The notes below the pieces were generated by a model, which saw only the letters and a program-made list of their open reading frames with translations, was not told where the DNA came from and did no database searches. Below are positions 1 through 59,207 of a stretch of DNA of 59,207 nucleotides, piece by piece. Position numbers and translations under genes: made by a program. How positions within the stretch are numbered: the first letter of the stretch is position 1; every line of letters starts with the position of its first letter. Location of the stretch: assembly GCA_001602845.1 (NCBI GenBank), contig LUZE01000164.1, positions 1 to 59,207 on the forward strand, in the 5' to 3' direction. This DNA is from Bacteroidales bacterium Bact_13 (GTDB lineage Bacteria; Bacteroidota; Bacteroidia; Bacteroidales; UBA932).

Positions 1-768
1 GCCGCCCGAAGGAACAGCCCAGGACGGGCCGTATTTACGCTCAAGTACTACGGTAGGACGTGTTTCGCAACCGGCAGCCATCTCTTTCAGGGCTTTGTAG
101 TGACGTTCCGTTTCTGCGAAAAGGCGTTCCGCTTCCGCCCGCTTTCCCAACAGCAGGCCGTAGAACAGCACCCATTCCGTGCGCCCCAGCGGATGGCTCT
201 CCATATAATCGGCCGCTTCCACAATCGGAACACCCAGTTTTTCGGCAGCGCCGTAACCGCTGTTCTCGAAGGGCGATGCGATGATCATCTCGGTGCCGAT
301 ATCGATGATTTTCTCCACGTTGGGCGAGGTGGAAACGCCCAGGTCGGCGATGCGGCCATCCGTAATGCGACCCAGCACTTCCGGCGAAGTGATGTACTCG
401 GGCTCGCAGATACCGCAGACCTGGTCGAGGGCGCCGAGCTGTTCGGCGATGGCCGTATGGACCGAGGTGTAGATGACGGCTTTCCCGACGGGGACGGGGA
501 TGACGATGCCGTCGGCGGGCAGATGGTCCGGGCGGCGTTTGTCGCGGTCGACAAGCACATAGTGCTGCCGCTGGCGGAGGGTGTCCCACGGATCGCGGAT
601 GCGGACGGAAACGTAATCATCGAAATACTCGATGCGAAGGTTGCGGGCGAAACGGACCGTGTCGGCGGAAAGGGCCCCGGAAGAAGAGACGTCCTGCCGC
701 TTTCCGCAGCCGGAAAACGCCAGCAGCACAAGGGCCAGCATCGTACACAGGATCGTCCGGGACGTCAT
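1..768 (-). CDS. ABC-type cobalamin/Fe-siderophore substrate-binding lipoprotein (BtuF-like); C-terminus runs off the window
   Basis: Absent from the ORF track because it is open at the window edge. My reverse-strand translation from ATG 768 reads MTSRTILCTMLALVLLAFSGCGKRQD (lipobox AFSGC), then ...VPVGKAVIYTSVHTAIAEQLGALDQVCGI...EKIIDIGTEMIIASPFENSG...HPLGRTEWVLFYGLL, which is typical of periplasmic-binding-protein family solute receptors. Its ATG overlaps the upstream stop as ATGA (765-768). It is the last visible gene of the riboswitch-led operon. Confidence 0.75.
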   Translation of the reverse strand, partial: MTSRTILCTMLALVLLAFSGCGKRQDVSSSGALSADTVRFARNLRIEYFDDYVSVRIRDPWDTLRQRQHYVLVDRDKRRPDHLPADGIVIPVPVGKAVIYTSVHTAIAEQLGALDQVCGICEPEYITSPEVLGRITDGRIADLGVSTSPNVEKIIDIGTEMIIASPFENSGYGAAEKLGVPIVEAADYMESHPLGRTEWVLFYGLLLGKRAEAERLFAETERHYKALKEMAAGCETRPTVVLERKYGPSWAVPSGG

Positions 769-1913
769 CGCAGTCGCTGGTTGGTAAATACGATGCGGGA
801 CGGGATGTCGCCCGTGTTGGCGCTCCATTTCAGCCGGCCTTCCGGCGAGTAGCAATACACCTTGCCCGGCGTGATATAATCGCGGGCATCCGTCACGAAG
901 ATCTCATGGGTATTGGGGTTGACGGCGATGCCGTAGGGGTTCTGGAACTGTGCGTCCGTCCCGTCCGTGATGAAGCGGCGGGTGACGACGCGGTGCGTCT
1001 TCACGTCGACAATAGCATAGTTTACGTCGGAAGTCTGGGTGAAGTAACTCCAGTCGTTGCTGTAGACGTAGAGCGAGTCGCCGCACAGGGTCATGTCGGT
1101 GCAGGCGAGGAGCTCCATGCATTCGATGACCTCATCAAACTGGGTGTCAATGATGTAGGTCATGGATGGGATGTCGTAGTAGTCGCCGCGGCTGGACACC
1201 CAGATCTTGCCGTAAGCGTCGAGTTCCATGCGGTGGAGGTTGGGCGCCACTTCGATCTTCTTGATTTCCTTGAAAGAGTCCAGATCGATCACTGAGACGG
1301 TATAGTCGTAGTCAGGCACGCGGTAGCCGCCCGAATTGGCAACGTAGAGCTTGCCGTTGGCGATGACCATCTCCTCGGGCTGATAGCCCACCACGCAGGT
1401 GTCCTTCACCTGCAGGGATGTAGTGTCGATCCGCGCCACATAACCGAGCCGGTAATTGGGGTCGATTTCCACGGGGCCCGCATAAGAGCTCACGTAGGCA
1501 TATCCCTCATGGAAGACGATGTAGCGGCAGTTCGGAACCGACACCTGGCCGATGTGCTGGGCCGTATTTTTGTCCATCACCTCCACGAGGTTAGAGCAGT
1601 TTACCACCGCCCAGAGCTTGCTGCCATAGATGGCCAGGTCGTTCCCTACGTCGCCCAACTCCTGGACGACGCCGGGATTGCGTTCCGCGTAGATGTTTTT
1701 CCTGTAAATGCCGCTGGCGTAGTCGTAGTAGTCGAGCGTGCATTTGTTGCTGCCCATGTTTCCCTCGTTGAGCAGGAAGAAACCCGCGATTTCGCCGGCG
1801 TCTTCGCTGCCGACGGGAGTTTCCGTCGACGGAATAATCTCTTCGGGCTCCCGGCAGGCGTTCAGGGCGACTGCAACCAGAAAAGTGACTAAAATGAATC
1901 GAATCGTTTTCAT
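765..1913 (-). CDS. beta-propeller surface lipoprotein, BtuG-like (YncE/YVTN-type repeats)
   Basis: ORF 765..1970. The likely start is ATG 1913 (MKTIRFILVTFLVAVALNAC, lipobox), just after the receptor stop at 1916. Blade-like segments recur (LYVANSGG, IAVNPNTHEIFVTDA, IWVSSRGD). A lipoprotein propeller directly downstream of a B12-regulated TonB receptor matches the Bacteroides btuB-btuG arrangement. Confidence 0.7.
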   Translation of the reverse strand: MKTIRFILVTFLVAVALNACREPEEIIPSTETPVGSEDAGEIAGFFLLNEGNMGSNKCTLDYYDYASGIYRKNIYAERNPGVVQELGDVGNDLAIYGSKLWAVVNCSNLVEVMDKNTAQHIGQVSVPNCRYIVFHEGYAYVSSYAGPVEIDPNYRLGYVARIDTTSLQVKDTCVVGYQPEEMVIANGKLYVANSGGYRVPDYDYTVSVIDLDSFKEIKKIEVAPNLHRMELDAYGKIWVSSRGDYYDIPSMTYIIDTQFDEVIECMELLACTDMTLCGDSLYVYSNDWSYFTQTSDVNYAIVDVKTHRVVTRRFITDGTDAQFQNPYGIAVNPNTHEIFVTDARDYITPGKVYCYSPEGRLKWSANTGDIPSRIVFTNQRLR

Positions 1914-1915
1914 GG

Positions 1916-3883
1916 TCATAGAATCCACGACAAAATTAATCGAAAATTCGTTCCCGGCATCGGATAGCATTGCACAACTTCGTATTGCTGGTTGAAAATG
2001 TTGTTGACTTCGAGCGTTCCTTTCAGCTGGTGGGCGCCCAGCGCAAAGGCGCGCGAGAGCGAAAGGTCGCTGGTATACCAGGGTTGGGCGTGGTTCTCCG
2101 GGATGTTGGCCACAGCCTCGTACCGCTCTCCGGTGTAGATGAAACTGTAGTTGAGGTGCCAGCCCTTCCAGTCGATGCCCGTGATGACGGAGCCGCTGTG
2201 CCAGGGGATGTAGGGAATCTGGCCGCCGTACCAGGGACTGGACGGATCGGTGAAATCCTGTGCCTTCTGGAACGTGTAGGTAATCCTGACGTTGGCAGAG
2301 ACCGGCCCCAGTGCCAGCTGCGTGCCGGCGGCAGCGTCAATGCCGCGGATCTGCACGAGTCCCAGGTTGACCATCGTCCATTGGAACTGGTTGGAGGCGG
2401 GCATGGCGATGATCTTGTTCTCCACTTCATTATAATAGGCATCGAACGTACAGTCGATATTCCGCAGGAACCCTTTTGTCCAGCTCTTTTCCCAGGTCGC
2501 CCCCACGTCGTACTGGGTGGTGAACTCGGGTTTGAGGTATTTGTTGCCGATGAAGGTGTAGTACAGGTCGTTGAGCGTGGGCATGCGGAAAATGCGTTTG
2601 TAAAAGGCCCGGATCGTGAAATTCTTGTCGCGGAAGGGAATCAGCTGCAGCACGGCTGTAGGGGTCCAGTGGTGCCGGCTTTCCGCAGCGGCGCCCGCTT
2701 CCCGGGCCCGGTCGGCCACGAACGTATGGAGCACGCTTCCCTGCAATTTGAGCTTTTCCCAGCGGAGCGAGGTGGACAGGGCTGTCAGCACGGTGTGCCG
2801 TGAAGGGTAGACGAAGTTCACCAGGTCGGCGTCGAGCGTGTTGAACTGGTAATCCGCGGCCAGGTCGACATCCCACCACCCGTTGATCTTGTATTCCTGG
2901 GCCAGCGAGGCATAGGCCTCCTGCTGCCGGTAGTGGTTGTCGACGTACATCGTGCTCACGTCGAGCCGCGGGTCGGAGAGATAGTGCAGGTAATCGTAGG
3001 CGTACTTGAAGCTGGCGTTGAGGTGCCAGTCGCCCCATTCCTTGTAGAGGGAGCCCTGGGCGAAGAAGTCCGTGTCCCACTGCCGGTCTTCGTGCCGGAA
3101 CTTGCCCGGTTCCTCGCGCACGAAGGCGCCGGGATACCCGCGTTCCGAGTCGTAGAAATAGAGTTTCATCTTCCAGCTGCCGTCCGGGATCCGGCCATGC
3201 AAGCCTTCCTCTATGCGCAAGGCCCGTACGTCGCCGTTCTGCCGTACGGCCGTCGTGTCGTAGCCGTCCTTTTTCCGGTAAGAGAACTTGTAGCGTCCCG
3301 TGGTATAGAGATATTCGGCGTTGAAGGAGTTTGAGACGCGTTCGCCGAGTCGCTGTTCCCATAGCACCGAGGGGTTGACGGTGCCGAAGGATCCGCCGGC
3401 AAGTGTGGCCTTGAAATTGGTCCTCCGGCCGCCCTGAAAGACCGGCGTGCGGCTTCGGAGATAGACGGCGCTGGCCGAGGCATAATCCTTGGCCGACTGC
3501 ACGGCCGTTCCTTTCTGACCGTTGTAAAGCGTCACGGACTCCATGTTCTCAAGCGAATACTTGCCCAGGTCGATCTGCCCGTTCTGGGCATTGCCGAGCT
3601 GGATGCCGTCGTAGAAAACACCCACGTGCTGGGTGCCCATGCTGCGCACGTTGATGGTCTTCAGGCCGCCGATGCCGCCGTAATCCTTGATCTGGACGCC
3701 CGAGAAGTAGCGGATGGCGTCGGCAACCGAGAGGGCGTTCAGCCGCTGGAGCTGCTCTCCCTGGAGCGCCTGTGCCGGAATGATCTTGTCGGGCGGCCGG
3801 AAGGCGGTCACCACCGAGCCCGTCAGGACTTCCGTCGTGTCGGGCACCGAAAGCAGCAGTGTCAGTAGCAGCGAGAGGATCAT
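1916..3883 (-). CDS. btuB: TonB-dependent outer-membrane receptor, cobalamin-type by context
   Basis: 655 aa. Plug-domain sequence LNALSVADAIRYFSGVQIKDYGGIGGLKTINVRSMG...VFYDGIQLGNAQNGQIDL, followed by a long beta-barrel region. The ATG overlaps the upstream stop as ATGA (3880-3883). It lies in an operon headed by a cobalamin riboswitch. Confidence 0.85.
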   Translation of the reverse strand: MILSLLLTLLLSVPDTTEVLTGSVVTAFRPPDKIIPAQALQGEQLQRLNALSVADAIRYFSGVQIKDYGGIGGLKTINVRSMGTQHVGVFYDGIQLGNAQNGQIDLGKYSLENMESVTLYNGQKGTAVQSAKDYASASAVYLRSRTPVFQGGRRTNFKATLAGGSFGTVNPSVLWEQRLGERVSNSFNAEYLYTTGRYKFSYRKKDGYDTTAVRQNGDVRALRIEEGLHGRIPDGSWKMKLYFYDSERGYPGAFVREEPGKFRHEDRQWDTDFFAQGSLYKEWGDWHLNASFKYAYDYLHYLSDPRLDVSTMYVDNHYRQQEAYASLAQEYKINGWWDVDLAADYQFNTLDADLVNFVYPSRHTVLTALSTSLRWEKLKLQGSVLHTFVADRAREAGAAAESRHHWTPTAVLQLIPFRDKNFTIRAFYKRIFRMPTLNDLYYTFIGNKYLKPEFTTQYDVGATWEKSWTKGFLRNIDCTFDAYYNEVENKIIAMPASNQFQWTMVNLGLVQIRGIDAAAGTQLALGPVSANVRITYTFQKAQDFTDPSSPWYGGQIPYIPWHSGSVITGIDWKGWHLNYSFIYTGERYEAVANIPENHAQPWYTSDLSLSRAFALGAHQLKGTLEVNNIFNQQYEVVQCYPMPGTNFRLILSWIL

Positions 3884-5367
3884 TTGACGAGATTATAGTC
3901 CAGCACGTCCACCACTTCGGTGGACACCTCGCCGAGCCAGCCGCTCTTGGTGTTGAGGCCGGTCTGGACTTTCACGAAGTCGATGTATTGCAGGTTGGCG
4001 GGCTTCCCGTCAAAGGTAACGGCATCCGAGATGCGGAAATGATTACAGCTGTCGCCATCACCCGTCTTCCCGCCGGGGAACATGTCGGTCTCGCTGTAGT
4101 TGTCGGCATATCCCCAGCCGTAGTCGGGATTGATCCAAAGGACGCCCCGGCCGGACTGGTCGTAGTTCCGTGCCTCAAGCCGGGTCCCGCGCAATGTGTA
4201 TCGCGGTTCCTTCACCCAGAGAGGGTAGTAATAATCCTGGGTGTGGAATGCGGCCAGATAGTCCACGGAGCCGCTGCCACCCAGGTTGTCGGTCCAGGCG
4301 ACAGGCTGTCCCGGCGCATCGGGCCGGTAGTAAGTCACGGCATAATCCTGCGCGGTGCAGTCCAATCCGTATTCCGAGCCCTTCAGTTCATACCAGGTGT
4401 CGTCGGGCAGGCCGTTGCCGTCCTCATCCTGCATCACCCATACGATGCCGGGTTCTGAATAGTTCGTGTAGAGGGAGTTGCGGATGGCCAGGTTGTAGCC
4501 GCCGTCGTTGGCCACACTGTGGTCGAAGCCCACCACGATGAATCCGCCGAATCCGCCGAGGGAGACGTATTTATCGTCCTTGATCCGGGCAATCGCGTAT
4601 TTGCAGGCCTCGTCCATCGTCGTGGCGGTGTAGTTCTCATTGACATACTGTCCCGGGGCGGGCATAAATGCAAGCACCTTGTCGCAGTGTGCCGAGCTGT
4701 TGGCGGAAGCCGCGCGGCGATACGTGCCTTCCGCCGGACAGACCAGGACGGTCAGCGTCGTGTCGGCAGATGAGCCGTCGTCGCCGGTCAGGGTGAATTC
4801 GACCGAATATCGTCCCTGCGACCGGGCTTCGAAGCGATAAAGCGGATCGTCTCCCTGCTGGACGGACGTTCCGTCGATGTGCCAGGAGAAAACGTAATGA
4901 CGGGTCGTGTCGAGGTCGAACGGCAGCAGCCGGATGGTACGCCCCAACGCGACATGATACTCCGTCTGGTCAAAGACGAAAAGAGGATTGTCGGGTTCGG
5001 GCGGTTGCGGCACGGGCGGCTGCGGGGCTTGTTGCCATACGTTGACGCGGACCTCCAGGAAGGCCTGCCCATAGGGATTGACAGCCTCGACCGTGATGTA
5101 GTAGACCCCCGTTTCGGAGGGAGTGAAAGTAAAGGACGGTCCGGTCCCGACCACCGCGCCGTTGCTGAGCCAGCGGACGGTGGACAGGTCGTCCAGAAAC
5201 GCAAAACCCGGAGAGAGTACGAGGCTCTCTCCGAGTTCGAGGGAATAGATGATGCCGTCGGGCAGCGTGATGACAGGAGCCTGTCCTTCTTCTTCCAGCT
5301 CCTGGGGGCATCCCGTCGCTGCGAAGAGCGACAATGCCAGGAGGATGAATAATGATACCCGACGCAT
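3880..5367 (-). CDS. surface lipoprotein of unknown function (N-terminal Ig/PKD-like repeats plus a globular C-terminal domain)
   Basis: 495 aa. Signal and lipobox MRRVSLFILLALSLFAATGC. There are two roughly 90-aa segments with an Ig-like pattern (VYYITVEAVNPYG..; RYSVEFTLTGDDGSS), then a Trp/Tyr/Gly-rich domain. Function is inferred only from its position in the B12 operon. Confidence 0.7.
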   Translation of the reverse strand: MRRVSLFILLALSLFAATGCPQELEEEGQAPVITLPDGIIYSLELGESLVLSPGFAFLDDLSTVRWLSNGAVVGTGPSFTFTPSETGVYYITVEAVNPYGQAFLEVRVNVWQQAPQPPVPQPPEPDNPLFVFDQTEYHVALGRTIRLLPFDLDTTRHYVFSWHIDGTSVQQGDDPLYRFEARSQGRYSVEFTLTGDDGSSADTTLTVLVCPAEGTYRRAASANSSAHCDKVLAFMPAPGQYVNENYTATTMDEACKYAIARIKDDKYVSLGGFGGFIVVGFDHSVANDGGYNLAIRNSLYTNYSEPGIVWVMQDEDGNGLPDDTWYELKGSEYGLDCTAQDYAVTYYRPDAPGQPVAWTDNLGGSGSVDYLAAFHTQDYYYPLWVKEPRYTLRGTRLEARNYDQSGRGVLWINPDYGWGYADNYSETDMFPGGKTGDGDSCNHFRISDAVTFDGKPANLQYIDFVKVQTGLNTKSGWLGEVSTEVVDVLDYNLVK

Positions 5368-5375
5368 GGGAAGGA

Positions 5376-6497
5376 TTAATCGGGATAATAGCGCACGGCT
5401 ACGTCGTCAATGGCGAAGTAGGCAGGCGTGTTGATGCCCCAGTCGCCATATTGCTCCGGAGAACCGGCGACGGAGAAAACCACCTTATCGACGGAGCCCA
5501 GCCTGGAAAGATCCCATTTCGACCACTCGGTGGTGAAGGAGATGTTCTTGGCCAGGAAATACTCGGCCGTTCCGACCGCTTCGTTGCCTACATAGCCCGT
5601 TGCGATCACCTTGAAGAAGCCGTTCTCGGCCATGGGTGCTGCATAGTCGTTGCCGTTGCGCAGGACGTTGAGCGTGTAGCAGGTGTTGTTGACGCAGACC
5701 GACTCGAAGACGCGGGCGACGCCGTCCTTCATGGCCAGGGTGGCGGGATTGTAGACACCTGCATCGAAGACGACGGCGAAATTGTCGGAGCCGCCGCAAC
5801 CGGCGCCCTTGCGGGTGAGGCCGTCTACATCCATGGCGACCACTTCGAGCTGGCGCATGAAGTCGGCGCCGGCGATCATGCCGTTGCCGTAGTTGGAGAT
5901 GGCGATGCCGCCGCTGGAATAGCCGTAGGTGTAGGCCTCGTAATTCTGAGGAAGGATGCTGGAGGTGATGAACGTGTTGTTTTCGTCATACCAGGTGCAG
6001 CCGTCCGCGCTATAGAGGATCGGTCCGCCGTATTCCGGATCGTCAATCAGGTTGCTCCAGTAGTTCGTCGTTTCGGCGGCGCCCTTGTAATCGGCGTCTT
6101 CAAAGGTCAGGACGCGGATCTCGCTGTAACGCGGAAGGATGACGGTCGTGCCATCCGAGAAAGTGAAAGTATAGGTATCTTCCCCTTTGGTGACACTGAC
6201 GATGGATCCGTCCTTGCCGTCATTACCGGGTTTGCCGTCGGCACCGTTGTGGATGGTTATCGCACCGCTTTTCTTGAAGTTGATGGTGTAACTGCCGTCG
6301 GCATGCGGAGTGACGCCCGTCACGGCGTCATCATTCTGAAGGGAACTGACCAGGGTTTGCAGTTGCGAGAGCTGGGTCTTGAGGTCATTGATGGAGGAAC
6401 GAAGTTCGCTGTCGTCGTAGCAGCTGATGGCCAGGGAACCGGCCAAAATGATGGAAAGGGCGAGTCCGCAGACTCTCCTGAAGTTCATGGAGAACAT
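5376..6497 (-). CDS. surface lipoprotein of unknown function (possibly DUF4465-like)
   Basis: ORF 5376..6521. Alternative starts lie at 6521, 6497 and 6488. MNFRRVCGLALSIILAGSLAISC gives a classical lipobox. The protein has a coiled N-terminal stretch and then a beta-rich domain. It is the first gene after the riboswitch. Confidence 0.65.
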   Translation of the reverse strand: MFSMNFRRVCGLALSIILAGSLAISCYDDSELRSSINDLKTQLSQLQTLVSSLQNDDAVTGVTPHADGSYTINFKKSGAITIHNGADGKPGNDGKDGSIVSVTKGEDTYTFTFSDGTTVILPRYSEIRVLTFEDADYKGAAETTNYWSNLIDDPEYGGPILYSADGCTWYDENNTFITSSILPQNYEAYTYGYSSGGIAISNYGNGMIAGADFMRQLEVVAMDVDGLTRKGAGCGGSDNFAVVFDAGVYNPATLAMKDGVARVFESVCVNNTCYTLNVLRNGNDYAAPMAENGFFKVIATGYVGNEAVGTAEYFLAKNISFTTEWSKWDLSRLGSVDKVVFSVAGSPEQYGDWGINTPAYFAIDDVAVRYYPD

Positions 6498-6539
6498 ATC
6501 TGAGTGATTTAAGTTGGTCACGACACCTGTTTTTGCTGC

Positions 6540-6715
6540 CCGGATTCCCGCAGGCAGACGTTAAACAATCGTGACGGGCAGGTCTTCTGACTCGTTCCAG
6601 TGCGGCGCCTTCCCGGGGCTGGCCCAGTGGCAAAAAGAGAGCTGCGACAAAACAGGAACTTACAGCAGCGGGATCTGTCCGGGATTCGCACCCGGTTCCC
6701 TTAACCCGTCACGAC
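6540..6715 (-). promoter_or_regulatory. cobalamin (B12) riboswitch
   Basis: The minus strand reads GTGACGGGTTAAGGGAACCGGGTGCGAATCCCGGACAGATCCCGCTGCTGTAAG...TTTTTGCCACTGGGCCAGCCCCGGGAAGGCGCCGCAC...CCCGTCAC. This contains the AGGGAA / GGTG..AATCC / CCCGC.GCTGTAA core, the GCCACTG B12 box, GGGAAGGC, and a closing P1 helix GTGACGGG/CCCGTCAC (6705-6712 with 6571-6578). Confidence 0.85.
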
Positions 6716-6776
6716 ACAAAGATAGGATGTTCTCGTTAAAATAGCAAGCAAAAACAGCCGTAAACGCGGGGCACCG

Positions 6777-8834
6777 TTAGCCGATGGTGGCGCCGTTGGC
6801 GAGGCGTTCTTCGGGGGTGACGATGCGCATGGTGCCGTCGATCTGCTTGGCCATGAGGATCATGCCCTTGCTCTCGATGCCGCGGATGGTGCGCGGCTGC
6901 AGGTTGGCCAGGATGCAGATCTGCTTGCCGACCATCTCTTCGGGCGTATAGAACTGCGCGATGCCGCTGACGATGACCCGCTGGTCGAGTCCCGTGTCGA
7001 TGGTGAGTTTCAACAGCTTGTCCGTCTTGGGGACACGTTCGGCTGCCAGGACGGTCGCCGTGCGGATGTCCATCTTGCCGAACTCGTCGAACGTGCAGGG
7101 TTCCTTTGCCGGTTCTACCTTCGGGGCGGCAGCTTCCGCTTCGGCTGCAGCAGCGGCAAGGCGTGCCGCCTTGATGTCTTCCAGCCGCTTGATCTGCTTG
7201 TCGATCTCCGCGTCCTCGATTTTCGAGAACAGCAGCTCCGCGGGATTCAGCTGATGGCCGACGGGAAGCAGCTCGGCGTTGCCCAGTGCGTCCCAGCCCA
7301 GCGGCGTGATGTTCAGGATCCGGTTGAGTTTCTCCACGGAGAAAGGCAGGAACGGCGCGAACGCGATGGAAAGTGATGCGCAGAGCTGGAGCGACGTGTT
7401 GAGGATCGTGGCCGTCCGCTGCAGGTCAGTCTTGGCGACGGCCCACGGCTCGGTGTCGGAGATGTACTTGTTGCCCAGGCGGGCCAGGTTCATCGCTGTC
7501 TTGAGCGCTTCGCGGAACTTGAAGGTCTCGAGATTGTCCTCGATCTCGCGGCGCAGCTGCGGAATCTGCGCGAGCACCTCGCGGTCGATGTCCAGCAGCG
7601 TGCCGGCTTCCGGCACGGAGCCTCCGAAATACTTGTGTGTCAGCACCACGGCCCGGTTGACGAAATTGCCGAAGATGGCCACCAGCTCGCTGTTGTGACG
7701 GGTCTGGAAGTCTTTCCAGGTGAAGTCGTTGTCCTTGGTCTCGGGTGCGTTGGCCGTCAGCACGTAGCGGAGCGTGTCCTGCTTGCCCGGGAAGTCCTGC
7801 AGATATTCGTGGAGCCAGACGGCCCAGTTCTTCGAGGTCGAGATCTTGTCGCCTTCCAGGTTGAGGAATTCGTTGGCCGGCACGTTTTCGGGCAGGATGA
7901 AGCCGTCGCCGTAGGCCTTGAGCATCGACGGAAAGACGATGCAGTGGAACACGATGTTGTCCTTGCCGATGAAATGGATCATCCGCGTGTCCTCGCTCTT
8001 CCACCATTTCTCCCAGCTGTCGGGCAGCAGTTCAATGGTATTGGAGATGTAGCCGATCGGGGCGTCGAACCAGACGTAGAGCACTTTCCCTTCCGCGCCT
8101 TCCACGGGAACGGGAACGCCCCAGTCAAGGTCGCGGCTCACGGCACGGGGCTGCAGGCCGCCGTCGAGCCAGCTCTTGCACTGGCCGTACACATTGGTCT
8201 TCCATTCCTTGTGCCCGTCGAGAATCCATTCGCGGAGCCACGGTTCGTACTGGTCAAGGGGCAGGTACCAGTGCTTGGTCATCTTCTTGACCGGCTGGGC
8301 GCCGCTCACCTTGGAGTGCGGGTTGATGAGTTCTTCCGGGCTCAGCGTCGAGCCGCATTTCTCGCACTGGTCGCCATAGGCGTCGGGGTTGCCGCATTTT
8401 GGGCAGGTTCCCACGATGTACCGGTCTGCGAGGAACACCTTGGCTTCCGGATCGTAGAACTGCTCGCTCTCCTTCTCGATGAACTTGCCTTCATCGTACA
8501 GTTTGCGGAAGAATTCTGCGGCGTACTTGTGGTGCGTGGCCGAAGTCGTCCGGGAGTAGATGTCGAAGGTGATGCCGAAATCGGAGAAAGACTGTTTGAT
8601 GAGTGCGTGGTACTTGTCGACAATATCCTGGGGGGAACATCCCTCCTTGCGGGCTGCGATCGTAATCGGCACGCCGTGCTCGTCGGAACCGCACACGAAG
8701 AGCGTCTCGCGTCCGCGCATTCGCAGGTAGCGGACATAGATGTCGGCAGGGACATAGACGCCGGCTAGGTGGCCGATGTGGACGGGACCGTTGGCATAAG
8801 GCAACGCGCAGGTGATGAGATTCCTTTTTTTCAT
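6777..8834 (-). CDS. metG: methionine--tRNA ligase
   Basis: 685 aa. HIGH region [14 protein letters not shown], zinc knuckles CPKCG...CEKCG, and a C-terminal EMAP/Trbp111-like tRNA-binding domain. ATGA overlap with the dnaG stop (8831-8834). Confidence 0.95.
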
Positions 8835-10843
8835 AATCTGTTCAATTCTTTTGAAAGTCTGTTCTTCACTTTATTAAGTAGCTGCAACTGCCGGACGAGT
8901 TGTACCAGGCGGTCGGATTCGCCCTCTTTCTGGGCTTCCGAAATCTGCCGCGTCACGGCGTTGCATTCGAGTTCTGTAATTCGTAACTTATAGAGCAGTA
9001 CCGACTTGGGCACCATCCGGCCGAGTGTGTTCTCTTCCGGGGCGATGGATTCCTCGTAGGTCTTGACAGTCAGCGGATGCTCCTCGAGGATGAGGGAGAA
9101 TACGGCCTGGTTGAGCGCCGTATCCTCTCCTGTGGTGAAATACCGGACCACCTTCTTCTGGATTTCTGCCGGTTCTTCCCGCGGCAGGGTTTCGACGAAG
9201 GGGTAGTATTTCTCGAAGATTGTCCGGTAGAGGTCGTTGACCATCACCAGGTCGTCGTCGGCGAGGGCGCCGCGGATATATGCCGATACGGTTACCTCTT
9301 CATGGGGCAGGGCGCCATAGACCATGTCTTCCTCGAAATGGAGCGGGTATTCGCCGTACTTCACCAGATAATAGCACAATTCCCGTTCGGGAACGGCCAG
9401 GTAGGTGTCGCGGACCGGGTAGCCGGCCGGTGTCCGGGGCTCATCCGGCACGTCTTCATACGTGTCGACGGGCGTGAGCGGCTCTTCAGGCAGCGGACGG
9501 TCGTCGAAGCGGCGGCGCGAACGGTCGAGTGCCTTTTTCTTGCGACGTACTTCCCCGATCTTGGCCAGCAGGGCGTCAGGCTTCTGGTCGAGCTTCTCGG
9601 CCACCATTTCCACGTAGATGTTGCGCAGGATGGGATCGGGCACCATGGCCACGCTCTGGATGATGTCGCCGATGACCTGGGCCCGGCGGACCGGGTCGCG
9701 CTCGCTCTCTTTCAGCAGCAGGTCGCTCTTGAAGGAGATGAAATCCTTTTCGTTTTCCTCGATGTATTCCTGGATCTCGATCAGGTTGTGGGCCTTGGCG
9801 AAGGAATCGGGATCGTCCTCGGGCGGCAGGAGCACGACCTTCACGTTGAGGCCTTCCTCCAGCACGAGGTCGATGCCGCGCAGGGCGGCCTTGATGCCGG
9901 CGGCGTCGCCGTCGTAGATGATGGTTATCTTGTCGGTGAAGCGCTTGATCAGGCGGATCTGCTCGACCGTGAGCGACGTTCCCGACGAAGCGACCACGTT
10001 GGTCACGCCGGCCTGGTGCATGGAGATGACGTCCGCGTACCCTTCGACGAGGATGCACTTGTCGTTCTTTGCAATGGCGTTCTTGGCCTGGAAGATTCCG
10101 TAGAGCGAGCGGCTCTTGTCGTAGATCTCGCTTTGCGGACTGTTCACGTACTTGGCTACGCTCTTGTCGGTCTTGAGCGTGCGTCCGCCGAAGGCGATCA
10201 CGCGCCCGCTGATGGAGTGGATCGGGAAAATGACCCGGTCAAAGAACCGGTCGTACAGTTCGCCCGTCCCTTCGCGTTCCAGGCACAGCCCGGCTGCCAC
10301 AAGGTATTCGGGCTTGTATCCGTCCCGGATGGCTTTGCTGCACAGGGTCAGGGGACGCGAGGAGGCATAGCCCAGCCCGAACTGCCGGATGGTCTCGTCG
10401 GTGAACTTGCGTTCGTGGAAATAGGAGAGACCGACGGCCTTTCCGATCTCGGTGTTCCAGAGGATGTCACTGTAGAACTTCTGGGCGTAGTCGGTCACCA
10501 CGAGCAGGCTCTCATAGCGCATGCGGTGGGCGATCTCCTCGGCGGTTTCCTCCTTCTCGACAATCTCGATATGGTATTTCTTGGCCAGATAGCGGAGCGC
10601 TTCCACATAGGTCAGGTGCTCGTGCTCCATCAGGAAGGTGACGGCGTTGCCGGCCTTGCCGCAGGCGAAGCACTTGAAGATGCCCTTGGTGGACGACACG
10701 CTCATCGACGGATTCTTGTCCTGGTGGAAAGGACACAGGCCGAGATAGTTCGCGCCGCGCTTGCGCAACGACACGAAATCGCCGATAACCTCTTCGATCC
10801 TGACGGCGTCCAGAATCTTGTCAACTGTAGCGCGGTCGATCAT
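8831..10843 (-). CDS. dnaG: DNA primase
   Basis: 670 aa. CHC2 zinc finger [13 protein letters not shown]...CFACG and TOPRIM motifs [13 protein letters not shown] and YDGDAAG. Confidence 0.95.
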
Positions 10844-10847
10844 AAGG

Positions 10848-11555
10848 CTATTTTCCCAAGAGCCGGAGCTCTTCCTTGGTGTACAGGAGCCGGTCGAGGA
10901 TGGGGGACATCTCGTCGGTAAACAGATAGGATGCCACGATGAACAGGACGATCAGGGCACCCACGATAATCAGGATAATCAGCCAGACGGGCCAGCGTTT
11001 CGCCTGGCGGTCTGCTTTGCGTTCCGGCTTCCGGGGCTCAGCCACCGGCTGCTCCGGTGCCGGCTGCTCCGGCTTTGCGGGCTCGACGGCCACGGCTTCC
11101 TTCTTCACGGGTTCGGGCCGCTTGTCGGAAACCTTGATGGCGACCGGCTCCAGGCCCAGTCCGTCGGGCCAGATGTCCAGGTCGTCGTCCGGAACGAAAT
11201 AGAATTCATTGCGTGCATTGGCCCGCATGACGCCGAGGCCGGGCAGCGCACAGGTCTTGCTTCCTTCCAGTTCGGAGCAGAGGCGGCTCAGGCACCATCC
11301 CAGTTCCACGCCGGCCTGTTCATAGGAGACGCCCGCCAGCTGGACGACTTTCTCGAGCAGCAGGCGGCCTTCTTCGAGCGAAACTTCGTGTTTATGGAAG
11401 TACATTCTCCGGAAGGGGGGAAGGATGGTAGTCTGCCGGTCGGAATAGGCAGCCGGCATCAGCTCCGCCGAAAACGTGCCGAGATACGGAACGTCAACCT
11501 TGTCGTTTTCGACAATGAGCTCTTTGATACACTTGGAGAAAAGGCTGATTTCCAT
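10848..11555 (-). CDS. HU-like-domain membrane protein of unknown function
   Basis: 235 aa. N-terminal region resembling the HU/CCDC81-type fold common in Bacteroidota, a Pro/Glu/Lys-rich linker, and one TM helix WPVWLIILIIVGALIVLFIVASY. A GTAAATTTGCA promoter box lies upstream at 11582-11589. Confidence 0.6.
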   Translation of the reverse strand: MEISLFSKCIKELIVENDKVDVPYLGTFSAELMPAAYSDRQTTILPPFRRMYFHKHEVSLEEGRLLLEKVVQLAGVSYEQAGVELGWCLSRLCSELEGSKTCALPGLGVMRANARNEFYFVPDDDLDIWPDGLGLEPVAIKVSDKRPEPVKKEAVAVEPAKPEQPAPEQPVAEPRKPERKADRQAKRWPVWLIILIIVGALIVLFIVASYLFTDEMSPILDRLLYTKEELRLLGK

Positions 11556-11581
11556 GGTCCCGGCAATAGCGTAGTAACCTG

Positions 11582-11589
11582 CAAATTTA
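11582..11589 (-). promoter_or_regulatory. Bacteroidota -7 promoter box TAAATTTG
   Basis: Perfect TAnnTTTG on the minus strand, 26 nt upstream of ATG 11555. Confidence 0.45.
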
Positions 11590-11635
11590 CATAAATTTTG
11601 TCTTTTTGCCGGAAAATGCGGATATTTGTTATGAA

Positions 11636-12781
11636 ATGAAATTCCAGACCTACGTCATATTCTTCCTCCTGTTCGGTGTCTTGCCCGATATCTATCTCTG
11701 GGAGATCGTATTAACAGACGTACCTATATACTGGAAACTTGCCGCCTGCCTGCCGACGCTCGGGGTGATCATCTCCCTTGTGTTGATCGGATGTGTCATC
11801 CGCTATTCGGATTCCGTCAGGGCCTTTTCCTACCTGATGTTCATCTTTTCCCTGCCGAAATCCGTGCTCGTCCTGTTTTCCCTGGTGGGCCGGAATGTCC
11901 TGGGAATCGCTCCTTGCGTCGCCGACGGCATCGCGCTGGGCGTGGCCGGTGCTGTATCGCTGTTTTTCATGACGTTGATCTTCCGTGTCTCGCGGCATCT
12001 GGATGTACATACTGAAAGCCTGGCGTTTGACGACCTGCCGGCTCGTTTCGACGGCTTCCGCATCTGCCAGCTGACCGATATCCACCTGGGCTCTTTCGGC
12101 CGGAAAAGCCATTATGTCCGGCGCATCATCGATACCGCCCTTTCGCTGTCGCCCGATATCATCCTTTTTACCGGAGACCTGGTCAACTTCGAATCTTCCG
12201 AAGCCGTTCCCTTCCGGGAAGAACTGGGGCGGCTGACTGCACCTTTGGGTGTGTTCTCCGTCCGCGGCAACCATGACTATCTGCTGCACGGACATCACAA
12301 TGAGCAGGAACGGCTGGACGACATGGACAGGTTGCTGCAACTCGAGATGGGCCTGGGCTGGCGTGTGCTGCGCAACGAGCATGTGCTGCTGGAGCGGGAA
12401 GGCGACGTACTGGCTGTGGTCGGGGTGGACAACGTTTCCGCCAATCCCTTTTTCAACAAGGCGGGCGGCAGCCTTTCGAAAGCGCTGGAAGGCCTGCCCC
12501 GCAATCTCTTCAAGATCCTGCTGTCACACGACCCGTCGCACTGGCGCTGGGAAGTCGTGCCGGAAGGCAGCATTGCGCTGACGCTTTCCGGACACACGCA
12601 CGGACTGAAATACAAGCTGGCCGGACGGCACATCTCGCACTGGCACCTTCCTGAATCCGCCGGGACCTACCGGGAAGGGAAGCAGGTCCTGCATGTGTCT
12701 AAAGGTCTCGGCAGTGCCTTTGCCTTCCGCATGGGCGGATTCCCTGATATTGATATTCTTACGCTTCGGCGTTCAAAATGA
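11636..12781 (+). CDS. membrane-anchored metallophosphoesterase (YkuE-like)
   Basis: The track ORF starts at TTG 11606 and the first ATG is 11636 (MKFQTYVIFFLL). Several N-terminal TM helices are followed by calcineurin-like motifs QLTDIHLG, GDLVNF, GNHD and GHTHG. Confidence 0.8.
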   Translation: MKFQTYVIFFLLFGVLPDIYLWEIVLTDVPIYWKLAACLPTLGVIISLVLIGCVIRYSDSVRAFSYLMFIFSLPKSVLVLFSLVGRNVLGIAPCVADGIALGVAGAVSLFFMTLIFRVSRHLDVHTESLAFDDLPARFDGFRICQLTDIHLGSFGRKSHYVRRIIDTALSLSPDIILFTGDLVNFESSEAVPFREELGRLTAPLGVFSVRGNHDYLLHGHHNEQERLDDMDRLLQLEMGLGWRVLRNEHVLLEREGDVLAVVGVDNVSANPFFNKAGGSLSKALEGLPRNLFKILLSHDPSHWRWEVVPEGSIALTLSGHTHGLKYKLAGRHISHWHLPESAGTYREGKQVLHVSKGLGSAFAFRMGGFPDIDILTLRRSK

Positions 12782-12806
12782 GATACTAAACCTAAACCGA
12801 AATACT

Positions 12807-13730
12807 ATGGATAAATGGATCATGATTGTCAACCCCGCATCCGCATCGGCGACGACGAAGGATACGTGGCAGGCATCACGGAAGATTCTGACGGATAACG
12901 GACTGACAGTCGATTCGGTCTGCACCGGGCGTCCCGGGCACGGCATCGAACTGGCCCGTGAAGCGGCGGAAAAAGGATACAGGAAGATTATCGCTGTCGG
13001 TGGCGACGGCACCATTCACGAGGTGATGACGGGCCTGCTCCGCTTTTCGGATGCGACCGGCACGGACCTGGGCGAATTCACGATGGCCGTGCTTCCTTAC
13101 GGAACCGGCAACGACTGGATCAAGACGCCCGGGATTCCCAAGGAGATGGAGGCCGCTACGCGTTGCATCCTCTCCGGCCATACCGGGCTGGAGGATGTGG
13201 TGCGGGTTACTTTCGACAACGGCGTTTTCTGCATGGCCAATGTCGGCGGTGTCGGCCTGGATGCCAACATCTGCTACAATACGAATAAGCTCAAGAAAAA
13301 AGGATACAAGGGCGACCTGCTGTACAAGATGGTCGCGCCGTACTCCATCTTCGCAAAGAGCCGTTATCCGGTCGAAGTCATCTGCGATGGCAGGACAATC
13401 TATTCGGGCAAACTGTTCTCGGCCGTCATCGGCAACGGTACTTACCGTGGCGGCGGTATCCGCCAAACGGAAGCGGGACGCTGGGACGACGGGCAGCTGG
13501 AAGTGTCCATCATGGGCGGCGTCAATCATATCAAGGGCCTGAAGCTCATGATGCACGCGCTTTCGGGCGACTTCCCCCAGCAAAAAGGCATCGTATCCGC
13601 GCGTTTCCGCAAGATGACCGTCAAGCCGCTCGGAAAGCCGCACCGCATCGAGTTGGACGGGGAGATTCCGGGCGTCCTTCCGGCGACTTTCGAGGCGACC
13701 GGGCAGCAGATCCATATCATCATCCCGTAA
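12807..13730 (+). CDS. diacylglycerol-kinase-family lipid kinase (YegS/BmrU type)
   Basis: The true start is probably ATG 12807 (MDKWIMIVNPASASATT). The track ORF begins at 12693 inside the previous gene. DAGK catalytic motif AVGGDGTIHEV. Confidence 0.8.
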   Translation: MDKWIMIVNPASASATTKDTWQASRKILTDNGLTVDSVCTGRPGHGIELAREAAEKGYRKIIAVGGDGTIHEVMTGLLRFSDATGTDLGEFTMAVLPYGTGNDWIKTPGIPKEMEAATRCILSGHTGLEDVVRVTFDNGVFCMANVGGVGLDANICYNTNKLKKKGYKGDLLYKMVAPYSIFAKSRYPVEVICDGRTIYSGKLFSAVIGNGTYRGGGIRQTEAGRWDDGQLEVSIMGGVNHIKGLKLMMHALSGDFPQQKGIVSARFRKMTVKPLGKPHRIELDGEIPGVLPATFEATGQQIHIIIP

Positions 13731-13735
13731 GCCAC

Positions 13736-14362
13736 ATGGCAGGTTCTGTCAAGGAAGCCCGGCTGGGTTTCGCTGCGCGGCTGTTGCGGGGTTTAGCATG
13801 GCTGGTGGTGCATACGGTGCAGCGGCCGAAGGTATGCGGGCCGAAGCCCGTCGTCGAAGGTCCTGCCATCTTCGTCTGCCGGCATGTGGGCCTGATGGAC
13901 CCGGTGGTCCTGATGGTATTGTATTTCAAGAAGCTGATTCATCCGCTGGTGGCCAAGGATTATTACGAGGCGAACGGGTTTACGCGCGCTTTCTATCCGA
14001 TTGCGCAGTGTTATCCCATTGACCGGCACAATGTCTCGACCCGTTGGATGGAATTGTCGCTGGAGGCGTTGAAAAAGGGGGAGGGCATCATCATTTACCC
14101 GGAGGGACGGCGCAACAAGTCGGGTGAGGGGCTGCTGCCGTTCCAGAACGGGGCTGCGCTGCTGGCTGCCCGCAGCGGTGCGCAGGTCGTCCCTGTCTAC
14201 AATGCTTTCTGGAAGTTCCCGCACCGTTACCGGCTGGCAATCGGCGAGCCGTTCCATCTGGATCCGCTGCCGCCGGAAGGCCCTTCTTCCGCCTGGCTCT
14301 CCTCCCAGACCGACCGCATCCAGTCTGCCGTCGCTGCCCTGGGCGCATCCGTAGACGCTTAA
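13736..14362 (+). CDS. lysophospholipid (1-acyl-glycerol-3-phosphate-type) acyltransferase, PlsC family
   Basis: 208 aa. HX4D motif CRHVGLMDP and a YPEGRRN block. Confidence 0.8.
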   Translation: MAGSVKEARLGFAARLLRGLAWLVVHTVQRPKVCGPKPVVEGPAIFVCRHVGLMDPVVLMVLYFKKLIHPLVAKDYYEANGFTRAFYPIAQCYPIDRHNVSTRWMELSLEALKKGEGIIIYPEGRRNKSGEGLLPFQNGAALLAARSGAQVVPVYNAFWKFPHRYRLAIGEPFHLDPLPPEGPSSAWLSSQTDRIQSAVAALGASVDA

Positions 14363-14560
14363 ACGTCGCTCCGCTTGGGCCTTGGCCCGTGGCGCGCCCC
14401 TCTTGTCATGCCCTGCCCCGACCCCTTCGTCATGCCCGGCCCCGACCGGGCATCTGGTAACTGTGGCGCGCCCTCAATCGTCGCTCCGCTTGGGCTTTGG
14501 CCCTGTGGCGCAGCCGGAACCGTTTGGGGGCTGCGAGCCCTCGCCCCAAACGAACCGCGG
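14363..14560. repeat. cluster of GC-rich REP-like intergenic elements
   Basis: Two copies of CGTCGCTCCGCTTGGGCYTTGGCCC(K)TGGCGC (14364-14395 and 14479-14511). GGCGCGCC occurs at 14391-14398 and 14465-14472. There is a palindromic unit GTCATGCCCGGCCCCGACCGGGCATCTG (14429-14456) preceded by a degenerate half-unit (14404-14425), and a hairpin CGTTTGGGG...CCCCAAACG. Confidence 0.8.
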
Positions 14561-14625
14561 CTGCTGCACCAGGCCCACGCACAGCCCGCGCTCCGAGACT
14601 TGCGCCATCGTCTGGGCGGGTGTTA

Positions 14626-14737
14626 CCCGTGGTGGCTAACTATCTGTTTACCAACGCTTTCTTTGAAATCGGTTGCATCAAAATACGCAACCGATAATTG
14701 CTTATCGGCTGATAAACAGCGTGTTAACCACCACGGG
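14626..14737. repeat. 112-nt nested inverted-repeat element (possible structured RNA or MITE-like remnant)
   Basis: Outer arms CCCGTGGTGGCTAAC (14626-14640) and GTTAACCACCACGGG (14723-14737) are complementary at 14 of 15 positions. An inner perfect 9-bp hairpin is formed by ATCGGTTGC (14668-14676) and GCAACCGAT (14687-14695). Confidence 0.6.
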
Positions 14738-14789
14738 CCATCCCTTGCTTTGAGCCCAATCCTGTGTTGCCCGACTGATCTCCCCGACT

Positions 14790-14816
14790 GTCATGCCCGG
14801 CTTGACCGGGCATCTG
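14790..14816. repeat. REP-like palindromic unit GTCATGCCCGGCTTGACCGGGCATCTG
   Basis: Same family as 14429-14456 and, in inverted orientation, 20646-20672. Stem ATGCCCGG/CCGGGCAT. Confidence 0.8.
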
Positions 14817-15051
14817 AAAACGCCTGCGCCGTCCCTCCTATCACGAAAGGCATGAGGGCGCCGCTTCTTCCCTTTCGCGTCAACTTTTTCCAGTGATAAG
14901 GCTGAATCCCGTCCGCGAAAGGCATCATATAGATGAATCTTCCCTTTCGTGACAGACAAATGAGATCAAACGTATTGTCTCCAACGCGCTGAACACTATT
15001 AGTGACGGTAGCGTCCCAACAAATGGGACGTTACCTGCACTCGGTTGTCGA

Positions 15052-15118
15052 GGGTTATCCTCGTCAGGGCGCTGCGGGACCCTCATTATCCCGCAGCAGC
15101 CCTGGCGGGAGATAACCC
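15052..15118. repeat. long imperfect hairpin (about 27 paired positions)
   Basis: GGGTTATCCTCGTCAGGGCGCTGCGGG - loop ACCCTCATTAT - CCCGCAGCAGCCCTGGCGGGAGATAACCC, paired by eye with two G-U pairs, one mismatch and one bulged A. It sits 45 nt upstream of the first island gene. Confidence 0.7.
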
Positions 15119-15162
15119 GCAAATCAGAAAAATGACTATTTTTGTTCTCAAATGCCTTTAAT

Positions 15163-15804
15163 ATGAACAAAATCCTTCTTATTTGCTTTTCCCTTTTATC
15201 CTTCCACAGCCTTTTTGCACAGGACATCATCCATACTGTAAGTGCTAAGACAATTGAAGCAAAAGTATTGGAAATCAGTGATACTGAAGTAACTTATAAA
15301 TTGTTCAACAACTTGGAAGGCCCAGTATTCAGAATGTCGACAGATAAAGTCTTCAAGATTGTCTTTGAGAACGGGACCGAATATTCCTTTGTAGAAGATG
15401 TGGTCAATCATGGGCTTGCTCCTGATGCCTCACTTCAAGAACTAACAGCCAAAGGCAACAATCTTCTGCTCATCTTTAATGATATGAACGGTAATTTCGA
15501 TGAAAAAGATGCATATCTAAAAGAGTTTCTTCGGGAAGATGGTCGCTGGAACCTGGTGGATATTCCAGCAGGAGCAGATTTCATTCTTTATGTTGAAGGA
15601 TACTCAAAGCGAACGGCCAAATCCTTTGCCAGCGATACCTATTTCATGACTCCAACCATCCGTCGGATGGACAATACAGATGTTTGGACAGGAATGACAG
15701 TAGATGCGTGTGCTAATGCTTTTAACGGTTATAGAGCTGTTAAAGCGGTGTCCAAGGCTCTTGTATTCGAATCTCTTCTTCGCGGTTTGGATAATGCCCA
15801 ATAG
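15163..15804 (+). CDS. hypothetical exported protein (low-GC island gene 1)
   Basis: ATG 15163 gives MNKILLICFSLLSFHSLFAQ, a signal peptide. The track ORF starts at TTG 15142. AT-rich codon usage contrasts with the flanks. I recognise no motif. Confidence 0.6.
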   Translation: MNKILLICFSLLSFHSLFAQDIIHTVSAKTIEAKVLEISDTEVTYKLFNNLEGPVFRMSTDKVFKIVFENGTEYSFVEDVVNHGLAPDASLQELTAKGNNLLLIFNDMNGNFDEKDAYLKEFLREDGRWNLVDIPAGADFILYVEGYSKRTAKSFASDTYFMTPTIRRMDNTDVWTGMTVDACANAFNGYRAVKAVSKALVFESLLRGLDNAQ

Positions 15805-15806
15805 TC

Positions 15807-15823
15807 CCCCGACCGGGCATTTG
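15807..15823. repeat. half-copy of the REP-like unit (CCCCGACCGGGCATTTG)
   Basis: Matches the right half of the 14429-14456 unit. It lies between island genes 1 and 2. Confidence 0.55.
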
Positions 15824-15857
15824 ATAACTTAGGTGTATGAATCAAAAATTATTTCAT

Positions 15858-16472
15858 ATGAAGAAATTAGTAGTATTCTCTATTATGTTGATTGCTGGCA
15901 CTTGTGCAGTATTTGCTCAGCCAGAATCAGATAATTATTTTCTTCCCGAAGATAGCAACGGTAGAGTCTTCATCAGCGGTGTAGTTGAGGTTCCGTATAG
16001 TGCCGACACGATCATCAGCCTTACGAAAGACTTCGAGGTGGAAATTGATCATTGGAAATATTGTGATACGAGCGATAAGTATTATGGCCTATCAAAGATT
16101 TCTTTTATTACAGAACTAGGTGTCGGAGAACGAGTTGTTGATCTTGGCATTGTCGGCGAAGTGACTAAACCCAAAAGCATCGTTAAGTTTCTGCTAACTC
16201 TGGAAGTTAGAGACGGTAAGTATCGTTACACAATGACGGACTTCAAGACGGAGCGCTGGCGTATTCGTGGCGATGGACCCGATGACGGCCCTTCAAACGA
16301 GATGCATCGGCAGCGGGTTGCCTGCATCAATGGGTATCCGAAGAAATATAAAGGCATTCCTCGCGAGGAGTATCTTGCAGAAGAAGAGGATAGCCTCAAG
16401 GCAGAGTATGAAGTCGTGATGAAATTCGTAAAGGAAGTGGAGAATATGTGTAATCGATTCAGTGATTTCTAA
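15858..16472 (+). CDS. hypothetical exported protein (low-GC island gene 2; possibly DUF4468-like)
   Basis: ATG 15858 gives MKKLVVFSIMLIAGTCAVFAQ, a signal peptide. About 204 aa. The family assignment is only an impression. Confidence 0.55.
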   Translation: MKKLVVFSIMLIAGTCAVFAQPESDNYFLPEDSNGRVFISGVVEVPYSADTIISLTKDFEVEIDHWKYCDTSDKYYGLSKISFITELGVGERVVDLGIVGEVTKPKSIVKFLLTLEVRDGKYRYTMTDFKTERWRIRGDGPDDGPSNEMHRQRVACINGYPKKYKGIPREEYLAEEEDSLKAEYEVVMKFVKEVENMCNRFSDF

Positions 16473-16538
16473 ACCACCCTGAACAAAAACTGCAGCAACT
16501 AATTTCGAGATACTACACGAAAACGGAATAGATTTACA

Positions 16539-17012
16539 ATGAAAAGATTATTATTGGTTTTAACGACTCTTTGTCTTTGTCATTGTTTATATGCACAATC
16601 ATCTTTGACCTATCGTGGTGGTAAGTTTTATGGTAATGACGGCCGTGTCTTGTCCGATGCTAATATGTTGAATCTGGTTGGCCGGGATGTTTATTACGAC
16701 ACGTACGTAGATGCCCGGAGACAGTTGAGGCTCGGCAAGACATTGGCTTTTACCGGCATTGGCGTTTTTTCGGCAGGATTAGCGGCCACTATCGTTGGCG
16801 CTTATACTGGTTATGATGCAATTTATTATAGCGGAGCCGCTGTTTCTGTTGTTGGCGGCGCGTTAATCGATGCCGGTATTCCCATTTGGGTTATTGGAAG
16901 TTCTCGACTTCACTGGATAGAATCGGATTACAATAAAAAACATGCTTCTGTCCAGGTACAACTGTCTCTTGTTGTCGTGAACAGAGGGATTGGATTATCG
17001 GCGCGGTTCTAA
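16539..17012 (+). CDS. hypothetical membrane protein (low-GC island gene 3)
   Basis: MKRLLLVLTTLCLCHCLYAQ signal peptide, then two hydrophobic Gly/Ala-rich helices (LAFTGIGVFSAGLAATIVGAY, AAVSVVGGALIDAGIPIWVIG). Confidence 0.55.
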   Translation: MKRLLLVLTTLCLCHCLYAQSSLTYRGGKFYGNDGRVLSDANMLNLVGRDVYYDTYVDARRQLRLGKTLAFTGIGVFSAGLAATIVGAYTGYDAIYYSGAAVSVVGGALIDAGIPIWVIGSSRLHWIESDYNKKHASVQVQLSLVVVNRGIGLSARF

Positions 17013-17160
17013 GTGTCAGTCGCGGAGCGCGGGCTGCGCGTTGGCCTGGTGGAGAGGTCACGGTTCCTCGTGGCGAGTGCTCGACAGCCACGAGGGCTCT
17101 GACCTCGCCAAAGGCAAAGCCCGCACAAGCAAAACGACGCTCCGTGGCGCGCCCAAGCAA
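17013..17160. repeat. GC-rich REP-like cluster at the right edge of the island
   Basis: Hairpin CCTCGTGGC-12 nt-GCCACGAGG flanked by GGTCA/TGACC. GGCGCGCC occurs at 17146-17153, within a segment resembling the reverse complement of the 14364-14395 repeat. Confidence 0.6.
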
Positions 17161-17233
17161 GCAAATATTTTTTATACTCTTGATATAACCAGTTCCGGCG
17201 TTATATCGAGATTATATGGAAACGAAAACGGAT

Positions 17234-17274
17234 GAACGTTATATTGGGCTGATAAGCAGTGCGATATAACGTTC
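17234..17274. terminator. hairpin, possible bidirectional terminator
   Basis: Perfect 11-bp arms GAACGTTATAT and ATATAACGTTC with a 19-nt loop. T-rich tracts follow on both strands (GCTTTTTTGC on plus, CCGTTTTCGTTTCC on minus). It lies 27 nt downstream of the ABC exporter stop. Confidence 0.5.
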
Positions 17275-17300
17275 AATTCGTATTGCTTTTTTGCGGGATG

Positions 17301-18953
17301 TTATAGCCGTAAAGTGTCGTCGCAGAGGGTGGCGACGCCTGGACGATGGGTAATGAAGATCATCGTCCGGTCGGGGCAGGCGGCAAACAGCCGCGTAAAG
17401 AGTTCCCGTTCCGTGGCTTCGTCAAGCGAAGCACTGATTTCATCAAGCAGCAGAATGCTGCCGGGGCGCAACAATCCGCGCGCAATGGCGATGCGCTGGG
17501 CCTGGCCTTCGCTCAGGCCGATGCCACGTTCCCCAAGCTCCGTATCCAAACCGTCAGGCAGGTCGAAAACGAAATCGGCCGTAGCCGTATGAAGAACCGT
17601 GCGCATCTCCTCTTCAGTAGCGTTCGGCCGCGCCAGCTGGAGATTGAAACGCACCGTACCGCTCATCAACGTGTTGCCTTGCGGCACGAAGACGAAATCG
17701 GTACGGGTGGCGGGAGAGGCGGGTCGCCTGTCTTTTTCGTCGTAAAGGGTCAACGAACCCTCGTCAGGGTTGACCAGAGAAAGCATCAGGCGGAACAGCG
17801 TTGTCTTTCCGACACCTGTCGGCCCCATCAACGCCGTCTTGCTGCCCGGCATGAAGTCGTGGGAGAAATGCGAAAGCACTGGCATGTCGCCCGTCGCGTA
17901 GCGGAAACTGACATCTTCCGCCCGGATACCGGCAACGCCCGGGAATGCAGGAACCATCGGGTCTCCCGCCGTCGATTCCTGCTCGAGCTGCAACAATTCC
18001 TCGAGACGGTCGATGCTGGCCGTCGCGTGGATTGCCTGCGGCACCATGTTCAACAGCGTCAGAATCGGATTCTGGATCTGCCCCACCAGCTGAAGGAAAG
18101 AAGTCATGACGCCGAAAGTGATGGCGCCGGCACGCAGTTGCAGGCCACCCCAGACAAACGCCAACAAATAGCCGAGACCGAAACACGATGCCAGCACCAG
18201 GCGCGTGGCGACCGTAAAGCGCGTGCGCCGCTTCACACGGCTCATCAGGCTGTCCTGCATGTGATCGAGCCGGTCCGTCACCCACTGTTCGCTGCCGAGC
18301 GAACGGATCGTGGCGTTGTGCTCCATGCCCTCCTGCACCTGCATCTGGATCCGGCTCTCGTCCTTGCGGATATCGAGCGTCATCTCGCGCAGGGGCCGGG
18401 CGATGAGCTTGCCGAAAACGATGGCAAGCGGGGTAAGCAGCAGCAACGCCCAGGCCAAGGTACGGTCCATCGAGTGCATGAGCAGGAAAGCACCCACCAG
18501 CTGGACAAGGGTCACCAGCATACGGGGCAACAGCTCCGTTGTGGCATCTCCCACCGCATCAATATCTTTGGAGAGGCGGGAAGTAATGTCTCCCGAGTGG
18601 ATCTCGCGCTCAGAATAGAGCTGTCGCGAAAACAACCGGCTGAAGACGCGGAGGCGGAGGGAATTGGTCTGCTTCGTGTCGGCGATGATCGTCATGTAGT
18701 AATAGAGCTGCCGCAAAATGACACCGCCCAGCACGACAGCGACTAATGCGACGATCATGAGGATGACATCCTGCCGGGTCCCCGTCCGGATGGTCACGTC
18801 GATGAAACGGCGGCTGAGCCATACCATCAACAGCCCGAGTCCGACCTGGGTGATACCGGCCACAACCCGGATGAGGGTATTCCAGCGAATACCCCGCATC
18901 CCTTCCCATATCCAGCGGACGTACTTCACGCGATGATGCCGAGTTTCTGCCAC
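17301..18953 (-). CDS. ABC exporter, fused permease/ATPase
   Basis: 550 aa. N-terminal six-helix TMD, Walker A GPTGVGKTT, signature LSEGQAQR and Walker B ILLLDE. The start is uncertain: ATG 18953 overlaps the PqqD gene by 28 nt, and the alternative is ATG 18899. Confidence 0.85.
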   Translation of the reverse strand: MAETRHHRVKYVRWIWEGMRGIRWNTLIRVVAGITQVGLGLLMVWLSRRFIDVTIRTGTRQDVILMIVALVAVVLGGVILRQLYYYMTIIADTKQTNSLRLRVFSRLFSRQLYSEREIHSGDITSRLSKDIDAVGDATTELLPRMLVTLVQLVGAFLLMHSMDRTLAWALLLLTPLAIVFGKLIARPLREMTLDIRKDESRIQMQVQEGMEHNATIRSLGSEQWVTDRLDHMQDSLMSRVKRRTRFTVATRLVLASCFGLGYLLAFVWGGLQLRAGAITFGVMTSFLQLVGQIQNPILTLLNMVPQAIHATASIDRLEELLQLEQESTAGDPMVPAFPGVAGIRAEDVSFRYATGDMPVLSHFSHDFMPGSKTALMGPTGVGKTTLFRLMLSLVNPDEGSLTLYDEKDRRPASPATRTDFVFVPQGNTLMSGTVRFNLQLARPNATEEEMRTVLHTATADFVFDLPDGLDTELGERGIGLSEGQAQRIAIARGLLRPGSILLLDEISASLDEATERELFTRLFAACPDRTMIFITHRPGVATLCDDTLRL

Positions 18954-19195
18954 AGGTCAAGCAGCGCCTTCACATCGGAAAGGGCCACCTCGGGGGTTAC
19001 TTCATAGGCTTCACACAGGGCCTCCGCCATCGATTCGGCGTCGAACTCGCCCATTTCTCCGGCCTTGTCCCAGATCCAGGCCGCCGTGTCGTTGATCGAC
19101 ACCAGCTTGCCGAAATCGACAGCGCCCAGGCCTTCGCCTACAATCACCTTTTCGCCGCACACTTCGCGCAGCACAAATCCTTCTTTCCTTTTCAT
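18926..19195 (-). CDS. PqqD-family protein (RiPP recognition element-like)
   Basis: Likely start ATG 19195 (MKRKEGFVLREVCGEKVIV...NDTAAWIWD...AEALCEAYEV..EVALSDVKALLDLWQKLGII). The length (89 aa) and pattern fit a PqqD winged helix. ATGA overlap with the upstream stop (19192-19195). Confidence 0.75.
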   Translation of the reverse strand: MKRKEGFVLREVCGEKVIVGEGLGAVDFGKLVSINDTAAWIWDKAGEMGEFDAESMAEALCEAYEVTPEVALSDVKALLDLWQKLGIIA

Positions 19196-19650
19196 TGTAT
19201 CGCTTTGTTTCGAATAATCGTTCTTTTGTAAACCGCCAGAATCCACCGCCGTACCGGCAGGAGCCGGCGCCACCAGCGCGCCCGGCGCCGCTGTGCAGGT
19301 GAATCGAGCCGGCGGTGACGGCCGTCTTCCCCGACGACCTCATCTGCCCGGGCCAGCACGTCTTCCGGACGGCAGGTTTCCTGCCCGCGGATGTTGCCGT
19401 CTCCCATCAGCACGACACGCGTATCGGACACCTCCATCACGCGATGCAGCACATATCGGCAGCCATCGATTCGGGCCAGCACCACATCTCCTTCCCGAAT
19501 CTCGCCGGGCCGGGTCAGCACGACACTTTCCAGACCGCCCAGGATGAAAGGCAGCATGCTGCGCCCCTTCACGAGCATCGTCACGGAAAGCCCCTCGTTC
19601 ACCAGCCGTACGGCATCGCCGATAATCTGTTCGTCAGATACCTTGTTCAT
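19192..19650 (-). CDS. S24/S26-family serine peptidase (signal-peptidase-like)
   Basis: Likely start ATG 19650 (MNKVSDEQ). Nucleophile box KGRSMLPFI, a later VLHRV box, and an Arg/Trp-rich C-terminal tail RRRARWWRRLLPVRRWILAVY. ATGA overlap with the upstream stop (19647-19650). Confidence 0.7.
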   Translation of the reverse strand: MNKVSDEQIIGDAVRLVNEGLSVTMLVKGRSMLPFILGGLESVVLTRPGEIREGDVVLARIDGCRYVLHRVMEVSDTRVVLMGDGNIRGQETCRPEDVLARADEVVGEDGRHRRLDSPAQRRRARWWRRLLPVRRWILAVYKRTIIRNKAIQ

Positions 19651-20525
19651 GCTTTCCTGATCGTTTCCGCACACAGGCGGGCAGCCGCTTCGTCGGGCAG
19701 GCAATCCAGGTGCCAGACCGGCACCGTGGATGCCAGTGCATTTTCCGTTTCGTGCAGTCCGTCAGCCATGGCCCTGTCCCAACGCTTGCCCGAAATGCTC
19801 GGGACAAGCGCCGCATATGCGGCGATACCCCGCAGCGGCCGGATGGCATTGTACGGAGCCTGTGCCAGTTGTACGAATCCGCCCAACGGCAGGTCCATGT
19901 TCCGGTAACAGGGCGTCTTCCCGCTCCACGGAGAGCCGTACACGCGCGCCGAACCGTCGGGAAGGACGCGGACCACGGGATTGTCGTCGTTCACGAGTTC
20001 GGACCCCGCTATATATTTTAGCCAGAGACGGGCGTGAGTGCTCTTGCCGGTGCCGCTCTTGCCGAGGAACAGGTAGCCGTTCCCGGCATTGCCGATTACG
20101 GCGGCGTGGAAGAGGGCCGTACCCAGCCGGGCCGTGCTCATCGCGTACATCACCATCAGCGCATTGTTCAGGCCGAAGTCGGAATGAGAAGACAGTGACA
20201 GCGTCGCGGTTTTGAAATCGGCGGCCGCCAGCATGCTGGACGACAACTGTCCCCACAGGGAGAACTCGAACCAGGATGCACCGTCCACTGTCCGGCTCAA
20301 GCGGATCTGCGATCCGTCGTCATCCTGGTTGAATTCCTCCGTGAGTCCTTCCGGACGCGGAAGACAGGAAGCCGGAACCACTTGAAGGGTAAAGACGGGA
20401 CACGCTGCAGCCGTGCCTTCCGTCATGAACGGAGCATAATGCGACAGCTCCGCATCCAGGTCGATGCCTTCGGCAGCCTCTATGGCAAACAGATGTCCTG
20501 CAACGGTATAATAATACACTTTCAT
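19647..20525 (-). CDS. HPr-kinase-like P-loop protein (HprK-related kinase)
   Basis: 292 aa. The C-terminal half has GYLFLGKSGTGKSTHARLWL...SELVNDDNPVVRV, matching the HprK pattern G.SG.GKS...LV.DD.V. The N-terminal half has no motif I recognise. Confidence 0.7.
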   Translation of the reverse strand: MKVYYYTVAGHLFAIEAAEGIDLDAELSHYAPFMTEGTAAACPVFTLQVVPASCLPRPEGLTEEFNQDDDGSQIRLSRTVDGASWFEFSLWGQLSSSMLAAADFKTATLSLSSHSDFGLNNALMVMYAMSTARLGTALFHAAVIGNAGNGYLFLGKSGTGKSTHARLWLKYIAGSELVNDDNPVVRVLPDGSARVYGSPWSGKTPCYRNMDLPLGGFVQLAQAPYNAIRPLRGIAAYAALVPSISGKRWDRAMADGLHETENALASTVPVWHLDCLPDEAAARLCAETIRKA

Positions 20526-20540
20526 ATTCTATGAAGAATA

Positions 20541-20548
20541 CAAAGTTA
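20541..20548 (-). promoter_or_regulatory. Bacteroidota -7 promoter box TAACTTTG
   Basis: Perfect TAnnTTTG on the minus strand, 15 nt upstream of ATG 20525. Confidence 0.45.
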
Positions 20549-20600
20549 TCATTAAACAATGAATTATCAAAAGACTTGCTGATTCTGTGTCATCCGGCGG

Positions 20601-20637
20601 GCGCCCTCCTCAAATGGGGCACCAGATGAGGAGGGCG
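20601..20637. terminator. 12-bp GC-rich hairpin, possible terminator of the fumarase gene
   Basis: GCGCCCTCCTCA - 13 nt - TGAGGAGGGCGC. It has no clear U-tract, so the assignment is tentative. Confidence 0.4.
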
Positions 20638-20645
20638 CTTCGTTT

Positions 20646-20704
20646 CAGATGCCCGGTCAAGCCGGGCATGACAATGGGGCCGGGCATGACAGAATGGGCG
20701 CGCC
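20646..20704. repeat. REP-like composite (full palindromic unit, half-unit and GGCGCGCC)
   Basis: CAGATGCCCGGTCAAGCCGGGCATGAC (20646-20672), then GGGGCCGGGCATGAC, then GGCGCGCC (20697-20704). This has the same architecture as the reverse complement of 14388-14456. Confidence 0.8.
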
Positions 20705-20716
20705 GGTCGGGGAGGG

Positions 20717-22333
<1,617 letters not shown>

Positions 22334-22343
22334 AATTATAATG

Positions 22344-23421
22344 TTATAAATCGTTTCGCATGAGATATTCTTTCATGAAGGCGCCCAGGTCGCCGTCGAG
22401 GACGGCCTGCGTGTCGGAGGTCTCGTAGCCCGTGCGCAGGTCCTTGACCATCTTGTAGGGATGGAGCACGTAGGAGCGGATTTGCGAACCCCATTCGATG
22501 CGCTTCTTCTGCCCTTCGAGTTCGGCCTGCTTTTCCTGCCGTTTCTTCAGTTCCAGGTCGTAGAGATGGGACTTGAGGATGCGCAGAGCGTTCTGGCGGT
22601 TGTCGAGCTGCGAGCGGGTTTCGGTGTTTTCGACCGTGATGCCGGTGGGAATGTGCCGCACGCGCACGCCGGTCTCCACCTTGTTGACATTCTGGCCGCC
22701 CGCGCCGGAGGAGCGGAACGTGTCCCATTCCAGGTCGGACGGGTTGATCTCGATCTGGATGGTGTCGTCGACGAGAGGGTAGACGAAGACCGAGGAGAAG
22801 GTAGTCTGGCGTTTGCCCTGGGCATTGTAGGGAGAGATGCGGACCAGCCGGTGTACGCCGTTCTCGGCTTTCAGGTAGCCGTAGGCGTAGTCGCCTTCAA
22901 ACTGGATGGTACACGACTTGATGCCGGCCTCGTCACCTTCGACGAGTTCGGTGACGGTCATCTTGTAGCCGTTGCGCTCGCCCCATCGGGTGTACATGCG
23001 CATCAGCATCGAGGACCAGTCGTTCGCTTCCGTTCCGCCGGCACCCGAGTTGATGGTCAGCACGGCACCCAGGTTGTCGCCTTCGGCGCCCAGCATGTTG
23101 CGGGTCTCCATCGCTTCGAGCTTGTCGACCAGCGCCTTGTAGGCGGCGTCGATGTCGTCGGAAGCGTCCTCGCCGAAGTCCATCAGGGTCTCCAGGTCGG
23201 AATAGCCCGCTTCGAGCGCATCGTAGCCGTCCACCCAGTATTTGACGGGAGTGACGGTCTTGAGGAAGGCCTCGGCGGCCTTCGGGTCGTCCCAAAAGTC
23301 AGGAGCTGTGGTCTTGGATTGTTTTTCGGCCAGGTCTATGCGTTTCCCGGGGATGTCAAAGAAACCTCCCCAACGTCTCTATCCGCTGTTTAACCGTTTT
23401 AATCTCTTCTGAGGTGATCAT
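22344..23421 (-). CDS. prfB: peptide chain release factor 2, requires programmed +1 frameshift
   Basis: Frame 0 runs from ATG 23421: [21 protein letters not shown], then in-frame TGA (23356-23358). The +1 frame continues [25 protein letters not shown]...[13 protein letters not shown], joining the track ORF 22344..23234. GGQ motif [10 protein letters not shown]. Confidence 0.9.
23355..23371 (-). promoter_or_regulatory. prfB +1 recoding signal
   Basis: The minus strand reads GGGGAGG TTT CTT TGA C. This is an SD-like element (23365-23371) three nt upstream of the CTT-TGA-C slippery/stop site (23355-23361), the canonical RF2 autoregulatory frameshift. Confidence 0.85.
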
Positions 23422-23866
23422 ATATCCGTTTTATTTCTTCATAACCATAGCCGCGTCCCAGCGCATACCGGAAGAACCGGGCCTGCCGGCGGGCTGGATC
23501 GGCTTCGCCGCGGAGCGACTCCCACTTGGCCCGGAGTACCTGCTCGCACTTCCGCGCGGCAGAAGCCGGGTCGATCTCTTCCAGCGCCGCGTCGATGGCC
23601 TGTGCGTCGATGGCTTTTCTCTGCAAAGCTAACTTAATTTTGAGACTTCCCCAACCCTGGAGGGAACTTTTGTCCCGGGCGAACGCGCGGGCGTAGCGGG
23701 CGTCATCCACGAACCCTTCCCGGCAGAGTGTCTCCAGCACCGCTTCCGCTTCTGCTTCAGGCAGGACGGCGAGCTTGCGCCGGATGTCGCTCCGGCAACA
23801 CTCCCGCGTGGCGCAAAGCCGCATCATGCGGGCCAGCATCCTGTCCTTGTCGGGAGCGGCCTCCAT
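23399..23866 (-). CDS. recX: recombination regulator RecX
   Basis: Likely start ATG 23866 (MEAAPDKDRMLARMMRLCATRECCRSDIRRKL), right after the patatin stop at 23869. Three-repeat helical RecX pattern. Its stop overlaps the prfB start by 23 nt. Confidence 0.8.
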   Translation of the reverse strand: MEAAPDKDRMLARMMRLCATRECCRSDIRRKLAVLPEAEAEAVLETLCREGFVDDARYARAFARDKSSLQGWGSLKIKLALQRKAIDAQAIDAALEEIDPASAARKCEQVLRAKWESLRGEADPARRQARFFRYALGRGYGYEEIKRIYDHLRRD

Positions 23867-23868
23867 CG

Positions 23869-26130
23869 TCAGAACGCGTAACCGATCGAAACGTAGGCGC
23901 TGAGCCCGCCCGTATAGTTCGACCATTGCAGGTTGGCCGACAGCGGCCCGATGACCGAGTTGTAGGAATAGCCGAGCCGGGCGCCGATGACGGGCTTGTC
24001 CTTGAAGAATTCCGAAACCTTGTCGAAATCCTGGGCATAGCCGACGGAGGCGAACACATAATGGTTGTCGAGGATCCTGTACCGGGAATCCAGCGTGGCA
24101 ATGGTGAGGACGTTCTGGAAAACATGCGTGTAGTTGAATCCGAAGAACGGGATCTGGTGGTCCAGATAGCGTCCGGCCAGGAGTCCGCCCATATAGTTGC
24201 CGTAGATCAGGGGCACCTTTTTCCCGAGGATGGTGCGGTTGTCGATTCCAAGGAGGAAGGCCAGCCGGTTGCCGGCGGGGATGACGGTGCCGAAGTGGAA
24301 ATTCGCGACGCTGAAATTGTTGTAGTCCCCGAACGGCGAGTTGAAGTAGAAGCGGAATCCTCCGGAGACGTCGTATCCCCGGGTGGGGAAGTACTTCTCG
24401 TCGCGATGGTCCACTTCCGCGTTGATGAAGGCGCTCAAGAACTTGTTCCGTTTCAGGTCGGTGTCGTAGCTGGAAATGTCCTCGGCCTCGGTGAGCAGGC
24501 GGCGGTAGTCGAAGATGTCGAACCGCGCTCCCATATGGATGTCGATGTTGCGCAGCTTGCTCGTGGAGAAGGCGGCCGTTACGGAGTGGTTGCCGAAGCC
24601 CATGTTGCTCACCATGCCCCGGTTGAGGATGTTGAGGTTCGAGGAGCGGTACGCATAGGAGGTATAGAACTGTGCCAGTGACTTGAAGGCGTAGCTGTAC
24701 TTGAACTCGGCCTGCATGTTGTAGGCCAGTTTGGCCTTGAGCGAGAACTTCGAGCCGTAGAGCGTGTTGTCGTTGATGTGGATGCCGAGCAGGATGGCGG
24801 CTACTTCCTCGCTGTCGAAGCGGACGCCCAGTCCCAGGTCGGAGGGCCTGCCGGCGACGAAATTGAGCTCCAGGTCATAGGGGTCGGTCTGTCCGCGCAG
24901 CAGGTAGGTCACCGACTGGAAGGCGGCTGTATTGTAGAACCGGGTCACCTCGTCTTCCAGCTGCTGGCCGCTGATCCGGGCACCCGGCTTGAGGATGCTC
25001 TTGCTCAGCAGCAGGTTGTAGTCCTTGGTGTTGAGGCCATTGAAGGTGACGGCGCCCAGGGTGATGGAATCCCGGTCGAGCCGCACGGCTTTCCGATAGC
25101 GCTCGGGTTGCTTCATCGGACCGATGAACTGCTCCTGCGAACGGTCCAGAAAGTCCTTCATTTTCAGCAGGTCCTCCTGCTTGTCGCGTGCGGCCTTCTC
25201 GCCGTTGTCGATGAGGTTGCGCAGACTTTCCGTATCGAAGCTGAGGGTGTTGTAGCCCTTGGTGCTCGGGGTGATGATGATATCGGTATCGGCGATGGAT
25301 CCGGCCAGCTTGGTGTCCATGTAGAGGTCCATGACCTCGAGGGCCAGGTCTCCGATGTTCTCGATGACGGGCTCCTTCGTGTCGAGTTCGCCGAGCTTCA
25401 CGCCGATGATGATGTCAGCGCCCATCGCCCGGGCGACGTTGACCGGGTAGTTGTTGAGCGCGCCGCCGTCAATGAGCACCATGTCGTTGATCCGGACCGG
25501 GGAAAAGTATCCCGGGATGGCCATCGAAGAGCGGATGGCGTCGACGAAGTTGCCGCTGTGGAACACCACTTCCTTCTTGCCGATTACGTCGACGGCCACG
25601 CAGGCGAAGGGAATCGGCATCCGGTTGAAGTCGAGGGAGTCCTGATAGCCGACGGACAATTTTGTGAACAGGTTGTAGATGTTCTGCCCGTCGACCATCG
25701 CCAGCGGGATGTTGCTCAGGAACGATCCGCTTTCCGGCCTTTGCTGTATTCCGGCGCCGAGACGGCTGTAGTCGCCGGCGCCGAAGGGGATGCGGAGGAT
25801 GTATTCGTCCTGCTGGCGCTTGCGCTGGAACGAACGGCTTCCGCGCGGGATGCGGTCGCTCATCACGAAGTTCCAGTCCTGTGCCATGATCAGGGAGTCC
25901 AGCTCTGCGGCCGAATAGCCGATGGCATAGAGGCCGCCCACGATGGCGCCCATACTGGTTCCGGCGATGTAGTCGATGGGAATGTTATTCTCTTCCAGAA
26001 CTTTCAGGACGCCGACATGCGCAGCGCCCTTGGCGCCGCCGCCGCACAGCACCACGCCCACCTTGGGCCGCTGGGCGAAGGCCGGGGAAAGCAGGAAGAA
26101 CAGGAGGGCCAGGGAAAGGATCCGTTTCAT
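23869..26130 (-). CDS. patatin-like phospholipase fused to an Omp85/BamA-type beta-barrel (type Vd-like)
   Basis: 753 aa. Signal peptide, oxyanion GGGAKG, nucleophile GTSMG, catalytic IDGGALNN, a long beta-rich C-terminal half, and a terminal ...SIGYAF. Confidence 0.85.
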   Translation of the reverse strand: MKRILSLALLFFLLSPAFAQRPKVGVVLCGGGAKGAAHVGVLKVLEENNIPIDYIAGTSMGAIVGGLYAIGYSAAELDSLIMAQDWNFVMSDRIPRGSRSFQRKRQQDEYILRIPFGAGDYSRLGAGIQQRPESGSFLSNIPLAMVDGQNIYNLFTKLSVGYQDSLDFNRMPIPFACVAVDVIGKKEVVFHSGNFVDAIRSSMAIPGYFSPVRINDMVLIDGGALNNYPVNVARAMGADIIIGVKLGELDTKEPVIENIGDLALEVMDLYMDTKLAGSIADTDIIITPSTKGYNTLSFDTESLRNLIDNGEKAARDKQEDLLKMKDFLDRSQEQFIGPMKQPERYRKAVRLDRDSITLGAVTFNGLNTKDYNLLLSKSILKPGARISGQQLEDEVTRFYNTAAFQSVTYLLRGQTDPYDLELNFVAGRPSDLGLGVRFDSEEVAAILLGIHINDNTLYGSKFSLKAKLAYNMQAEFKYSYAFKSLAQFYTSYAYRSSNLNILNRGMVSNMGFGNHSVTAAFSTSKLRNIDIHMGARFDIFDYRRLLTEAEDISSYDTDLKRNKFLSAFINAEVDHRDEKYFPTRGYDVSGGFRFYFNSPFGDYNNFSVANFHFGTVIPAGNRLAFLLGIDNRTILGKKVPLIYGNYMGGLLAGRYLDHQIPFFGFNYTHVFQNVLTIATLDSRYRILDNHYVFASVGYAQDFDKVSEFFKDKPVIGARLGYSYNSVIGPLSANLQWSNYTGGLSAYVSIGYAF

Positions 26131-26141
26131 GGCAGGGAAAT

Positions 26142-28406
26142 TTAGAAGTTGTAGCCCAGCGAGAAATACACGCCGAAGCTGCGGTTGATATTGGACCAGT
26201 GTCCGATCAGCTGGATGGGGCCGACGATGGTATTGATGGCGTAGCCGGCTGCAAATCCATAATGGTGGTAGTGGTCAGTGATCTTCCATTTGGACATGTT
26301 CCATTCGAACATGTAGTTGCCCATCAGGGTCAGGTAATGCTGGCCGAACAGATTGATGCGTACGTCAAGCCGGGCGATGTCAAACTTGTCGAGCGTCGTG
26401 TGCGTATTGTTCATGCCGACGAACGGAACCTGCCAGTCGTAATAGCGGCCGGCCATGTATCCGCCGACCCGGTTTGCGCAATAGAAATGGTACATGTGTT
26501 CGGGGTTGTAAAACAGCCACCGGTTGTAAAGCTGGGGCATCAGTGTGACGCGATCGCTGAACGGAATGACCGACTTGAGGTTAAACCGTGCCTCATAGAA
26601 GGGCTTGTAAGCGAAATGGACTGCGCCGCCGATGTTCATCTGGAGACCGCCGCTCGGGAAATAACTGTCATCCATGTTGTCGATGTCCCAGTCGAAGAAT
26701 ACTTTCCAGTCGTGTTGAGGAATTGGCGTACCGCTGTCTATCAGTTCGTTGAAATAATCAAACTGGCCGCCGACCTTGACCTCGGCGCTTTTCCATCCGG
26801 TGAACTGGTAATAGCTCAGCGCCGAGAAGATGTTGTAGCGCATGTTCCGGAGGACTTCGCCCTGGTTGATATCGGCCACCTGGATGTGCTGCTGCTTGAC
26901 GCCGATGTTAAATTGCGACAGGTCGTGGAACGTGTAGCCATAGTTGAGTGCGACGTAGGGCTGGGCGCTGAGTTTTCCGGTCAGGTCGAGTTTCGAGCCG
27001 AAAAGCTTGTGTTTATTGAGGCTGATGCCCAGCAGGATGGCTGCCATCTCCTCGGAGTCGAACCGGAATCCGACGCCGGCCTGGTGGAGTCGCTGCGGGC
27101 TGAAATGGATCTTGAGCCGGTAGTCGCCTTCCTTGCCGGCGATGGAGTAGGAGATCTTGTTGAAGGCCCTGGTGTTGTAAAAGATCGACATGGCATGGTC
27201 CATGTCGTTGCCGGAGACGAGCTCGCCGGGGCCGATTTCTGTCTGGGAGAGCAGCCAGTTCATGTCGCGGGCATCGGCGCCCTGGATTTCCATCTGCGAG
27301 ATGCGGACCGAGTCGCGGCCCAGGTCGATGGCATGCGGCGGCCGGGGGGTGTTGTCGGCCGGATAGGTCTTCAGATGCTCGGCGAGCGACCGCAGCTGCG
27401 GAAGTACTCGCTGTGCGGCCACGAAACCGCTGTCCACCAGCGCGTCCACGCTCTTGTCGTCGAAGGAGAGCACGCCGTAGGCGCTGGTGTTCGGCTCGAT
27501 GATGATGTCGGAAGCTTCGCGGCCGGAGTGATATTTCTCACCGTTCATGATACTGAGCATCGAAGCGATCATCTCCGGGATGGTCTGCTTGCTGTCGGGC
27601 TTCTGTTTCTTGAAATGGTGCAGGTCGATGGTGATCACATAGTCGGCTCCCATCTGCTTGACTACGTCGACAGGCAGGTTGTTGAGCATGCCGCCGTCCA
27701 CCAGGAACTTGTCGCCGTACGGGACGGGCGAAAAATAACCCGGGATCGACATGCTGGAACGGATGGCGGTCACGATATCGCCGCGGTGGAATACGACTTC
27801 TTCCTTGGTGTTGAGGTCGACAGCCACGCACGCGAAGGGGATGGGCAGGGTGTTGAAGTCAATGTCGTCCTGATAGCCCACCGACAGCTTGGTGAAGAGC
27901 TGGCTGAGATTCTGTCCCGCCACCAGAGCTGAAGGCATGTTCCGGAGCAGGCCTCCGGATCCGCCGGCACCCGCCTCGGTCTCTTCTGTCAGGTTCTTCC
28001 GGTTCATGAACGGGATGGTCACGATGAACTGGTCGCTTTCCTTCTTGTTGAGATAAGAGACGTCACGCCGGGCGACCTGGTCTTTCATCAGCAGGTTCCA
28101 GTCCTGCGCCCGGACCAGAGAGTCCAGTTCGTCGGCGCTGTAACCCAGGGCATAGATACCGCCGACGATCGAGCCGATACTGGTACCCACGACGAAGTCG
28201 ATAGGGATGCCGATCTCCTCGATGACTTTCAGGGCGCCGATGTGGGAAAGGCCCTTGGCACCGCCTCCGGAGAGGACCAGGCCCACTTTCGGCCGCTGGT
28301 TGAGAGGTGCGTGCGATTCGGCTTTGTCGGCCTTGTTGCCGTCTTCGGCCAGGGCCGCGGGTGCGAAAATGATGCAGAGGAGCAGGAGAGCGAGTATTCG
28401 TTTCAT
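26142..28406 (-). CDS. patatin-like phospholipase fused to an Omp85/BamA-type beta-barrel (paralogue)
   Basis: 754 aa. Motifs GGGAKG, GTSIG and VDGGMLNN, terminal ...SLGYNF. Collinear with the downstream paralogue. Confidence 0.85.
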   Translation of the reverse strand: MKRILALLLLCIIFAPAALAEDGNKADKAESHAPLNQRPKVGLVLSGGGAKGLSHIGALKVIEEIGIPIDFVVGTSIGSIVGGIYALGYSADELDSLVRAQDWNLLMKDQVARRDVSYLNKKESDQFIVTIPFMNRKNLTEETEAGAGGSGGLLRNMPSALVAGQNLSQLFTKLSVGYQDDIDFNTLPIPFACVAVDLNTKEEVVFHRGDIVTAIRSSMSIPGYFSPVPYGDKFLVDGGMLNNLPVDVVKQMGADYVITIDLHHFKKQKPDSKQTIPEMIASMLSIMNGEKYHSGREASDIIIEPNTSAYGVLSFDDKSVDALVDSGFVAAQRVLPQLRSLAEHLKTYPADNTPRPPHAIDLGRDSVRISQMEIQGADARDMNWLLSQTEIGPGELVSGNDMDHAMSIFYNTRAFNKISYSIAGKEGDYRLKIHFSPQRLHQAGVGFRFDSEEMAAILLGISLNKHKLFGSKLDLTGKLSAQPYVALNYGYTFHDLSQFNIGVKQQHIQVADINQGEVLRNMRYNIFSALSYYQFTGWKSAEVKVGGQFDYFNELIDSGTPIPQHDWKVFFDWDIDNMDDSYFPSGGLQMNIGGAVHFAYKPFYEARFNLKSVIPFSDRVTLMPQLYNRWLFYNPEHMYHFYCANRVGGYMAGRYYDWQVPFVGMNNTHTTLDKFDIARLDVRINLFGQHYLTLMGNYMFEWNMSKWKITDHYHHYGFAAGYAINTIVGPIQLIGHWSNINRSFGVYFSLGYNF

Positions 28407-28419
28407 GGTGTGGAACAGT

Positions 28420-29478
28420 TTATTTCGTTTCAGGTTTCTTGAGGCCGCGGCCCGCGAGAAGCCCGCAGGCGGCCAGGATATCTTCTCCGCGCGAGGCGCG
28501 CAGGGTGGTGGTGATGCCGGCCTTCTGCAGGCGTGCCTGGAAGGCGGCGATGGCTTCGGGCGACGAGGTCCGGAACGGAGAGTCGGGGATGGCGTGGAAA
28601 CGGATCAGGTTGATCCGGCAGGGAATGCCGCGAAGCAGCCGTGCCAGCGCATCGGCGTAGCGGGGCGTATCGTTCATGCCGTCAAACATCGTATATTCGA
28701 AACTCACGCGGCGCTGGCCGGAGAAATCGTATTGCCGGATGAGTGCGAGCACGTCCTGGAGGGGCCATGCTTTCTGGACCGGCATCAGGGCCTCACGCTC
28801 TTTCGGGAAGGGGTTGTGAAGGCTCACGGCCAGGTGGCAGCGGCTTTCATCGAGGAAATGCCGGAGGTTCGGCAGTACGCCGATGGTCGAGACGGTCACG
28901 CGTTTCGGGCTCCAGGCGAACCCCCAGTCCGCGGTGATGACCTCGAGGGCGCGGGAAACCTCGCTCCAGTTGTCGAGCGGTTCGCCCATCCCCATGAAGA
29001 CGGCATTGGTGAGAAGGTCCGCCTCTTCGAGGCCCAGGAACTGGGAGAGGATCTCCGCAGCCGAAAGATGTCCGTGGAACCCGCCGCGGCCGGTCATGCA
29101 GAAGCGGCAGCCCATCTTGCAGCCGATCTGCGAGGAGACGCAGACCGTCGCACGGGCGATGCCGCCTTCCGAGCCGTCCTCGTATTCGGGAATCATCACG
29201 GTCTCGATGTATTTGCCGGGTACGTCGGTGGGGAAGAGGTATTTCCGTGTTCCGTCCTTTGACGTGAAAACCTCGACCGGGGCGGTGCGTCCCACCTCGT
29301 AGCGCTCTGAAAGGGCGGCGCGGGCCGTCTTGGAGAGATTGGTCATCGCGTCGATTTCCGTGACATGCTTCTGGTAGAGCCATTGCGCGATCTGCTTCGC
29401 GGCAAAGGCGGGAAGCCCTTCCTGCGCGGCGATCTGCTGCAGTTCGGTGAGCGTCTTTCCCAGTAGTTTCTCTTTCAT
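28420..29478 (-). CDS. rlmN: 23S rRNA/tRNA adenine-C2 methyltransferase RlmN (radical SAM)
   Basis: Likely start ATG 29478 (MKEKLLGKTLTELQQIAAQEGLPAFAAKQIAQWLY). Radical-SAM cluster motif CKMGCRFC and a C-terminal ...CGLLAG. Confidence 0.9.
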   Translation of the reverse strand: MKEKLLGKTLTELQQIAAQEGLPAFAAKQIAQWLYQKHVTEIDAMTNLSKTARAALSERYEVGRTAPVEVFTSKDGTRKYLFPTDVPGKYIETVMIPEYEDGSEGGIARATVCVSSQIGCKMGCRFCMTGRGGFHGHLSAAEILSQFLGLEEADLLTNAVFMGMGEPLDNWSEVSRALEVITADWGFAWSPKRVTVSTIGVLPNLRHFLDESRCHLAVSLHNPFPKEREALMPVQKAWPLQDVLALIRQYDFSGQRRVSFEYTMFDGMNDTPRYADALARLLRGIPCRINLIRFHAIPDSPFRTSSPEAIAAFQARLQKAGITTTLRASRGEDILAACGLLAGRGLKKPETK

Positions 29479-29502
29479 CGTCACGTATTCGGCCAGTTTC
29501 TG

Positions 29503-29510
29503 CAAATTTA
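29503..29510 (-). promoter_or_regulatory. -7 promoter box TAAATTTG (rlmN)
   Basis: Perfect TAnnTTTG, 24 nt upstream of ATG 29478. It sits within the shared sequence GTAAATTTGCA, also seen at 11582 and 35132. Confidence 0.5.
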
Positions 29511-29543
29511 CGATAATTGAAGTCAAATTCTGCAAAAATATGG

Positions 29544-29551
29544 TATCTTTG
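29544..29551 (+). promoter_or_regulatory. -7 promoter box TATCTTTG (recA)
   Basis: Perfect TAnnTTTG, 50 nt upstream of ATG 29602. Divergent from the rlmN promoter. Confidence 0.5.
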
Positions 29552-29601
29552 CGAAGCGGACGGAACAAGTCGGCGAGTGTAATCAACTAAAACATCCAAC
29601 T

Positions 29602-30636
29602 ATGGCAAAAGAAAATGAAGAAATGACGAATGCTGGTGCCGCGAATGCCGAGAAGCTCAAGGCGCTTCAGGCGACCATCGCCAAGATCGAGAAGGATTAT
29701 GGCAAAGGCACCATTATGAAGATGGGAGATCAGCCTTCGCTGGAAGTTTCCACGATCGCGACGGGCTCCATCGCGCTCGACCATGCCCTGGGCATCGGTG
29801 GATATCCGCGCGGCCGTGTCATCGAGATCTACGGTCCCGAGTCCAGTGGTAAGACCACGCTGGCCATCCACGCCATCGCAGAGGCCCAGAAACAGGGCGG
29901 CATCGCCGCCATCATCGATGCGGAACACGCTTTCGACCGTACCTATGCCGTCAACCTGGGCGTAAACATCGACACCTTGCTCATCTCGCAGCCCGACAAC
30001 GGCGAGCAGGCCCTTGAAATCGCGGACAACCTCATCCGCAGCGGTGCCATCGACATCATCGTCATCGACTCCGTGGCGGCCCTGACCCCGAAAGCCGAGA
30101 TCGAAGGCGAGATGGGCGACAACAAGGTCGGCCTTCAGGCACGCCTGATGAGCCAGGCCCTCCGCAAGCTCACGGCCAACATCTCCAAGACGAATACCTG
30201 CTGCATCTTCATCAACCAGTTGCGCGAGAAGATCGGCGTCCTCTTCGGCAATCCCGAGACGACCACGGGCGGCAACGCCCTGAAGTTCTACGCGTCGGTA
30301 CGTATCGACGTGCGCCGCGTCACCCAGCTCAAGGACGGCGACGAGGCCACGGGCAACCGCACCCGCGCGAAGATTGTCAAGAACAAGATGGCTCCGCCGT
30401 TCAAGAAGGCCGAGTTCGACATCGTGTTCGGGGAAGGTATCTCCCACATCGGCGAGATCGTGGATCTGGGCGTCGAACTCGATGTCATCAAGAAGAGCGG
30501 ATCGTGGTTCAGCTATGAGGATTCCAAGCTGGCACAGGGCCGCGATGCCGTCAAGGCCCTGCTCCGTGACAACCCGCAGCTGGCCGACGAGATCGAGGCG
30601 AAGATCCGCGAGAAGCTCAAAACCGTAAAAGACTGA
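29602..30636 (+). CDS. recA: recombinase RecA
   Basis: 344 aa. Walker [10 protein letters not shown] and canonical RecA sequence throughout. Confidence 0.97.
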
Positions 30637-30637
30637 G

Positions 30638-31786
30638 ATGGGAAAGATTATCCTGACTGGTGACCGGCCCACCGGAAGGCTGCATATCGGCCATTACGTG
30701 GGTTCGCTGCGCCGCCGCGTCGAGTTGCAGAACTCCGGCGAGTTTGACAAGATTTTCATCATGATCGCTGATGCGCAGGCGCTGACCGACAATGCCGACA
30801 ATCCCGAGAAGGTGCGGCAGAACATCATCGAGGTCGCGCTGGACTACATGTCCTGCGGCCTGGATCCCGCGAAATCCGTGCTGTTCATCCAGTCGCAGGT
30901 GAGCGAACTGACCGAACTCACCTTCTTCTATATGAATCTGGTTACCGTGCAGCGCGTGCAGCGCAATCCGACGGTCAAGGCTGAGATTCTGATGCGCGGC
31001 TTCAACGATGCCGAGGGCGCCGACAACAAGGCCGGAACGCCGGTCGGATTCTTCTGCTATCCCATCAGCCAGGCAGCCGACATCACCGCCTTCAAGGCGA
31101 CCACCGTTCCCGTGGGCGAGGATCAGGAACCGATGATCGAGCAGACCCGCGAGATCGTCCGCAAGTTCAACGCCACCTATGGCGAGACGCTCGTGGAGCC
31201 CGAGATCCTGCTTCCCGACAATGCGGCCTGCCTGCGCCTGCCCGGTACCGACGGCAAGGCCAAGATGAGCAAGTCGCTGGGCAATTGCATCTACCTGTCG
31301 GATTCCGCAGAGGAAGTGGCAGCCAAGGTCCGTGGCATGTACACCGACCCGGGTCACCTGCAGGTGAGCGACCCCGGCAAGGTGGAGGGGAACACGGTGT
31401 TCACGTATCTCGACGCCTTCTGCCGTCCGGAGCATTTCGAGCGTTTCGCCGACTGCTTCCACGGCAAGAAGGTCAGCTTCAACTTCCACAGCCTTGACGA
31501 GATGAAGGCGCAGTATCGTGCCGGCGGGCTGGGTGACGTGATGTGCAAGAATTTCCTGAACGCCGTGCTCAACGAAACGCTCGAGCCCATCCGTGCCCGC
31601 CGCAAGGAGCTGGAACAGGACATCCCGTACGTGTACGAGGTGCTCCGCAAGGGGTCCGAAGTGGCGCGCGCCGCTGCAGCAGAGACCCTCGCAGACGTAA
31701 AAAGAGCCATGAAAATCAATTATTTTGAGGCTGGCACGCTTGATGCACTCATAGCCGGGCAGACCGAAAAATACAAGAACCAATAA
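30638..31786 (+). CDS. trpS: tryptophan--tRNA ligase
   Basis: 382 aa. HIGH region [10 protein letters not shown] and KMSKS present. Confidence 0.9.
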
Positions 31787-31800
31787 CACATCAGTTGAAA

Positions 31801-32436
31801 ATGAAAAGATTGTTTGTCGTTGCGATTCTCGCATCCGCTTGCCTCCTGTCCGCTCCCGCGGTCCAGGCGCAGAAGGTTCCTATCTACACTCCGAATGAGA
31901 TTTCATTGAGTTACGGCGCTTCAGCCATGAGCGTCGCTACGGGCATCGTGGTCAGATACGCCAATCTGATTGGTGATTTTGCGGACTTTACCGAGATTTC
32001 CACTGGTGATCACATCCGTGCGAACAGCGGAGGAACCGGCGGTTTCGTCAATCTCGGATATGCCTATCAGATCAACAAGACCTGGCACTTCGGCATCACG
32101 GGCGGCTATTATCGCATGAAGCTGGGCCTGGAAGACAATACGGGCAAGGTCGACCCGTTGACGGTCAATCTGTTTACGGTCATGAATACGGCCCGGGTGA
32201 ACTGGTTCCGCACCGGCGACATCTTCGGGATGTATTCCAAGGGATGCATCGGCATGATGATCACCAACTATGCCCTGATGCCCGATACGCCTGACGAGCG
32301 GACGGGCACGAAGGTGTTCCCGGCAGCGCACGTATCGGCTGTCGGCCTGGAAGTCGGTCGCGGCTTCCGTGGCTTCATGGAGCTGGGCGTCGGCCTGCAG
32401 GGCTTCCTGCAGATGGGCGTCAAGGCCGTATTCTAG
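31801..32436 (+). CDS. small outer-membrane beta-barrel protein (hypothetical)
   Basis: ATG 31801 gives [24 protein letters not shown]. Alternating hydrophobic beta-strand pattern and a terminal aromatic residue (..GVKAVF). Confidence 0.55.
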
Positions 32437-34112
32437 CGGCTCAGCTGGTCGTTCCCCAAGATGATTCCTGAGAGGGCGCCCGTGTGGGCGCCTTCTTTTA
32501 TGGTATGGACGCCGTTCACGAAGACATGCACGATGCCTGCCGCGAACTGGTGCGGCTGCGCGTACGTGGCGCGGTCGGCGATGGTCTCCGGATCAAAGAC
32601 CGTGATGTCGGCGGCATAGCCCGGCACGAGGAGGCCGCGCTCCTTGAGCTTGATGCGTGAAGCGGGCAGGCCGGTGCATTTCCAGATGGCCGTGGCCATG
32701 TCGAGCACCTTATCCTCCCGGACGAACTTCTCGAAGAACCGCGGGAACGTGCCGTACGAGCGCGGGTGCGGAAGCTCCTTGCCCAGCACTCCTTCCGGTG
32801 AATAGACGCTGCCGTCGGAAGCGGGCATCGAGAGCCGGTGCGCATAGATCTTCTTGAGGTTATCCTCCTTCATGGCGAAGGTCGCCTGGTTGACTTCCAG
32901 TTTCTCGGAGATGAGCAGGTAGCGGATCATCTCCCATTCGTCCATGCCGGAGATCCGGCAGCATTCCGCCAGGTTCTTGCCGGCATACACCGCGTTGGCG
33001 GGGTCGTTGCAACCCGCCACCACCACCTGCTGCGGGCCGCCGAAGCGCTCCAGGCGGCTGTAGGTGTATTTCTTGATCTTCTCGCAGGTGGCGCGGTCGT
33101 TCAGCCGGGCGTAGATATCGTCGGTCGTTCCGTCGCGCAGCTCGATGGGGATGAAGGAGGTGAAGCCGGTCGAGAAGGCCGTGTACGGATACCTGTCGAA
33201 GGCGATGTCGATGCCCTCGGCGAAAGCATTGTCAATCTTGGCCAGCATCCGGTCGATCTTGTCGAAATTGGCTGGGTTCTGGGCTTTCAGGTGTGAGATC
33301 TCCAGTCGTGCGCCGGAAAGCCGTGCCGCCTCAATGGCCTCGTCCATGGCTTCCAGCACGTGGTCGTCCTCGTTACGCATGTGAATGGTATAGAGTGCAT
33401 TGTGCTTCTTGACGACCTTGTTGAGCTCCACCATCTCGTGGGTGTCGCTGTAGCATCCCGGTGCGTATTCCAGGCCGTAGGAGAGGCCGATGGCTCCGAG
33501 TTCGAGCTGGCGGTCGAGTTCTTCGCACATCTTCTTCAGCTGTTCGTCCGTAGCCTTCACGTTGTACGGGCCGAGGACAGCCTCGCGCACATCGCCGTGG
33601 CCGACGAGGCTGGAGTAGTTGATGCCGATCTTGTTCTCCGTGAGGCGCTGGTAGAATCCGTCGATGTTCCGCCAGGCGGGACCGCCGTGGCGCGGCCGGT
33701 CTTTCCGGCTTTCCCACGCTTCGTCGGAATAGACGAACGGGCAGTAGCCGCAATTGCCGCCCACTTCGCTGGTGATGCCCTGGAAGATGCGGCTGTCGCC
33801 CTTGGGCGCGTCGAAGAGATTGGTGTCGGTATGGGTGTGGATATCGATGAAGCCGGGCGAAACGACCAGGCCCTTCGCATCGATGACCGTTTCGGCACTG
33901 GTCCCGAGATCCTTGCCGATGGCCGCGATCTTCCCGCCGCGGATGGCGATGTCGCCCTCGATGGGCGCTTTGCCGTCACCGGCGAAGATGGTGCCGTTCT
34001 TGATGATGGCGTCGAACGATTGCTTCGTGTGCACCTTGCAGCCCGTCAGCCCCGTGAAACCGAGGGCGGCGGCACCCAGCGCCGAAGTCTTCAGGAAGTC
34101 TCTTCTGTTCAT
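32433..34112 (-). CDS. N-acyl-D-amino-acid deacylase family amidohydrolase (D-aminoacylase), Tat-exported
   Basis: 559 aa. Twin-arginine signal [18 protein letters not shown] and metal-binding [14 protein letters not shown] overlap with the ApbE stop (34109-34112). Confidence 0.8.
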
Positions 34113-35125
34113 ATGTCTTTCGTTTTTATATGTTCTGTCTTGTAGGATTTCATCTGCCCGTCCTCTTCGTAAATCAGCAGGGCCTCTAGGTCCGGACGCC
34201 CGGAGAGGACCTCCCGCGCAGGGCCGGTGCCGACGACCATCATCCAGGTGGCATAGGCGTCCGCGGTCGTGGCATCCTTCGCAACGACCGTGGCGCTCAA
34301 GAGGTTGTGCGTAACGGGGCGGCCGGTCTTGGGGTCGATCGTGTGGGCGAACTTCTGCCCGTCCTGCACGTAATACTTGCGATAGTTGCCGGAGGTCACG
34401 ATGCCACAGTCCGTCACTTCGATGACGGCTTCCAGGTACCGGCCTTCTTCCTCGTTCCCGTCGAACGGACTGTCCAGGCCGATGCGCCAGTCATTCCCGG
34501 CCGGGTTCTTCCCCTTGCAGATGATCTCGCGTCCGATGTCGACCAGGTAGTCCGTCACGCCGAGCGAATCGAGGAGCCGGGCCACCACGTCGCAGGAATA
34601 GCCCTGGGCGATGGCGTTGAAATTGAGCCGGGCACGGGGATCCGCCTTCACCAGGTGGATGCCGTCCTCCCGCTCCTCGAGCCGGAACAGGTCCATGCCC
34701 GTAAACTGCAGGATCGAGTCGATGGCGGCCTGTGAAACGACGCCCTTGTTCGAGAAACCGAATCCCCACAGGTCGAACAGCGGCGCGGCGGACGGGTCGA
34801 AGGCGCCGCCGGTCTCCTCCCAGATTTCCCTGGAGCGGGTGAAGCACTCGATGAACAGGTCGTTGAGGCAGGGATCTTCCCCGGCGTTGATCCGGGAGAG
34901 GAGAGAGCCTTTGTTGTATCCGCTCAGCGTATTGTCAATTTCCAGCAGCAGGCTGTCGACTTTCGCACGGAGCTCCTGTTCCGCCAGCCGCCCCGGAACG
35001 GAACCGGTAACGTGATAGGTGCCCCCCTGGGCATAACCCTCGAAGCGGACGGGACGGACCGCCCTGCCGCAGCCGCCTGCCAGCAGCAGCGCACAAAGCA
35101 GGAAAGGAATGACGGTACGGTACAT
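34109..35125 (-). CDS. apbE: FAD:protein FMN transferase (ApbE family lipoprotein)
   Basis: Likely start ATG 35125 ([19 protein letters not shown], lipobox). ApbE-like sequence ...[10 protein letters not shown]... and ...[24 protein letters not shown]. Confidence 0.8.
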
Positions 35126-35131
35126 TTCTTG

Positions 35132-35139
35132 CAAATTTA
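35132..35139 (-). promoter_or_regulatory. -7 promoter box TAAATTTG (apbE)
   Basis: Perfect TAnnTTTG, only 6 nt upstream of ATG 35125. Confidence 0.45.
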
Positions 35140-35183
35140 CGATTATTTGTGCATCTTTGCAAGTTGTAAAAACACCGAAATCG

Positions 35184-36179
35184 ATGGATTGGAAGAAACT
35201 GTGGCTCCTGCCGGCGACCCTCCTGCTGCTGCTCGCGGCAGTGGTTTCCTGCAAGGAAGATGAGGAAGAAGAAACGACCGGCATGTCGATGTCGGGTTTG
35301 GTCGAGTATACGATACCTTACTATGTCCTCAAGGGTGAGACGGTCACGATGAGCGCCTCGGGCATCCTCGATCCCCGGGATGTTACCTACAAATGGTACA
35401 TTTCCGGTGTCTATATCGATACGCTGGTTTCTCCCACCATCTCCGTCCGTTTCCCGGACAGCATCGGCGTCTTCAATGTCTCCGCCACGTCTTTCGCCCC
35501 CGGTTATTACACAGCTTCCGCTGCACAGACGGTCACCACGGTCGATACGGCCTATAACGCTTCCCTGCAGAATGTTCCCCGCAGCGGCAAGGCGATTGTC
35601 GATGCGCGCGACGGGCAGGAGTATGCCTACATCACGGTCGGCGGCCTGGACTGGTTCTCCCAGAACCTGGCCTATATGGACTACGGCATGCTGCCGCCGT
35701 TCAAGGGCTCTCCCTCGGCGGTGGGGCTGTTCGGCGTCTTCTACACCTGGGAGGAAGTGAACAGCATGGACATCTGCCCGGAAGGCTGGCGGGTGCCTGA
35801 CAATGCGGACTGGGAGTCCCTGGGCTCGGTGCTGGCCGGCAAGCCGGTTCCCTTCCTCGACAACTGGGCGGGCCTGGGCGCGAAAGCGTCGACGGACGCC
35901 CTGCTGAACGAAGAGCGGATGTGGCCCTATTCACCCGACAACGTGCATTCCAACGATGTCGGCTGGAATGCCCTTCCGCTGGGCGTGACGACCCGGGAGG
36001 CCAAGCTTTGGACGGGCGTGAACGAATATGGTTATTGGTGGAGCAGCACCGAGAAGAACCCGTATCAGGGCTACTACCGGTACATCTACTACGACCGCGG
36101 GGATTTCCCGGTGGGCGTAGGCAGCAAGGAGGATATGCGGGCCAGCGTCAGGTGCGTTCGAACGCATCCACAATCTTAG
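35184..36179 (+). CDS. FISUMP-domain lipoprotein (Fibrobacter succinogenes major paralogous domain)
   Basis: Likely start ATG 35184 (MDWKKLWLLPATLLLLLAAVVSC). Motifs DARDGQEYAYITVGGLDWFSQNL, GYWWSST and SVRCVR. Confidence 0.75.
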   Translation: MDWKKLWLLPATLLLLLAAVVSCKEDEEEETTGMSMSGLVEYTIPYYVLKGETVTMSASGILDPRDVTYKWYISGVYIDTLVSPTISVRFPDSIGVFNVSATSFAPGYYTASAAQTVTTVDTAYNASLQNVPRSGKAIVDARDGQEYAYITVGGLDWFSQNLAYMDYGMLPPFKGSPSAVGLFGVFYTWEEVNSMDICPEGWRVPDNADWESLGSVLAGKPVPFLDNWAGLGAKASTDALLNEERMWPYSPDNVHSNDVGWNALPLGVTTREAKLWTGVNEYGYWWSSTEKNPYQGYYRYIYYDRGDFPVGVGSKEDMRASVRCVRTHPQS

Positions 36180-37098
36180 TCACGAGCGGGTGACGGACGA
36201 TATCCTCTTTTCCGAATTCGATAACGCTGATTCCCTTGATGTCGCGGACGAGTTCCACGCCGCGGACCAGGCCTGATTCGCTCTTGTTGGGCAGGTCGAT
36301 CTGCGTGGCGTCGCCCGTGACGATGAATTTCGCATCGCAGCCCATGCGGGTGAGGAACATTTTCAGCTGGCCGAGCGAGGTGTTCTGCGCTTCGTCGAGG
36401 ATGACGAAGGCCCGGTCGAGCGTCCGGCCGCGCATGTAGGCGAGCGGGGCGATCTGGATGATGCCTTCTTCCATGAAATTCTGGAGCCGCTTGGCGGGAA
36501 TCATGTCGCCAAGAGCATCGTAAAGCGGCTGGAGATAGGGATCGAGCTTGTCCTTGAGGTCGCCCGGCAGGAAGCCGAGCCGCTCGCCCGCCTCCACGGC
36601 GGGACGGGTCAGGATGATGCGCTTGACTTCCCGGTTCTTCAGGGCGCGTACGGCCAGGGCGATGGCAGTATAGGTCTTTCCGCTGCCGGCGGGGCCGATG
36701 GCGAAGATCAGGTCGTTGCGGTAGTATTCGCTCACCATCCGCTTCTGGTTGGGGGTGCGGGCCTTGATGGGCCGTCCCTCGTTGCTGTACACGATGATGC
36801 TTCCGGATTCGTCGTCCAGGCGCACGGCGCCGGTCTCCGCGCTGCGGTCGGTTCCCTCGAAAAGCGACTCCACGTCGTACTCGTTGAGGACGCTCTTGGT
36901 CATCCGTATCTTGCGCAGCAGCTTGATTTTCTCCTCAAAGTCATCGAGTTCGCTCTGCGGCCCCATCAGGTAGATTTCGGCGCCGCGCGCAACGGCCTTT
37001 ATCTTGGGGTAATGGCTTGTCAACAGGTCGAACAGGCGGTTGTTGATGCCGTAGATGTCAACGGGATCGATCTCTTCAAGAAGAATGGTTTTTTCCAT
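36148..37098 (-). CDS. phoH: PhoH-family ATPase
   Basis: 316 aa. Walker A GPAGSGKTY and Walker B ILDEAQN. Convergent 32-nt overlap with the previous gene. Confidence 0.9.
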   Translation of the reverse strand: MEKTILLEEIDPVDIYGINNRLFDLLTSHYPKIKAVARGAEIYLMGPQSELDDFEEKIKLLRKIRMTKSVLNEYDVESLFEGTDRSAETGAVRLDDESGSIIVYSNEGRPIKARTPNQKRMVSEYYRNDLIFAIGPAGSGKTYTAIALAVRALKNREVKRIILTRPAVEAGERLGFLPGDLKDKLDPYLQPLYDALGDMIPAKRLQNFMEEGIIQIAPLAYMRGRTLDRAFVILDEAQNTSLGQLKMFLTRMGCDAKFIVTGDATQIDLPNKSESGLVRGVELVRDIKGISVIEFGKEDIVRHPLVTKIVDAFERT

Positions 37099-37104
37099 AG
37101 GCTG

Positions 37105-38178
37105 TTATAATCCGAATTTCAGTTTGAGGGCTTCCCACTCCCGGACCATCTTGTCGTATTCGCGCTTGTCGAGCCACGAATCGCGGCTGCCGATCCAGTC
37201 GAGGATGGGGAAGACGGTATAGTTCTTTTCATACATCCCGTGGCGGGAGCACCACAGGTAGGTGGGAAAGGCATCGGCGATCCGGGCCTTCCCCGTGCCG
37301 TCGCTGACCACCACGAGTTCGTAGAGCATTCCGATCTGCGTGAAGGGGTCGCTCTGGTTTGAAACATAGTTGCCGAGCGAGTATGCGACGGCGTGCGGCG
37401 GGTCGAAGCGGGCGGGCTGTACCACGTGGGGGTGCGATCCGATGACGGCGTCCACGCCGCTGCGCAGCAGCATCTGCACCCATTCCTTCTGTTGGGCGCT
37501 GGGCTCCAGGTGATACTCCAGGCCCCAGTGGGGCAGGGCGACGATGAGTCCGGCCTCGCGTTCCCGGGCGCGTGCGACGGCGGCTTTCACGTGTGCCGAA
37601 TCAAGCAGGTTGACGTGCCAGTGTTCCGGCACGGGCAGGCCGTTGGTCCCGTACGTGAAGTTGATGAAAGCGACGCGGACGCCCTTGATGTCGATGATCA
37701 GGGGATTCTGCTCGTACTCTTCGCCTTCTGAACGGTACATCCCGGTAAAGGGGACCGCCATCCGCGAATAAATGACGTAGGTGCTGTCCATCCCGGCCCG
37801 GCCCTTGTCGCAGATATGGTTGTTGGCGGTCAGGAACAGGTCGATGCCCGCCCGGCGGGCTTCTTCGGCCAGGCTCCGCGGGGCCGAGAACTGCGGATAA
37901 CCGGAATAGGGGGAGACCCCGCAGGGAAACTCCATGTTGGCCACCACGAAGTCGGCGGCGTCGAAACGGTCCTGCACATGGCGGAAATAGGAACTATAGT
38001 CGAAACTGGCGGGATCGCTGCGGTCTCCGCCCGGCTTGAGTGCCGCGGTGACCTGCGGCCCGTGCGACATCACATCGCCGATGAAGACGATGCGGACGGT
38101 GTCGGCCTGCCGGGCATGGATGCCGCCGGCAATCAGCAGTAGGGTCAGCAGGACAGGCAGTTTCTTGTGAATTTCCAC
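37105..38178 (-). CDS. CapA-family metallophosphatase (poly-gamma-glutamate capsule synthesis-like)
   Basis: Motifs FIGDVMSH, ANMEFP, TANNHICD, PHWGLEY and GSHPHVVQ. The start is uncertain: the track ATG 38292 would overlap the divergent SPOR gene. GTG 38178 (VEIHKKLPVLLTLLLIAGG) gives a normal signal peptide. Confidence 0.75.
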   Translation of the reverse strand: MEIHKKLPVLLTLLLIAGGIHARQADTVRIVFIGDVMSHGPQVTAALKPGGDRSDPASFDYSSYFRHVQDRFDAADFVVANMEFPCGVSPYSGYPQFSAPRSLAEEARRAGIDLFLTANNHICDKGRAGMDSTYVIYSRMAVPFTGMYRSEGEEYEQNPLIIDIKGVRVAFINFTYGTNGLPVPEHWHVNLLDSAHVKAAVARAREREAGLIVALPHWGLEYHLEPSAQQKEWVQMLLRSGVDAVIGSHPHVVQPARFDPPHAVAYSLGNYVSNQSDPFTQIGMLYELVVVSDGTGKARIADAFPTYLWCSRHGMYEKNYTVFPILDWIGSRDSWLDKREYDKMVREWEALKLKFGL

Positions 38179-38219
38179 CTTCGGTCGCGTTTTGAATGTA
38201 AAGATAAACTTTTTTATGC

Positions 38220-38227
38220 TATCTTTG
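38220..38227 (+). promoter_or_regulatory. -7 promoter box TATCTTTG (SPOR gene)
   Basis: Perfect TAnnTTTG, 7 nt upstream of ATG 38235. Confidence 0.45.
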
Positions 38228-38234
38228 TCGAAGT

Positions 38235-38732
38235 ATGAAAAAACAACTTTACAGAGCGGCGCTCGTCGCCGCGATGCTTCTGTTGTCTGCATCCCTTTTC
38301 ACGGGGTGCGATTTCATCCGTGCGTCCCTGGGAAAGCCCACATCCGCTGACCTGGCGTTGCTCCGCCAGGCCGAACAGGAGCGTGCCCGGGCTGCGGAAC
38401 CGGCTCCCGTTCCCGATACAGCCACGGCTCCCGCTCCGGCTCCCGAATCCACACCCGAACCCGTACCTGCACCGGCCCCCGAACCCGCCCGGATCCGTCA
38501 GTACTATGCAGTGGCTGGCGCCTTCAAGGAAGAAAGCGGCGTGAAACTGTTTTCGGAAAAGCTGGAAGGCAAGGGGTTCCGCGTCTGCCTGCTCGACCTG
38601 AAGAGCGGCATGACGGCCGTCTGCCTGGAAGGCCGTGACAGCATCGGGGAGGCCCGCCAGGATGTAGCCGCGCTCAAGGCGGCGGGTTTTGACGCCTGGA
38701 TCTACAATTCGAACCAGAAACTACACAAATGA
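38235..38732 (+). CDS. SPOR-domain lipoprotein
   Basis: 165 aa. Lipobox SLFTGC, a Pro/Ala-rich linker, and a C-terminal SPOR-like region [26 protein letters not shown]. Confidence 0.75.
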
Positions 38733-38733
38733 T

Positions 38734-39840
38734 ATGAAAAATACCGTATTCACCGAGAAGCACATCGCACTGGGTGCGAAGATGGCTCCGTTTGCCGGCT
38801 ACAACATGCCGATCCAATACAAGGGTATCAATGAGGAACATGCCTGCGTCCGCAACGGCGTCGGCGTATTCGACGTCTCCCACATGGGCGAGATCTGGGT
38901 CAAGGGCCCCAAGGCGCTTCCGTTCCTGCAGTATGTCGCATCCAACGACGTGTCCGTGCTCTTCCCGGGCAAGGCGCAGTACACCTGCTTCCCCAACGGA
39001 AAGGGTGGCATCGTGGACGACTTCATCGTCTATTGCTTCAACACGGAGAAATACCTGCTGGCCGTCAATGCCGCCAACATCGAGAAGGACTGGAACCACC
39101 TCTGCTCGGTGGCACCGCGCTTCGGCATGGAAATCGGCAAGGACCTGGTCAACGACTCCGACCGCATCTGCCAGCTCGCCATCCAGGGTCCCAAGGCCAT
39201 GGAGGTGATGCAGAAGCTCTGCAAGGAAGACGTCCTGTCGATGGAGTACTACACGTTCAAGCAGTTTGAACTGGCGGGCATTCCCGACGCCATTCTCTCG
39301 ACGACCGGCTACACCGGCAGCGGCGGATGCGAGGTCTATGTCCCGAACGAATACGGCGACCAGCTCTGGAAGGCCGTCTTCGAGGCCGGCGAGCCTTTCG
39401 GCATCCAGCCGATCGGTCTCGGCGCCCGCGATACGCTCCGTCTCGAGATGGGCTTCTGCCTCTACGGCAACGATATCGACGACACCACCTCCCCGCTGGA
39501 GGCAGGCCTGGGCTGGATCACCAAGTTCAACGACGTGAAGGGCGATTTCATTGACAAGCAGTACCTGCTCGACCAGAAGGCCGCCGGCCTCAAGCGCAAG
39601 CTCGTCGGTTTCGAGCTCGTGGACCGCGGCATCGCCCGTCATGAGATGACCATCTGCGATGCGGAAGGCAAGCAGATCGGCCACGTGACGTCCGGCACGA
39701 TGGGCCCGACGGTCAAGAAGGCGATTGGCATGGGATATGTAGATGTTCCGTACAACAAAGTCGGCTCTGAAATCTACATCGAGATCCGCGGCAAGTTGCT
39801 GAAGGCCGTTGTGGTGAAGATGCCGTTCTACCAGAAATAA
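38734..39840 (+). CDS. gcvT: glycine cleavage system aminomethyltransferase T
   Basis: Start ATG 38734 ([29 protein letters not shown]). Motifs [10 protein letters not shown] and ...[11 protein letters not shown]. Confidence 0.92.
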
Positions 39841-41133
39841 TTGAAGCGTAAACTGATCATATTCCTGATGCTTGAATTCTGTGCGGCAGGCCTTGCCGCA
39901 CAGAATTTTGCTGTTGCCCCGCAGTTGCGGCGCCACGTACAGGCGCTGTGCGACGAGGAGATGGAGGGCCGCCTGGCCGGTTCCGAAGGCGAAAGGCTGG
40001 CGGCTGCTTATGTGTATCGCGAACTGGCCGGCGCAGGCGTGGTGATGCTCACGGATTCTTCCGGGCAGGACTTCACCATCGCCAGCGGCAATGACAGCAT
40101 CGCGTCGCGCAACATCGTGGGCATCGTGGAAGGAAGCGATCCGGACCTGCGCGAAGAGTACATCGTCGTCGGCGCACACATCGACCACCTGGGTACGCAT
40201 ACCCTGACGGTGGATGGCGAGCCTGTCGTCCAGGTTTATTCCGGTGCGGACGCCAACGCGTCTGGCGTGGCCGTTATGCTGGAACTGGCGCGGCTGGTTT
40301 CGGAGTACCGGGGCCTTTTCCGGCGGTCCATCATTTTCGTCGGCTTCGGGGCCGGGGAGCAGGGCGTGGCCGGATCCTGGTATTTTGTCAACCGTGCCTT
40401 CGAACAGATCCGCAACGTGCGGGCGATGGTGGACATCGATATGATCGGCCGCAGCGGCGAGGACGCCCCGTTCCGCTATTTCACGCAGATGGCGCCGCAG
40501 GAAAGCGACCACGTGCTCGACCAGACGCTGCGCGAGCCCGTCGTGACCTGGCCGCAGCCCATGCGGCAGGTCATCCCGACCTCCGACTACCTGCCTTTCC
40601 ATGAACAGCGCATTCCCGTGTTCCTGTTCTCGTCGGGTGTCTCCCGGGAGTACCGGACCATCAAGGACACGCCGCGCCTGCTCGACTACTCCGCGATGGA
40701 GGCCCGCTGCAACTACCTGTATTATTTCCTGCAGGTACTCGCCGGCCAGGATGTCATCTCCAAGGTCGGGGAGGAGGACACCGCAGCCCGCGCGAAGTAC
40801 GCCGAAAAGGTGTACGCCGCCTCGGAATGCGACGTGCGGCCCCAGTTCTTCCATTCCAATGAGAATCATTTCCTGCAGAACTGGGTGTACAAGTACCTGA
40901 AGTATCCCCGCAAGGCCATCGAGCAGAACCTGCACGGGCAGGTGCTGGTGAGCTTCATCATCGAGAAAGACGGCAGCGTGACGGACGTCCGGGTGGAGCA
41001 TGGCGTCGACGAACTGCTCGACGACGAGGCCGTCCGCGTGGTCTCGGTCTCGCCGAAATGGATACCGGGCCGGATCAAGGGCGAGAAAGTCCGTACGCGA
41101 ATCGTCATTCCGATAGAATTCCGGCTGAAATAA
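39841..41133 (+). CDS. M28-family metallopeptidase fused to a TonB C-terminal domain
   Basis: TTG start at 39841, immediately after the gcvT TAA, gives the signal peptide [22 protein letters not shown]28 motifs [10 protein letters not shown] and [15 protein letters not shown]. The C-terminal 80 aa ([31 protein letters not shown]...) are TonB_C-like. Confidence 0.75.
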
Positions 41134-41188
41134 AGGGGAAATCATTATCTTTACGCCAAATTTCATAAACTGGCGTAAAAGATTTCCA

Positions 41189-43900
41189 ATGGATTACAAT
41201 TTCGTAGAGATTGAGAAGAAGTGGCAGGCCTACTGGGCTGAACACCACACGTTCCGTGTACAGGCAGACCCCTCAAAACCCAAATATTACGTGCTCGACA
41301 TGTTCCCGTATCCCTCCGGGGCCGGACTTCATGTCGGACATCCGCTCGGCTATATTGCAAGCGACATCTACAGCCGTTACAAGCGCCTGAAAGGCTTCAA
41401 CGTGCTGCACCCGATGGGCTATGACGCCTTCGGCCTTCCCGCCGAGCAGTATGCCATCCAGACCGGGCAGCACCCTGCGAAGACCACCGAGCAGAACATC
41501 GCGCGCTATCGCCAGCAGATGGACCGCATCGGCTTCTCCTACGACTGGTCGCGCGAAGTCCGTACCTGCGATCCCGCTTATTACAAGTGGACGCAGTGGG
41601 CCTTCCTCGAGATGTTCAACCATTGGTACAATCCCGAGACCGACAAGGCGGAACCCATCGAGACCCTGATCGCGAAGCTTCGGGAAGAGGGCCGCTGGGA
41701 CGGTCTTTCCGAAAAGGAACGCTCCGACCTGCTGATGCAATACCGCATCGCCTACCTGGGCGAGACGTCGGTGAACTGGTGCCCGGCGCTGGGTACCGTG
41801 CTGGCCAACGACGAGGTGAAGGAGGGCTACTCCGTGCGCGGCGGTTTCCCCGTCGAACAGAAGAAGATGAAGCAGTGGCAGCTGCGCGTGAGTGCGTACG
41901 CCGAGCGTCTGCTTTCCGGCCTCGATTCCCTGGACTGGACCGACTCGCTCAAGGAGATGCAACGCAACTGGATCGGCCGGAGCCAGGGCGCGGAGATGGT
42001 CTTCCATGTCTTCAACGGCGACAAGGAATATGAGATGACGATCTTCACCACGCGCGCCGATACGATCTTCGGTGTCACCTTCATGGTGCTGGCACCGGAG
42101 AGCGACTGGGTGGAGAAGCTTACCACGCCGGAACAGAAGGAAGCCGTCGAGGCATACCTGCTCCAGGCGAAGAAGAAGACCGAGCGCGAGCGCATCGCCG
42201 AGACCCGCAAGGTCACGGGCGTGTTCTCCGGCTCCTATGCCGTGAACCCGCTGACCGGTGAAAAGGTGCCCGTGTGGATTTCCGAATATGTGCTGGCGGG
42301 CTATGGTACCGGCGCCATCATGGCGGTGCCTGCGCACGACAGCCGCGACTATGCCTTCGCCCGCACGTTCAACCTGCCCATTATCCCGCTCATCGAGGGA
42401 TGCGACATTTCCGAGTCAAGCTTCGATGCCAAGGAAGGCACGATGTGCAACTCCGGCTTCCTCAACGGCATGAGCGTCAAGGAAGCCATCCCCGCCGCCA
42501 TCGACTATGTCGAGGCGAAGGGCATCGGTCGCCGCAAGATCAATTACCGCCTGCGCGACGCCATCTTCTCGCGCCAGCGTTACTGGGGTGAACCGTTCCC
42601 GATCTATTACAAGGACGGCATCCCATATCCCATGCCGCAGTCCTGCCTGCCGCTGCAGCTCCCCGAGGTGGACAAGTTCCTGCCCACCGAGACCGGCGAG
42701 CCGCCGCTGGCCCGCGCCAAGGACTGGACGTACGAAGGCCATCCCATCGAAACCAGCACCATGCCCGGTTTCGCGGGCAGCAGTGCGTACTATCTCCGCT
42801 ACATGGACCCGCACAACGACCAGGCCCTCGTGAGCCGCGATGCCGACGAATACTGGCGCGACGTGGATCTCTATATCGGCGGAACGGAGCACGCCACCGG
42901 CCACCTCATCTATTCCCGTTTCTGGAACAAGTTCCTCTATGACTGCGGTTATGTGTGCGAGCAGGAACCGTTCCGGAAGCTGATCAACCAGGGAATGATC
43001 CAGGGCCGGAGCAACTTCGTGTACCGGATCAAGAACACCAACACCTTCGTCTCCTGCGGACTGAAGGACCAGTACGACACGACCGAGATCCATGTGGACG
43101 TGAACATCGTGCACAACGACCGCCTCGACATGGAGGCGTTCCGCCGCTGGATGCCCGATTTCGCCACCGCCGAATTCATCCTCGAGGACGGCGAATACAT
43201 CTGCGGATGGGCCATCGAGAAGATGAGCAAATCGATGTTCAACGTGGTGAATCCCGACAGCGTCTGCGAACGCTACGGCGCCGATACGCTCCGCATGTAC
43301 GAGATGTTCCTCGGCCCGCTCGAGCAGAGCAAGCCGTGGGACACGCAGGGCATCGACGGTGTGCACCGTTTCCTCCGCCGCTTCTGGAAGCTGTTCTTCG
43401 ACCGCGACGTTTTCAGCGTCACCGACGAGAAGGCGACGCCCGCCGAACTCAAGGCTCTCCACAAGCTCATCGGCAAAGCCCAGGACGACATCGAGCACTT
43501 CTCCTTCAACACGACCGTCAGCGCATTCATGATCGCTGTCGGCGAACTCACCGACCTGAAGTGCCGGAAGCGCGAGATCCTGGAGCCCCTGACCATCGTG
43601 CTGAGCCCGTTCGCCCCGCATATTGCGGAGGAACTCTGGCAGATGCTCGGTCACGGAGAAAGCATCAGTTTCGCCGCTTTCCCGGTTTACAACCCCGCCT
43701 TCACAGTGGAAGACAATGTCAAGTATCCCGTCCAGTTCAACGGCAAGATGCGTTTCGTCATCGAACTGCCGAAGAGCCTGGCGCCGTCCGAGGTTGAGGC
43801 TGCCGTCCGTGCGGATGCCAATACCGAAAAGTATCTGCAGGGCGCAGCGGTCCGCAAGGTAATCGTCGTGCCTGGCAAAATCATCAATATCGTCTGCTAA
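41189..43900 (+). CDS. leuS: leucine--tRNA ligase
   Basis: 903 aa. HIGH region HVGHPLGY and KMSKS present. Confidence 0.97.
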
Positions 43901-44797
43901 ATGGAAAAAGCCAAAGTCCTTTCCACGATCAAGTCGTACGGAATCATTACGCTGGGCCTGCTGTTCTACGTGCTGGCCTGGGTCGTCTTCATCATACCCC
44001 ACCAGCTGGTGGGCGGCGGCGTGACCGGTATCTCGGCCGTCATCCAGTACTGCACGGGCTTCAACGTGAGCTACTCGTTCTTCATCATCAACGGCGTCCT
44101 GCTGCTGATCGCCCTCAAGATCCTCGGTCCGGCGTTCGGCGTGAAGACGGTCTATGCAATGGTGGTGACCACGCTGCTGCTGCGTTTCCTGCCGATGGTC
44201 ATTCCCGATGAGTTCATCAAGATCATCGCCCTGGACAACGGCAAGCTGCTCAGCGTGATTATCGGCGGTACGCTCTCCGCGCTGGGCATCTCGCTCACCT
44301 TCTCGCAGGGCGGCAGTTCCGGCGGAACGGACATCATCGCCCTGATGATCACCAAGTACCGGGCCATCTCCCCCGGCAAGATCCTGCTCATCCTCGACAT
44401 CTTCATCATCGGCTCGTCCCTGATCGTCCCGACGGAAGGAAGCTGGGGCGTGCGCGTGGCGAACCTGGTGTACGGCTATGTGATGGCAGGCGTGTTCAGC
44501 GTGGCGCTCGACCTTTTCGTTTCGGGTTCCAAGCAGTCCGTACAAATCTTTATTTTCTCGAAAAACTTTGAAAAAATCGCCGACCGTATAACCGTCGATG
44601 TACATCGGGGCGTGACGGCGCTGGAAGGGAAAGGCTGGTACACCAAGACGGAATCCACCGTCCTGATGGTGGTGGCCCGCAAGCAGGAGCTCAAGCTCCT
44701 CCTCAATCTGATCAAGGAAGAGGATCCGCAGGCCTTCATCTCCGTCGGAAGCGTAACGGGCGTGTACGGATACGGATTCGATGCCATCAAGAAATAG
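43901..44797 (+). CDS. YitT-family membrane protein (DUF2179 C-terminal domain)
   Basis: 298 aa. Five or six TM helices and a soluble C-terminal domain. The ATG abuts the leuS TAA. Confidence 0.8.
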   Translation: MEKAKVLSTIKSYGIITLGLLFYVLAWVVFIIPHQLVGGGVTGISAVIQYCTGFNVSYSFFIINGVLLLIALKILGPAFGVKTVYAMVVTTLLLRFLPMVIPDEFIKIIALDNGKLLSVIIGGTLSALGISLTFSQGGSSGGTDIIALMITKYRAISPGKILLILDIFIIGSSLIVPTEGSWGVRVANLVYGYVMAGVFSVALDLFVSGSKQSVQIFIFSKNFEKIADRITVDVHRGVTALEGKGWYTKTESTVLMVVARKQELKLLLNLIKEEDPQAFISVGSVTGVYGYGFDAIKK

Positions 44798-44830
44798 TTG
44801 AAAAACAGCGACTTTTTTCCGGTTATATGA

Positions 44831-44864
44831 CGGTTATATCAAAAAAAGATATAACCGTTTTTTT
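44831..44864 (+). terminator. rho-independent terminator
   Basis: CGGTTATATC - AAAAAAA - GATATAACCG, followed by TTTTTTT. It lies 34 nt after the yitT-family stop. Confidence 0.75.
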
Positions 44865-44895
44865 ATTTGTAGCTTCGTGAAAAAACACGATACCT

Positions 44896-45462
44896 ATGAC
44901 TGGACTATGGTTGCTGATCGTCAATGTGCTGCTGGTAGCGGCGCTGGCGGCATATGTATTACTGCGCGAAAGGAAGATCCGGAAGCGGGACCGGCAGGAA
45001 GAGCGGCCCGCCCGGGACTATCCCCGCCAGGAAGTCTCGATTCCCAATGCGAACCGGATTCTCGAGGATACCGGGCAGAGCCTGAAAGACTCGGACATGG
45101 AAGAGCTGAAGGAACGGCTCTGCAACGTCCTCGAGCGCGAAAAGCTCTACCTGAATCCCGACATCCGGGTGGGCGACCTGGCGGAACGCCTGTACACCAA
45201 CAAAAGCTACCTGGCGCAGACCATCAAAATAAAATTGAATAAAAACTTCTGCCAGCTAGTGCACTATTATCGTGTACGCGAAGCCATGCGTATCTATGCC
45301 CAGAACCCGGACCTGACCATCACGCAGCTTTGCCGGCGCGTGGGCTTCAATTCAATGACGACATTCAATACGGCATTCGGGCGCAATACGGGATATACGC
45401 CCGCCGAGTGGTGCAAGGAGTACCGGAAGCACAATGAAGCCAAGGAAAAAGAAAAAGCTTAA
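44896..45462 (+). CDS. membrane-anchored AraC-type HTH transcriptional regulator
   Basis: 188 aa. N-terminal TM helix LWLLIVNVLLVAALAAYVLL and a C-terminal AraC HTH (..ITQLCRRVGFNSMTTFNTAFGRNTGYTPAEW). Confidence 0.75.
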   Translation: MTGLWLLIVNVLLVAALAAYVLLRERKIRKRDRQEERPARDYPRQEVSIPNANRILEDTGQSLKDSDMEELKERLCNVLEREKLYLNPDIRVGDLAERLYTNKSYLAQTIKIKLNKNFCQLVHYYRVREAMRIYAQNPDLTITQLCRRVGFNSMTTFNTAFGRNTGYTPAEWCKEYRKHNEAKEKEKA

Positions 45463-45828
45463 GAAGCGGAAGTACCACCGGATCGGGAACGAGGACCTGT
45501 ACGGGGCGATGCTGCGCGTGATGACCCGGCAGAAGCTGTATCTCGACAAGACCTTTTCGCGGGAGCGCCTGGCGCGGGAGCTGATGACGAACCGGACGTA
45601 CGTCTCGCGGGTACTCAATGCACACGGGCTGACTTTCGCACAGTTCATCAACTCTTTCCGGGCGGAGCATGCCATCAGCCTGCTGGCGCGCGAGGACATG
45701 GCCGATGCGCAGGTGGGCGACATCGCCGAGCTGAGCGGCTTCTCGACCGTGGAAAGGATGAACCGCTACCTCAAAAAAAGCGCAGGCTTGCCGGCCTGCG
45801 CTTTGCGGAAACGTCTCACGGAAGGAGG

Positions 45829-45832
<4 letters not shown>
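45434..45832 (+). CDS. AraC-type HTH domain protein (paralogue, no TM segment)
   Basis: 132 aa. Lys-rich N-terminus and an AraC HTH (..FAQFINSFRAEHAISLL...IAELSGFSTVERMNRYLKK). It overlaps the previous gene by 29 nt, and a later start is possible. Confidence 0.65.
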
Positions 45833-47259
<1,427 letters not shown>

Positions 47260-47295
47260 AATTCTGTAGTTTATTGATTTATAATAGGTTGAAAA

Positions 47296-48645
47296 TTAGG
47301 CGAAATAACGTTCTATGCGATGGAGCGCCGTCGGCAGGGCGAAGATCACGACGCGGTCGTAGGGCTTGATGCGGGTGTCGCCCACGGCGATGATCGCCTC
47401 GTTGCCGCGGATGATGCCGCCGATGACGGCGTCGTCGGGCAGGTGGAGGTCCTTGATCGGCGCCTTGGTGATCAGGCTGTCCGGATTGACGATGTATTCG
47501 ATGACCTCGGCGTCGGAGCCGTTGAGCACCTTGACGGTACGGACCTTCGTGCTCATCGTGAAGCGGAAGATGCGGCCGGCGGTGATGATCTTCTTGTTGA
47601 TCACGGCGTCCACGCCCATGCCTTCGGCCAGCTTGATGTATTCAATGTTCTCTACTTCGGCGATGGTCTTGGAAACGCCCATCTTCTTGGCGGCCACGCA
47701 CGCGAGGATGTTGGTCTCGGAACTGGACGTGACGGCCACGAAGGCGTCGCAGCTCTTGACGTCCTCCTCGTACAGGAAGTCCGAGTTCCGGCCGTCGCCG
47801 TTGATGACGAGGGTGCGGTCAAGGTGTTCCGACAGCGCTTCGCAGCGCTCGCGGTTGATCTCGATGATCTTCACGAACTCGGCGGTCTTCTCAAACTGCT
47901 TGGCCACCATCTCGCCGATGCGTCCGCCGCCGAGGATGGTGAGCCGCTTGATGTCGAGGTATTTCTTTCCAGACCAGGTCATCAGCTCGTCGACGTTCTC
48001 GCGCTTGGAAACGACATAGACCATGTCGCCGCGCTTGAGAAGCGTGTCGCGCTGCGGGATGATGGTTTCACCGCCGCGGTTGACGGCCACGATGCGGAAG
48101 GGCAGGTTTTCCGCGGAGTAGGGGAAATCTGCGAGCGTCTTGTTGACCATCTTCGACACGTCGTCGATCCGGAATACGACCATCTGCAGCTGTCCGTGGG
48201 CGAAATCCACGTAGTCCGAGACATCCGACTGCTTGAGCAGGTCGCAAATCTCCGTGGCGGCGATTTTCTCGGGATAGAAGAGCAGGTCGATGCCCATGTC
48301 GGTGAACATGACCTTGTTGTCGTAGTTGAGGTACTCGGCGGCGTTGATGCGCGCCGTCACCTTGCTGGCCCCCAGTTTTTTGGCGATGAGTGCGGCGACC
48401 AGGTTGATGTCCTGTTCCCGGGCCGGGCTCACAGCCACGAAAAGGTCGGCTTTCTCTACGCCGGCCGACTTGAGGATGTCGATGGAGGTGGGGTTGCCCT
48501 GTACCGTGAGCACGTCCATGCTCTCGCTCACCAGGCCCAGCCGCTCCTCGTCGCTGTCGATAATGGTGATTTCGTGATACCCTTCGCTCAACATCTTGGC
48601 GAGGTGGCATCCGACTTCTCCGGCTCCTGCGATGACGATCTTCAT
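47296..48645 (-). CDS. trkA: Trk potassium uptake system NAD-binding protein TrkA
   Basis: 449 aa. Two RCK/Rossmann units (IVIAGAGEVG and ILGGGRIG). Confidence 0.9.
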   Translation of the reverse strand: MKIVIAGAGEVGCHLAKMLSEGYHEITIIDSDEERLGLVSESMDVLTVQGNPTSIDILKSAGVEKADLFVAVSPAREQDINLVAALIAKKLGASKVTARINAAEYLNYDNKVMFTDMGIDLLFYPEKIAATEICDLLKQSDVSDYVDFAHGQLQMVVFRIDDVSKMVNKTLADFPYSAENLPFRIVAVNRGGETIIPQRDTLLKRGDMVYVVSKRENVDELMTWSGKKYLDIKRLTILGGGRIGEMVAKQFEKTAEFVKIIEINRERCEALSEHLDRTLVINGDGRNSDFLYEEDVKSCDAFVAVTSSSETNILACVAAKKMGVSKTIAEVENIEYIKLAEGMGVDAVINKKIITAGRIFRFTMSTKVRTVKVLNGSDAEVIEYIVNPDSLITKAPIKDLHLPDDAVIGGIIRGNEAIIAVGDTRIKPYDRVVIFALPTALHRIERYFA

Positions 48646-48652
48646 ACCTGTA

Positions 48653-49252
<600 letters not shown>

Positions 49253-49337
49253 GTCGGTGCTTTAAATTATGGCAAGTTACAAATAATATTTCATTTTCTT
49301 GAAATTATTTGTAATTTGGAACGCCAAACGCTGAAAA

Positions 49338-49877
49338 ATGAAAATATTGTTCCTCGCCGCCGTCGATTTCGAACTGGATGCCGCCCGCCGTACCTGGGGC
49401 GGCACGGACGCCGTTTTCCTGGTGGGCGGGGTTGGGGCTGACGCTACGCGGAAGGCGCTCGGGCTGGCGTTCTCGTCGGGCATCGCATTCGACCGGGTCG
49501 TGAACATCGGCATCGCGGGAAGCGATGCGCAGACATTGCCAATAGGTGCTGTCGTCCAGGTCGTTACGGAACAGCATGGAGATTCTTCCGCTCCGATGCT
49601 CCGGAATCCGGAACCCTGGGCTGCCCTGGATTTCCTCCCCCGGGCGACGGGACGTACGCTGCAGGTGCTGGACGACCGCTGGCGTCAGGATCCCGCCGAC
49701 GTGGAGACGATGGAAGGAGCCGCCTTTTTCGAGGTGTGCCTCGAGCGGGGCGTTCCGTTCGCCGAGATCCGGGCCGTGTCGAACCGGGTCGGCGAGCGCG
49801 ACCATGCCCGCTGGGATATCCCCCTGGCCCTGCAGCGTCTGGAAGAAGCCCTCAAAACCCTCCGGAATGAAAGCTAA
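49338..49877 (+). CDS. mqnB: futalosine hydrolase-like nucleosidase (PNP/UDP family)
   Basis: 179 aa. Motifs MKILFLAAVDFE..., ..VETMEGAAFF.. and ..IRAVSNRVGER. Adjacent to and overlapping the mqnD-like gene. Confidence 0.6.
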   Translation: MKILFLAAVDFELDAARRTWGGTDAVFLVGGVGADATRKALGLAFSSGIAFDRVVNIGIAGSDAQTLPIGAVVQVVTEQHGDSSAPMLRNPEPWAALDFLPRATGRTLQVLDDRWRQDPADVETMEGAAFFEVCLERGVPFAEIRAVSNRVGERDHARWDIPLALQRLEEALKTLRNES

Positions 49878-50647
49878 GATTGCCTTTTCTTCGTGCCCCA
49901 ACGACACGTTCATGTTTCACGCAATGGTCCACGGCCTGGTCGATACCGAAGGCCTGTCGTTCGACGTGGATATCTATGATGTGGAAGAGCTGAACAGCCG
50001 CGCCCGCCGCGGCATCTACGACGCCACCAAGCTCAGTTACCACGGCTGGTTCGGGGTCCGCGACACATACGAAATGCTGTCTGCGGGCTCTGCGCTCGGC
50101 TGGGACTGCGGCCCGCTGCTGGTGTGCCGGCAGGGGGACGGGCAAGTGCTGGAACGGGCTCCGCTCCGTATTGCCGTCCCGGGCCGCTACACCACGGGTG
50201 CCCTGCTCTGTTCCCTGGCATATCCGGGCCTGGGCGAACAGATTCCGATGCTTTTCTCCGACATCGAAGGGGCTGTTGCCGGCGGAGCGGTCGACCTGGG
50301 CGTGCTCATCCATGAAGGACGCTTCACCTACCGCGACAAGGGCCTCTCGCTTGTGCGCGATCTGGGCGCCTGGTGGCAGGATACGTCGGGCTGCCCGATA
50401 CCGCTGGGCGGCATTGCTGTCCGCCGTGCCCTCGGCGCGGATTTTGCATCTGTTTTCAACCGCGTGCTGCGCCGGAGCATCACCTATGCATTCGCCCATC
50501 CGGAAGCCTCGCGCGAATATGTCGCCTCGTACGCCCGCGAGCTGTCGGCAGAGATCCAGCAAAAACACATCGACTTGTTCGTGAACCGCTTCTCCCTGGA
50601 CCTGGGAGAAGAGGGAAACAGGGCGGTCGACACATTGTACAGATGCT

Positions 50648-51317
<670 letters not shown>

Positions 51318-51343
<26 letters not shown>

Positions 51344-51839
51344 TGCCGGCACCACTTCGCTTGTGGGTGGCACGCGCGTCAGCAAGGCGCATCCGCGCGT
51401 GATGGCCTACGGGGACCTCGACGAACTGATCAGTTACCTCGGACTTCTCCGCTGTGAGACGGCCGGACGCGACCTTCCGCTCCGCCGGATCCAGATCCAG
51501 CTCATGAATGTGAGCGCCCATCTGGCAAATGACGGCCGCTCGGCCAAGCTCAAGCCGCTCGACGAGGCGGAGACGGCTTTCCTGGAAAGCGAGATCGACC
51601 GGATGACGGCGGCCCTTCCGCCGCAGACGGCATTCGTGCTGCCCGGCGAACCGCACGCCTCCTCGCTGGCCCATGTCGCCCGCACGGTATGCCGGAGGGC
51701 GGAACGGAGCGCCGTCCAGATCGAGGAGAAAACGGACCAGGACGCGCTGGCGATCCGGTATGTCAACCGCTTGAGTGACTACCTGTTTACATTGGCAAGA
51801 TACTTGTGCGACGGGCACGATGATAATTGGCTTCCGTAA
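51318..51839 (+). CDS. ATP:cob(I)alamin adenosyltransferase, PduO type
   Basis: Start ATG 51318 ([23 protein letters not shown]). About 173 aa. Confidence 0.85.
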
Positions 51840-51875
51840 AAGTTTCAAAAAAAGTTTGTTATATTCTTTTTTTTA

Positions 51876-51883
51876 TATCTTTG
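51876..51883 (+). promoter_or_regulatory. -7 promoter box TATCTTTG
   Basis: Perfect TAnnTTTG, 43 nt upstream of ATG 51927, in an AT-rich spacer. Confidence 0.45.
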
Positions 51884-51926
51884 CGGCCCCAATTTGGGAA
51901 AGTAACCTTTTTTAACACATACGCAC

Positions 51927-52148
51927 ATGTATTGGACGCTTGAACTTGCATCCAAACTGGAGGATGCTCCGTGGCCTGCAACCCGGGAAGAACTGATTGA
52001 TTATGCAACTCGTTCGGGAGCTCCGCTCGAAGTGATCGAGAACCTGGAAGACCTCGAAGAAGACGGTGAGGTGTACGAATCCATCGAGGACATCTGGCCG
52101 GATTATCCGACCAAGGATGATTTCTTCTTCGACGAGGAGGAGTACTAG
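51927..52148 (+). CDS. DUF2795-like small acidic protein
   Basis: 73 aa. Sequence ...WPATREELIDYATRSGAPLEVIENLEDL.., with an acidic tail. Confidence 0.65.
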   Translation: MYWTLELASKLEDAPWPATREELIDYATRSGAPLEVIENLEDLEEDGEVYESIEDIWPDYPTKDDFFFDEEEY

Positions 52149-52165
52149 AAGTTCACCTTCTGGAC

Positions 52166-52582
52166 ATGAAACGTTTTTTGTGCATAATGTTCGCGGCGGC
52201 GGCGCTCCTGGCGTGGAGTGATGCCGCCGCGCAGCGTCTCCAGAACGGCAATTACAGTACCGTCGGCTATATCAAGAGCGACGGCACGATCCAGAACGGG
52301 AATTACAGTACCATCGGCCACATCAAGAATGACGGCACGGTCCAGGACGGCAATTACCGCACGGTGGGTTATATCAAGAGTGACGGTACGGTCCAGAACG
52401 GCAATTACAGTACCATCGGCCATATCAAAAGCGACGGGACGATTCAGGACGGCAACTACCGCACCATCGGCTACGTCAAGAGCGACGGCACGGTCCAGGA
52501 CGGCAACTACCGGACCATCGGCCATGCGGATTCCGGCATCCGGCGGGAATGGGTGGCATGGTTTTATTTCTTCATGAAATGA
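52166..52582 (+). CDS. secreted protein built from six tandem 17-residue repeats
   Basis: Signal peptide MKRFLCIMFAAAALLAWSDAAAQ, then six copies of Q(N/D)GNY(S/R)T(V/I)G(Y/H)IK(S/N)DGT(I/V), then an aromatic tail REWVAWFYFFMK. Confidence 0.7.
   Translation: MKRFLCIMFAAAALLAWSDAAAQRLQNGNYSTVGYIKSDGTIQNGNYSTIGHIKNDGTVQDGNYRTVGYIKSDGTVQNGNYSTIGHIKSDGTIQDGNYRTIGYVKSDGTVQDGNYRTIGHADSGIRREWVAWFYFFMK
52241..52537 (+). repeat. 51-nt tandem repeat, about 5.8 copies, coding
   Basis: Units start at 52241, 52292, 52343, 52394, 52445 and 52496. They are in frame with the CDS, and the differences are mostly synonymous or conservative. Confidence 0.9.
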
Positions 52583-52584
52583 AC

Positions 52585-53295
52585 ATGAAAAAGTTTCTCA
52601 TCTCCCTTTTCCTCCTGCTTGGCCTGGCGTTCTGTGCGCAGGCCCAGCACACGGCTTTTCTTGACAGCGAAGAAAACCTGGTTTACAGTGTCCGCCACAG
52701 TTATTTCCCGGGCAATGTCGGCACGATGACCTTCACCGGAAAGCAGAGCGGGTCGGACTACCACGTCGACGCCACGCTGCATGCTTCCATCGTCGGGCTG
52801 TACAAGCTCGACTGCACCTACGGATCGACTTTCCGCAGGGACGGGAGCCTGACCCCGGTCTCGGCCAACCGCAGCCAGACGGAGAACAAGTACTGGGCAA
52901 AGGGCACCTACAACTGGTCCGCGCCGGGTTCCGTCCATCTGTATGTGACGAAGAGCTCCCGCGACCCGCGCAACGAAGACCTCCTGTGGTCGGGTACCGT
53001 GCGCGACCTGCTCGGCATGCTCTGGTGGCTCCGTACGCTCGATTATGACAGCGGCAGCCTCGATGCTGGGCACAACGCGTTGCTGCTCGACCATACTGCG
53101 CTGCCCGTGACCATCACCTCGTACACAAAGGGTACCATGCGGTACAAAGGCGTCCAGACGCCTGTCATCGAGATCGTGCTAACGCAGCAGGGCAAAGAAG
53201 CGTTGAGCGTCACGCTTTCGGACGACGCCAGCCGCAAGATGCTGAAATTCTCGCTGGCCATGTCCGTCGGAACGATCCGCGGATCCTTGAAATAG
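52585..53295 (+). CDS. hypothetical exported protein (possibly DUF3108-like)
   Basis: ATG 52585 gives MKKFLISLFLLLGLAFCAQAQ. It starts 3 nt after the previous stop. Confidence 0.6.
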   Translation: MKKFLISLFLLLGLAFCAQAQHTAFLDSEENLVYSVRHSYFPGNVGTMTFTGKQSGSDYHVDATLHASIVGLYKLDCTYGSTFRRDGSLTPVSANRSQTENKYWAKGTYNWSAPGSVHLYVTKSSRDPRNEDLLWSGTVRDLLGMLWWLRTLDYDSGSLDAGHNALLLDHTALPVTITSYTKGTMRYKGVQTPVIEIVLTQQGKEALSVTLSDDASRKMLKFSLAMSVGTIRGSLK

Positions 53296-53301
53296 GGCAG
53301 C

Positions 53302-53727
53302 ATGATCCTTTCTGTTTCCTACGATGAAATCAGCAGGCTGGTGCGCGAGAAGAGCGGCCAGAGCATCGGCATCCGGTACAAGGATATCGACACGCTGACC
53401 CTTTCGTACGAGGCGACCATCCCGCTGCCGATCATCAACCGGCCGATTACGCATACCGTGTCGGCCGACGTCCGTATCGAAGAACTTGCACCGCCCCGCG
53501 TCGTGCTGCAGCTTGATGCCGGCAAGGCCGGGAACATGGCGCTCGACATGGCTTCCCAACGACTGCTGGCCAGGTTGCCGGCCGGGCTGGTGACGTCGTT
53601 CTCGGGCGGGCGCGCGGTACTGGACCTGTCCGCCGTACCGAAGCTTGCGAAGCTTCTGGATCGGTTGGAAATCAATAACTTGTCTTTCTATAGCAACTCG
53701 CTCGGCCTGGATGCCGTGCTCAAATGA
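53302..53727 (+). CDS. hypothetical cytoplasmic protein
   Basis: 141 aa with no signal peptide or TM segment and no recognisable motif. It is tightly packed between its neighbours (6-nt and 9-nt spacers). Confidence 0.5.
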   Translation: MILSVSYDEISRLVREKSGQSIGIRYKDIDTLTLSYEATIPLPIINRPITHTVSADVRIEELAPPRVVLQLDAGKAGNMALDMASQRLLARLPAGLVTSFSGGRAVLDLSAVPKLAKLLDRLEINNLSFYSNSLGLDAVLK

Positions 53728-53736
53728 CCGATACCC

Positions 53737-55491
53737 ATGATCCGTTTGGAAAACAATGCCCAGATCGGCCCCTACCGCGTGGAGCGGTTCATCAAGGACG
53801 GGATCTGCAACAGCAACTATGTGGTGTCCGACGGGGAGGGTGGACGTTTCTTTCTGAAAATATTTGATTTACAGGTCATCCCGGAAGCCTGGCTCGAGGG
53901 CGGGGAAGTGCGGGAGATCGTCAACAGCCGGGGGCTGGACCACCACAACGTGATCTCCTACGTGGCCGATGGGGAGCTGACGCTGGAAGGCCGGACCTAT
54001 CCGTACCTGGTGATGCAGTTCTTCAAGGGTTCGCTGCTGTCGGAGTTCCTGGCTGCCGGCCGGCAGTTCACCGGGGCGGAGATCCGGACCATCGCCTGCT
54101 TCGTGCTCGACGGCCTGGTGTACCTGCACGGGGAGGGCCTGCTGCACAATGACATCACGCCCCGCAACATCCTGCTTGAGGAGACAGGCGACGGCCTGGT
54201 GCCGAAGCTCATCGACCTGGGACATGCGAGCCCCGAAATCACGCAGGGCGAGCCGCCGTTCCCGATGGAGGACCTCAATCTGCTGTATACGGCGCCGGAG
54301 GCCCTGGACGGCATCTTCACGGAAGCCGGAGAGGCGTTCTCCGTGGCGGCGCTGGTCTTTACGCTGATTTGCGGGCAGGCGCCCTGGAGCATGCATTTTG
54401 ACGAGCAGGAACCGTTTGCGGCGCGGAAGGAGCGGATGAAGGAGGCCCGGCGGCGCGAGCCGGTGTGGCCCGCTGCCTTGCACGCCAGCGACCGGGTACT
54501 GCAGAACATCGTGCTAAAGGGGCTGAACATCTATCCGGCGAACCGTCCCACGCCTGCACGGATGCTGGAAATGCTGACCGGGGATGCCGTCGAGACGCGG
54601 CACCGGTCCGCAGACGCTTCCCGTTCAGCCGGCCCGAAGAAACCTTCGTCCGCGGGCGGCCTGGTGGCTACGACCGACGGCACGGAACTCAAGAAGACGA
54701 TGCAGCGGAACACCCGCAAGGGCGGGTTCGCCGACGTGGCGGGCATGGACGACCTGAAGAAGATGCTGACCGAACGGGTTATCTGGGTGTTGCGCGACCG
54801 GGAAAAGGCGAAGAAATACAGGCTTCTTCCGCCCAACGGCATGCTGCTCTACGGCCCTCCGGGCTGTGGCAAGACGTATTTCGCCGAGAAGTTCGCGGAG
54901 GAATCGCATTTCAACTACATGGTGGTCAACGGTTCAGATGTGGGCAGTACCTACATCCACGGTACGCAGGGCAAGATCGCGGCCCTCTTCCAGGAAGCAG
55001 CCTCCAAGGCGCCCACCGTGCTCTGTTTCGACGAGTTCGACTCGTTCGTCCCGGCCCGCGGCAGCGAGGCCGCCCGGCACCGGCCGGAAGAGGTCAACGA
55101 GTTCCTCTCGCAGCTCAACAACTGCGCCCAGCGCGGCATTTTCGTCATCGGCACGACCAACCGGATGGACATGATCGATCCGGCCGTCCTGCGCAAGGGC
55201 CGCCTCGACCTGCAGGTTGAAGTGCCGGCGCCCGAGAAGGAGACCCGGCGCCAGATGTTCATCCATCATCTGAAAGGCCGTCCGCTCGCCGACGACATTG
55301 ACCTTGAGCGGCTGGCTGAGCTGACCGACGGTTATGCGTCATCCGACATCGCCTTCATCGCCAACGACGCCGCCCTGGTCGCGGCGCTGGCTGACGAGCC
55401 GATCTCGCAGCGGCATCTGGAAGACTCCATCCGGTGCAATCCCTCGTCCCTGGGCCGCAAGGACAGCCGTTCTCCGATCGGCTACAGATAG
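53737..55491 (+). CDS. Ser/Thr protein kinase fused to a classical-clade AAA+ ATPase
   Basis: 584 aa. Kinase motifs: FFLKIF (Lys), LHNDITPRNILL (catalytic loop), IDLGHA (DFG-equivalent) and YTAPEAL (APE). AAA+ motifs: GPPGCGKTY (Walker A), VLCFDEFD (Walker B), IGTTNR (sensor 1) and DPAVLRKGRLD (second region of homology). Confidence 0.8.
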   Translation: MIRLENNAQIGPYRVERFIKDGICNSNYVVSDGEGGRFFLKIFDLQVIPEAWLEGGEVREIVNSRGLDHHNVISYVADGELTLEGRTYPYLVMQFFKGSLLSEFLAAGRQFTGAEIRTIACFVLDGLVYLHGEGLLHNDITPRNILLEETGDGLVPKLIDLGHASPEITQGEPPFPMEDLNLLYTAPEALDGIFTEAGEAFSVAALVFTLICGQAPWSMHFDEQEPFAARKERMKEARRREPVWPAALHASDRVLQNIVLKGLNIYPANRPTPARMLEMLTGDAVETRHRSADASRSAGPKKPSSAGGLVATTDGTELKKTMQRNTRKGGFADVAGMDDLKKMLTERVIWVLRDREKAKKYRLLPPNGMLLYGPPGCGKTYFAEKFAEESHFNYMVVNGSDVGSTYIHGTQGKIAALFQEAASKAPTVLCFDEFDSFVPARGSEAARHRPEEVNEFLSQLNNCAQRGIFVIGTTNRMDMIDPAVLRKGRLDLQVEVPAPEKETRRQMFIHHLKGRPLADDIDLERLAELTDGYASSDIAFIANDAALVAALADEPISQRHLEDSIRCNPSSLGRKDSRSPIGYR

Positions 55492-55627
55492 TATCCCTTT
55501 GCGCTACGATTTGTTCTAATCAGTTGATTTTTACAAAAAAAATTCGTAACTTGCCGAGTATTTTATAACAAACCGGGAAAAATTTGGATTTCTCCCGGAA
55601 ACGGCTAACGAAAAAACTGATTAGAAT

Positions 55628-57571
55628 ATGTTATTGGAGGAAGGTGCCCTTTTTGCAGAGCGGTATCAACTGGTCAAATTACTGGGTCGCGGCGGCTTTT
55701 CTGAAGTATGGCTGGCGAACGACACGAAATCCGGAGTAGATGTTGCCCTGAAGGTCTATGCCCCTTATGGCGGCCTGGACGAACACGGTAACCGGCTGTT
55801 CAGCCAGGAGTTCTCCCTGGTGTTCAACATCAACCAGACGAACCTGCTGAAACCGACTTATTTCGACACATACGAAAGATCCCCTTACCTGATTCTTCCG
55901 TACTGCGGCCGCGGTTCCGCGCTGGCCCTGGTCGGCAAGACCGACGAGAAGACGATGATCGACATCCTGCACGACGTGGCGGCCGGCCTGTCGTATCTGC
56001 ACGCCCAGGAGCCGCCCATCATCCACCAGGACATCAAGCCCGATAACATCTTGATCAACGATCATGGCGACTATGTGATCACGGACTTCGGCATCAGCAC
56101 GAAGATCCGGAGCACCCTCCGCCAGAGCGCGATGTCGCAGGAGAATTCGTCGGGCGGCACGTATGCCTACATGGCGCCGGAACGCTTCTCGAAAACCCCG
56201 ACTCCGATCCGCGCCAGCGATATATGGTCGATGGGCGCCATGGCTTATGAACTGCTGGACGGCAATCCGCCGTTCGACACGATGGGCGGCGTGATGCAGA
56301 AAAACGGCGCCGAGATCCCCGAGATCCGGGCCGACATTTCCGATACGGTCAAGAACATCATCTACGCCTGCGTCGCCCAGGAGCCCTGGGACCGTCCGAC
56401 GGCTGACACGGTCGTGGAATGGACGAACAAGCTGCGCGCCGGCGAATCCCTGAACCTGGGTGGCAAGGAGAAGAAGGGCCGTATCAACAACCTGTTCAAG
56501 CAGACCATCATGCGCGACGGCTCGAAGAAGAACAAGAAGGGGGCGACCCCTGAGCCGGCACCCGCACCGGTACCGGAACCGGCACCCGCACCGGAACAGC
56601 AGGATCCCGCTGCAGCGGCTCCCCAGCCGCAGGTCCGTTCGTTCATCGAGGATTCGAAGGGCGGTGCCAAATCTTCGCACGGCTCTTCACACGGTTCCTC
56701 GCACGGCGGTTCGCAGGGCGGGGGCATCAAGAACAAGCGCGGACTGCTCATCGGCATCATCGCTGCAGCCGTGGCCGTACTGGCCGTGATCATCGGCCTG
56801 GTGGTGTCGAACAAGAACAAGAAAGAACAGGCACAGCAGCAGGAAAGGGAACTCCGCAACCGGATCGAATATCTGGAAAGCAAGGTCTTCGACGACGATG
56901 CCGACGACCGTACCTTCCCGTGCACGGATGAAGAGACCGGTGCTACACTCAATTCGGCGAACTCGCTGTTCCACGATGCGATGCAGTTGCTTCGCGACGC
57001 CACGAAGGCGGAGGAAGGCGTGGAGATCCTCAAGCGGGTGTCCGACGCGGACTACCGCTCTTCGGCCAATGCGACGGCGATGCTGGGCTTCCTGACCGCC
57101 AAGAAGGACATCGTCCGTCTCGACGAGGACGACCAGCCGGTCCTGGACGAGAACGGACAGCCCGAATACCTGCTTGACTCCCTGTACCGGGCGTATGGCA
57201 GCAAGTTCAAGACCGCTGCCTGCCTGCCGGTCGATCCCGCCGCTTCGCACCGCTACAGCGAAAAGGCGCTCGAGCAGGATCCCAAGTGCTACATGGCCCA
57301 TTACGAGATGGCGCTGGATTACTGGTTCGGTTCCAACTCCAAACGGACGGAATACGGCCGTGACGTGATCAAGGCGACCATCCACATTTTCCGCGGCCGC
57401 AAGTATGCCCGCGAGGCGCAGGACGAGATCTACATGAAGTGGTTCGACAACCTGTATGAGAAGTACGACTGGGCGTACGTGGTCAAGGAAGAGATCAATA
57501 CGAAGTTCAAGAGGGACGACCTGACAGACATCTGGGACGACCTGATGGAAGTGGTTAAAGGTGGACAATAA
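55628..57571 (+). CDS. transmembrane receptor Ser/Thr protein kinase with a helical-repeat extracytoplasmic domain
   Basis: 647 aa. Motifs LGRGGFSEVW (Gly loop), VALKVY, IIHQDIKPDNILI, ITDFGIS and YMAPE. A Pro/Ala-rich and SSHG-repeat linker follows, then a TM helix LLIGIIAAAVAVLAVIIGLVV, then a roughly 260-aa C-terminal domain with a Sel1/TPR-like feel. Confidence 0.85.
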   Translation: MLLEEGALFAERYQLVKLLGRGGFSEVWLANDTKSGVDVALKVYAPYGGLDEHGNRLFSQEFSLVFNINQTNLLKPTYFDTYERSPYLILPYCGRGSALALVGKTDEKTMIDILHDVAAGLSYLHAQEPPIIHQDIKPDNILINDHGDYVITDFGISTKIRSTLRQSAMSQENSSGGTYAYMAPERFSKTPTPIRASDIWSMGAMAYELLDGNPPFDTMGGVMQKNGAEIPEIRADISDTVKNIIYACVAQEPWDRPTADTVVEWTNKLRAGESLNLGGKEKKGRINNLFKQTIMRDGSKKNKKGATPEPAPAPVPEPAPAPEQQDPAAAAPQPQVRSFIEDSKGGAKSSHGSSHGSSHGGSQGGGIKNKRGLLIGIIAAAVAVLAVIIGLVVSNKNKKEQAQQQERELRNRIEYLESKVFDDDADDRTFPCTDEETGATLNSANSLFHDAMQLLRDATKAEEGVEILKRVSDADYRSSANATAMLGFLTAKKDIVRLDEDDQPVLDENGQPEYLLDSLYRAYGSKFKTAACLPVDPAASHRYSEKALEQDPKCYMAHYEMALDYWFGSNSKRTEYGRDVIKATIHIFRGRKYAREAQDEIYMKWFDNLYEKYDWAYVVKEEINTKFKRDDLTDIWDDLMEVVKGGQ

Positions 57572-57583
57572 GAGAAGTACAAT

Positions 57584-59011
57584 ATGAAGACATTCAAACG
57601 ATTGCTGCTCGTGTTCGCGGCGCTCGGCCTCTGCCTGGGCCTGTCGGCGCAAACCGTAAAATGGGAGTACAAGTGCGGGTATGACGGCGTCCGCCGCCTG
57701 AATTCGGACTATCTCCTGCTCCAGAAAGACAACAACATCGAGATCCGGCAGAACGACGGAAAGGTCGTCCTGGAAATCAAGGCCGACGTGCTCACCGATT
57801 TCGTGAACGGCTTTGCGCTGGTGCTCGACGCGGAGCCCACGGATACGGAAACCCTTTACCGGCTGGTCGGCTTCTTCTCGGAAGACGGCGTTTACCAGGA
57901 GACGAAACAAAAGAATTACTACGTCGACCGGTATCCTTTCTTCTCGGACGGCTTCCTTCCGGTGTATATCCTGGACAAGGGAGACAAGAAGTACGGCTTT
58001 ATCGACAAGTACCTGAATGCCGGCGAGCTCAAATATGTCGACATCCTCCCGGTCGTGGGCGGTGGCGCCTATGCCTGCGAGATGGGCAAGAAGGGCAAGA
58101 CGAAATGGGTGCAGGCCAATCCGGCCGGCGGCAAGGGAAAGGTCAAGGCGAAGCAGGAAGCTGTCGCACAGCAATTCGCCGGCAGGGAACACCTTGCGGA
58201 ATACCTTCCCGAAATCCAGAAAGGACCGGAACTGACCCTTGAACCGGGCATCCAGGTGGTGGAAGAGAACGGCCTGTACGGCTACAAGCGGGCGGATGGC
58301 GTATGGATCGCACCGCCTCAGTTCACGCGGGCGGAACCCTTCTCGGACGGCCTTGCCGTGGTGGAGAACAACCAGGGCATGGGTGTGATCCGGATGTATG
58401 AAGGAACCGTCGTCTGCACCCAGGAACCGGGCGGCATGACGGACTCCGGCTACCAGTCGACTGTCTTCAATGTGACGTTGCCTCCCATTTTCAACGACAA
58501 TATCGTTTCGCTCCGGTGCCTGTTCCAGGATGAGACGAGGAACACAAAGTTCCCGATCAACCTCAAGCCGGTCGAAGACGACCCGACCGTTCGTACGACG
58601 GATGTGATCACCGTCGATGCGGATGCGAAAACCGTCGAGATCACTTCCGAGAACCTGGTGATCGGCCGGCAGTTCTTCGAGAAGAACGTTCCCGAGGACC
58701 TCGATGCCGTCAAGATCGGCCTGTCGGCGTCCAAGGTGCGTGCCGGTTCGAACGACCGGGCCAAGGTGACTGTCACGGTGACCAACACCTCGGATGAGAC
58801 GCTGGTGCTGAATGCGCATGCCAGCGGCAAGAACGTGACGCTCTCGCGCTCGAAACTGACGGTCAAGCCCCGTGGAAGTCAGTCGTTCGTGGTGACCTTC
58901 AGCAACGTCCGTTCCGCCGGTGCCCGCAGTATCACGGTGTCGGGTGAAACCGACAAGAAAGTCAAGGTCAAGGCCAAGTCTGCCAACGTTCAGGTCACGC
59001 CGTTCTTATAG
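57584..59011 (+). CDS. exported WG-repeat (KWG-like) protein with a C-terminal Ig-like region
   Basis: 475 aa. Signal peptide MKTFKRLLLVFAALGLCLGLSAQ. WG-type repeats KKYGFIDKYLN and GLYGYKRADGVWIAPPQFTRAEPFSDGLAVVENNQGMGVI. C-terminal beta-sandwich-like region ..KVTVTVTNTSDETLVL. Confidence 0.75.
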   Translation: MKTFKRLLLVFAALGLCLGLSAQTVKWEYKCGYDGVRRLNSDYLLLQKDNNIEIRQNDGKVVLEIKADVLTDFVNGFALVLDAEPTDTETLYRLVGFFSEDGVYQETKQKNYYVDRYPFFSDGFLPVYILDKGDKKYGFIDKYLNAGELKYVDILPVVGGGAYACEMGKKGKTKWVQANPAGGKGKVKAKQEAVAQQFAGREHLAEYLPEIQKGPELTLEPGIQVVEENGLYGYKRADGVWIAPPQFTRAEPFSDGLAVVENNQGMGVIRMYEGTVVCTQEPGGMTDSGYQSTVFNVTLPPIFNDNIVSLRCLFQDETRNTKFPINLKPVEDDPTVRTTDVITVDADAKTVEITSENLVIGRQFFEKNVPEDLDAVKIGLSASKVRAGSNDRAKVTVTVTNTSDETLVLNAHASGKNVTLSRSKLTVKPRGSQSFVVTFSNVRSAGARSITVSGETDKKVKVKAKSANVQVTPFL

Positions 59012-59014
59012 CAG

Positions 59015-59207
59015 GGAGATACGCCATGAGATGCAGGAACTGTGGATGGGAAAATGCTGACGGTGCGTTGCGCTGCGTGAAGTGCAACCAGCCGCTGACC
59101 CCTTCGATGGCTGCGCCACCGCCGCCGCGCCCCGCGCCGCGTCCGGCCGCGCCTTCGTACCCGCAGCCCCCCGCATATCAGCAGCCAGCTGCCCCGCAGC
59201 CGGCCCC
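59015..59207 (+). CDS. zinc-ribbon protein with a Pro-rich linker (N-terminal fragment, continues beyond the window)
   Basis: My translation from ATG 59015: MRCRNCGWENADGALRCVKCNQPLTPSMAAPPPPRPAPRPAAPSYPQPPAYQQPAAPQPA. A CxxC...CxxC zinc ribbon is followed by a low-complexity Pro-rich segment. It starts 3 nt after the previous stop. Confidence 0.65.

Follow-up and report, generated by a model that had tools for sequence, protein, structure and literature searches.

The four minus-strand genes at positions 20525-17301 of the window, the 59,207-nt stretch of Bacteroidales DNA analysed here, raise the question of what a kinase, a leader-type peptidase, a recognition element and an exporter act on together when no substrate gene accompanies them. 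The first-pass annotation took this combination to follow the logic of a pathway that matures and exports a peptide, with a link to the paeninodin kinases, and homology to the Lpp proteins indicates that it was right. It also held that the operon could not be assigned to a characterised class; this claim, which by the annotation's own terms depended on the homologues not belonging to a known pathway, fails because the Paenibacillus homologues LppK, LppS, LppB and LppD form a characterised one (PMC13381572). That pathway makes the "linear polyphosphorylated peptides" (LPPs) of Bacillota by means of LppK, LppS, LppB, LppN and LppD (Popov et al., Nat Commun 2026, PMC13381572). The proteins of the lppA-K-B-S-D-N cluster of Paenibacillus alginolyticus were characterised genetically and biochemically, the product is a linear peptide with several phosphates on one Ser, and the class was called restricted to Bacillota (PMC13381572). 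We consider it probable that this operon is an LPP-type cassette of Bacteroidales, maturing and exporting such peptides and acting in trans on dispersed LppA-like precursors. The class itself is already described; its machinery would here be found in Bacteroidota, a phylum from which it was not previously reported.

The open reading frames, as read in the sequence, are translationally coupled and follow the order lppK-lppS-lppB-lppD (Table 1). All four frames of the first-pass annotation are present at the lengths it gave (the fourth, 17301-18953, as 550 aa), as are its ATGA start-stop overlaps at 19647-19650 and 19192-19195, and the ATG starts that it chose for the 152-aa and 89-aa products agree with the equal lengths of these proteins in relatives. 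The 28-nt overlap that it described between the PqqD and exporter genes is an artefact of choosing the longest frame. The exporter probably starts at GTG 18929 and not at 18953, because its homologues align from residue 9; this start overlaps the PqqD stop by 4 nt (GTGA) and gives a protein of 542 aa, and ATG 18899 is a possible alternative (532 aa). Upstream of the operon, the -7 box TAACTTTG occupies 20541-20548, 15 nt from the first ATG as had been stated, and TTTG stands 19 nt further upstream. A pattern scan for TTTG-N17-21-TANNTTTG gave 2 matches in the 59-kb window against 0.23 expected; the site would serve as a promoter, judging by its agreement with the consensus of Bacteroides promoters. 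The candidate terminator, about 150 nt past the exporter stop, lies in a region where terminator-like sites are no more numerous than the shuffled expectation.

Table 1. Features of the operon and its borders, in coordinates of the window.
Feature	Position	Strand	Basis
Bacteroidetes-type promoter (putative): -33 TTTG, 19-nt spacer, -7 TAACTTTG	20541..20571	-	consensus
lppK-like kinase, 292 aa	19647..20525	-	Pfam ScmC (PF27840) in annotation of homologues; PEPCK/HprK-like P-loop fold
lppS-like leader peptidase, 152 aa	19192..19650	-	clan SF (S24/S26), archaeal/SipW Ser-His type
lppB-like discrete RiPP recognition element, 89 aa	18926..19195	-	PqqD family
lppD-like ABC exporter, TMD-NBD half transporter, type IV/ABCB-like	17301..18929	-	Pfam; PDB matches
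Candidate intrinsic terminator (weak)	17136..17153	-	consensus scan only

The kinase is the class-defining enzyme of the pathway, and the earlier statement that the operon has no known core enzyme should therefore be read in this light. By sequence comparison, the kinase and the peptidase are homologous to LppK and LppS. With the LppK fragment given in the supplement of the LPP paper, the kinase shares 30% identity over 148 aa (BLASTP E 4e-15), and hhalign against LppK gives a probability of 98.3%. It had been called HprK-like; the PEPCK/HprK fold and the motifs stand, but the Hpr_kinase_C profile scores below its cut-off (14.7 bits against 33.3, Pfam), and the assignment therefore rests on fold and motifs instead. 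Its AF2 model (pLDDT 93) matches PEPCK (E 1e-6) and HprK/P in Foldseek, and H140, GKSGTGKST (155-163) and NDD (179-181) are invariant in 51 homologues. A true HPr kinase/phosphorylase was rejected, since TIGR00679 (NCBIfam) is likewise below its cut-off (16.2 bits against 240) and the relationship is at the level of the fold only: the protein shares with HprK/P and PEP carboxykinase the P-loop fold and the H...GxSGxGKS...DD arrangement of motifs, but its N-terminal domain differs and there is no PTS context. In precomputed annotation, PF27840 is assigned to all of 120 close and 120 distant homologues and to the called genes, weakly or faintly for some. ScmC of the SynChlorMet (SCM) cassette belongs to that Pfam family and is also paired with a PqqD homologue, but its cassette has two radical-SAM/SPASM proteins, of which the operon has no counterpart nearby, and an equivalog of ScmC was rejected on the lack of these neighbours and on TIGR04249, which falls far below its cut-off (24.4 bits against 125). 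ScmC itself is not known to have been characterised. Homologues number in the thousands, with 834 representative clusters at E<=1e-30.

The peptidase had been read as a leader-type serine peptidase, in agreement with its homology to LppS, the alignment of its catalytic Ser and His and its predicted LexA/signal-peptidase-like fold. It aligns with LppS at BLASTP E 3e-6, with S31 and H69 opposite S29 and H68, and the catalytic Ser and His of LppS have been proven by mutation (PMC13381572). The third, acidic residue is ambiguous: LppS D93 aligns near Q90/E91, the second of them invariant, and D84 in GDGN would also qualify. Across 75 sequences there is no variation in GxSMLPFI (S31), H69-R70, GDGN (83-86) or E91. 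Peptidase_S24 scores 23.5 bits, just at the Pfam cut-off of 23.3, and sigpep_I_arch scores 28.8 bits; the SpI proteins of Dehalobacter and Anaerocolumna are matched at BLASTP E about 1e-14. The AF2 model (pLDDT 78.6) has helices at 6-18 and 118-146, the C-terminal one basic and amphipathic, and Foldseek retrieves LexA, UmuD, cI and SpsB. The clan SF fold, the catalytic Ser-His in GxSMxP and hHR, and the GDxN that follows are those of SipW/Sec11-type (S26B) enzymes, but the window's peptidase has no N-terminal transmembrane anchor and, by analogy with LppS, may depend on a recognition-element (RRE) partner. The active site is therefore predicted to be cytoplasmic. In LppS, the N-terminal helix contacts the sheet formed by the RRE and the leader (PMC13381572), and the model of our peptidase has this helix as well. 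Self-cleaving proteins of the LexA/UmuD type have a Ser-Lys dyad and, about 35 residues before the Ser, an internal Ala-Gly region where they cut themselves. This type was rejected: His69 occupies the position of the general base, and only 30 residues, which are helical, precede Ser31.

The remaining two products were correctly named in the first reading, at the level of Pfam family: PqqD scores 51.6 bits on the 89-aa protein (E 1.2e-13, cut-off 23.4), and ABC_membrane (104 bits) and ABC_tran (80 bits) both exceed their Pfam cut-offs on the exporter, whose best PDB matches are ABCB-type exporters. The PqqD gene adjoins the peptidase gene through an ATGA overlap, and its product is strongly similar to the Anaerocolumna RRE that pairs with SpI (BLASTP E 5e-15) and weakly similar to LppB (E 0.006). 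Discrete RREs of its clade bind YxxP (PMC13381572).

Co-conservation of the four genes, which the earlier reading had set as a condition, is apparent in related Bacteroidales loci, about 66 of 85 having the same gene order across many different genomic contexts. Kinase-peptidase fusions were seen in 14 of 150 representative clusters, one of them on 128 contigs. The catalytic motifs of both enzymes are invariant across hundreds of species, and the genes are intact and translationally coupled. In about 22 loci, Acyltransf_2 and Acetyltransf_5 genes, which are glycine-lipid-type acyltransferase genes in Prevotella, lie directly upstream on the same strand; this neighbourhood occurs in one syntenic lineage only, and the flanks in other lineages are unrelated. 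In the window itself, lipid-kinase (DAGK_cat) and acyltransferase (PlsC-like) genes lie 3-5 kb from the operon.

The surroundings of the operon also characterise it by what they lack. The operon and its annotated flanks out to about 8 kb encode neither a macrolactam synthetase (Asn-synthetase-like) nor a transglutaminase-like B2 protease, about 90 related loci show no conserved gene for either next to the cluster, and no radical-SAM neighbours of the operon were found. Searching with tblastn gave no lppN homologue anywhere in the 59-kb window. An lppN-type gene does lie inside or beside the cluster in other loci (L075, L080-L082, L086-L088, L090, L091 and L130), among which are fuller, more distant Bacteroidales clusters with both an NTP_transf_5 (LppN-type) gene and a precursor gene (L086, L087, L088, L091 and L130). 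Deletion of lppN, which encodes an uncharacterised NTP transferase, left the detectable products unchanged (PMC13381572).

The first-pass annotation saw no short precursor frame by the operon, and the same holds on closer inspection, with no small conserved ORF in or adjoining the operon either here or in 66 colinear relatives. Its suggestion of a substrate gene elsewhere gains support from LppA-like genes, which lie beside more distant members of the cluster family and are otherwise dispersed. The leader in those distant clusters, MKKxxYxAPEMEV..., resembles LppA, and a precursor with a YxxP leader and the conserved Ser is also present in a related locus (L044). A metagenome scan gave at least 120 LppA-like peptide genes, and the family comprises 125 distinct sequences in which the Tyr and the Pro are invariant. 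Conservation reaches beyond the pattern searched: the leader reads M-x-K-x-x-Y-x-x-P-E-M-E-V...h-L-[A/T/S]-[S/G/A]-S, its first 11 residues match the LppA-like precursor MKKLTYKAPEV, and it is followed by a strongly acidic core of about 20 residues with a hypervariable C-terminus. About 88 of the 120 genes adjoin genes for giant secreted proteins, mostly directly after them, and not enzyme genes. Even so, the peptide family and the enzyme genes are physically linked in other loci. In at least 8 independent arrangements a peptide gene is the immediate neighbour of cassette genes (L086, L087, L091, L130, L192, L082, L052 and L158), and of 120 contigs chosen by the peptide pattern alone, 8 have cassette genes where about 0.3 would be expected (Poisson P about 1e-6), an enrichment of about 25-fold if there is one cassette per 3-Mb genome. 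One of these peptide contigs (L158) has a four-gene cassette of the typical kind, with 51-58% identity to that of the window. An HMM built from the 125 peptides found nothing in the window, nor in the 10 kb to either side of typical four-gene loci, and the tie of the window's lineage to the family is therefore indirect. The precursors of the window's organism are most likely members of this dispersed family, whose presence in that organism we infer.

Comparison with the Bacillota systems is in agreement with this reading, with clear differences. Both have a kinase of HprK-like type, a discrete RRE of the PqqD type, an archaeal-type/SipW-like Ser/His leader peptidase and an MsbA-like exporter, and no cyclase belongs to either set. 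Related Bacteroidales clusters further share the NTP_transf_5 gene (LppN-type; PF14907-type) and precursors with an MKKxxYxxPE leader at the N-terminus, in which a conserved Ser follows the Tyr by about 18-20 residues and the C-termini are hypervariable. The window's cassette differs in having neither lppN nor a precursor in cis and in belonging to a Gram-negative phylum. Bacteroidales precursors are mostly dispersed after giant-protein genes, whereas those of Bacillota lie within the cluster or in capsule loci; the Bacteroidales leader goes on with PEMEV...hLxxS in place of PxVLxHQxIxFETxxS; and the cores are short, very acidic and without known LPP core features. Fusions of kinase and peptidase also set Bacteroidales apart, and the cassette sits there in conserved housekeeping neighbourhoods with a distribution that is not obviously patchy. 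The window's peptidase and RRE are closer to SSN cluster 4 (Dehalobacter, Anaerocolumna), which is uncharacterised in PMC13381572, than to LppS and LppB.

On the model of the Paenibacillus system, the PqqD protein would bind the YxxP of the leader in a small, ribosomally made precursor and present this precursor to the putative ScmC-family kinase, which would phosphorylate the conserved Ser near the leader/core junction, possibly several times. The PqqD protein would also bring the precursor to the Ser/His signal-peptidase-like protease in the cytoplasm, which would remove the leader, and the ABC half-transporter would export the core across the inner membrane. Both the chemistry and the order of steps are drawn from homology and may differ here. 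Cleavage is predicted after the small residue at Y+18, and the Ser at Y+20 would be the phospho-acceptor. The precursor genes lie outside both operon and window and are most likely dispersed, and the cassette would therefore act in trans.

Lasso clusters of the paeninodin/pseudomycoidin/Bsf type (A, C, B1, B2, K, N, D) are another close comparison: they too direct a kinase of the HprK-like superfamily to a precursor Ser and have a B1/PqqD RRE recognising [Y/W]xxP, an ABC exporter and an optional nucleotidyltransferase, but the window's cassette lacks their macrolactam synthetase (C) and transglutaminase-like B2 protease. With neither C nor B2, and with an S24/S26-type serine peptidase presumably cutting off the leader, a linear product is presumed. 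A split lasso pathway, with cyclase and precursor encoded elsewhere, would account for the shared kinase, B1-like RRE and exporter; we regard it as the least likely reading, as none of the roughly 90 related loci has a conserved Asn-synthetase-like gene and the cassette has an SpI-type leader peptidase instead of a B2 cysteine protease, the very feature that separates LPP from lasso clusters (PMC13381572). The joint absence of precursor, cyclase and lppN from the window might instead mark a functionless remnant, left after a lasso-peptide or LPP cluster lost them. This is very improbable for intact, coupled genes with an intact Bacteroidetes-type promoter sequence and invariant catalytic motifs, with thousands of homologues and with fusions maintained on many contigs.

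A housekeeping role in the envelope without peptides, for example in the export of lipids or amino-acid lipids, is suggested by the acyltransferase genes immediately upstream in about 22 loci and by the DAGK_cat and PlsC-like genes nearby, but it too seems very unlikely: the acyltransferase context is limited to one syntenic lineage, a PqqD protein, a leader-type peptidase and an LppK homologue indicate a peptide substrate, and the homologous pathway is characterised as peptide maturation (PMC13381572). More serious, although still unlikely, is an LPP-type machine with another substrate, either a different precursor family or a protein, for instance the N- or C-terminal segment of a larger one such as the giant secreted proteins. 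It would fit the lack of a precursor in the window and near typical four-gene loci, the length of Bacillota LPP precursors, which reach 200 aa (PMC13381572), and the stronger tie of the peptide genes to giant-protein genes than to the cassette. Against it stand the at least 8 independent arrangements with peptide genes directly beside cassette genes and the invariant YxxP, which is what the discrete RREs of this clade bind. The giant-protein-linked peptides could have another or an additional role.

Within the preferred reading of an LPP-type cassette with LppA-like precursors, we tentatively suggest, as something that may well prove wrong, that in Bacteroidales the machinery is a conserved single-copy hub, unlike a self-contained cluster of the antibiotic kind, and that it phosphorylates, trims and exports in trans many dispersed LppA-like peptides with hypervariable, strongly acidic cores, mostly encoded directly after genes for giant secreted surface proteins. 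If this is true, LPPs in this phylum would serve the biology of the cell surface, for example as partner or anchor peptides of individual surface proteins, and not inter-microbial warfare.

The four minus-strand ORFs proposed by the first-pass annotation are real, and the two ATGA start/stop overlaps and the -7 box described with them were found in the sequence. The motif TTTG lies 19 nt upstream of this box, and the composite Bacteroidetes promoter pattern has 2 matches in 59 kb against 0.23 expected. The 28-nt overlap between the PqqD and exporter genes is a different matter: it is probably a longest-ORF artefact, since exporter homologues align from residue 9, a GTG that overlaps the stop codon of the PqqD gene as GTGA. 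From this alignment the GTG is probably the true start, a downstream ATG being another option. Rfam and tRNA scans of the operon region gave no matches.

Features of the operon and its surroundings in the window
Feature	Position	Strand	Detail
Kinase ORF	19647-20525	minus	292 aa
Peptidase ORF	19192-19650	minus	152 aa
PqqD ORF	18926-19195	minus	89 aa
ABC exporter, longest ORF	17301-18953	minus	550 aa
Probable exporter start (GTG)	18929	minus	542 aa
Alternative exporter start (ATG)	18899	minus	
-7 box TAACTTTG	20541-20548		15 nt before first ATG
AT-rich island	15000-17010		GC 0.40-0.46 vs ~0.60
Small-protein genes of the island	15142-15804, 15837-16472, 16539-17012	plus	
REP-like palindromic intergenic repeat GTCATGCCCGGCTTGACCGGGCATC	14391-14462, 14782-14822, 15807-15829, 20643-20704, 34490-34502		
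Inverted repeat pair	14783-14819 / 20643-20679		37 nt, 95%
Repeat pair	14552-14600 / 17018-17066		49 nt, 84%
Segment inverted relative to locus L001	6777-14362		L001 is from a relative with 74% identity
Cobalamin riboswitch RF00174	6560-6724	minus	97.8 bits
Gene downstream of the riboswitch	5376-6521	minus	

The earlier statement that the operon could not be assigned to a characterised class was overturned: homologues of its kinase and peptidase belong to a characterised pathway, an outcome that the first-pass annotation had itself named as a refutation, and the operon is therefore not categorically new. This pathway makes the linear polyphosphorylated peptides (LPP), a class defined in 2026 from ~126 Bacillota clusters in a study whose starting point was an archaeal-type signal peptidase of Bacilli and which stated the class to be restricted to Bacillota (Popov et al., Nat Commun 2026;17:6633; PMC13381572). 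Its core set consists of the SpI-like peptidase LppS, the discrete RRE LppB, the HprK-like kinase LppK, the NTP transferase LppN and the MsbA-like exporter LppD (PMC13381572). The precursor leader is YxxPxVLxHQxIxFETxxS, LppK adds several phosphates to core Ser3, LppS (S29, H68, D93) cleaves the leader only if LppB presents it, and deletion of lppN has no visible effect (PMC13381572). The supplement also lists other SpI and RRE pairs outside that study, as SSN clusters 4, 6, 8 and 9 (PMC13381572).

The kinase matches an LppK fragment (BLASTP E 4e-15; hhalign 98.3%), and the peptidase matches LppS (E 3e-6), with Ser31 and His69 aligned to S29 and H68. The peptidase also matches cluster-4 SpI of Dehalobacter and Anaerocolumna (E ~1e-14), and the PqqD protein matches the cluster-4 RRE (E 5e-15) and, weakly, LppB (E 0.006). 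On these grounds we consider it very probable that the operon represents a Bacteroidales cassette of the LPP type, lppK-S-B-D.

The PqqD protein (51.6 bits) and the ABC_membrane and ABC_tran domains of the exporter, a generic ABCB-type half transporter, are over the Pfam cut-offs. The peptidase scores at the cut-off for Peptidase_S24 and under it for archaeal-type signal peptidase I, and its GxSMLPFI (Ser31), H69-R70 and GDGN motifs are invariant in 75 homologues; judged by these motifs, its layout is the Ser-His one of SipW/Sec11-type enzymes, unlike the Ser-Lys of LexA. Its AF2 model (pLDDT 78.6) resembles the LexA, UmuD, cI and SpsB structures; it consists of an N-terminal helix, the beta core of clan SF and a C-terminal helix that is long and basic. 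A self-cleaving LexA-like protease whose product is its own basic C-terminal helix was rejected, because no cleavage-site region precedes Ser31 and the helix is a family feature, present also in LppS and the cluster-4 SpI proteins. The kinase is under the cut-off for Hpr_kinase_C (14.7 bits), all its homologues are annotated with the newer Pfam family ScmC (PF27840), and its AF2 model (pLDDT 93) matches PEP carboxykinase and HprK/P. A PDB sequence search with the peptidase and the PqqD protein returned zero matches. An anti-phage defence role was also rejected: PADLOC gave only generic NBD matches for the ABC protein and no match for the kinase.

Scanning a single genome for each species gave 197 relatives, and the loci of 80 were taken for comparison. 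Their sources are rumen Bacteroidales and Prevotellaceae, the window itself coming from an uncultured rumen Bacteroidales. The co-conservation of the four genes, for which a neighbourhood survey had been proposed, was borne out: the order kinase-peptidase-PqqD-ABC recurs in ~66 of 85 loci, where the genes overlap or are separated by short junctions. The flanks vary widely (dcw cluster and acyltransferases, fumarase, NusA/RimP, TyrRS and others), and the four genes therefore move together as a single unit. The ABC gene is not adjacent in 6 loci, and the peptidase is absent from a few. A search of 1.84 billion representatives gave 834 clusters at E<=1e-30. Of the best 150 representative clusters, 14 are kinase-peptidase fusions of ~440 aa (~430-515 aa across the set: P0242, P0248, P0249, P0254, P0263, P0285, P0294, P0303, P0304, P0318, P0345, P0350, P0356 and P0376); one of these clusters has 314 members, one of which occurs on 128 contigs. 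At one locus (L014:8684-10870), the IspG (GcpE) gene upstream reads straight into the kinase ORF, in one frame that lacks both an intervening stop and an obvious ATG; this is a genuine fusion or else a start of non-standard type. Merged products of a similar sort, involving TruB and LpxB, occur among the representatives (P0348 and P0368).

The surroundings of the operon show several further features. An AT-rich island, probably an acquired insertion, separates the exporter gene from a PlsC-type acyltransferase gene, and the island's three small proteins have no solid family match but look secreted or lipoprotein-like, judged from their N-termini. The inverted repeat pair flanks both island and operon, and the other pair flanks the island alone. 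The segment inverted relative to the related locus L001 carries MetRS, DnaG, HU-like, (metallophosphoesterase), DAGK-like kinase and acyltransferase genes; in L001, an insertion of two large genes (1,070 and 406 aa, neither with a Pfam match) separates fumarase from the operon.

The precursor was sought in the 85 loci among ORFs of at least 20 aa with ATG starts and, in gaps, of at least 12 aa with any start. As claimed in the first-pass annotation, there is no cis precursor ORF: no conserved small ORFs were found in or beside the operon, only shadow ORFs of neighbouring genes. With a distant member of the family (35% identity) as a query, we reached loci of Bacteroides sp., Dysgonomonas, Muribaculaceae and others in which the cluster is fuller and runs AraC regulator, small ORF, lipoprotein, kinase, peptidase, PqqD, NTP_transf_5 (PF14907) and ABC. 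These small ORFs (for example, MKENKTKETYVKPESEIINIEVEQPILVGSAPDYDNGGTWW) look like precursors; the Y and P of the YxxP leader motif are invariant, and a Bacteroidales peptide HMM aligns to the first 11 residues of the LppA-like precursor MKKLTYKAPEV... An HMM built from the small ORFs detected their leader in 9 rumen loci, mostly of atypical layout or with NTP_transf_5, and had no match in the window, nor in the vicinity of loci with the typical four genes.

Other genes accompany the fuller clusters. Between precursor and kinase lies a lipoprotein gene (320-390 aa, no Pfam match; L086:6868-7983, L087:7002-7961, L091:1523-2683), with an AraC-type regulator upstream in the same three clusters, and both could be further cluster members. 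In another locus (L090:1883-6456), sugar-nucleotide genes for a DegT-type aminotransferase, UDP-glucose dehydrogenase and NTP_transferase directly precede the kinase, and NTP_transf_5 follows, which hints at glycosylation of the phosphopeptide. The representative P0082, in which an NTP_transferase N-terminal fragment is joined to the kinase, may reflect merged gene calls. For L090, a fusion of PqqD and ABC was not supported.

The leader M-x-K-x-x-Y-x-x-P-E-[MV]-E-V was turned into a degenerate DNA pattern and sought in public metagenomes; by our own estimate the pattern carries ~39 bits, so that only a few chance matches are expected. The scan gave at least 120 distinct peptide loci (L092-L211), and a short ORF of 33-64 aa begins at every match listed. 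Beyond the pattern, these PEMEV-type peptides conserve a hydrophobic residue at +10, hydrophobic-Leu at +16/+17, A/T/S at +18 and Ser at +20 (73 of 125); the sequence past +20 is hypervariable. With ~20 residues on average and a mean charge of -5.3, the putative cores are rich in D/G/E/P. Neither Pfam nor NCBIfam has a model matching the family.

In 88 of the 120 listed loci, the start of the peptide gene lies 0-150 nt downstream of a gene encoding a large, secreted repeat protein (for example, L133:869-8017; L158:3851-6628 and 2525-3352; also L052:16734-19778). These proteins, of up to ~2,380 aa, have Fn3_assoc or MBG domains and share a C-terminal module with '...W..h.LPF...' and the end '...GWYT.xG.KL...KG.YI.NGKKV..K'. 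This end looks like a putative T9SS sorting domain, which profile searches did not confirm: the TIGR04183 score was no higher than 14.8 bits, on a single one of the six C-termini, and Pfam had no match. Cassette genes also occur on 8 of the 120 listed peptide contigs against ~0.3 expected for one cassette per 3-Mb genome (Poisson P ~1e-6). In L158, the giant-protein gene, the peptide gene and a gene for a 275-aa protein directly precede a typical four-gene cassette; L130 has the order peptide, kinase, PqqD, peptidase, NTP_transf_5, and in L204 and L159 the peptide gene is convergent with an orthologous ABC gene.

The window has neither an lppN homologue nor a precursor, which is best explained by precursors whose genes lie elsewhere and which are processed in trans. 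A dispersed peptide family with significant, minority linkage to cassette genes fits such processing, and we lean slightly towards the PEMEV-type peptides as the substrates in the window's lineage. All four pathway steps are inferred by homology to the Lpp system. The PqqD protein would bind the YxxP leader, the kinase would phosphorylate a Ser beside the leader/core junction, the peptidase would take off the leader and the ABC protein would export the core. Judging from LppA, where Ser3 stands at Y+18, the predicted phospho-acceptor is the conserved Ser at Y+20; the cut is predicted after the small residue at Y+18, and the hydrophobic residue at Y+16 may act in the role of LppA Phe-3.

Several rival explanations have to be weighed against trans processing of LPP-type precursors. 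The operon, with no precursor beside it, could, with lower probability, act on a different, unrecognised substrate or on a protein; the gene-order evidence from the peptide loci stands on the other side. A decayed remnant is improbable; H140, the P-loop GKSGTGKST and NDD of the kinase are invariant among homologues. A split lasso pathway is a further, very improbable rival, the leader peptidase being of the SpI type.

An envelope-lipid role would draw on the Acyltransf_2 and Acetyltransf_5 genes, which we take to encode glycine-lipid/ornithine-lipid type N- and O-acyltransferases. In L004 and ~21 other Prevotella loci, this pair is directly upstream of the kinase gene on the same strand, at 8 nt, adjoining the dcw cluster, and may, in that lineage only, be co-transcribed with the operon. 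The glycine-lipid link was rejected, as these neighbours are limited to one syntenic Prevotella lineage.

Taken together, our results differ from the Bacillota LPP pathway in that the machinery is present, and far more abundant, in a second phylum, the gene content is different (no lppN in the window operon), kinase-peptidase fusions exist, the precursors are unlinked from the cluster, and there is a previously unnoticed gene-order link to giant proteins. Literature searches on ScmC, SynChlorMet, PF14907, PqqD with S24 and PqqD in Bacteroides found nothing relevant, and clusters of this kind are absent from the reports of a Bacteroidales RiPP-mining paper.

Gut and rumen Bacteroidales have a much larger clade of LPP-type machinery, with thousands of proteins, in which the precursors have left the cluster and their genes keep a consistent gene-order tie to giant secreted proteins. 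RiPP mining tools that need an in-cluster precursor or a known core enzyme will miss this system. It is now testable whether one RRE/kinase/peptidase set serves many unlinked precursors, and what role polyphosphorylated acidic peptides have on the surface of dominant gut and rumen bacteria.

Follow-up and report, generated by a model that had tools for sequence, protein, structure and literature searches.

What would a bacterial cell do with a protein kinase and an AAA+ motor made as one polypeptide? The question is raised by an open reading frame at 53737..55491 on the forward strand of the window, by which we mean the whole stretch of DNA analyzed here, a 59,207-nucleotide contig of Bacteroidales bacterium Bact_13. 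The frame opens with ATG and encodes 584 amino acids plus a stop codon, and its assignment as a kinase-AAA fusion gene draws on the ORF listing, on Pfam matches to Pkinase and AAA, and on full-length homologues. A first-pass annotation, made from the sequence letters, had described a cytoplasmic protein in which a non-RD Hanks-type kinase, a linker and a single classical-clade AAA module follow one another. The two-module frame is present as claimed, the Pfam search that the annotation suggested matches both domains above cutoff, and the Pfam and fold matches bear out its domain calls.

The annotation had also named two ways in which it might mislead: the frame could be an assembly artefact joining two genes, or it could belong to a widespread and already characterized family. 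The first is excluded, as the same two-domain layout recurs on many independent contigs: at least 120 protein clusters with 53-99% identity span 100% of the query with both domains, and all 71 complete genes recovered from metagenomes have the kinase-AAA architecture. A pattern scan of genome contigs with generic Walker A motifs, which misses close relatives, gave at least some 11 full-length fusions among the matches listed. The family comprises hundreds of full-length homologues in Bacteroidales, Prevotella, Muribaculaceae, Phocaeicola vulgatus, Flavobacteriales and Sphingobacteriales, with one more in Flexilinea. Of the second possibility, "widespread" holds and "characterized" does not. 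The annotation knew of no characterized bacterial example, and our literature search likewise found none, nor any description of the architecture; it is absent from the main text of a 42-family atlas of bacterial STKs under a term search, and an exact-sequence look-up of the window protein returned no match. All homologues carry generic database labels such as "AAA family ATPase" or "transitional endoplasmic reticulum ATPase", owing to which annotation-based studies have not seen the family. It is thus real and widespread in Bacteroidota, yet unstudied.

The protein divides into four parts. Residues 1-285 (53737..54591, forward strand, as are all features below) form the Hanks-type kinase domain: Pfam Pkinase (PF00069) matches residues 58-278 (E 2.7e-24; 86.4 bits against a cutoff of 31.7), and the AF2 model is a bilobal fold at pLDDT >90 that Foldseek matches to M. 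tuberculosis PknB with a target TM of 0.82-0.84 and an rmsd of ~3 Å. A flexible linker follows at residues 286-336 (54592..54744); it is rich in A, G, T, S, R and K, is predicted to be disordered (pLDDT <50), and falls in variable alignment columns that differ in both sequence and length between homologues. Residues 337-570 (54745..55446) hold the single classical-clade AAA module with its helical lid, and residues 571-584 (55447..55488) a flexible C-terminal tail ending ...L-G-R-K-D-S-R-S-P-I-G-Y-R. The AF2 model has no fixed interface between kinase and AAA module (pTM 0.52; 50-residue disordered tether). The protein is cytoplasmic, and a Kyte-Doolittle scan shows no transmembrane segment: its top 19-residue mean is 1.63, within the buried kinase alpha-F helix, compared with 3.12 for the true transmembrane segment of the next gene. 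A 136-nt AT-rich gap lies 3' of the fusion gene; a sigma-70 promoter scan is not informative for Bacteroidota.

The motor has the features of a classical-clade AAA ATPase. Pfam AAA (PF00004) matches residues 369-497 (E 2.5e-33; 115.8 bits against a cutoff of 21.2), and AAA_lid_3 gives a sub-threshold match at residues 520-551 (26.1 bits against 27.2). Walker A (GPPGCGKT, 373-380), Walker B (VLCFDEFD, 428-435), the sensor-1 TTN (473-475) and the DPAVLRKGRLD segment at 481, with its two Arg fingers R486 and R489, all lie where the first-pass annotation had placed them. Among 87 members, the Walker A Lys is kept in 87, the Walker B Asp-Glu and the sensor-1 Asn each in 86, the Arg fingers in 85 and the pore-loop aromatic in 82. 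Pore loop 1 (S-T-Y-I-H-G, 404-409) is a variant with one extra residue, Y406-I-H408-G409, whose His recurs in 72/87 and whose Gly recurs in 69/87. The conservation of the catalytic residues and of the pore-loop aromatic fits an active, threading ATPase and, judged by residue constancy, makes the AAA engine the most strongly constrained part of the family.

The module's best matches are the D2 domain of p97 (1e-82 by sequence, and also by fold), FtsH and PAN. The fusion belongs to none of these families. Against Cdc48/p97/VAT stand its single AAA module, a kinase in place of CDC48_N and a TIGR01243 score of 182.7 bits against a cutoff of 802.65; against FtsH, the lack of a transmembrane segment and of an M41 peptidase domain (165.5 bits against 600); and against PAN, a score far below cutoff and the absence of the defining domains.

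What the first-pass annotation missed is the tail, a basic stretch followed by [IV]-G-[FY], which in the window protein reads I581-G582-Y583 (55477-55485). A tripeptide of the type [ILVM]-G-[FL(Y)] on a flexible element is a feature of ClpP partners, and we regard this one, disordered and of low pLDDT in the AF2 model, as a candidate ClpP-docking tripeptide. Of 78 kinase-AAA representatives, 63 have the form [ILVM]G[FY] in their final 14 residues, where by our own estimate chance would give ~1-2%, and every complete metagenome copy (71/71) has it in its final 16. It is essentially missing from the multi-domain Cdc48-type matches of that same search; 14 of 72 non-kinase matches have it, ~11 of them from the same AAA subfamily. 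Only 16 columns are invariant across 48 aligned sequences at 32-50% identity; G582 is among them, on a par with the Walker A lysine. Between 0 and 13 residues follow the motif, depending on the member.

Two docking solutions are familiar from other machines: the IGF/IGL loops of ClpX and ClpA dock in ClpP, and the HbYX tails of PAN and Cdc48 dock on the 20S proteasome. To our knowledge, Bacteroidota have no 20S proteasome. We rejected a proteasome-type HbYX tail, as the Gly before the Tyr/Phe is invariant and the distance to the C-terminus varies. The window clade does have Tyr rather than Phe and one residue after it, so that its tail also resembles an HbYX-type or cofactor-binding tail, which weighs against ClpP docking. 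As far as we know, the known ClpP partners (ClpX, ClpA, ClpC, ClpE) all come from one AAA+ clade and dock by internal loops; that this clade is a different one, with its tripeptide on an internal loop and not at the C-terminus, is a further consideration against ClpP docking by the fusion. A passage in PMC8745299 describes Clp-ATPases as binding ClpP H-pockets via loops with conserved tripeptides. At locus L015, a genuine ClpX has MGY at the IGF-loop position.

Gene neighbourhoods bring ClpP in from another side. In 6 of 46 dereplicated metagenome lineages (~13%), the fusion is immediately followed on its own strand by clpP, 5-120 nt downstream, and clpP also lies directly downstream of the fusion in L010/L011; a Prevotella-type example of the linked pair is L123. 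Most of these counts derive from rumen and gut metagenomes, and the lineages are not phylogenetically independent. The probes were E. coli ClpP and ClpX sequences entered by hand. Two types of ClpP adjoin fusions, a canonical one and a ~40%-identical paralogue, which implies at least two independent linkage events. The two fusions that adjoin the divergent ClpP have deviant tails (...IKGL and ...VNGL), and tail and partner thus vary in concert. The clpP-linked fusions have no clpX within 7 kb. Three observations on these loci bear against ClpP docking: clpP is adjacent in a minority of lineages, and the window contains neither clpP nor clpX; the canonical ClpP beside the fusion could be a housekeeping copy placed there by chance and inherited within one clade; and the commonest immediate neighbour, a YbjN-like protein of ~126 residues found directly downstream in 23 of the 46 lineages and at 7 of 14 genome loci, could itself be the tail's ligand. 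Its resemblance to the YbjN/type-III-chaperone-like family is weak (Pfam E 0.03-0.06).

From these data we infer a classical-clade AAA unfoldase that would dock on ClpP, with a kinase or kinase-like head that selects, and perhaps phosphorylates, its substrates, a reading for which we consider the case about evenly balanced. The alternative that survives best is a ClpP-independent remodeller or segregase in the manner of p97, Vps4 or ClpB, which would unfold or extract its targets without degrading them and use the tail to recruit the YbjN-like protein or another cofactor. The p97 C-terminal tail recruits PUB/PUL-domain cofactors in just this way, the frequency of the YbjN-like neighbour and the lack of a nearby clpP in the window and many relatives speak for it, and a distant subfamily sits inside Hsp70/GrpE/J-domain cassettes, a setting that fits refolding over degradation. 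It leaves unexplained, however, why the tail tripeptide agrees with the consensus for docking on ClpP, why two independent lineages have ClpP as the adjoining gene, and why the tail deviates exactly where ClpP is the divergent paralogue; moreover, the tail is equally conserved where the YbjN-like neighbour is lacking, as in the window clade. We judge a pure remodeller to be unlikely.

A second alternative concerns the other end of the protein. On a reading along the lines of the first-pass annotation, the kinase would be the output and the AAA ring a scaffold or regulator: hexamer formation would gather six kinase domains for trans-activation, or ATP-driven remodelling would gate their access to substrates. 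The kinase motifs are in place: FFLKIF at residue 38 (with Lys41), LHNDITPRNILL at 136, DLG at 160, TAPE at 185, and the degenerate Gly-rich loop IKDGICNSNYVV at 19. The window protein has all five phosphotransfer residues (K41, E60, D139, N144 and D160), which are invariant across an 87-sequence window-clade alignment, and by this residue signature its clade's kinase appears catalytically intact. Its catalytic loop, H137-N-D-I-T-P-R-N144 (HNDxxPRN, 54145..54168), has HND at 137-139 and is therefore non-RD; it has Arg at D+4 and no Lys at D+2, and is invariant in A1/A3. The GxGxxG loop is missing and is replaced by FIKDGICNSNY, conserved only at G22, N25 and Y28. Lacking both the HRD arginine and GxGxxG, the protein is not a canonical RD kinase.

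The invariance of these residues in the window clade favours the kinase as output, as does the non-RD loop, since non-RD kinases must be controlled by something other than phosphorylation of the activation loop; the gene also adjoins, in this genome, a signalling island of kinase, WG-repeat, FHA and PP2C genes. Across the family the picture differs. The catalytic Asp is retained in 40 of 87 diverse members, being elsewhere often Asn, Glu or Gly, and the full set of five residues in 26 of 87, while the AAA residues and the tail are all but constant; therefore the function shared by the family cannot depend on phosphotransfer, and many relatives are predicted to have a catalytically dead kinase. 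The P. vulgatus member is of the HNE type. Only the window and its 99% relative L001 have the island downstream of the fusion; 0 of 80 metagenome loci do, and we rejected it as a conserved partner system. Add to this that the AF2 model fixes no interface between kinase and AAA module, and that the AAA-plus-tail module also exists with no kinase at all, and hexamer-scaffolded kinase activation, which puts the kinase at the centre, becomes a distinctly improbable account of the family.

Of the 61 members whose kinase signature is not intact, 53 retain the tail, and the AAA-plus-tail module is also joined to non-kinase N-termini, in Acidobacteriota among others. This makes the module the core of the family and its N-domain an exchangeable part, as would be expected of a substrate selector.

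The genes around the fusion in the window give a further view. The annotation had described the fusion as the last of a tightly spaced five-gene string. The spacing stands (17, 2, 6 and 9 nt, if the DUF3108 gene starts at the ATG at 52585), and the string as a conserved unit does not: the DUF2795, beta-flower and DUF3108 genes are not consistently linked or co-oriented in relatives, where the beta-flower and DUF3108 genes are missing or face the other way, and we rejected a five-gene operon as the functional unit. The only neighbour to travel with the fusion, a linkage confined to the window's own clade, is the gene 9 nt upstream (53302..53727), which encodes a 141-residue orphan and recurs directly upstream of the fusion at L001, L090, L091, L101, L103, L104 and L113. 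Its 73 protein clusters are all "hypothetical protein" of Bacteroidales; it has no Pfam domain, and its confident AF2 model (pLDDT 86) has no fold match in the PDB. A kinship with the YbjN-like proteins was rejected (hhalign probability 0.2%). We regard the orphan as a candidate partner or substrate.

A role in anti-phage defence or conflict, as a kinase-plus-ATPase effector like IetA, PD-T4-6 or the MADS kinases, is suggested by domain-level PADLOC matches (IetA 1.4e-28, mad6 1.6e-28, PD-T4-6 5.8e-24) and by the P. vulgatus homologue, whose cassette lies beside ParA, SSB and AbiEii on an apparent mobile element, but we consider it highly improbable, given that the matches reflect generic AAA and kinase similarity (NCBIfam IteA, NF042959, 92.4 bits against a cutoff of 510; MAD6, 57 against 460), that no IetS-type protease or other system partner is present, and that the neighbours in the window clade are housekeeping genes.

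Returning to the ClpP-docking unfoldase, we propose that the gene encodes a soluble, ring-forming (presumably hexameric) AAA+ unfoldase of the classical (Cdc48-D2/FtsH/PAN-like) clade that has acquired two accessories. The C-terminal tail, with its basic stretch and [IV]-G-[FY], would dock in the hydrophobic pockets of ClpP, much like the IGF/IGL loops of ClpX and ClpA, but from the C-terminus, as the HbYX tails of PAN and Cdc48 do on 20S. The N-terminal Hanks-type kinase domain, on its ~50-residue flexible tether, sits where AAA proteins carry a substrate- or adaptor-binding N-domain and would select the client. Where the kinase is intact, as in the window clade, it probably adds a phosphate to the client or to the machine as well, a scheme of "mark and destroy". 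The client would then be threaded through the aromatic pore loops and handed to ClpP. In most lineages, the adjoining YbjN-like protein may be an adaptor, an anti-adaptor or a client, a place that the 141-residue orphan may fill in the window clade. Gut and rumen Bacteroidota carry the family in abundance, among them P. vulgatus, which can be cultivated and is genetically tractable, and the hypothesis is thus directly testable.

A bolder claim, which we advance tentatively and think rather doubtful, is that the fusion would be the first example of a ClpP-activating ATPase of a new class, with a Cdc48-like ring, a C-terminal IGF-type tail and a Hanks kinase of its own. If so, one polypeptide would write a phospho-mark on its client (or on itself) and feed that client to a protease, and bacteria would have arrived at a "tag-and-degrade" machine by a route separate from both McsB-ClpCP and ubiquitin-proteasome logic; all steps in the decay from kinase to pseudokinase would be represented among its relatives, and its tailed motor would have been reused with other N-domains in other phyla. 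Such a motor would break the rule that ClpP partners come from one clade and dock by internal loops, would show that proteasome-style tails and Clp-style tripeptides can be combined, and would be the first hard-wired bacterial link from Ser/Thr phosphorylation to ATP-dependent unfolding or degradation. The family also presents, on one and the same motor, a natural gradation that runs from active kinases to pseudokinases.

How does this protein compare with known systems? Like IetA, the anti-phage ATPase of IetAS and its best PADLOC match, it has a single classical AAA module; unlike IetA, it has no IetS protease partner and, in the window clade, no defence-island context. It is not a member of IetA/IetAS (92 versus 510 bits), and a PADLOC search of the partner and neighbour proteins returned no match. 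With the PknB-type bacterial Hanks Ser/Thr kinases it shares the fold and, in the window clade, the K, E, D, N and D residues. It departs from them in having HND for HRD, Arg at D+4 and no Gly-rich loop, in lacking a transmembrane segment, a PASTA sensor and a conserved activation-loop Ser/Thr, and in being joined to an AAA module.

The PAN/Rpt/Cdc48-20S machines and actinobacterial Cpa (PMC6017811) resemble it in pairing a classical-clade AAA motor with a flexible C-terminal tail that would enter the pockets of a peptidase ring, and in the window clade also in the penultimate Tyr (…IGYR). They differ in that the motif of the fusion lies 0 to 13 residues from the C-terminus, and that the fusion is a single AAA ring with neither CDC48_N nor a coiled-coil/OB N-domain. 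The likeness to ClpX, ClpA and ClpC lies in a ring AAA+ unfoldase with an exchangeable N-terminal substrate or adaptor domain, in a basic stretch and an [IVM]-G-[FYL] tripeptide on a flexible element, and in the clpP that adjoins the gene in some lineages. Unlike theirs, its AAA module is of the classical and not the HCLR clade, its tripeptide is on a C-terminal tail rather than an internal loop, and a kinase takes the place of their zinc-binding or Clp_N domain at the N-terminus. The fusion is therefore not a member of these families, although, judging by its motifs, it may work like one.

The closest parallel in logic is McsB-ClpC-ClpP of Gram-positive bacteria, a working precedent for kinase-marked Clp degradation (PMC8370763; bioRxiv 10.1101/2022.09.15.508104), in which the AAA+ unfoldase feeding ClpP receives clients that a protein kinase has marked or selected. 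McsB is a separate, phosphagen-kinase-type arginine kinase, neither Hanks-type nor joined to the ATPase, and its phospho-mark is read by the ClpC N-domain, whereas the fusion has kinase and motor in one polypeptide.

We found every motif quoted in the first-pass annotation in place within a single ORF at 53737-55491 (+, 584 aa), which Pfam matches to both Pkinase (residues 58-278, E 2.7e-24) and AAA (residues 369-497, E 2.5e-33), with a sub-threshold match to AAA_lid_3 (residues 520-551). No transmembrane segment was found along the protein sequence, as that annotation had claimed. In an AlphaFold2 model computed from 87 homologous sequences, the kinase domain (residues 1-285) is predicted with very high confidence (pLDDT above 90), residues 286-336 form a disordered tether (pLDDT below 50), the AAA module spans residues 337-570 and the C-terminal tail is of low confidence; because the pTM of the full protein is 0.52, the two domains are predicted to have no fixed mutual orientation. 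By Foldseek, the N-terminal half superposes on M. tuberculosis PknB (target TM 0.82-0.84, rmsd ~3 Å) and the C-terminal half on p97 D2, which it also matches in sequence at 1e-82, and on FtsH; no solved chain among the Foldseek matches spans both halves.

An assembly artefact joining two genes is excluded by at least 120 clusters from a word-indexed search (53-99% identity), each spanning 100% of the query and all carrying Pkinase and AAA; a 99%-identical copy occurs in assembly GCA_024712465.1. Kinase-AAA proteins of ~560-625 aa account for 78 of the best 150 50%-identity clusters in an exhaustive search of 1.84 billion representatives, and Pfam identifies three further clusters beyond these 78. 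Full-length members occur in Muribaculaceae, Prevotella, Ca. Egerieisoma, unclassified Bacteroidales, Phocaeicola vulgatus, uncultured Bacteroides, Flavobacteriales and other Bacteroidota, as well as in Daejeonella (Sphingobacteriales) and Flexilinea (Chloroflexota). The family is therefore widespread, as the first-pass annotation had allowed it might be, but not already characterised: source databases use generic names ("AAA family ATPase", "ATPases of the AAA+ class", "transitional endoplasmic reticulum ATPase" and, once, "protein kinase domain-containing protein"), and no description of the architecture was found in the literature searched, nor by term in the main text of a 42-family atlas of bacterial Ser/Thr kinases. 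The fusion is thus a real, uncharacterised protein, and a more interesting one than first described.

The fusion ends in ...R-S-P-I-G-Y-R, and in the family tail [IV]-G-[FY] comes after a basic stretch and has 0-3, rarely up to 13, residues beyond it. This motif lies within the last 14 residues of 63 of the 78 kinase-AAA representatives and in all 71 complete metagenome copies, and is essentially absent from the multi-domain Cdc48-type matches of the same search; ~11 of the 14 tailed proteins among 72 non-kinase matches belong to the same AAA subfamily. The tail Gly is among only 16 invariant columns of a 48-sequence alignment (32-50% identity), together with the Walker A Lys and Walker B Asp-Glu. 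The tail also accompanies the same AAA module behind non-kinase N-termini, in five proteins of 418-474 aa with no Pfam N-domain and in Acidobacteriota proteins ending TRTIGFRA and HTRIGFRP, and it terminates one double-AAA protein and one TPR-plus-two-AAA protein. The ClpP-docking tripeptide of Clp ATPases has the consensus IGF in ClpX and IGL in ClpA; a genuine ClpX encoded in locus L015 has MGY at this position, placing Tyr inside the natural variation of the tripeptide. Clp ATPases dock on ClpP via flexible loops, whose conserved tripeptide enters hydrophobic pockets (PMC8745299). C-terminal [IVM]-G-F tails recur in further classical-AAA proteins, namely double-AAA, TPR-plus-two-AAA and triple-AAA ones and, in Acidobacteriota, single-AAA ones with N-domains of no known type (among them proteins P0250, P0265 and P0161 of the representative library and loci L020 and L022). 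Given this spread, IGF-tailed classical AAA proteins may be a broader, unrecognised group.

Gene neighbourhoods were sampled at 14 loci from genomes and 80 from metagenomes, the latter found with a kinase-only alignment, which was used because scan patterns are then family-specific and which biases the sample to intact HND loops. Across 46 clusters dereplicated at 90% identity and with sufficient downstream sequence, the immediate same-strand downstream neighbour is a YbjN-like gene (~126 aa) in 23, ClpP in 6, an acyl-ACP thioesterase in 6 and a gene matching none of our probes in 11. The YbjN-like gene adjoins the fusion in 7 of the 14 genome loci. ClpP lies 5-15 nt downstream of the fusion in L010 (Prevotella) and L011 (Ca. 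Egerieisoma), the order in L011 being YbjN-like, fusion, ClpP. Two types of fusion-adjoining ClpP were seen, one canonical (~50% identity to E. coli ClpP, ~62% to a housekeeping ClpP) and one a divergent paralogue (~40% to E. coli ClpP), the E. coli sequences serving as probes only. Both types retain the Ser/His/Asp motifs, with no clpX within 7 kb of either, and the two fusions adjoining the divergent paralogue are those with deviant tails (...IKGL, ...VNGL). The architecture, conservation, tail and linkage best fit a classical-clade AAA unfoldase, presumably hexameric, whose C-terminal tail would dock it onto ClpP; the tethered kinase or kinase-like domain would act as a substrate-selecting N-domain, and the adaptor or client would usually be the small YbjN-like protein. 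A rival is a remodeller that works independently of ClpP and uses the tail to recruit a cofactor; neither clpP nor clpX was found anywhere in the window, and this explanation does not account for the ClpP genes adjoining other members.

A second rival places the kinase at the centre, with the AAA ring as its scaffold. Within the window's clade (87 sequences, 54-84% identical), K41, E60, H137-N-D139, N144, D160, P187 and R270 are invariant and L161, G162, A186 and E188 are present in at least 90%; HND replaces HRD, Arg stands at D+4 and the glycine-rich loop is absent. In a census of 87 diverse members, the motor was near-invariant (Walker A Lys 87/87, Walker B Asp-Glu 86/87, sensor-1 Asn 86/87, Arg fingers 85/87, pore-loop aromatic 82/87), whereas the kinase catalytic Asp was kept in 40/87 (otherwise Asn 17, Glu 16, Gly 6, Ala 4), the DFG Asp in 60/87 and all five phosphotransfer residues in 26/87, with assignments in the most distant sequences hinging on alignment. 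HNE loops are directly legible in several sequences, that of the P. vulgatus protein among them. Most members keep the beta-3 Lys, alpha-C Glu, catalytic-loop Asn, APE Glu and alpha-H/I Arg, and the tail is retained in 53 of 61 members with a non-intact kinase signature. The motor is therefore the family's constant part. In the window's clade these residues best fit a catalytically competent kinase; elsewhere in the family the domain is often degenerate, and many members are predicted to be pseudokinases, perhaps still able to bind nucleotide. That the fusion is in full a tag-and-degrade partner of ClpP seems to us rather unlikely. At residues 459-463 (nt 55111-55125) the fusion family has Q-L-N-N-C (Q459, L460, N461 and C463 invariant, N462 in at least 90%) in the place of the inter-subunit signalling motif '…DGF' of classical AAA proteases and Cdc48, and the pore loop has an additional conserved His (Y-I-H-G). 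These features suggest a change in subunit coupling or substrate grip.

A distant subfamily, including L014, L015, L017 and the P. vulgatus protein (HNE catalytic loop), retains the IGF tail and sits in conserved cassettes that encode a dedicated Hsp70 together with GrpE and a J-domain-like protein, frequently along with a TerB-like protein. The cassettes further hold a LysM/zinc-ribbon protein, a 1457-aa protein without Pfam match and/or the TerB-like protein. On the Phocaeicola vulgatus-type contig L168 (positions 113-10242) the cassette adjoins ParA, SSB, DUF6577 and AbiEii, surroundings that look like a mobile element; a defence role for the fusion is a weaker rival, the cassette partners having zero matches to PADLOC models. 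The Hsp70 cassette may form a separate system, either chaperone-coupled or engaged in conflict.

In the window, the fusion had been described as the last of five tightly spaced genes; the spacers of 17, 2, 6 and 9 nt are correct, but the string breaks up in relatives, in which the genes for the DUF2795, five-fold beta-flower and DUF3108 proteins either lie on the opposite strand or are missing. Only the 141-aa orphan gene (53302-53727, +) stays directly upstream, within the window's clade alone. Its product belongs to a narrow family (73 clusters, no Pfam domain) unrelated on comparison to the YbjN-like proteins; a confident alpha/beta AlphaFold2 model (pLDDT 86, pTM 0.74) has no significant Foldseek neighbour in the PDB (best E 0.2, TM below 0.4) and may represent an undescribed fold. 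The secreted 138-aa beta-flower protein (52166-52582, +), paired with the DUF3108 protein in the window and relatives, is nearly all ~15-16-residue repeats (…DGT[IV]Q[ND]GNY[SR]T[IV]G[YH]IK[SN]…) and matches Bflower_2 (Pfam, E 5e-36); this fold was first described when the AlphaFold database was mined (PMC10584680). The next genes downstream encode a 647-aa Ser/Thr kinase (55628-57571, +; canonical Pkinase, E 4.7e-42), which has one strong transmembrane helix (~residues 375-393) and is helical in its C-terminal region, and then a secreted WG-repeat/Ig-like protein (57584-59011, +). In the 99%-identical relative L001 this island (9892-17649) goes on to double-zinc-ribbon, kinase-FHA, FHA, small putative lipoprotein and PP2C phosphatase genes. 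The 80 related metagenome loci all lack the kinase/FHA/PP2C island. It is therefore a lineage-specific insertion, placed after the fusion gene and ahead of the acyl-ACP thioesterase gene, the fusion's next neighbour in relatives. The AT-rich 136-nt gap before the island (55492-55627; RNA fold z-score -2.84) contains a hairpin with an 11-bp stem (55573-55598) and a 13-bp long-range inverted repeat (about 55513-55525 with 55615-55627) reaching the downstream kinase start codon, and may be a terminator and/or translational control element. Elsewhere, a low-GC island (~14900-17100; GC ~0.43 against ~0.60 in the remaining contig) with three same-strand ORFs lacking Pfam matches (15142-15804, 15837-16472, 16539-17012) is probably a horizontal acquisition; the contig also has a cobalamin riboswitch (6560-6724, -; Rfam RF00174, 97.8 bits) and a gene for a PduO-type cobalamin adenosyltransferase (51252-51839), which lies shortly before the gene string.

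Among working systems the fusion most resembles McsB-ClpCP, where proteins are marked for ClpCP by an arginine kinase that is a protein of its own (PMC8370763). Its closest structural analogues are ClpX and ClpA as to the tripeptide, and PAN, Cdc48 and Cpa as to tail topology (PMC6017811). The fusion is a member of none of these families, and its novelty rests less on joining a kinase to an AAA module than on being a kinase-headed, IGF-tailed classical AAA motor with ClpP linkage.
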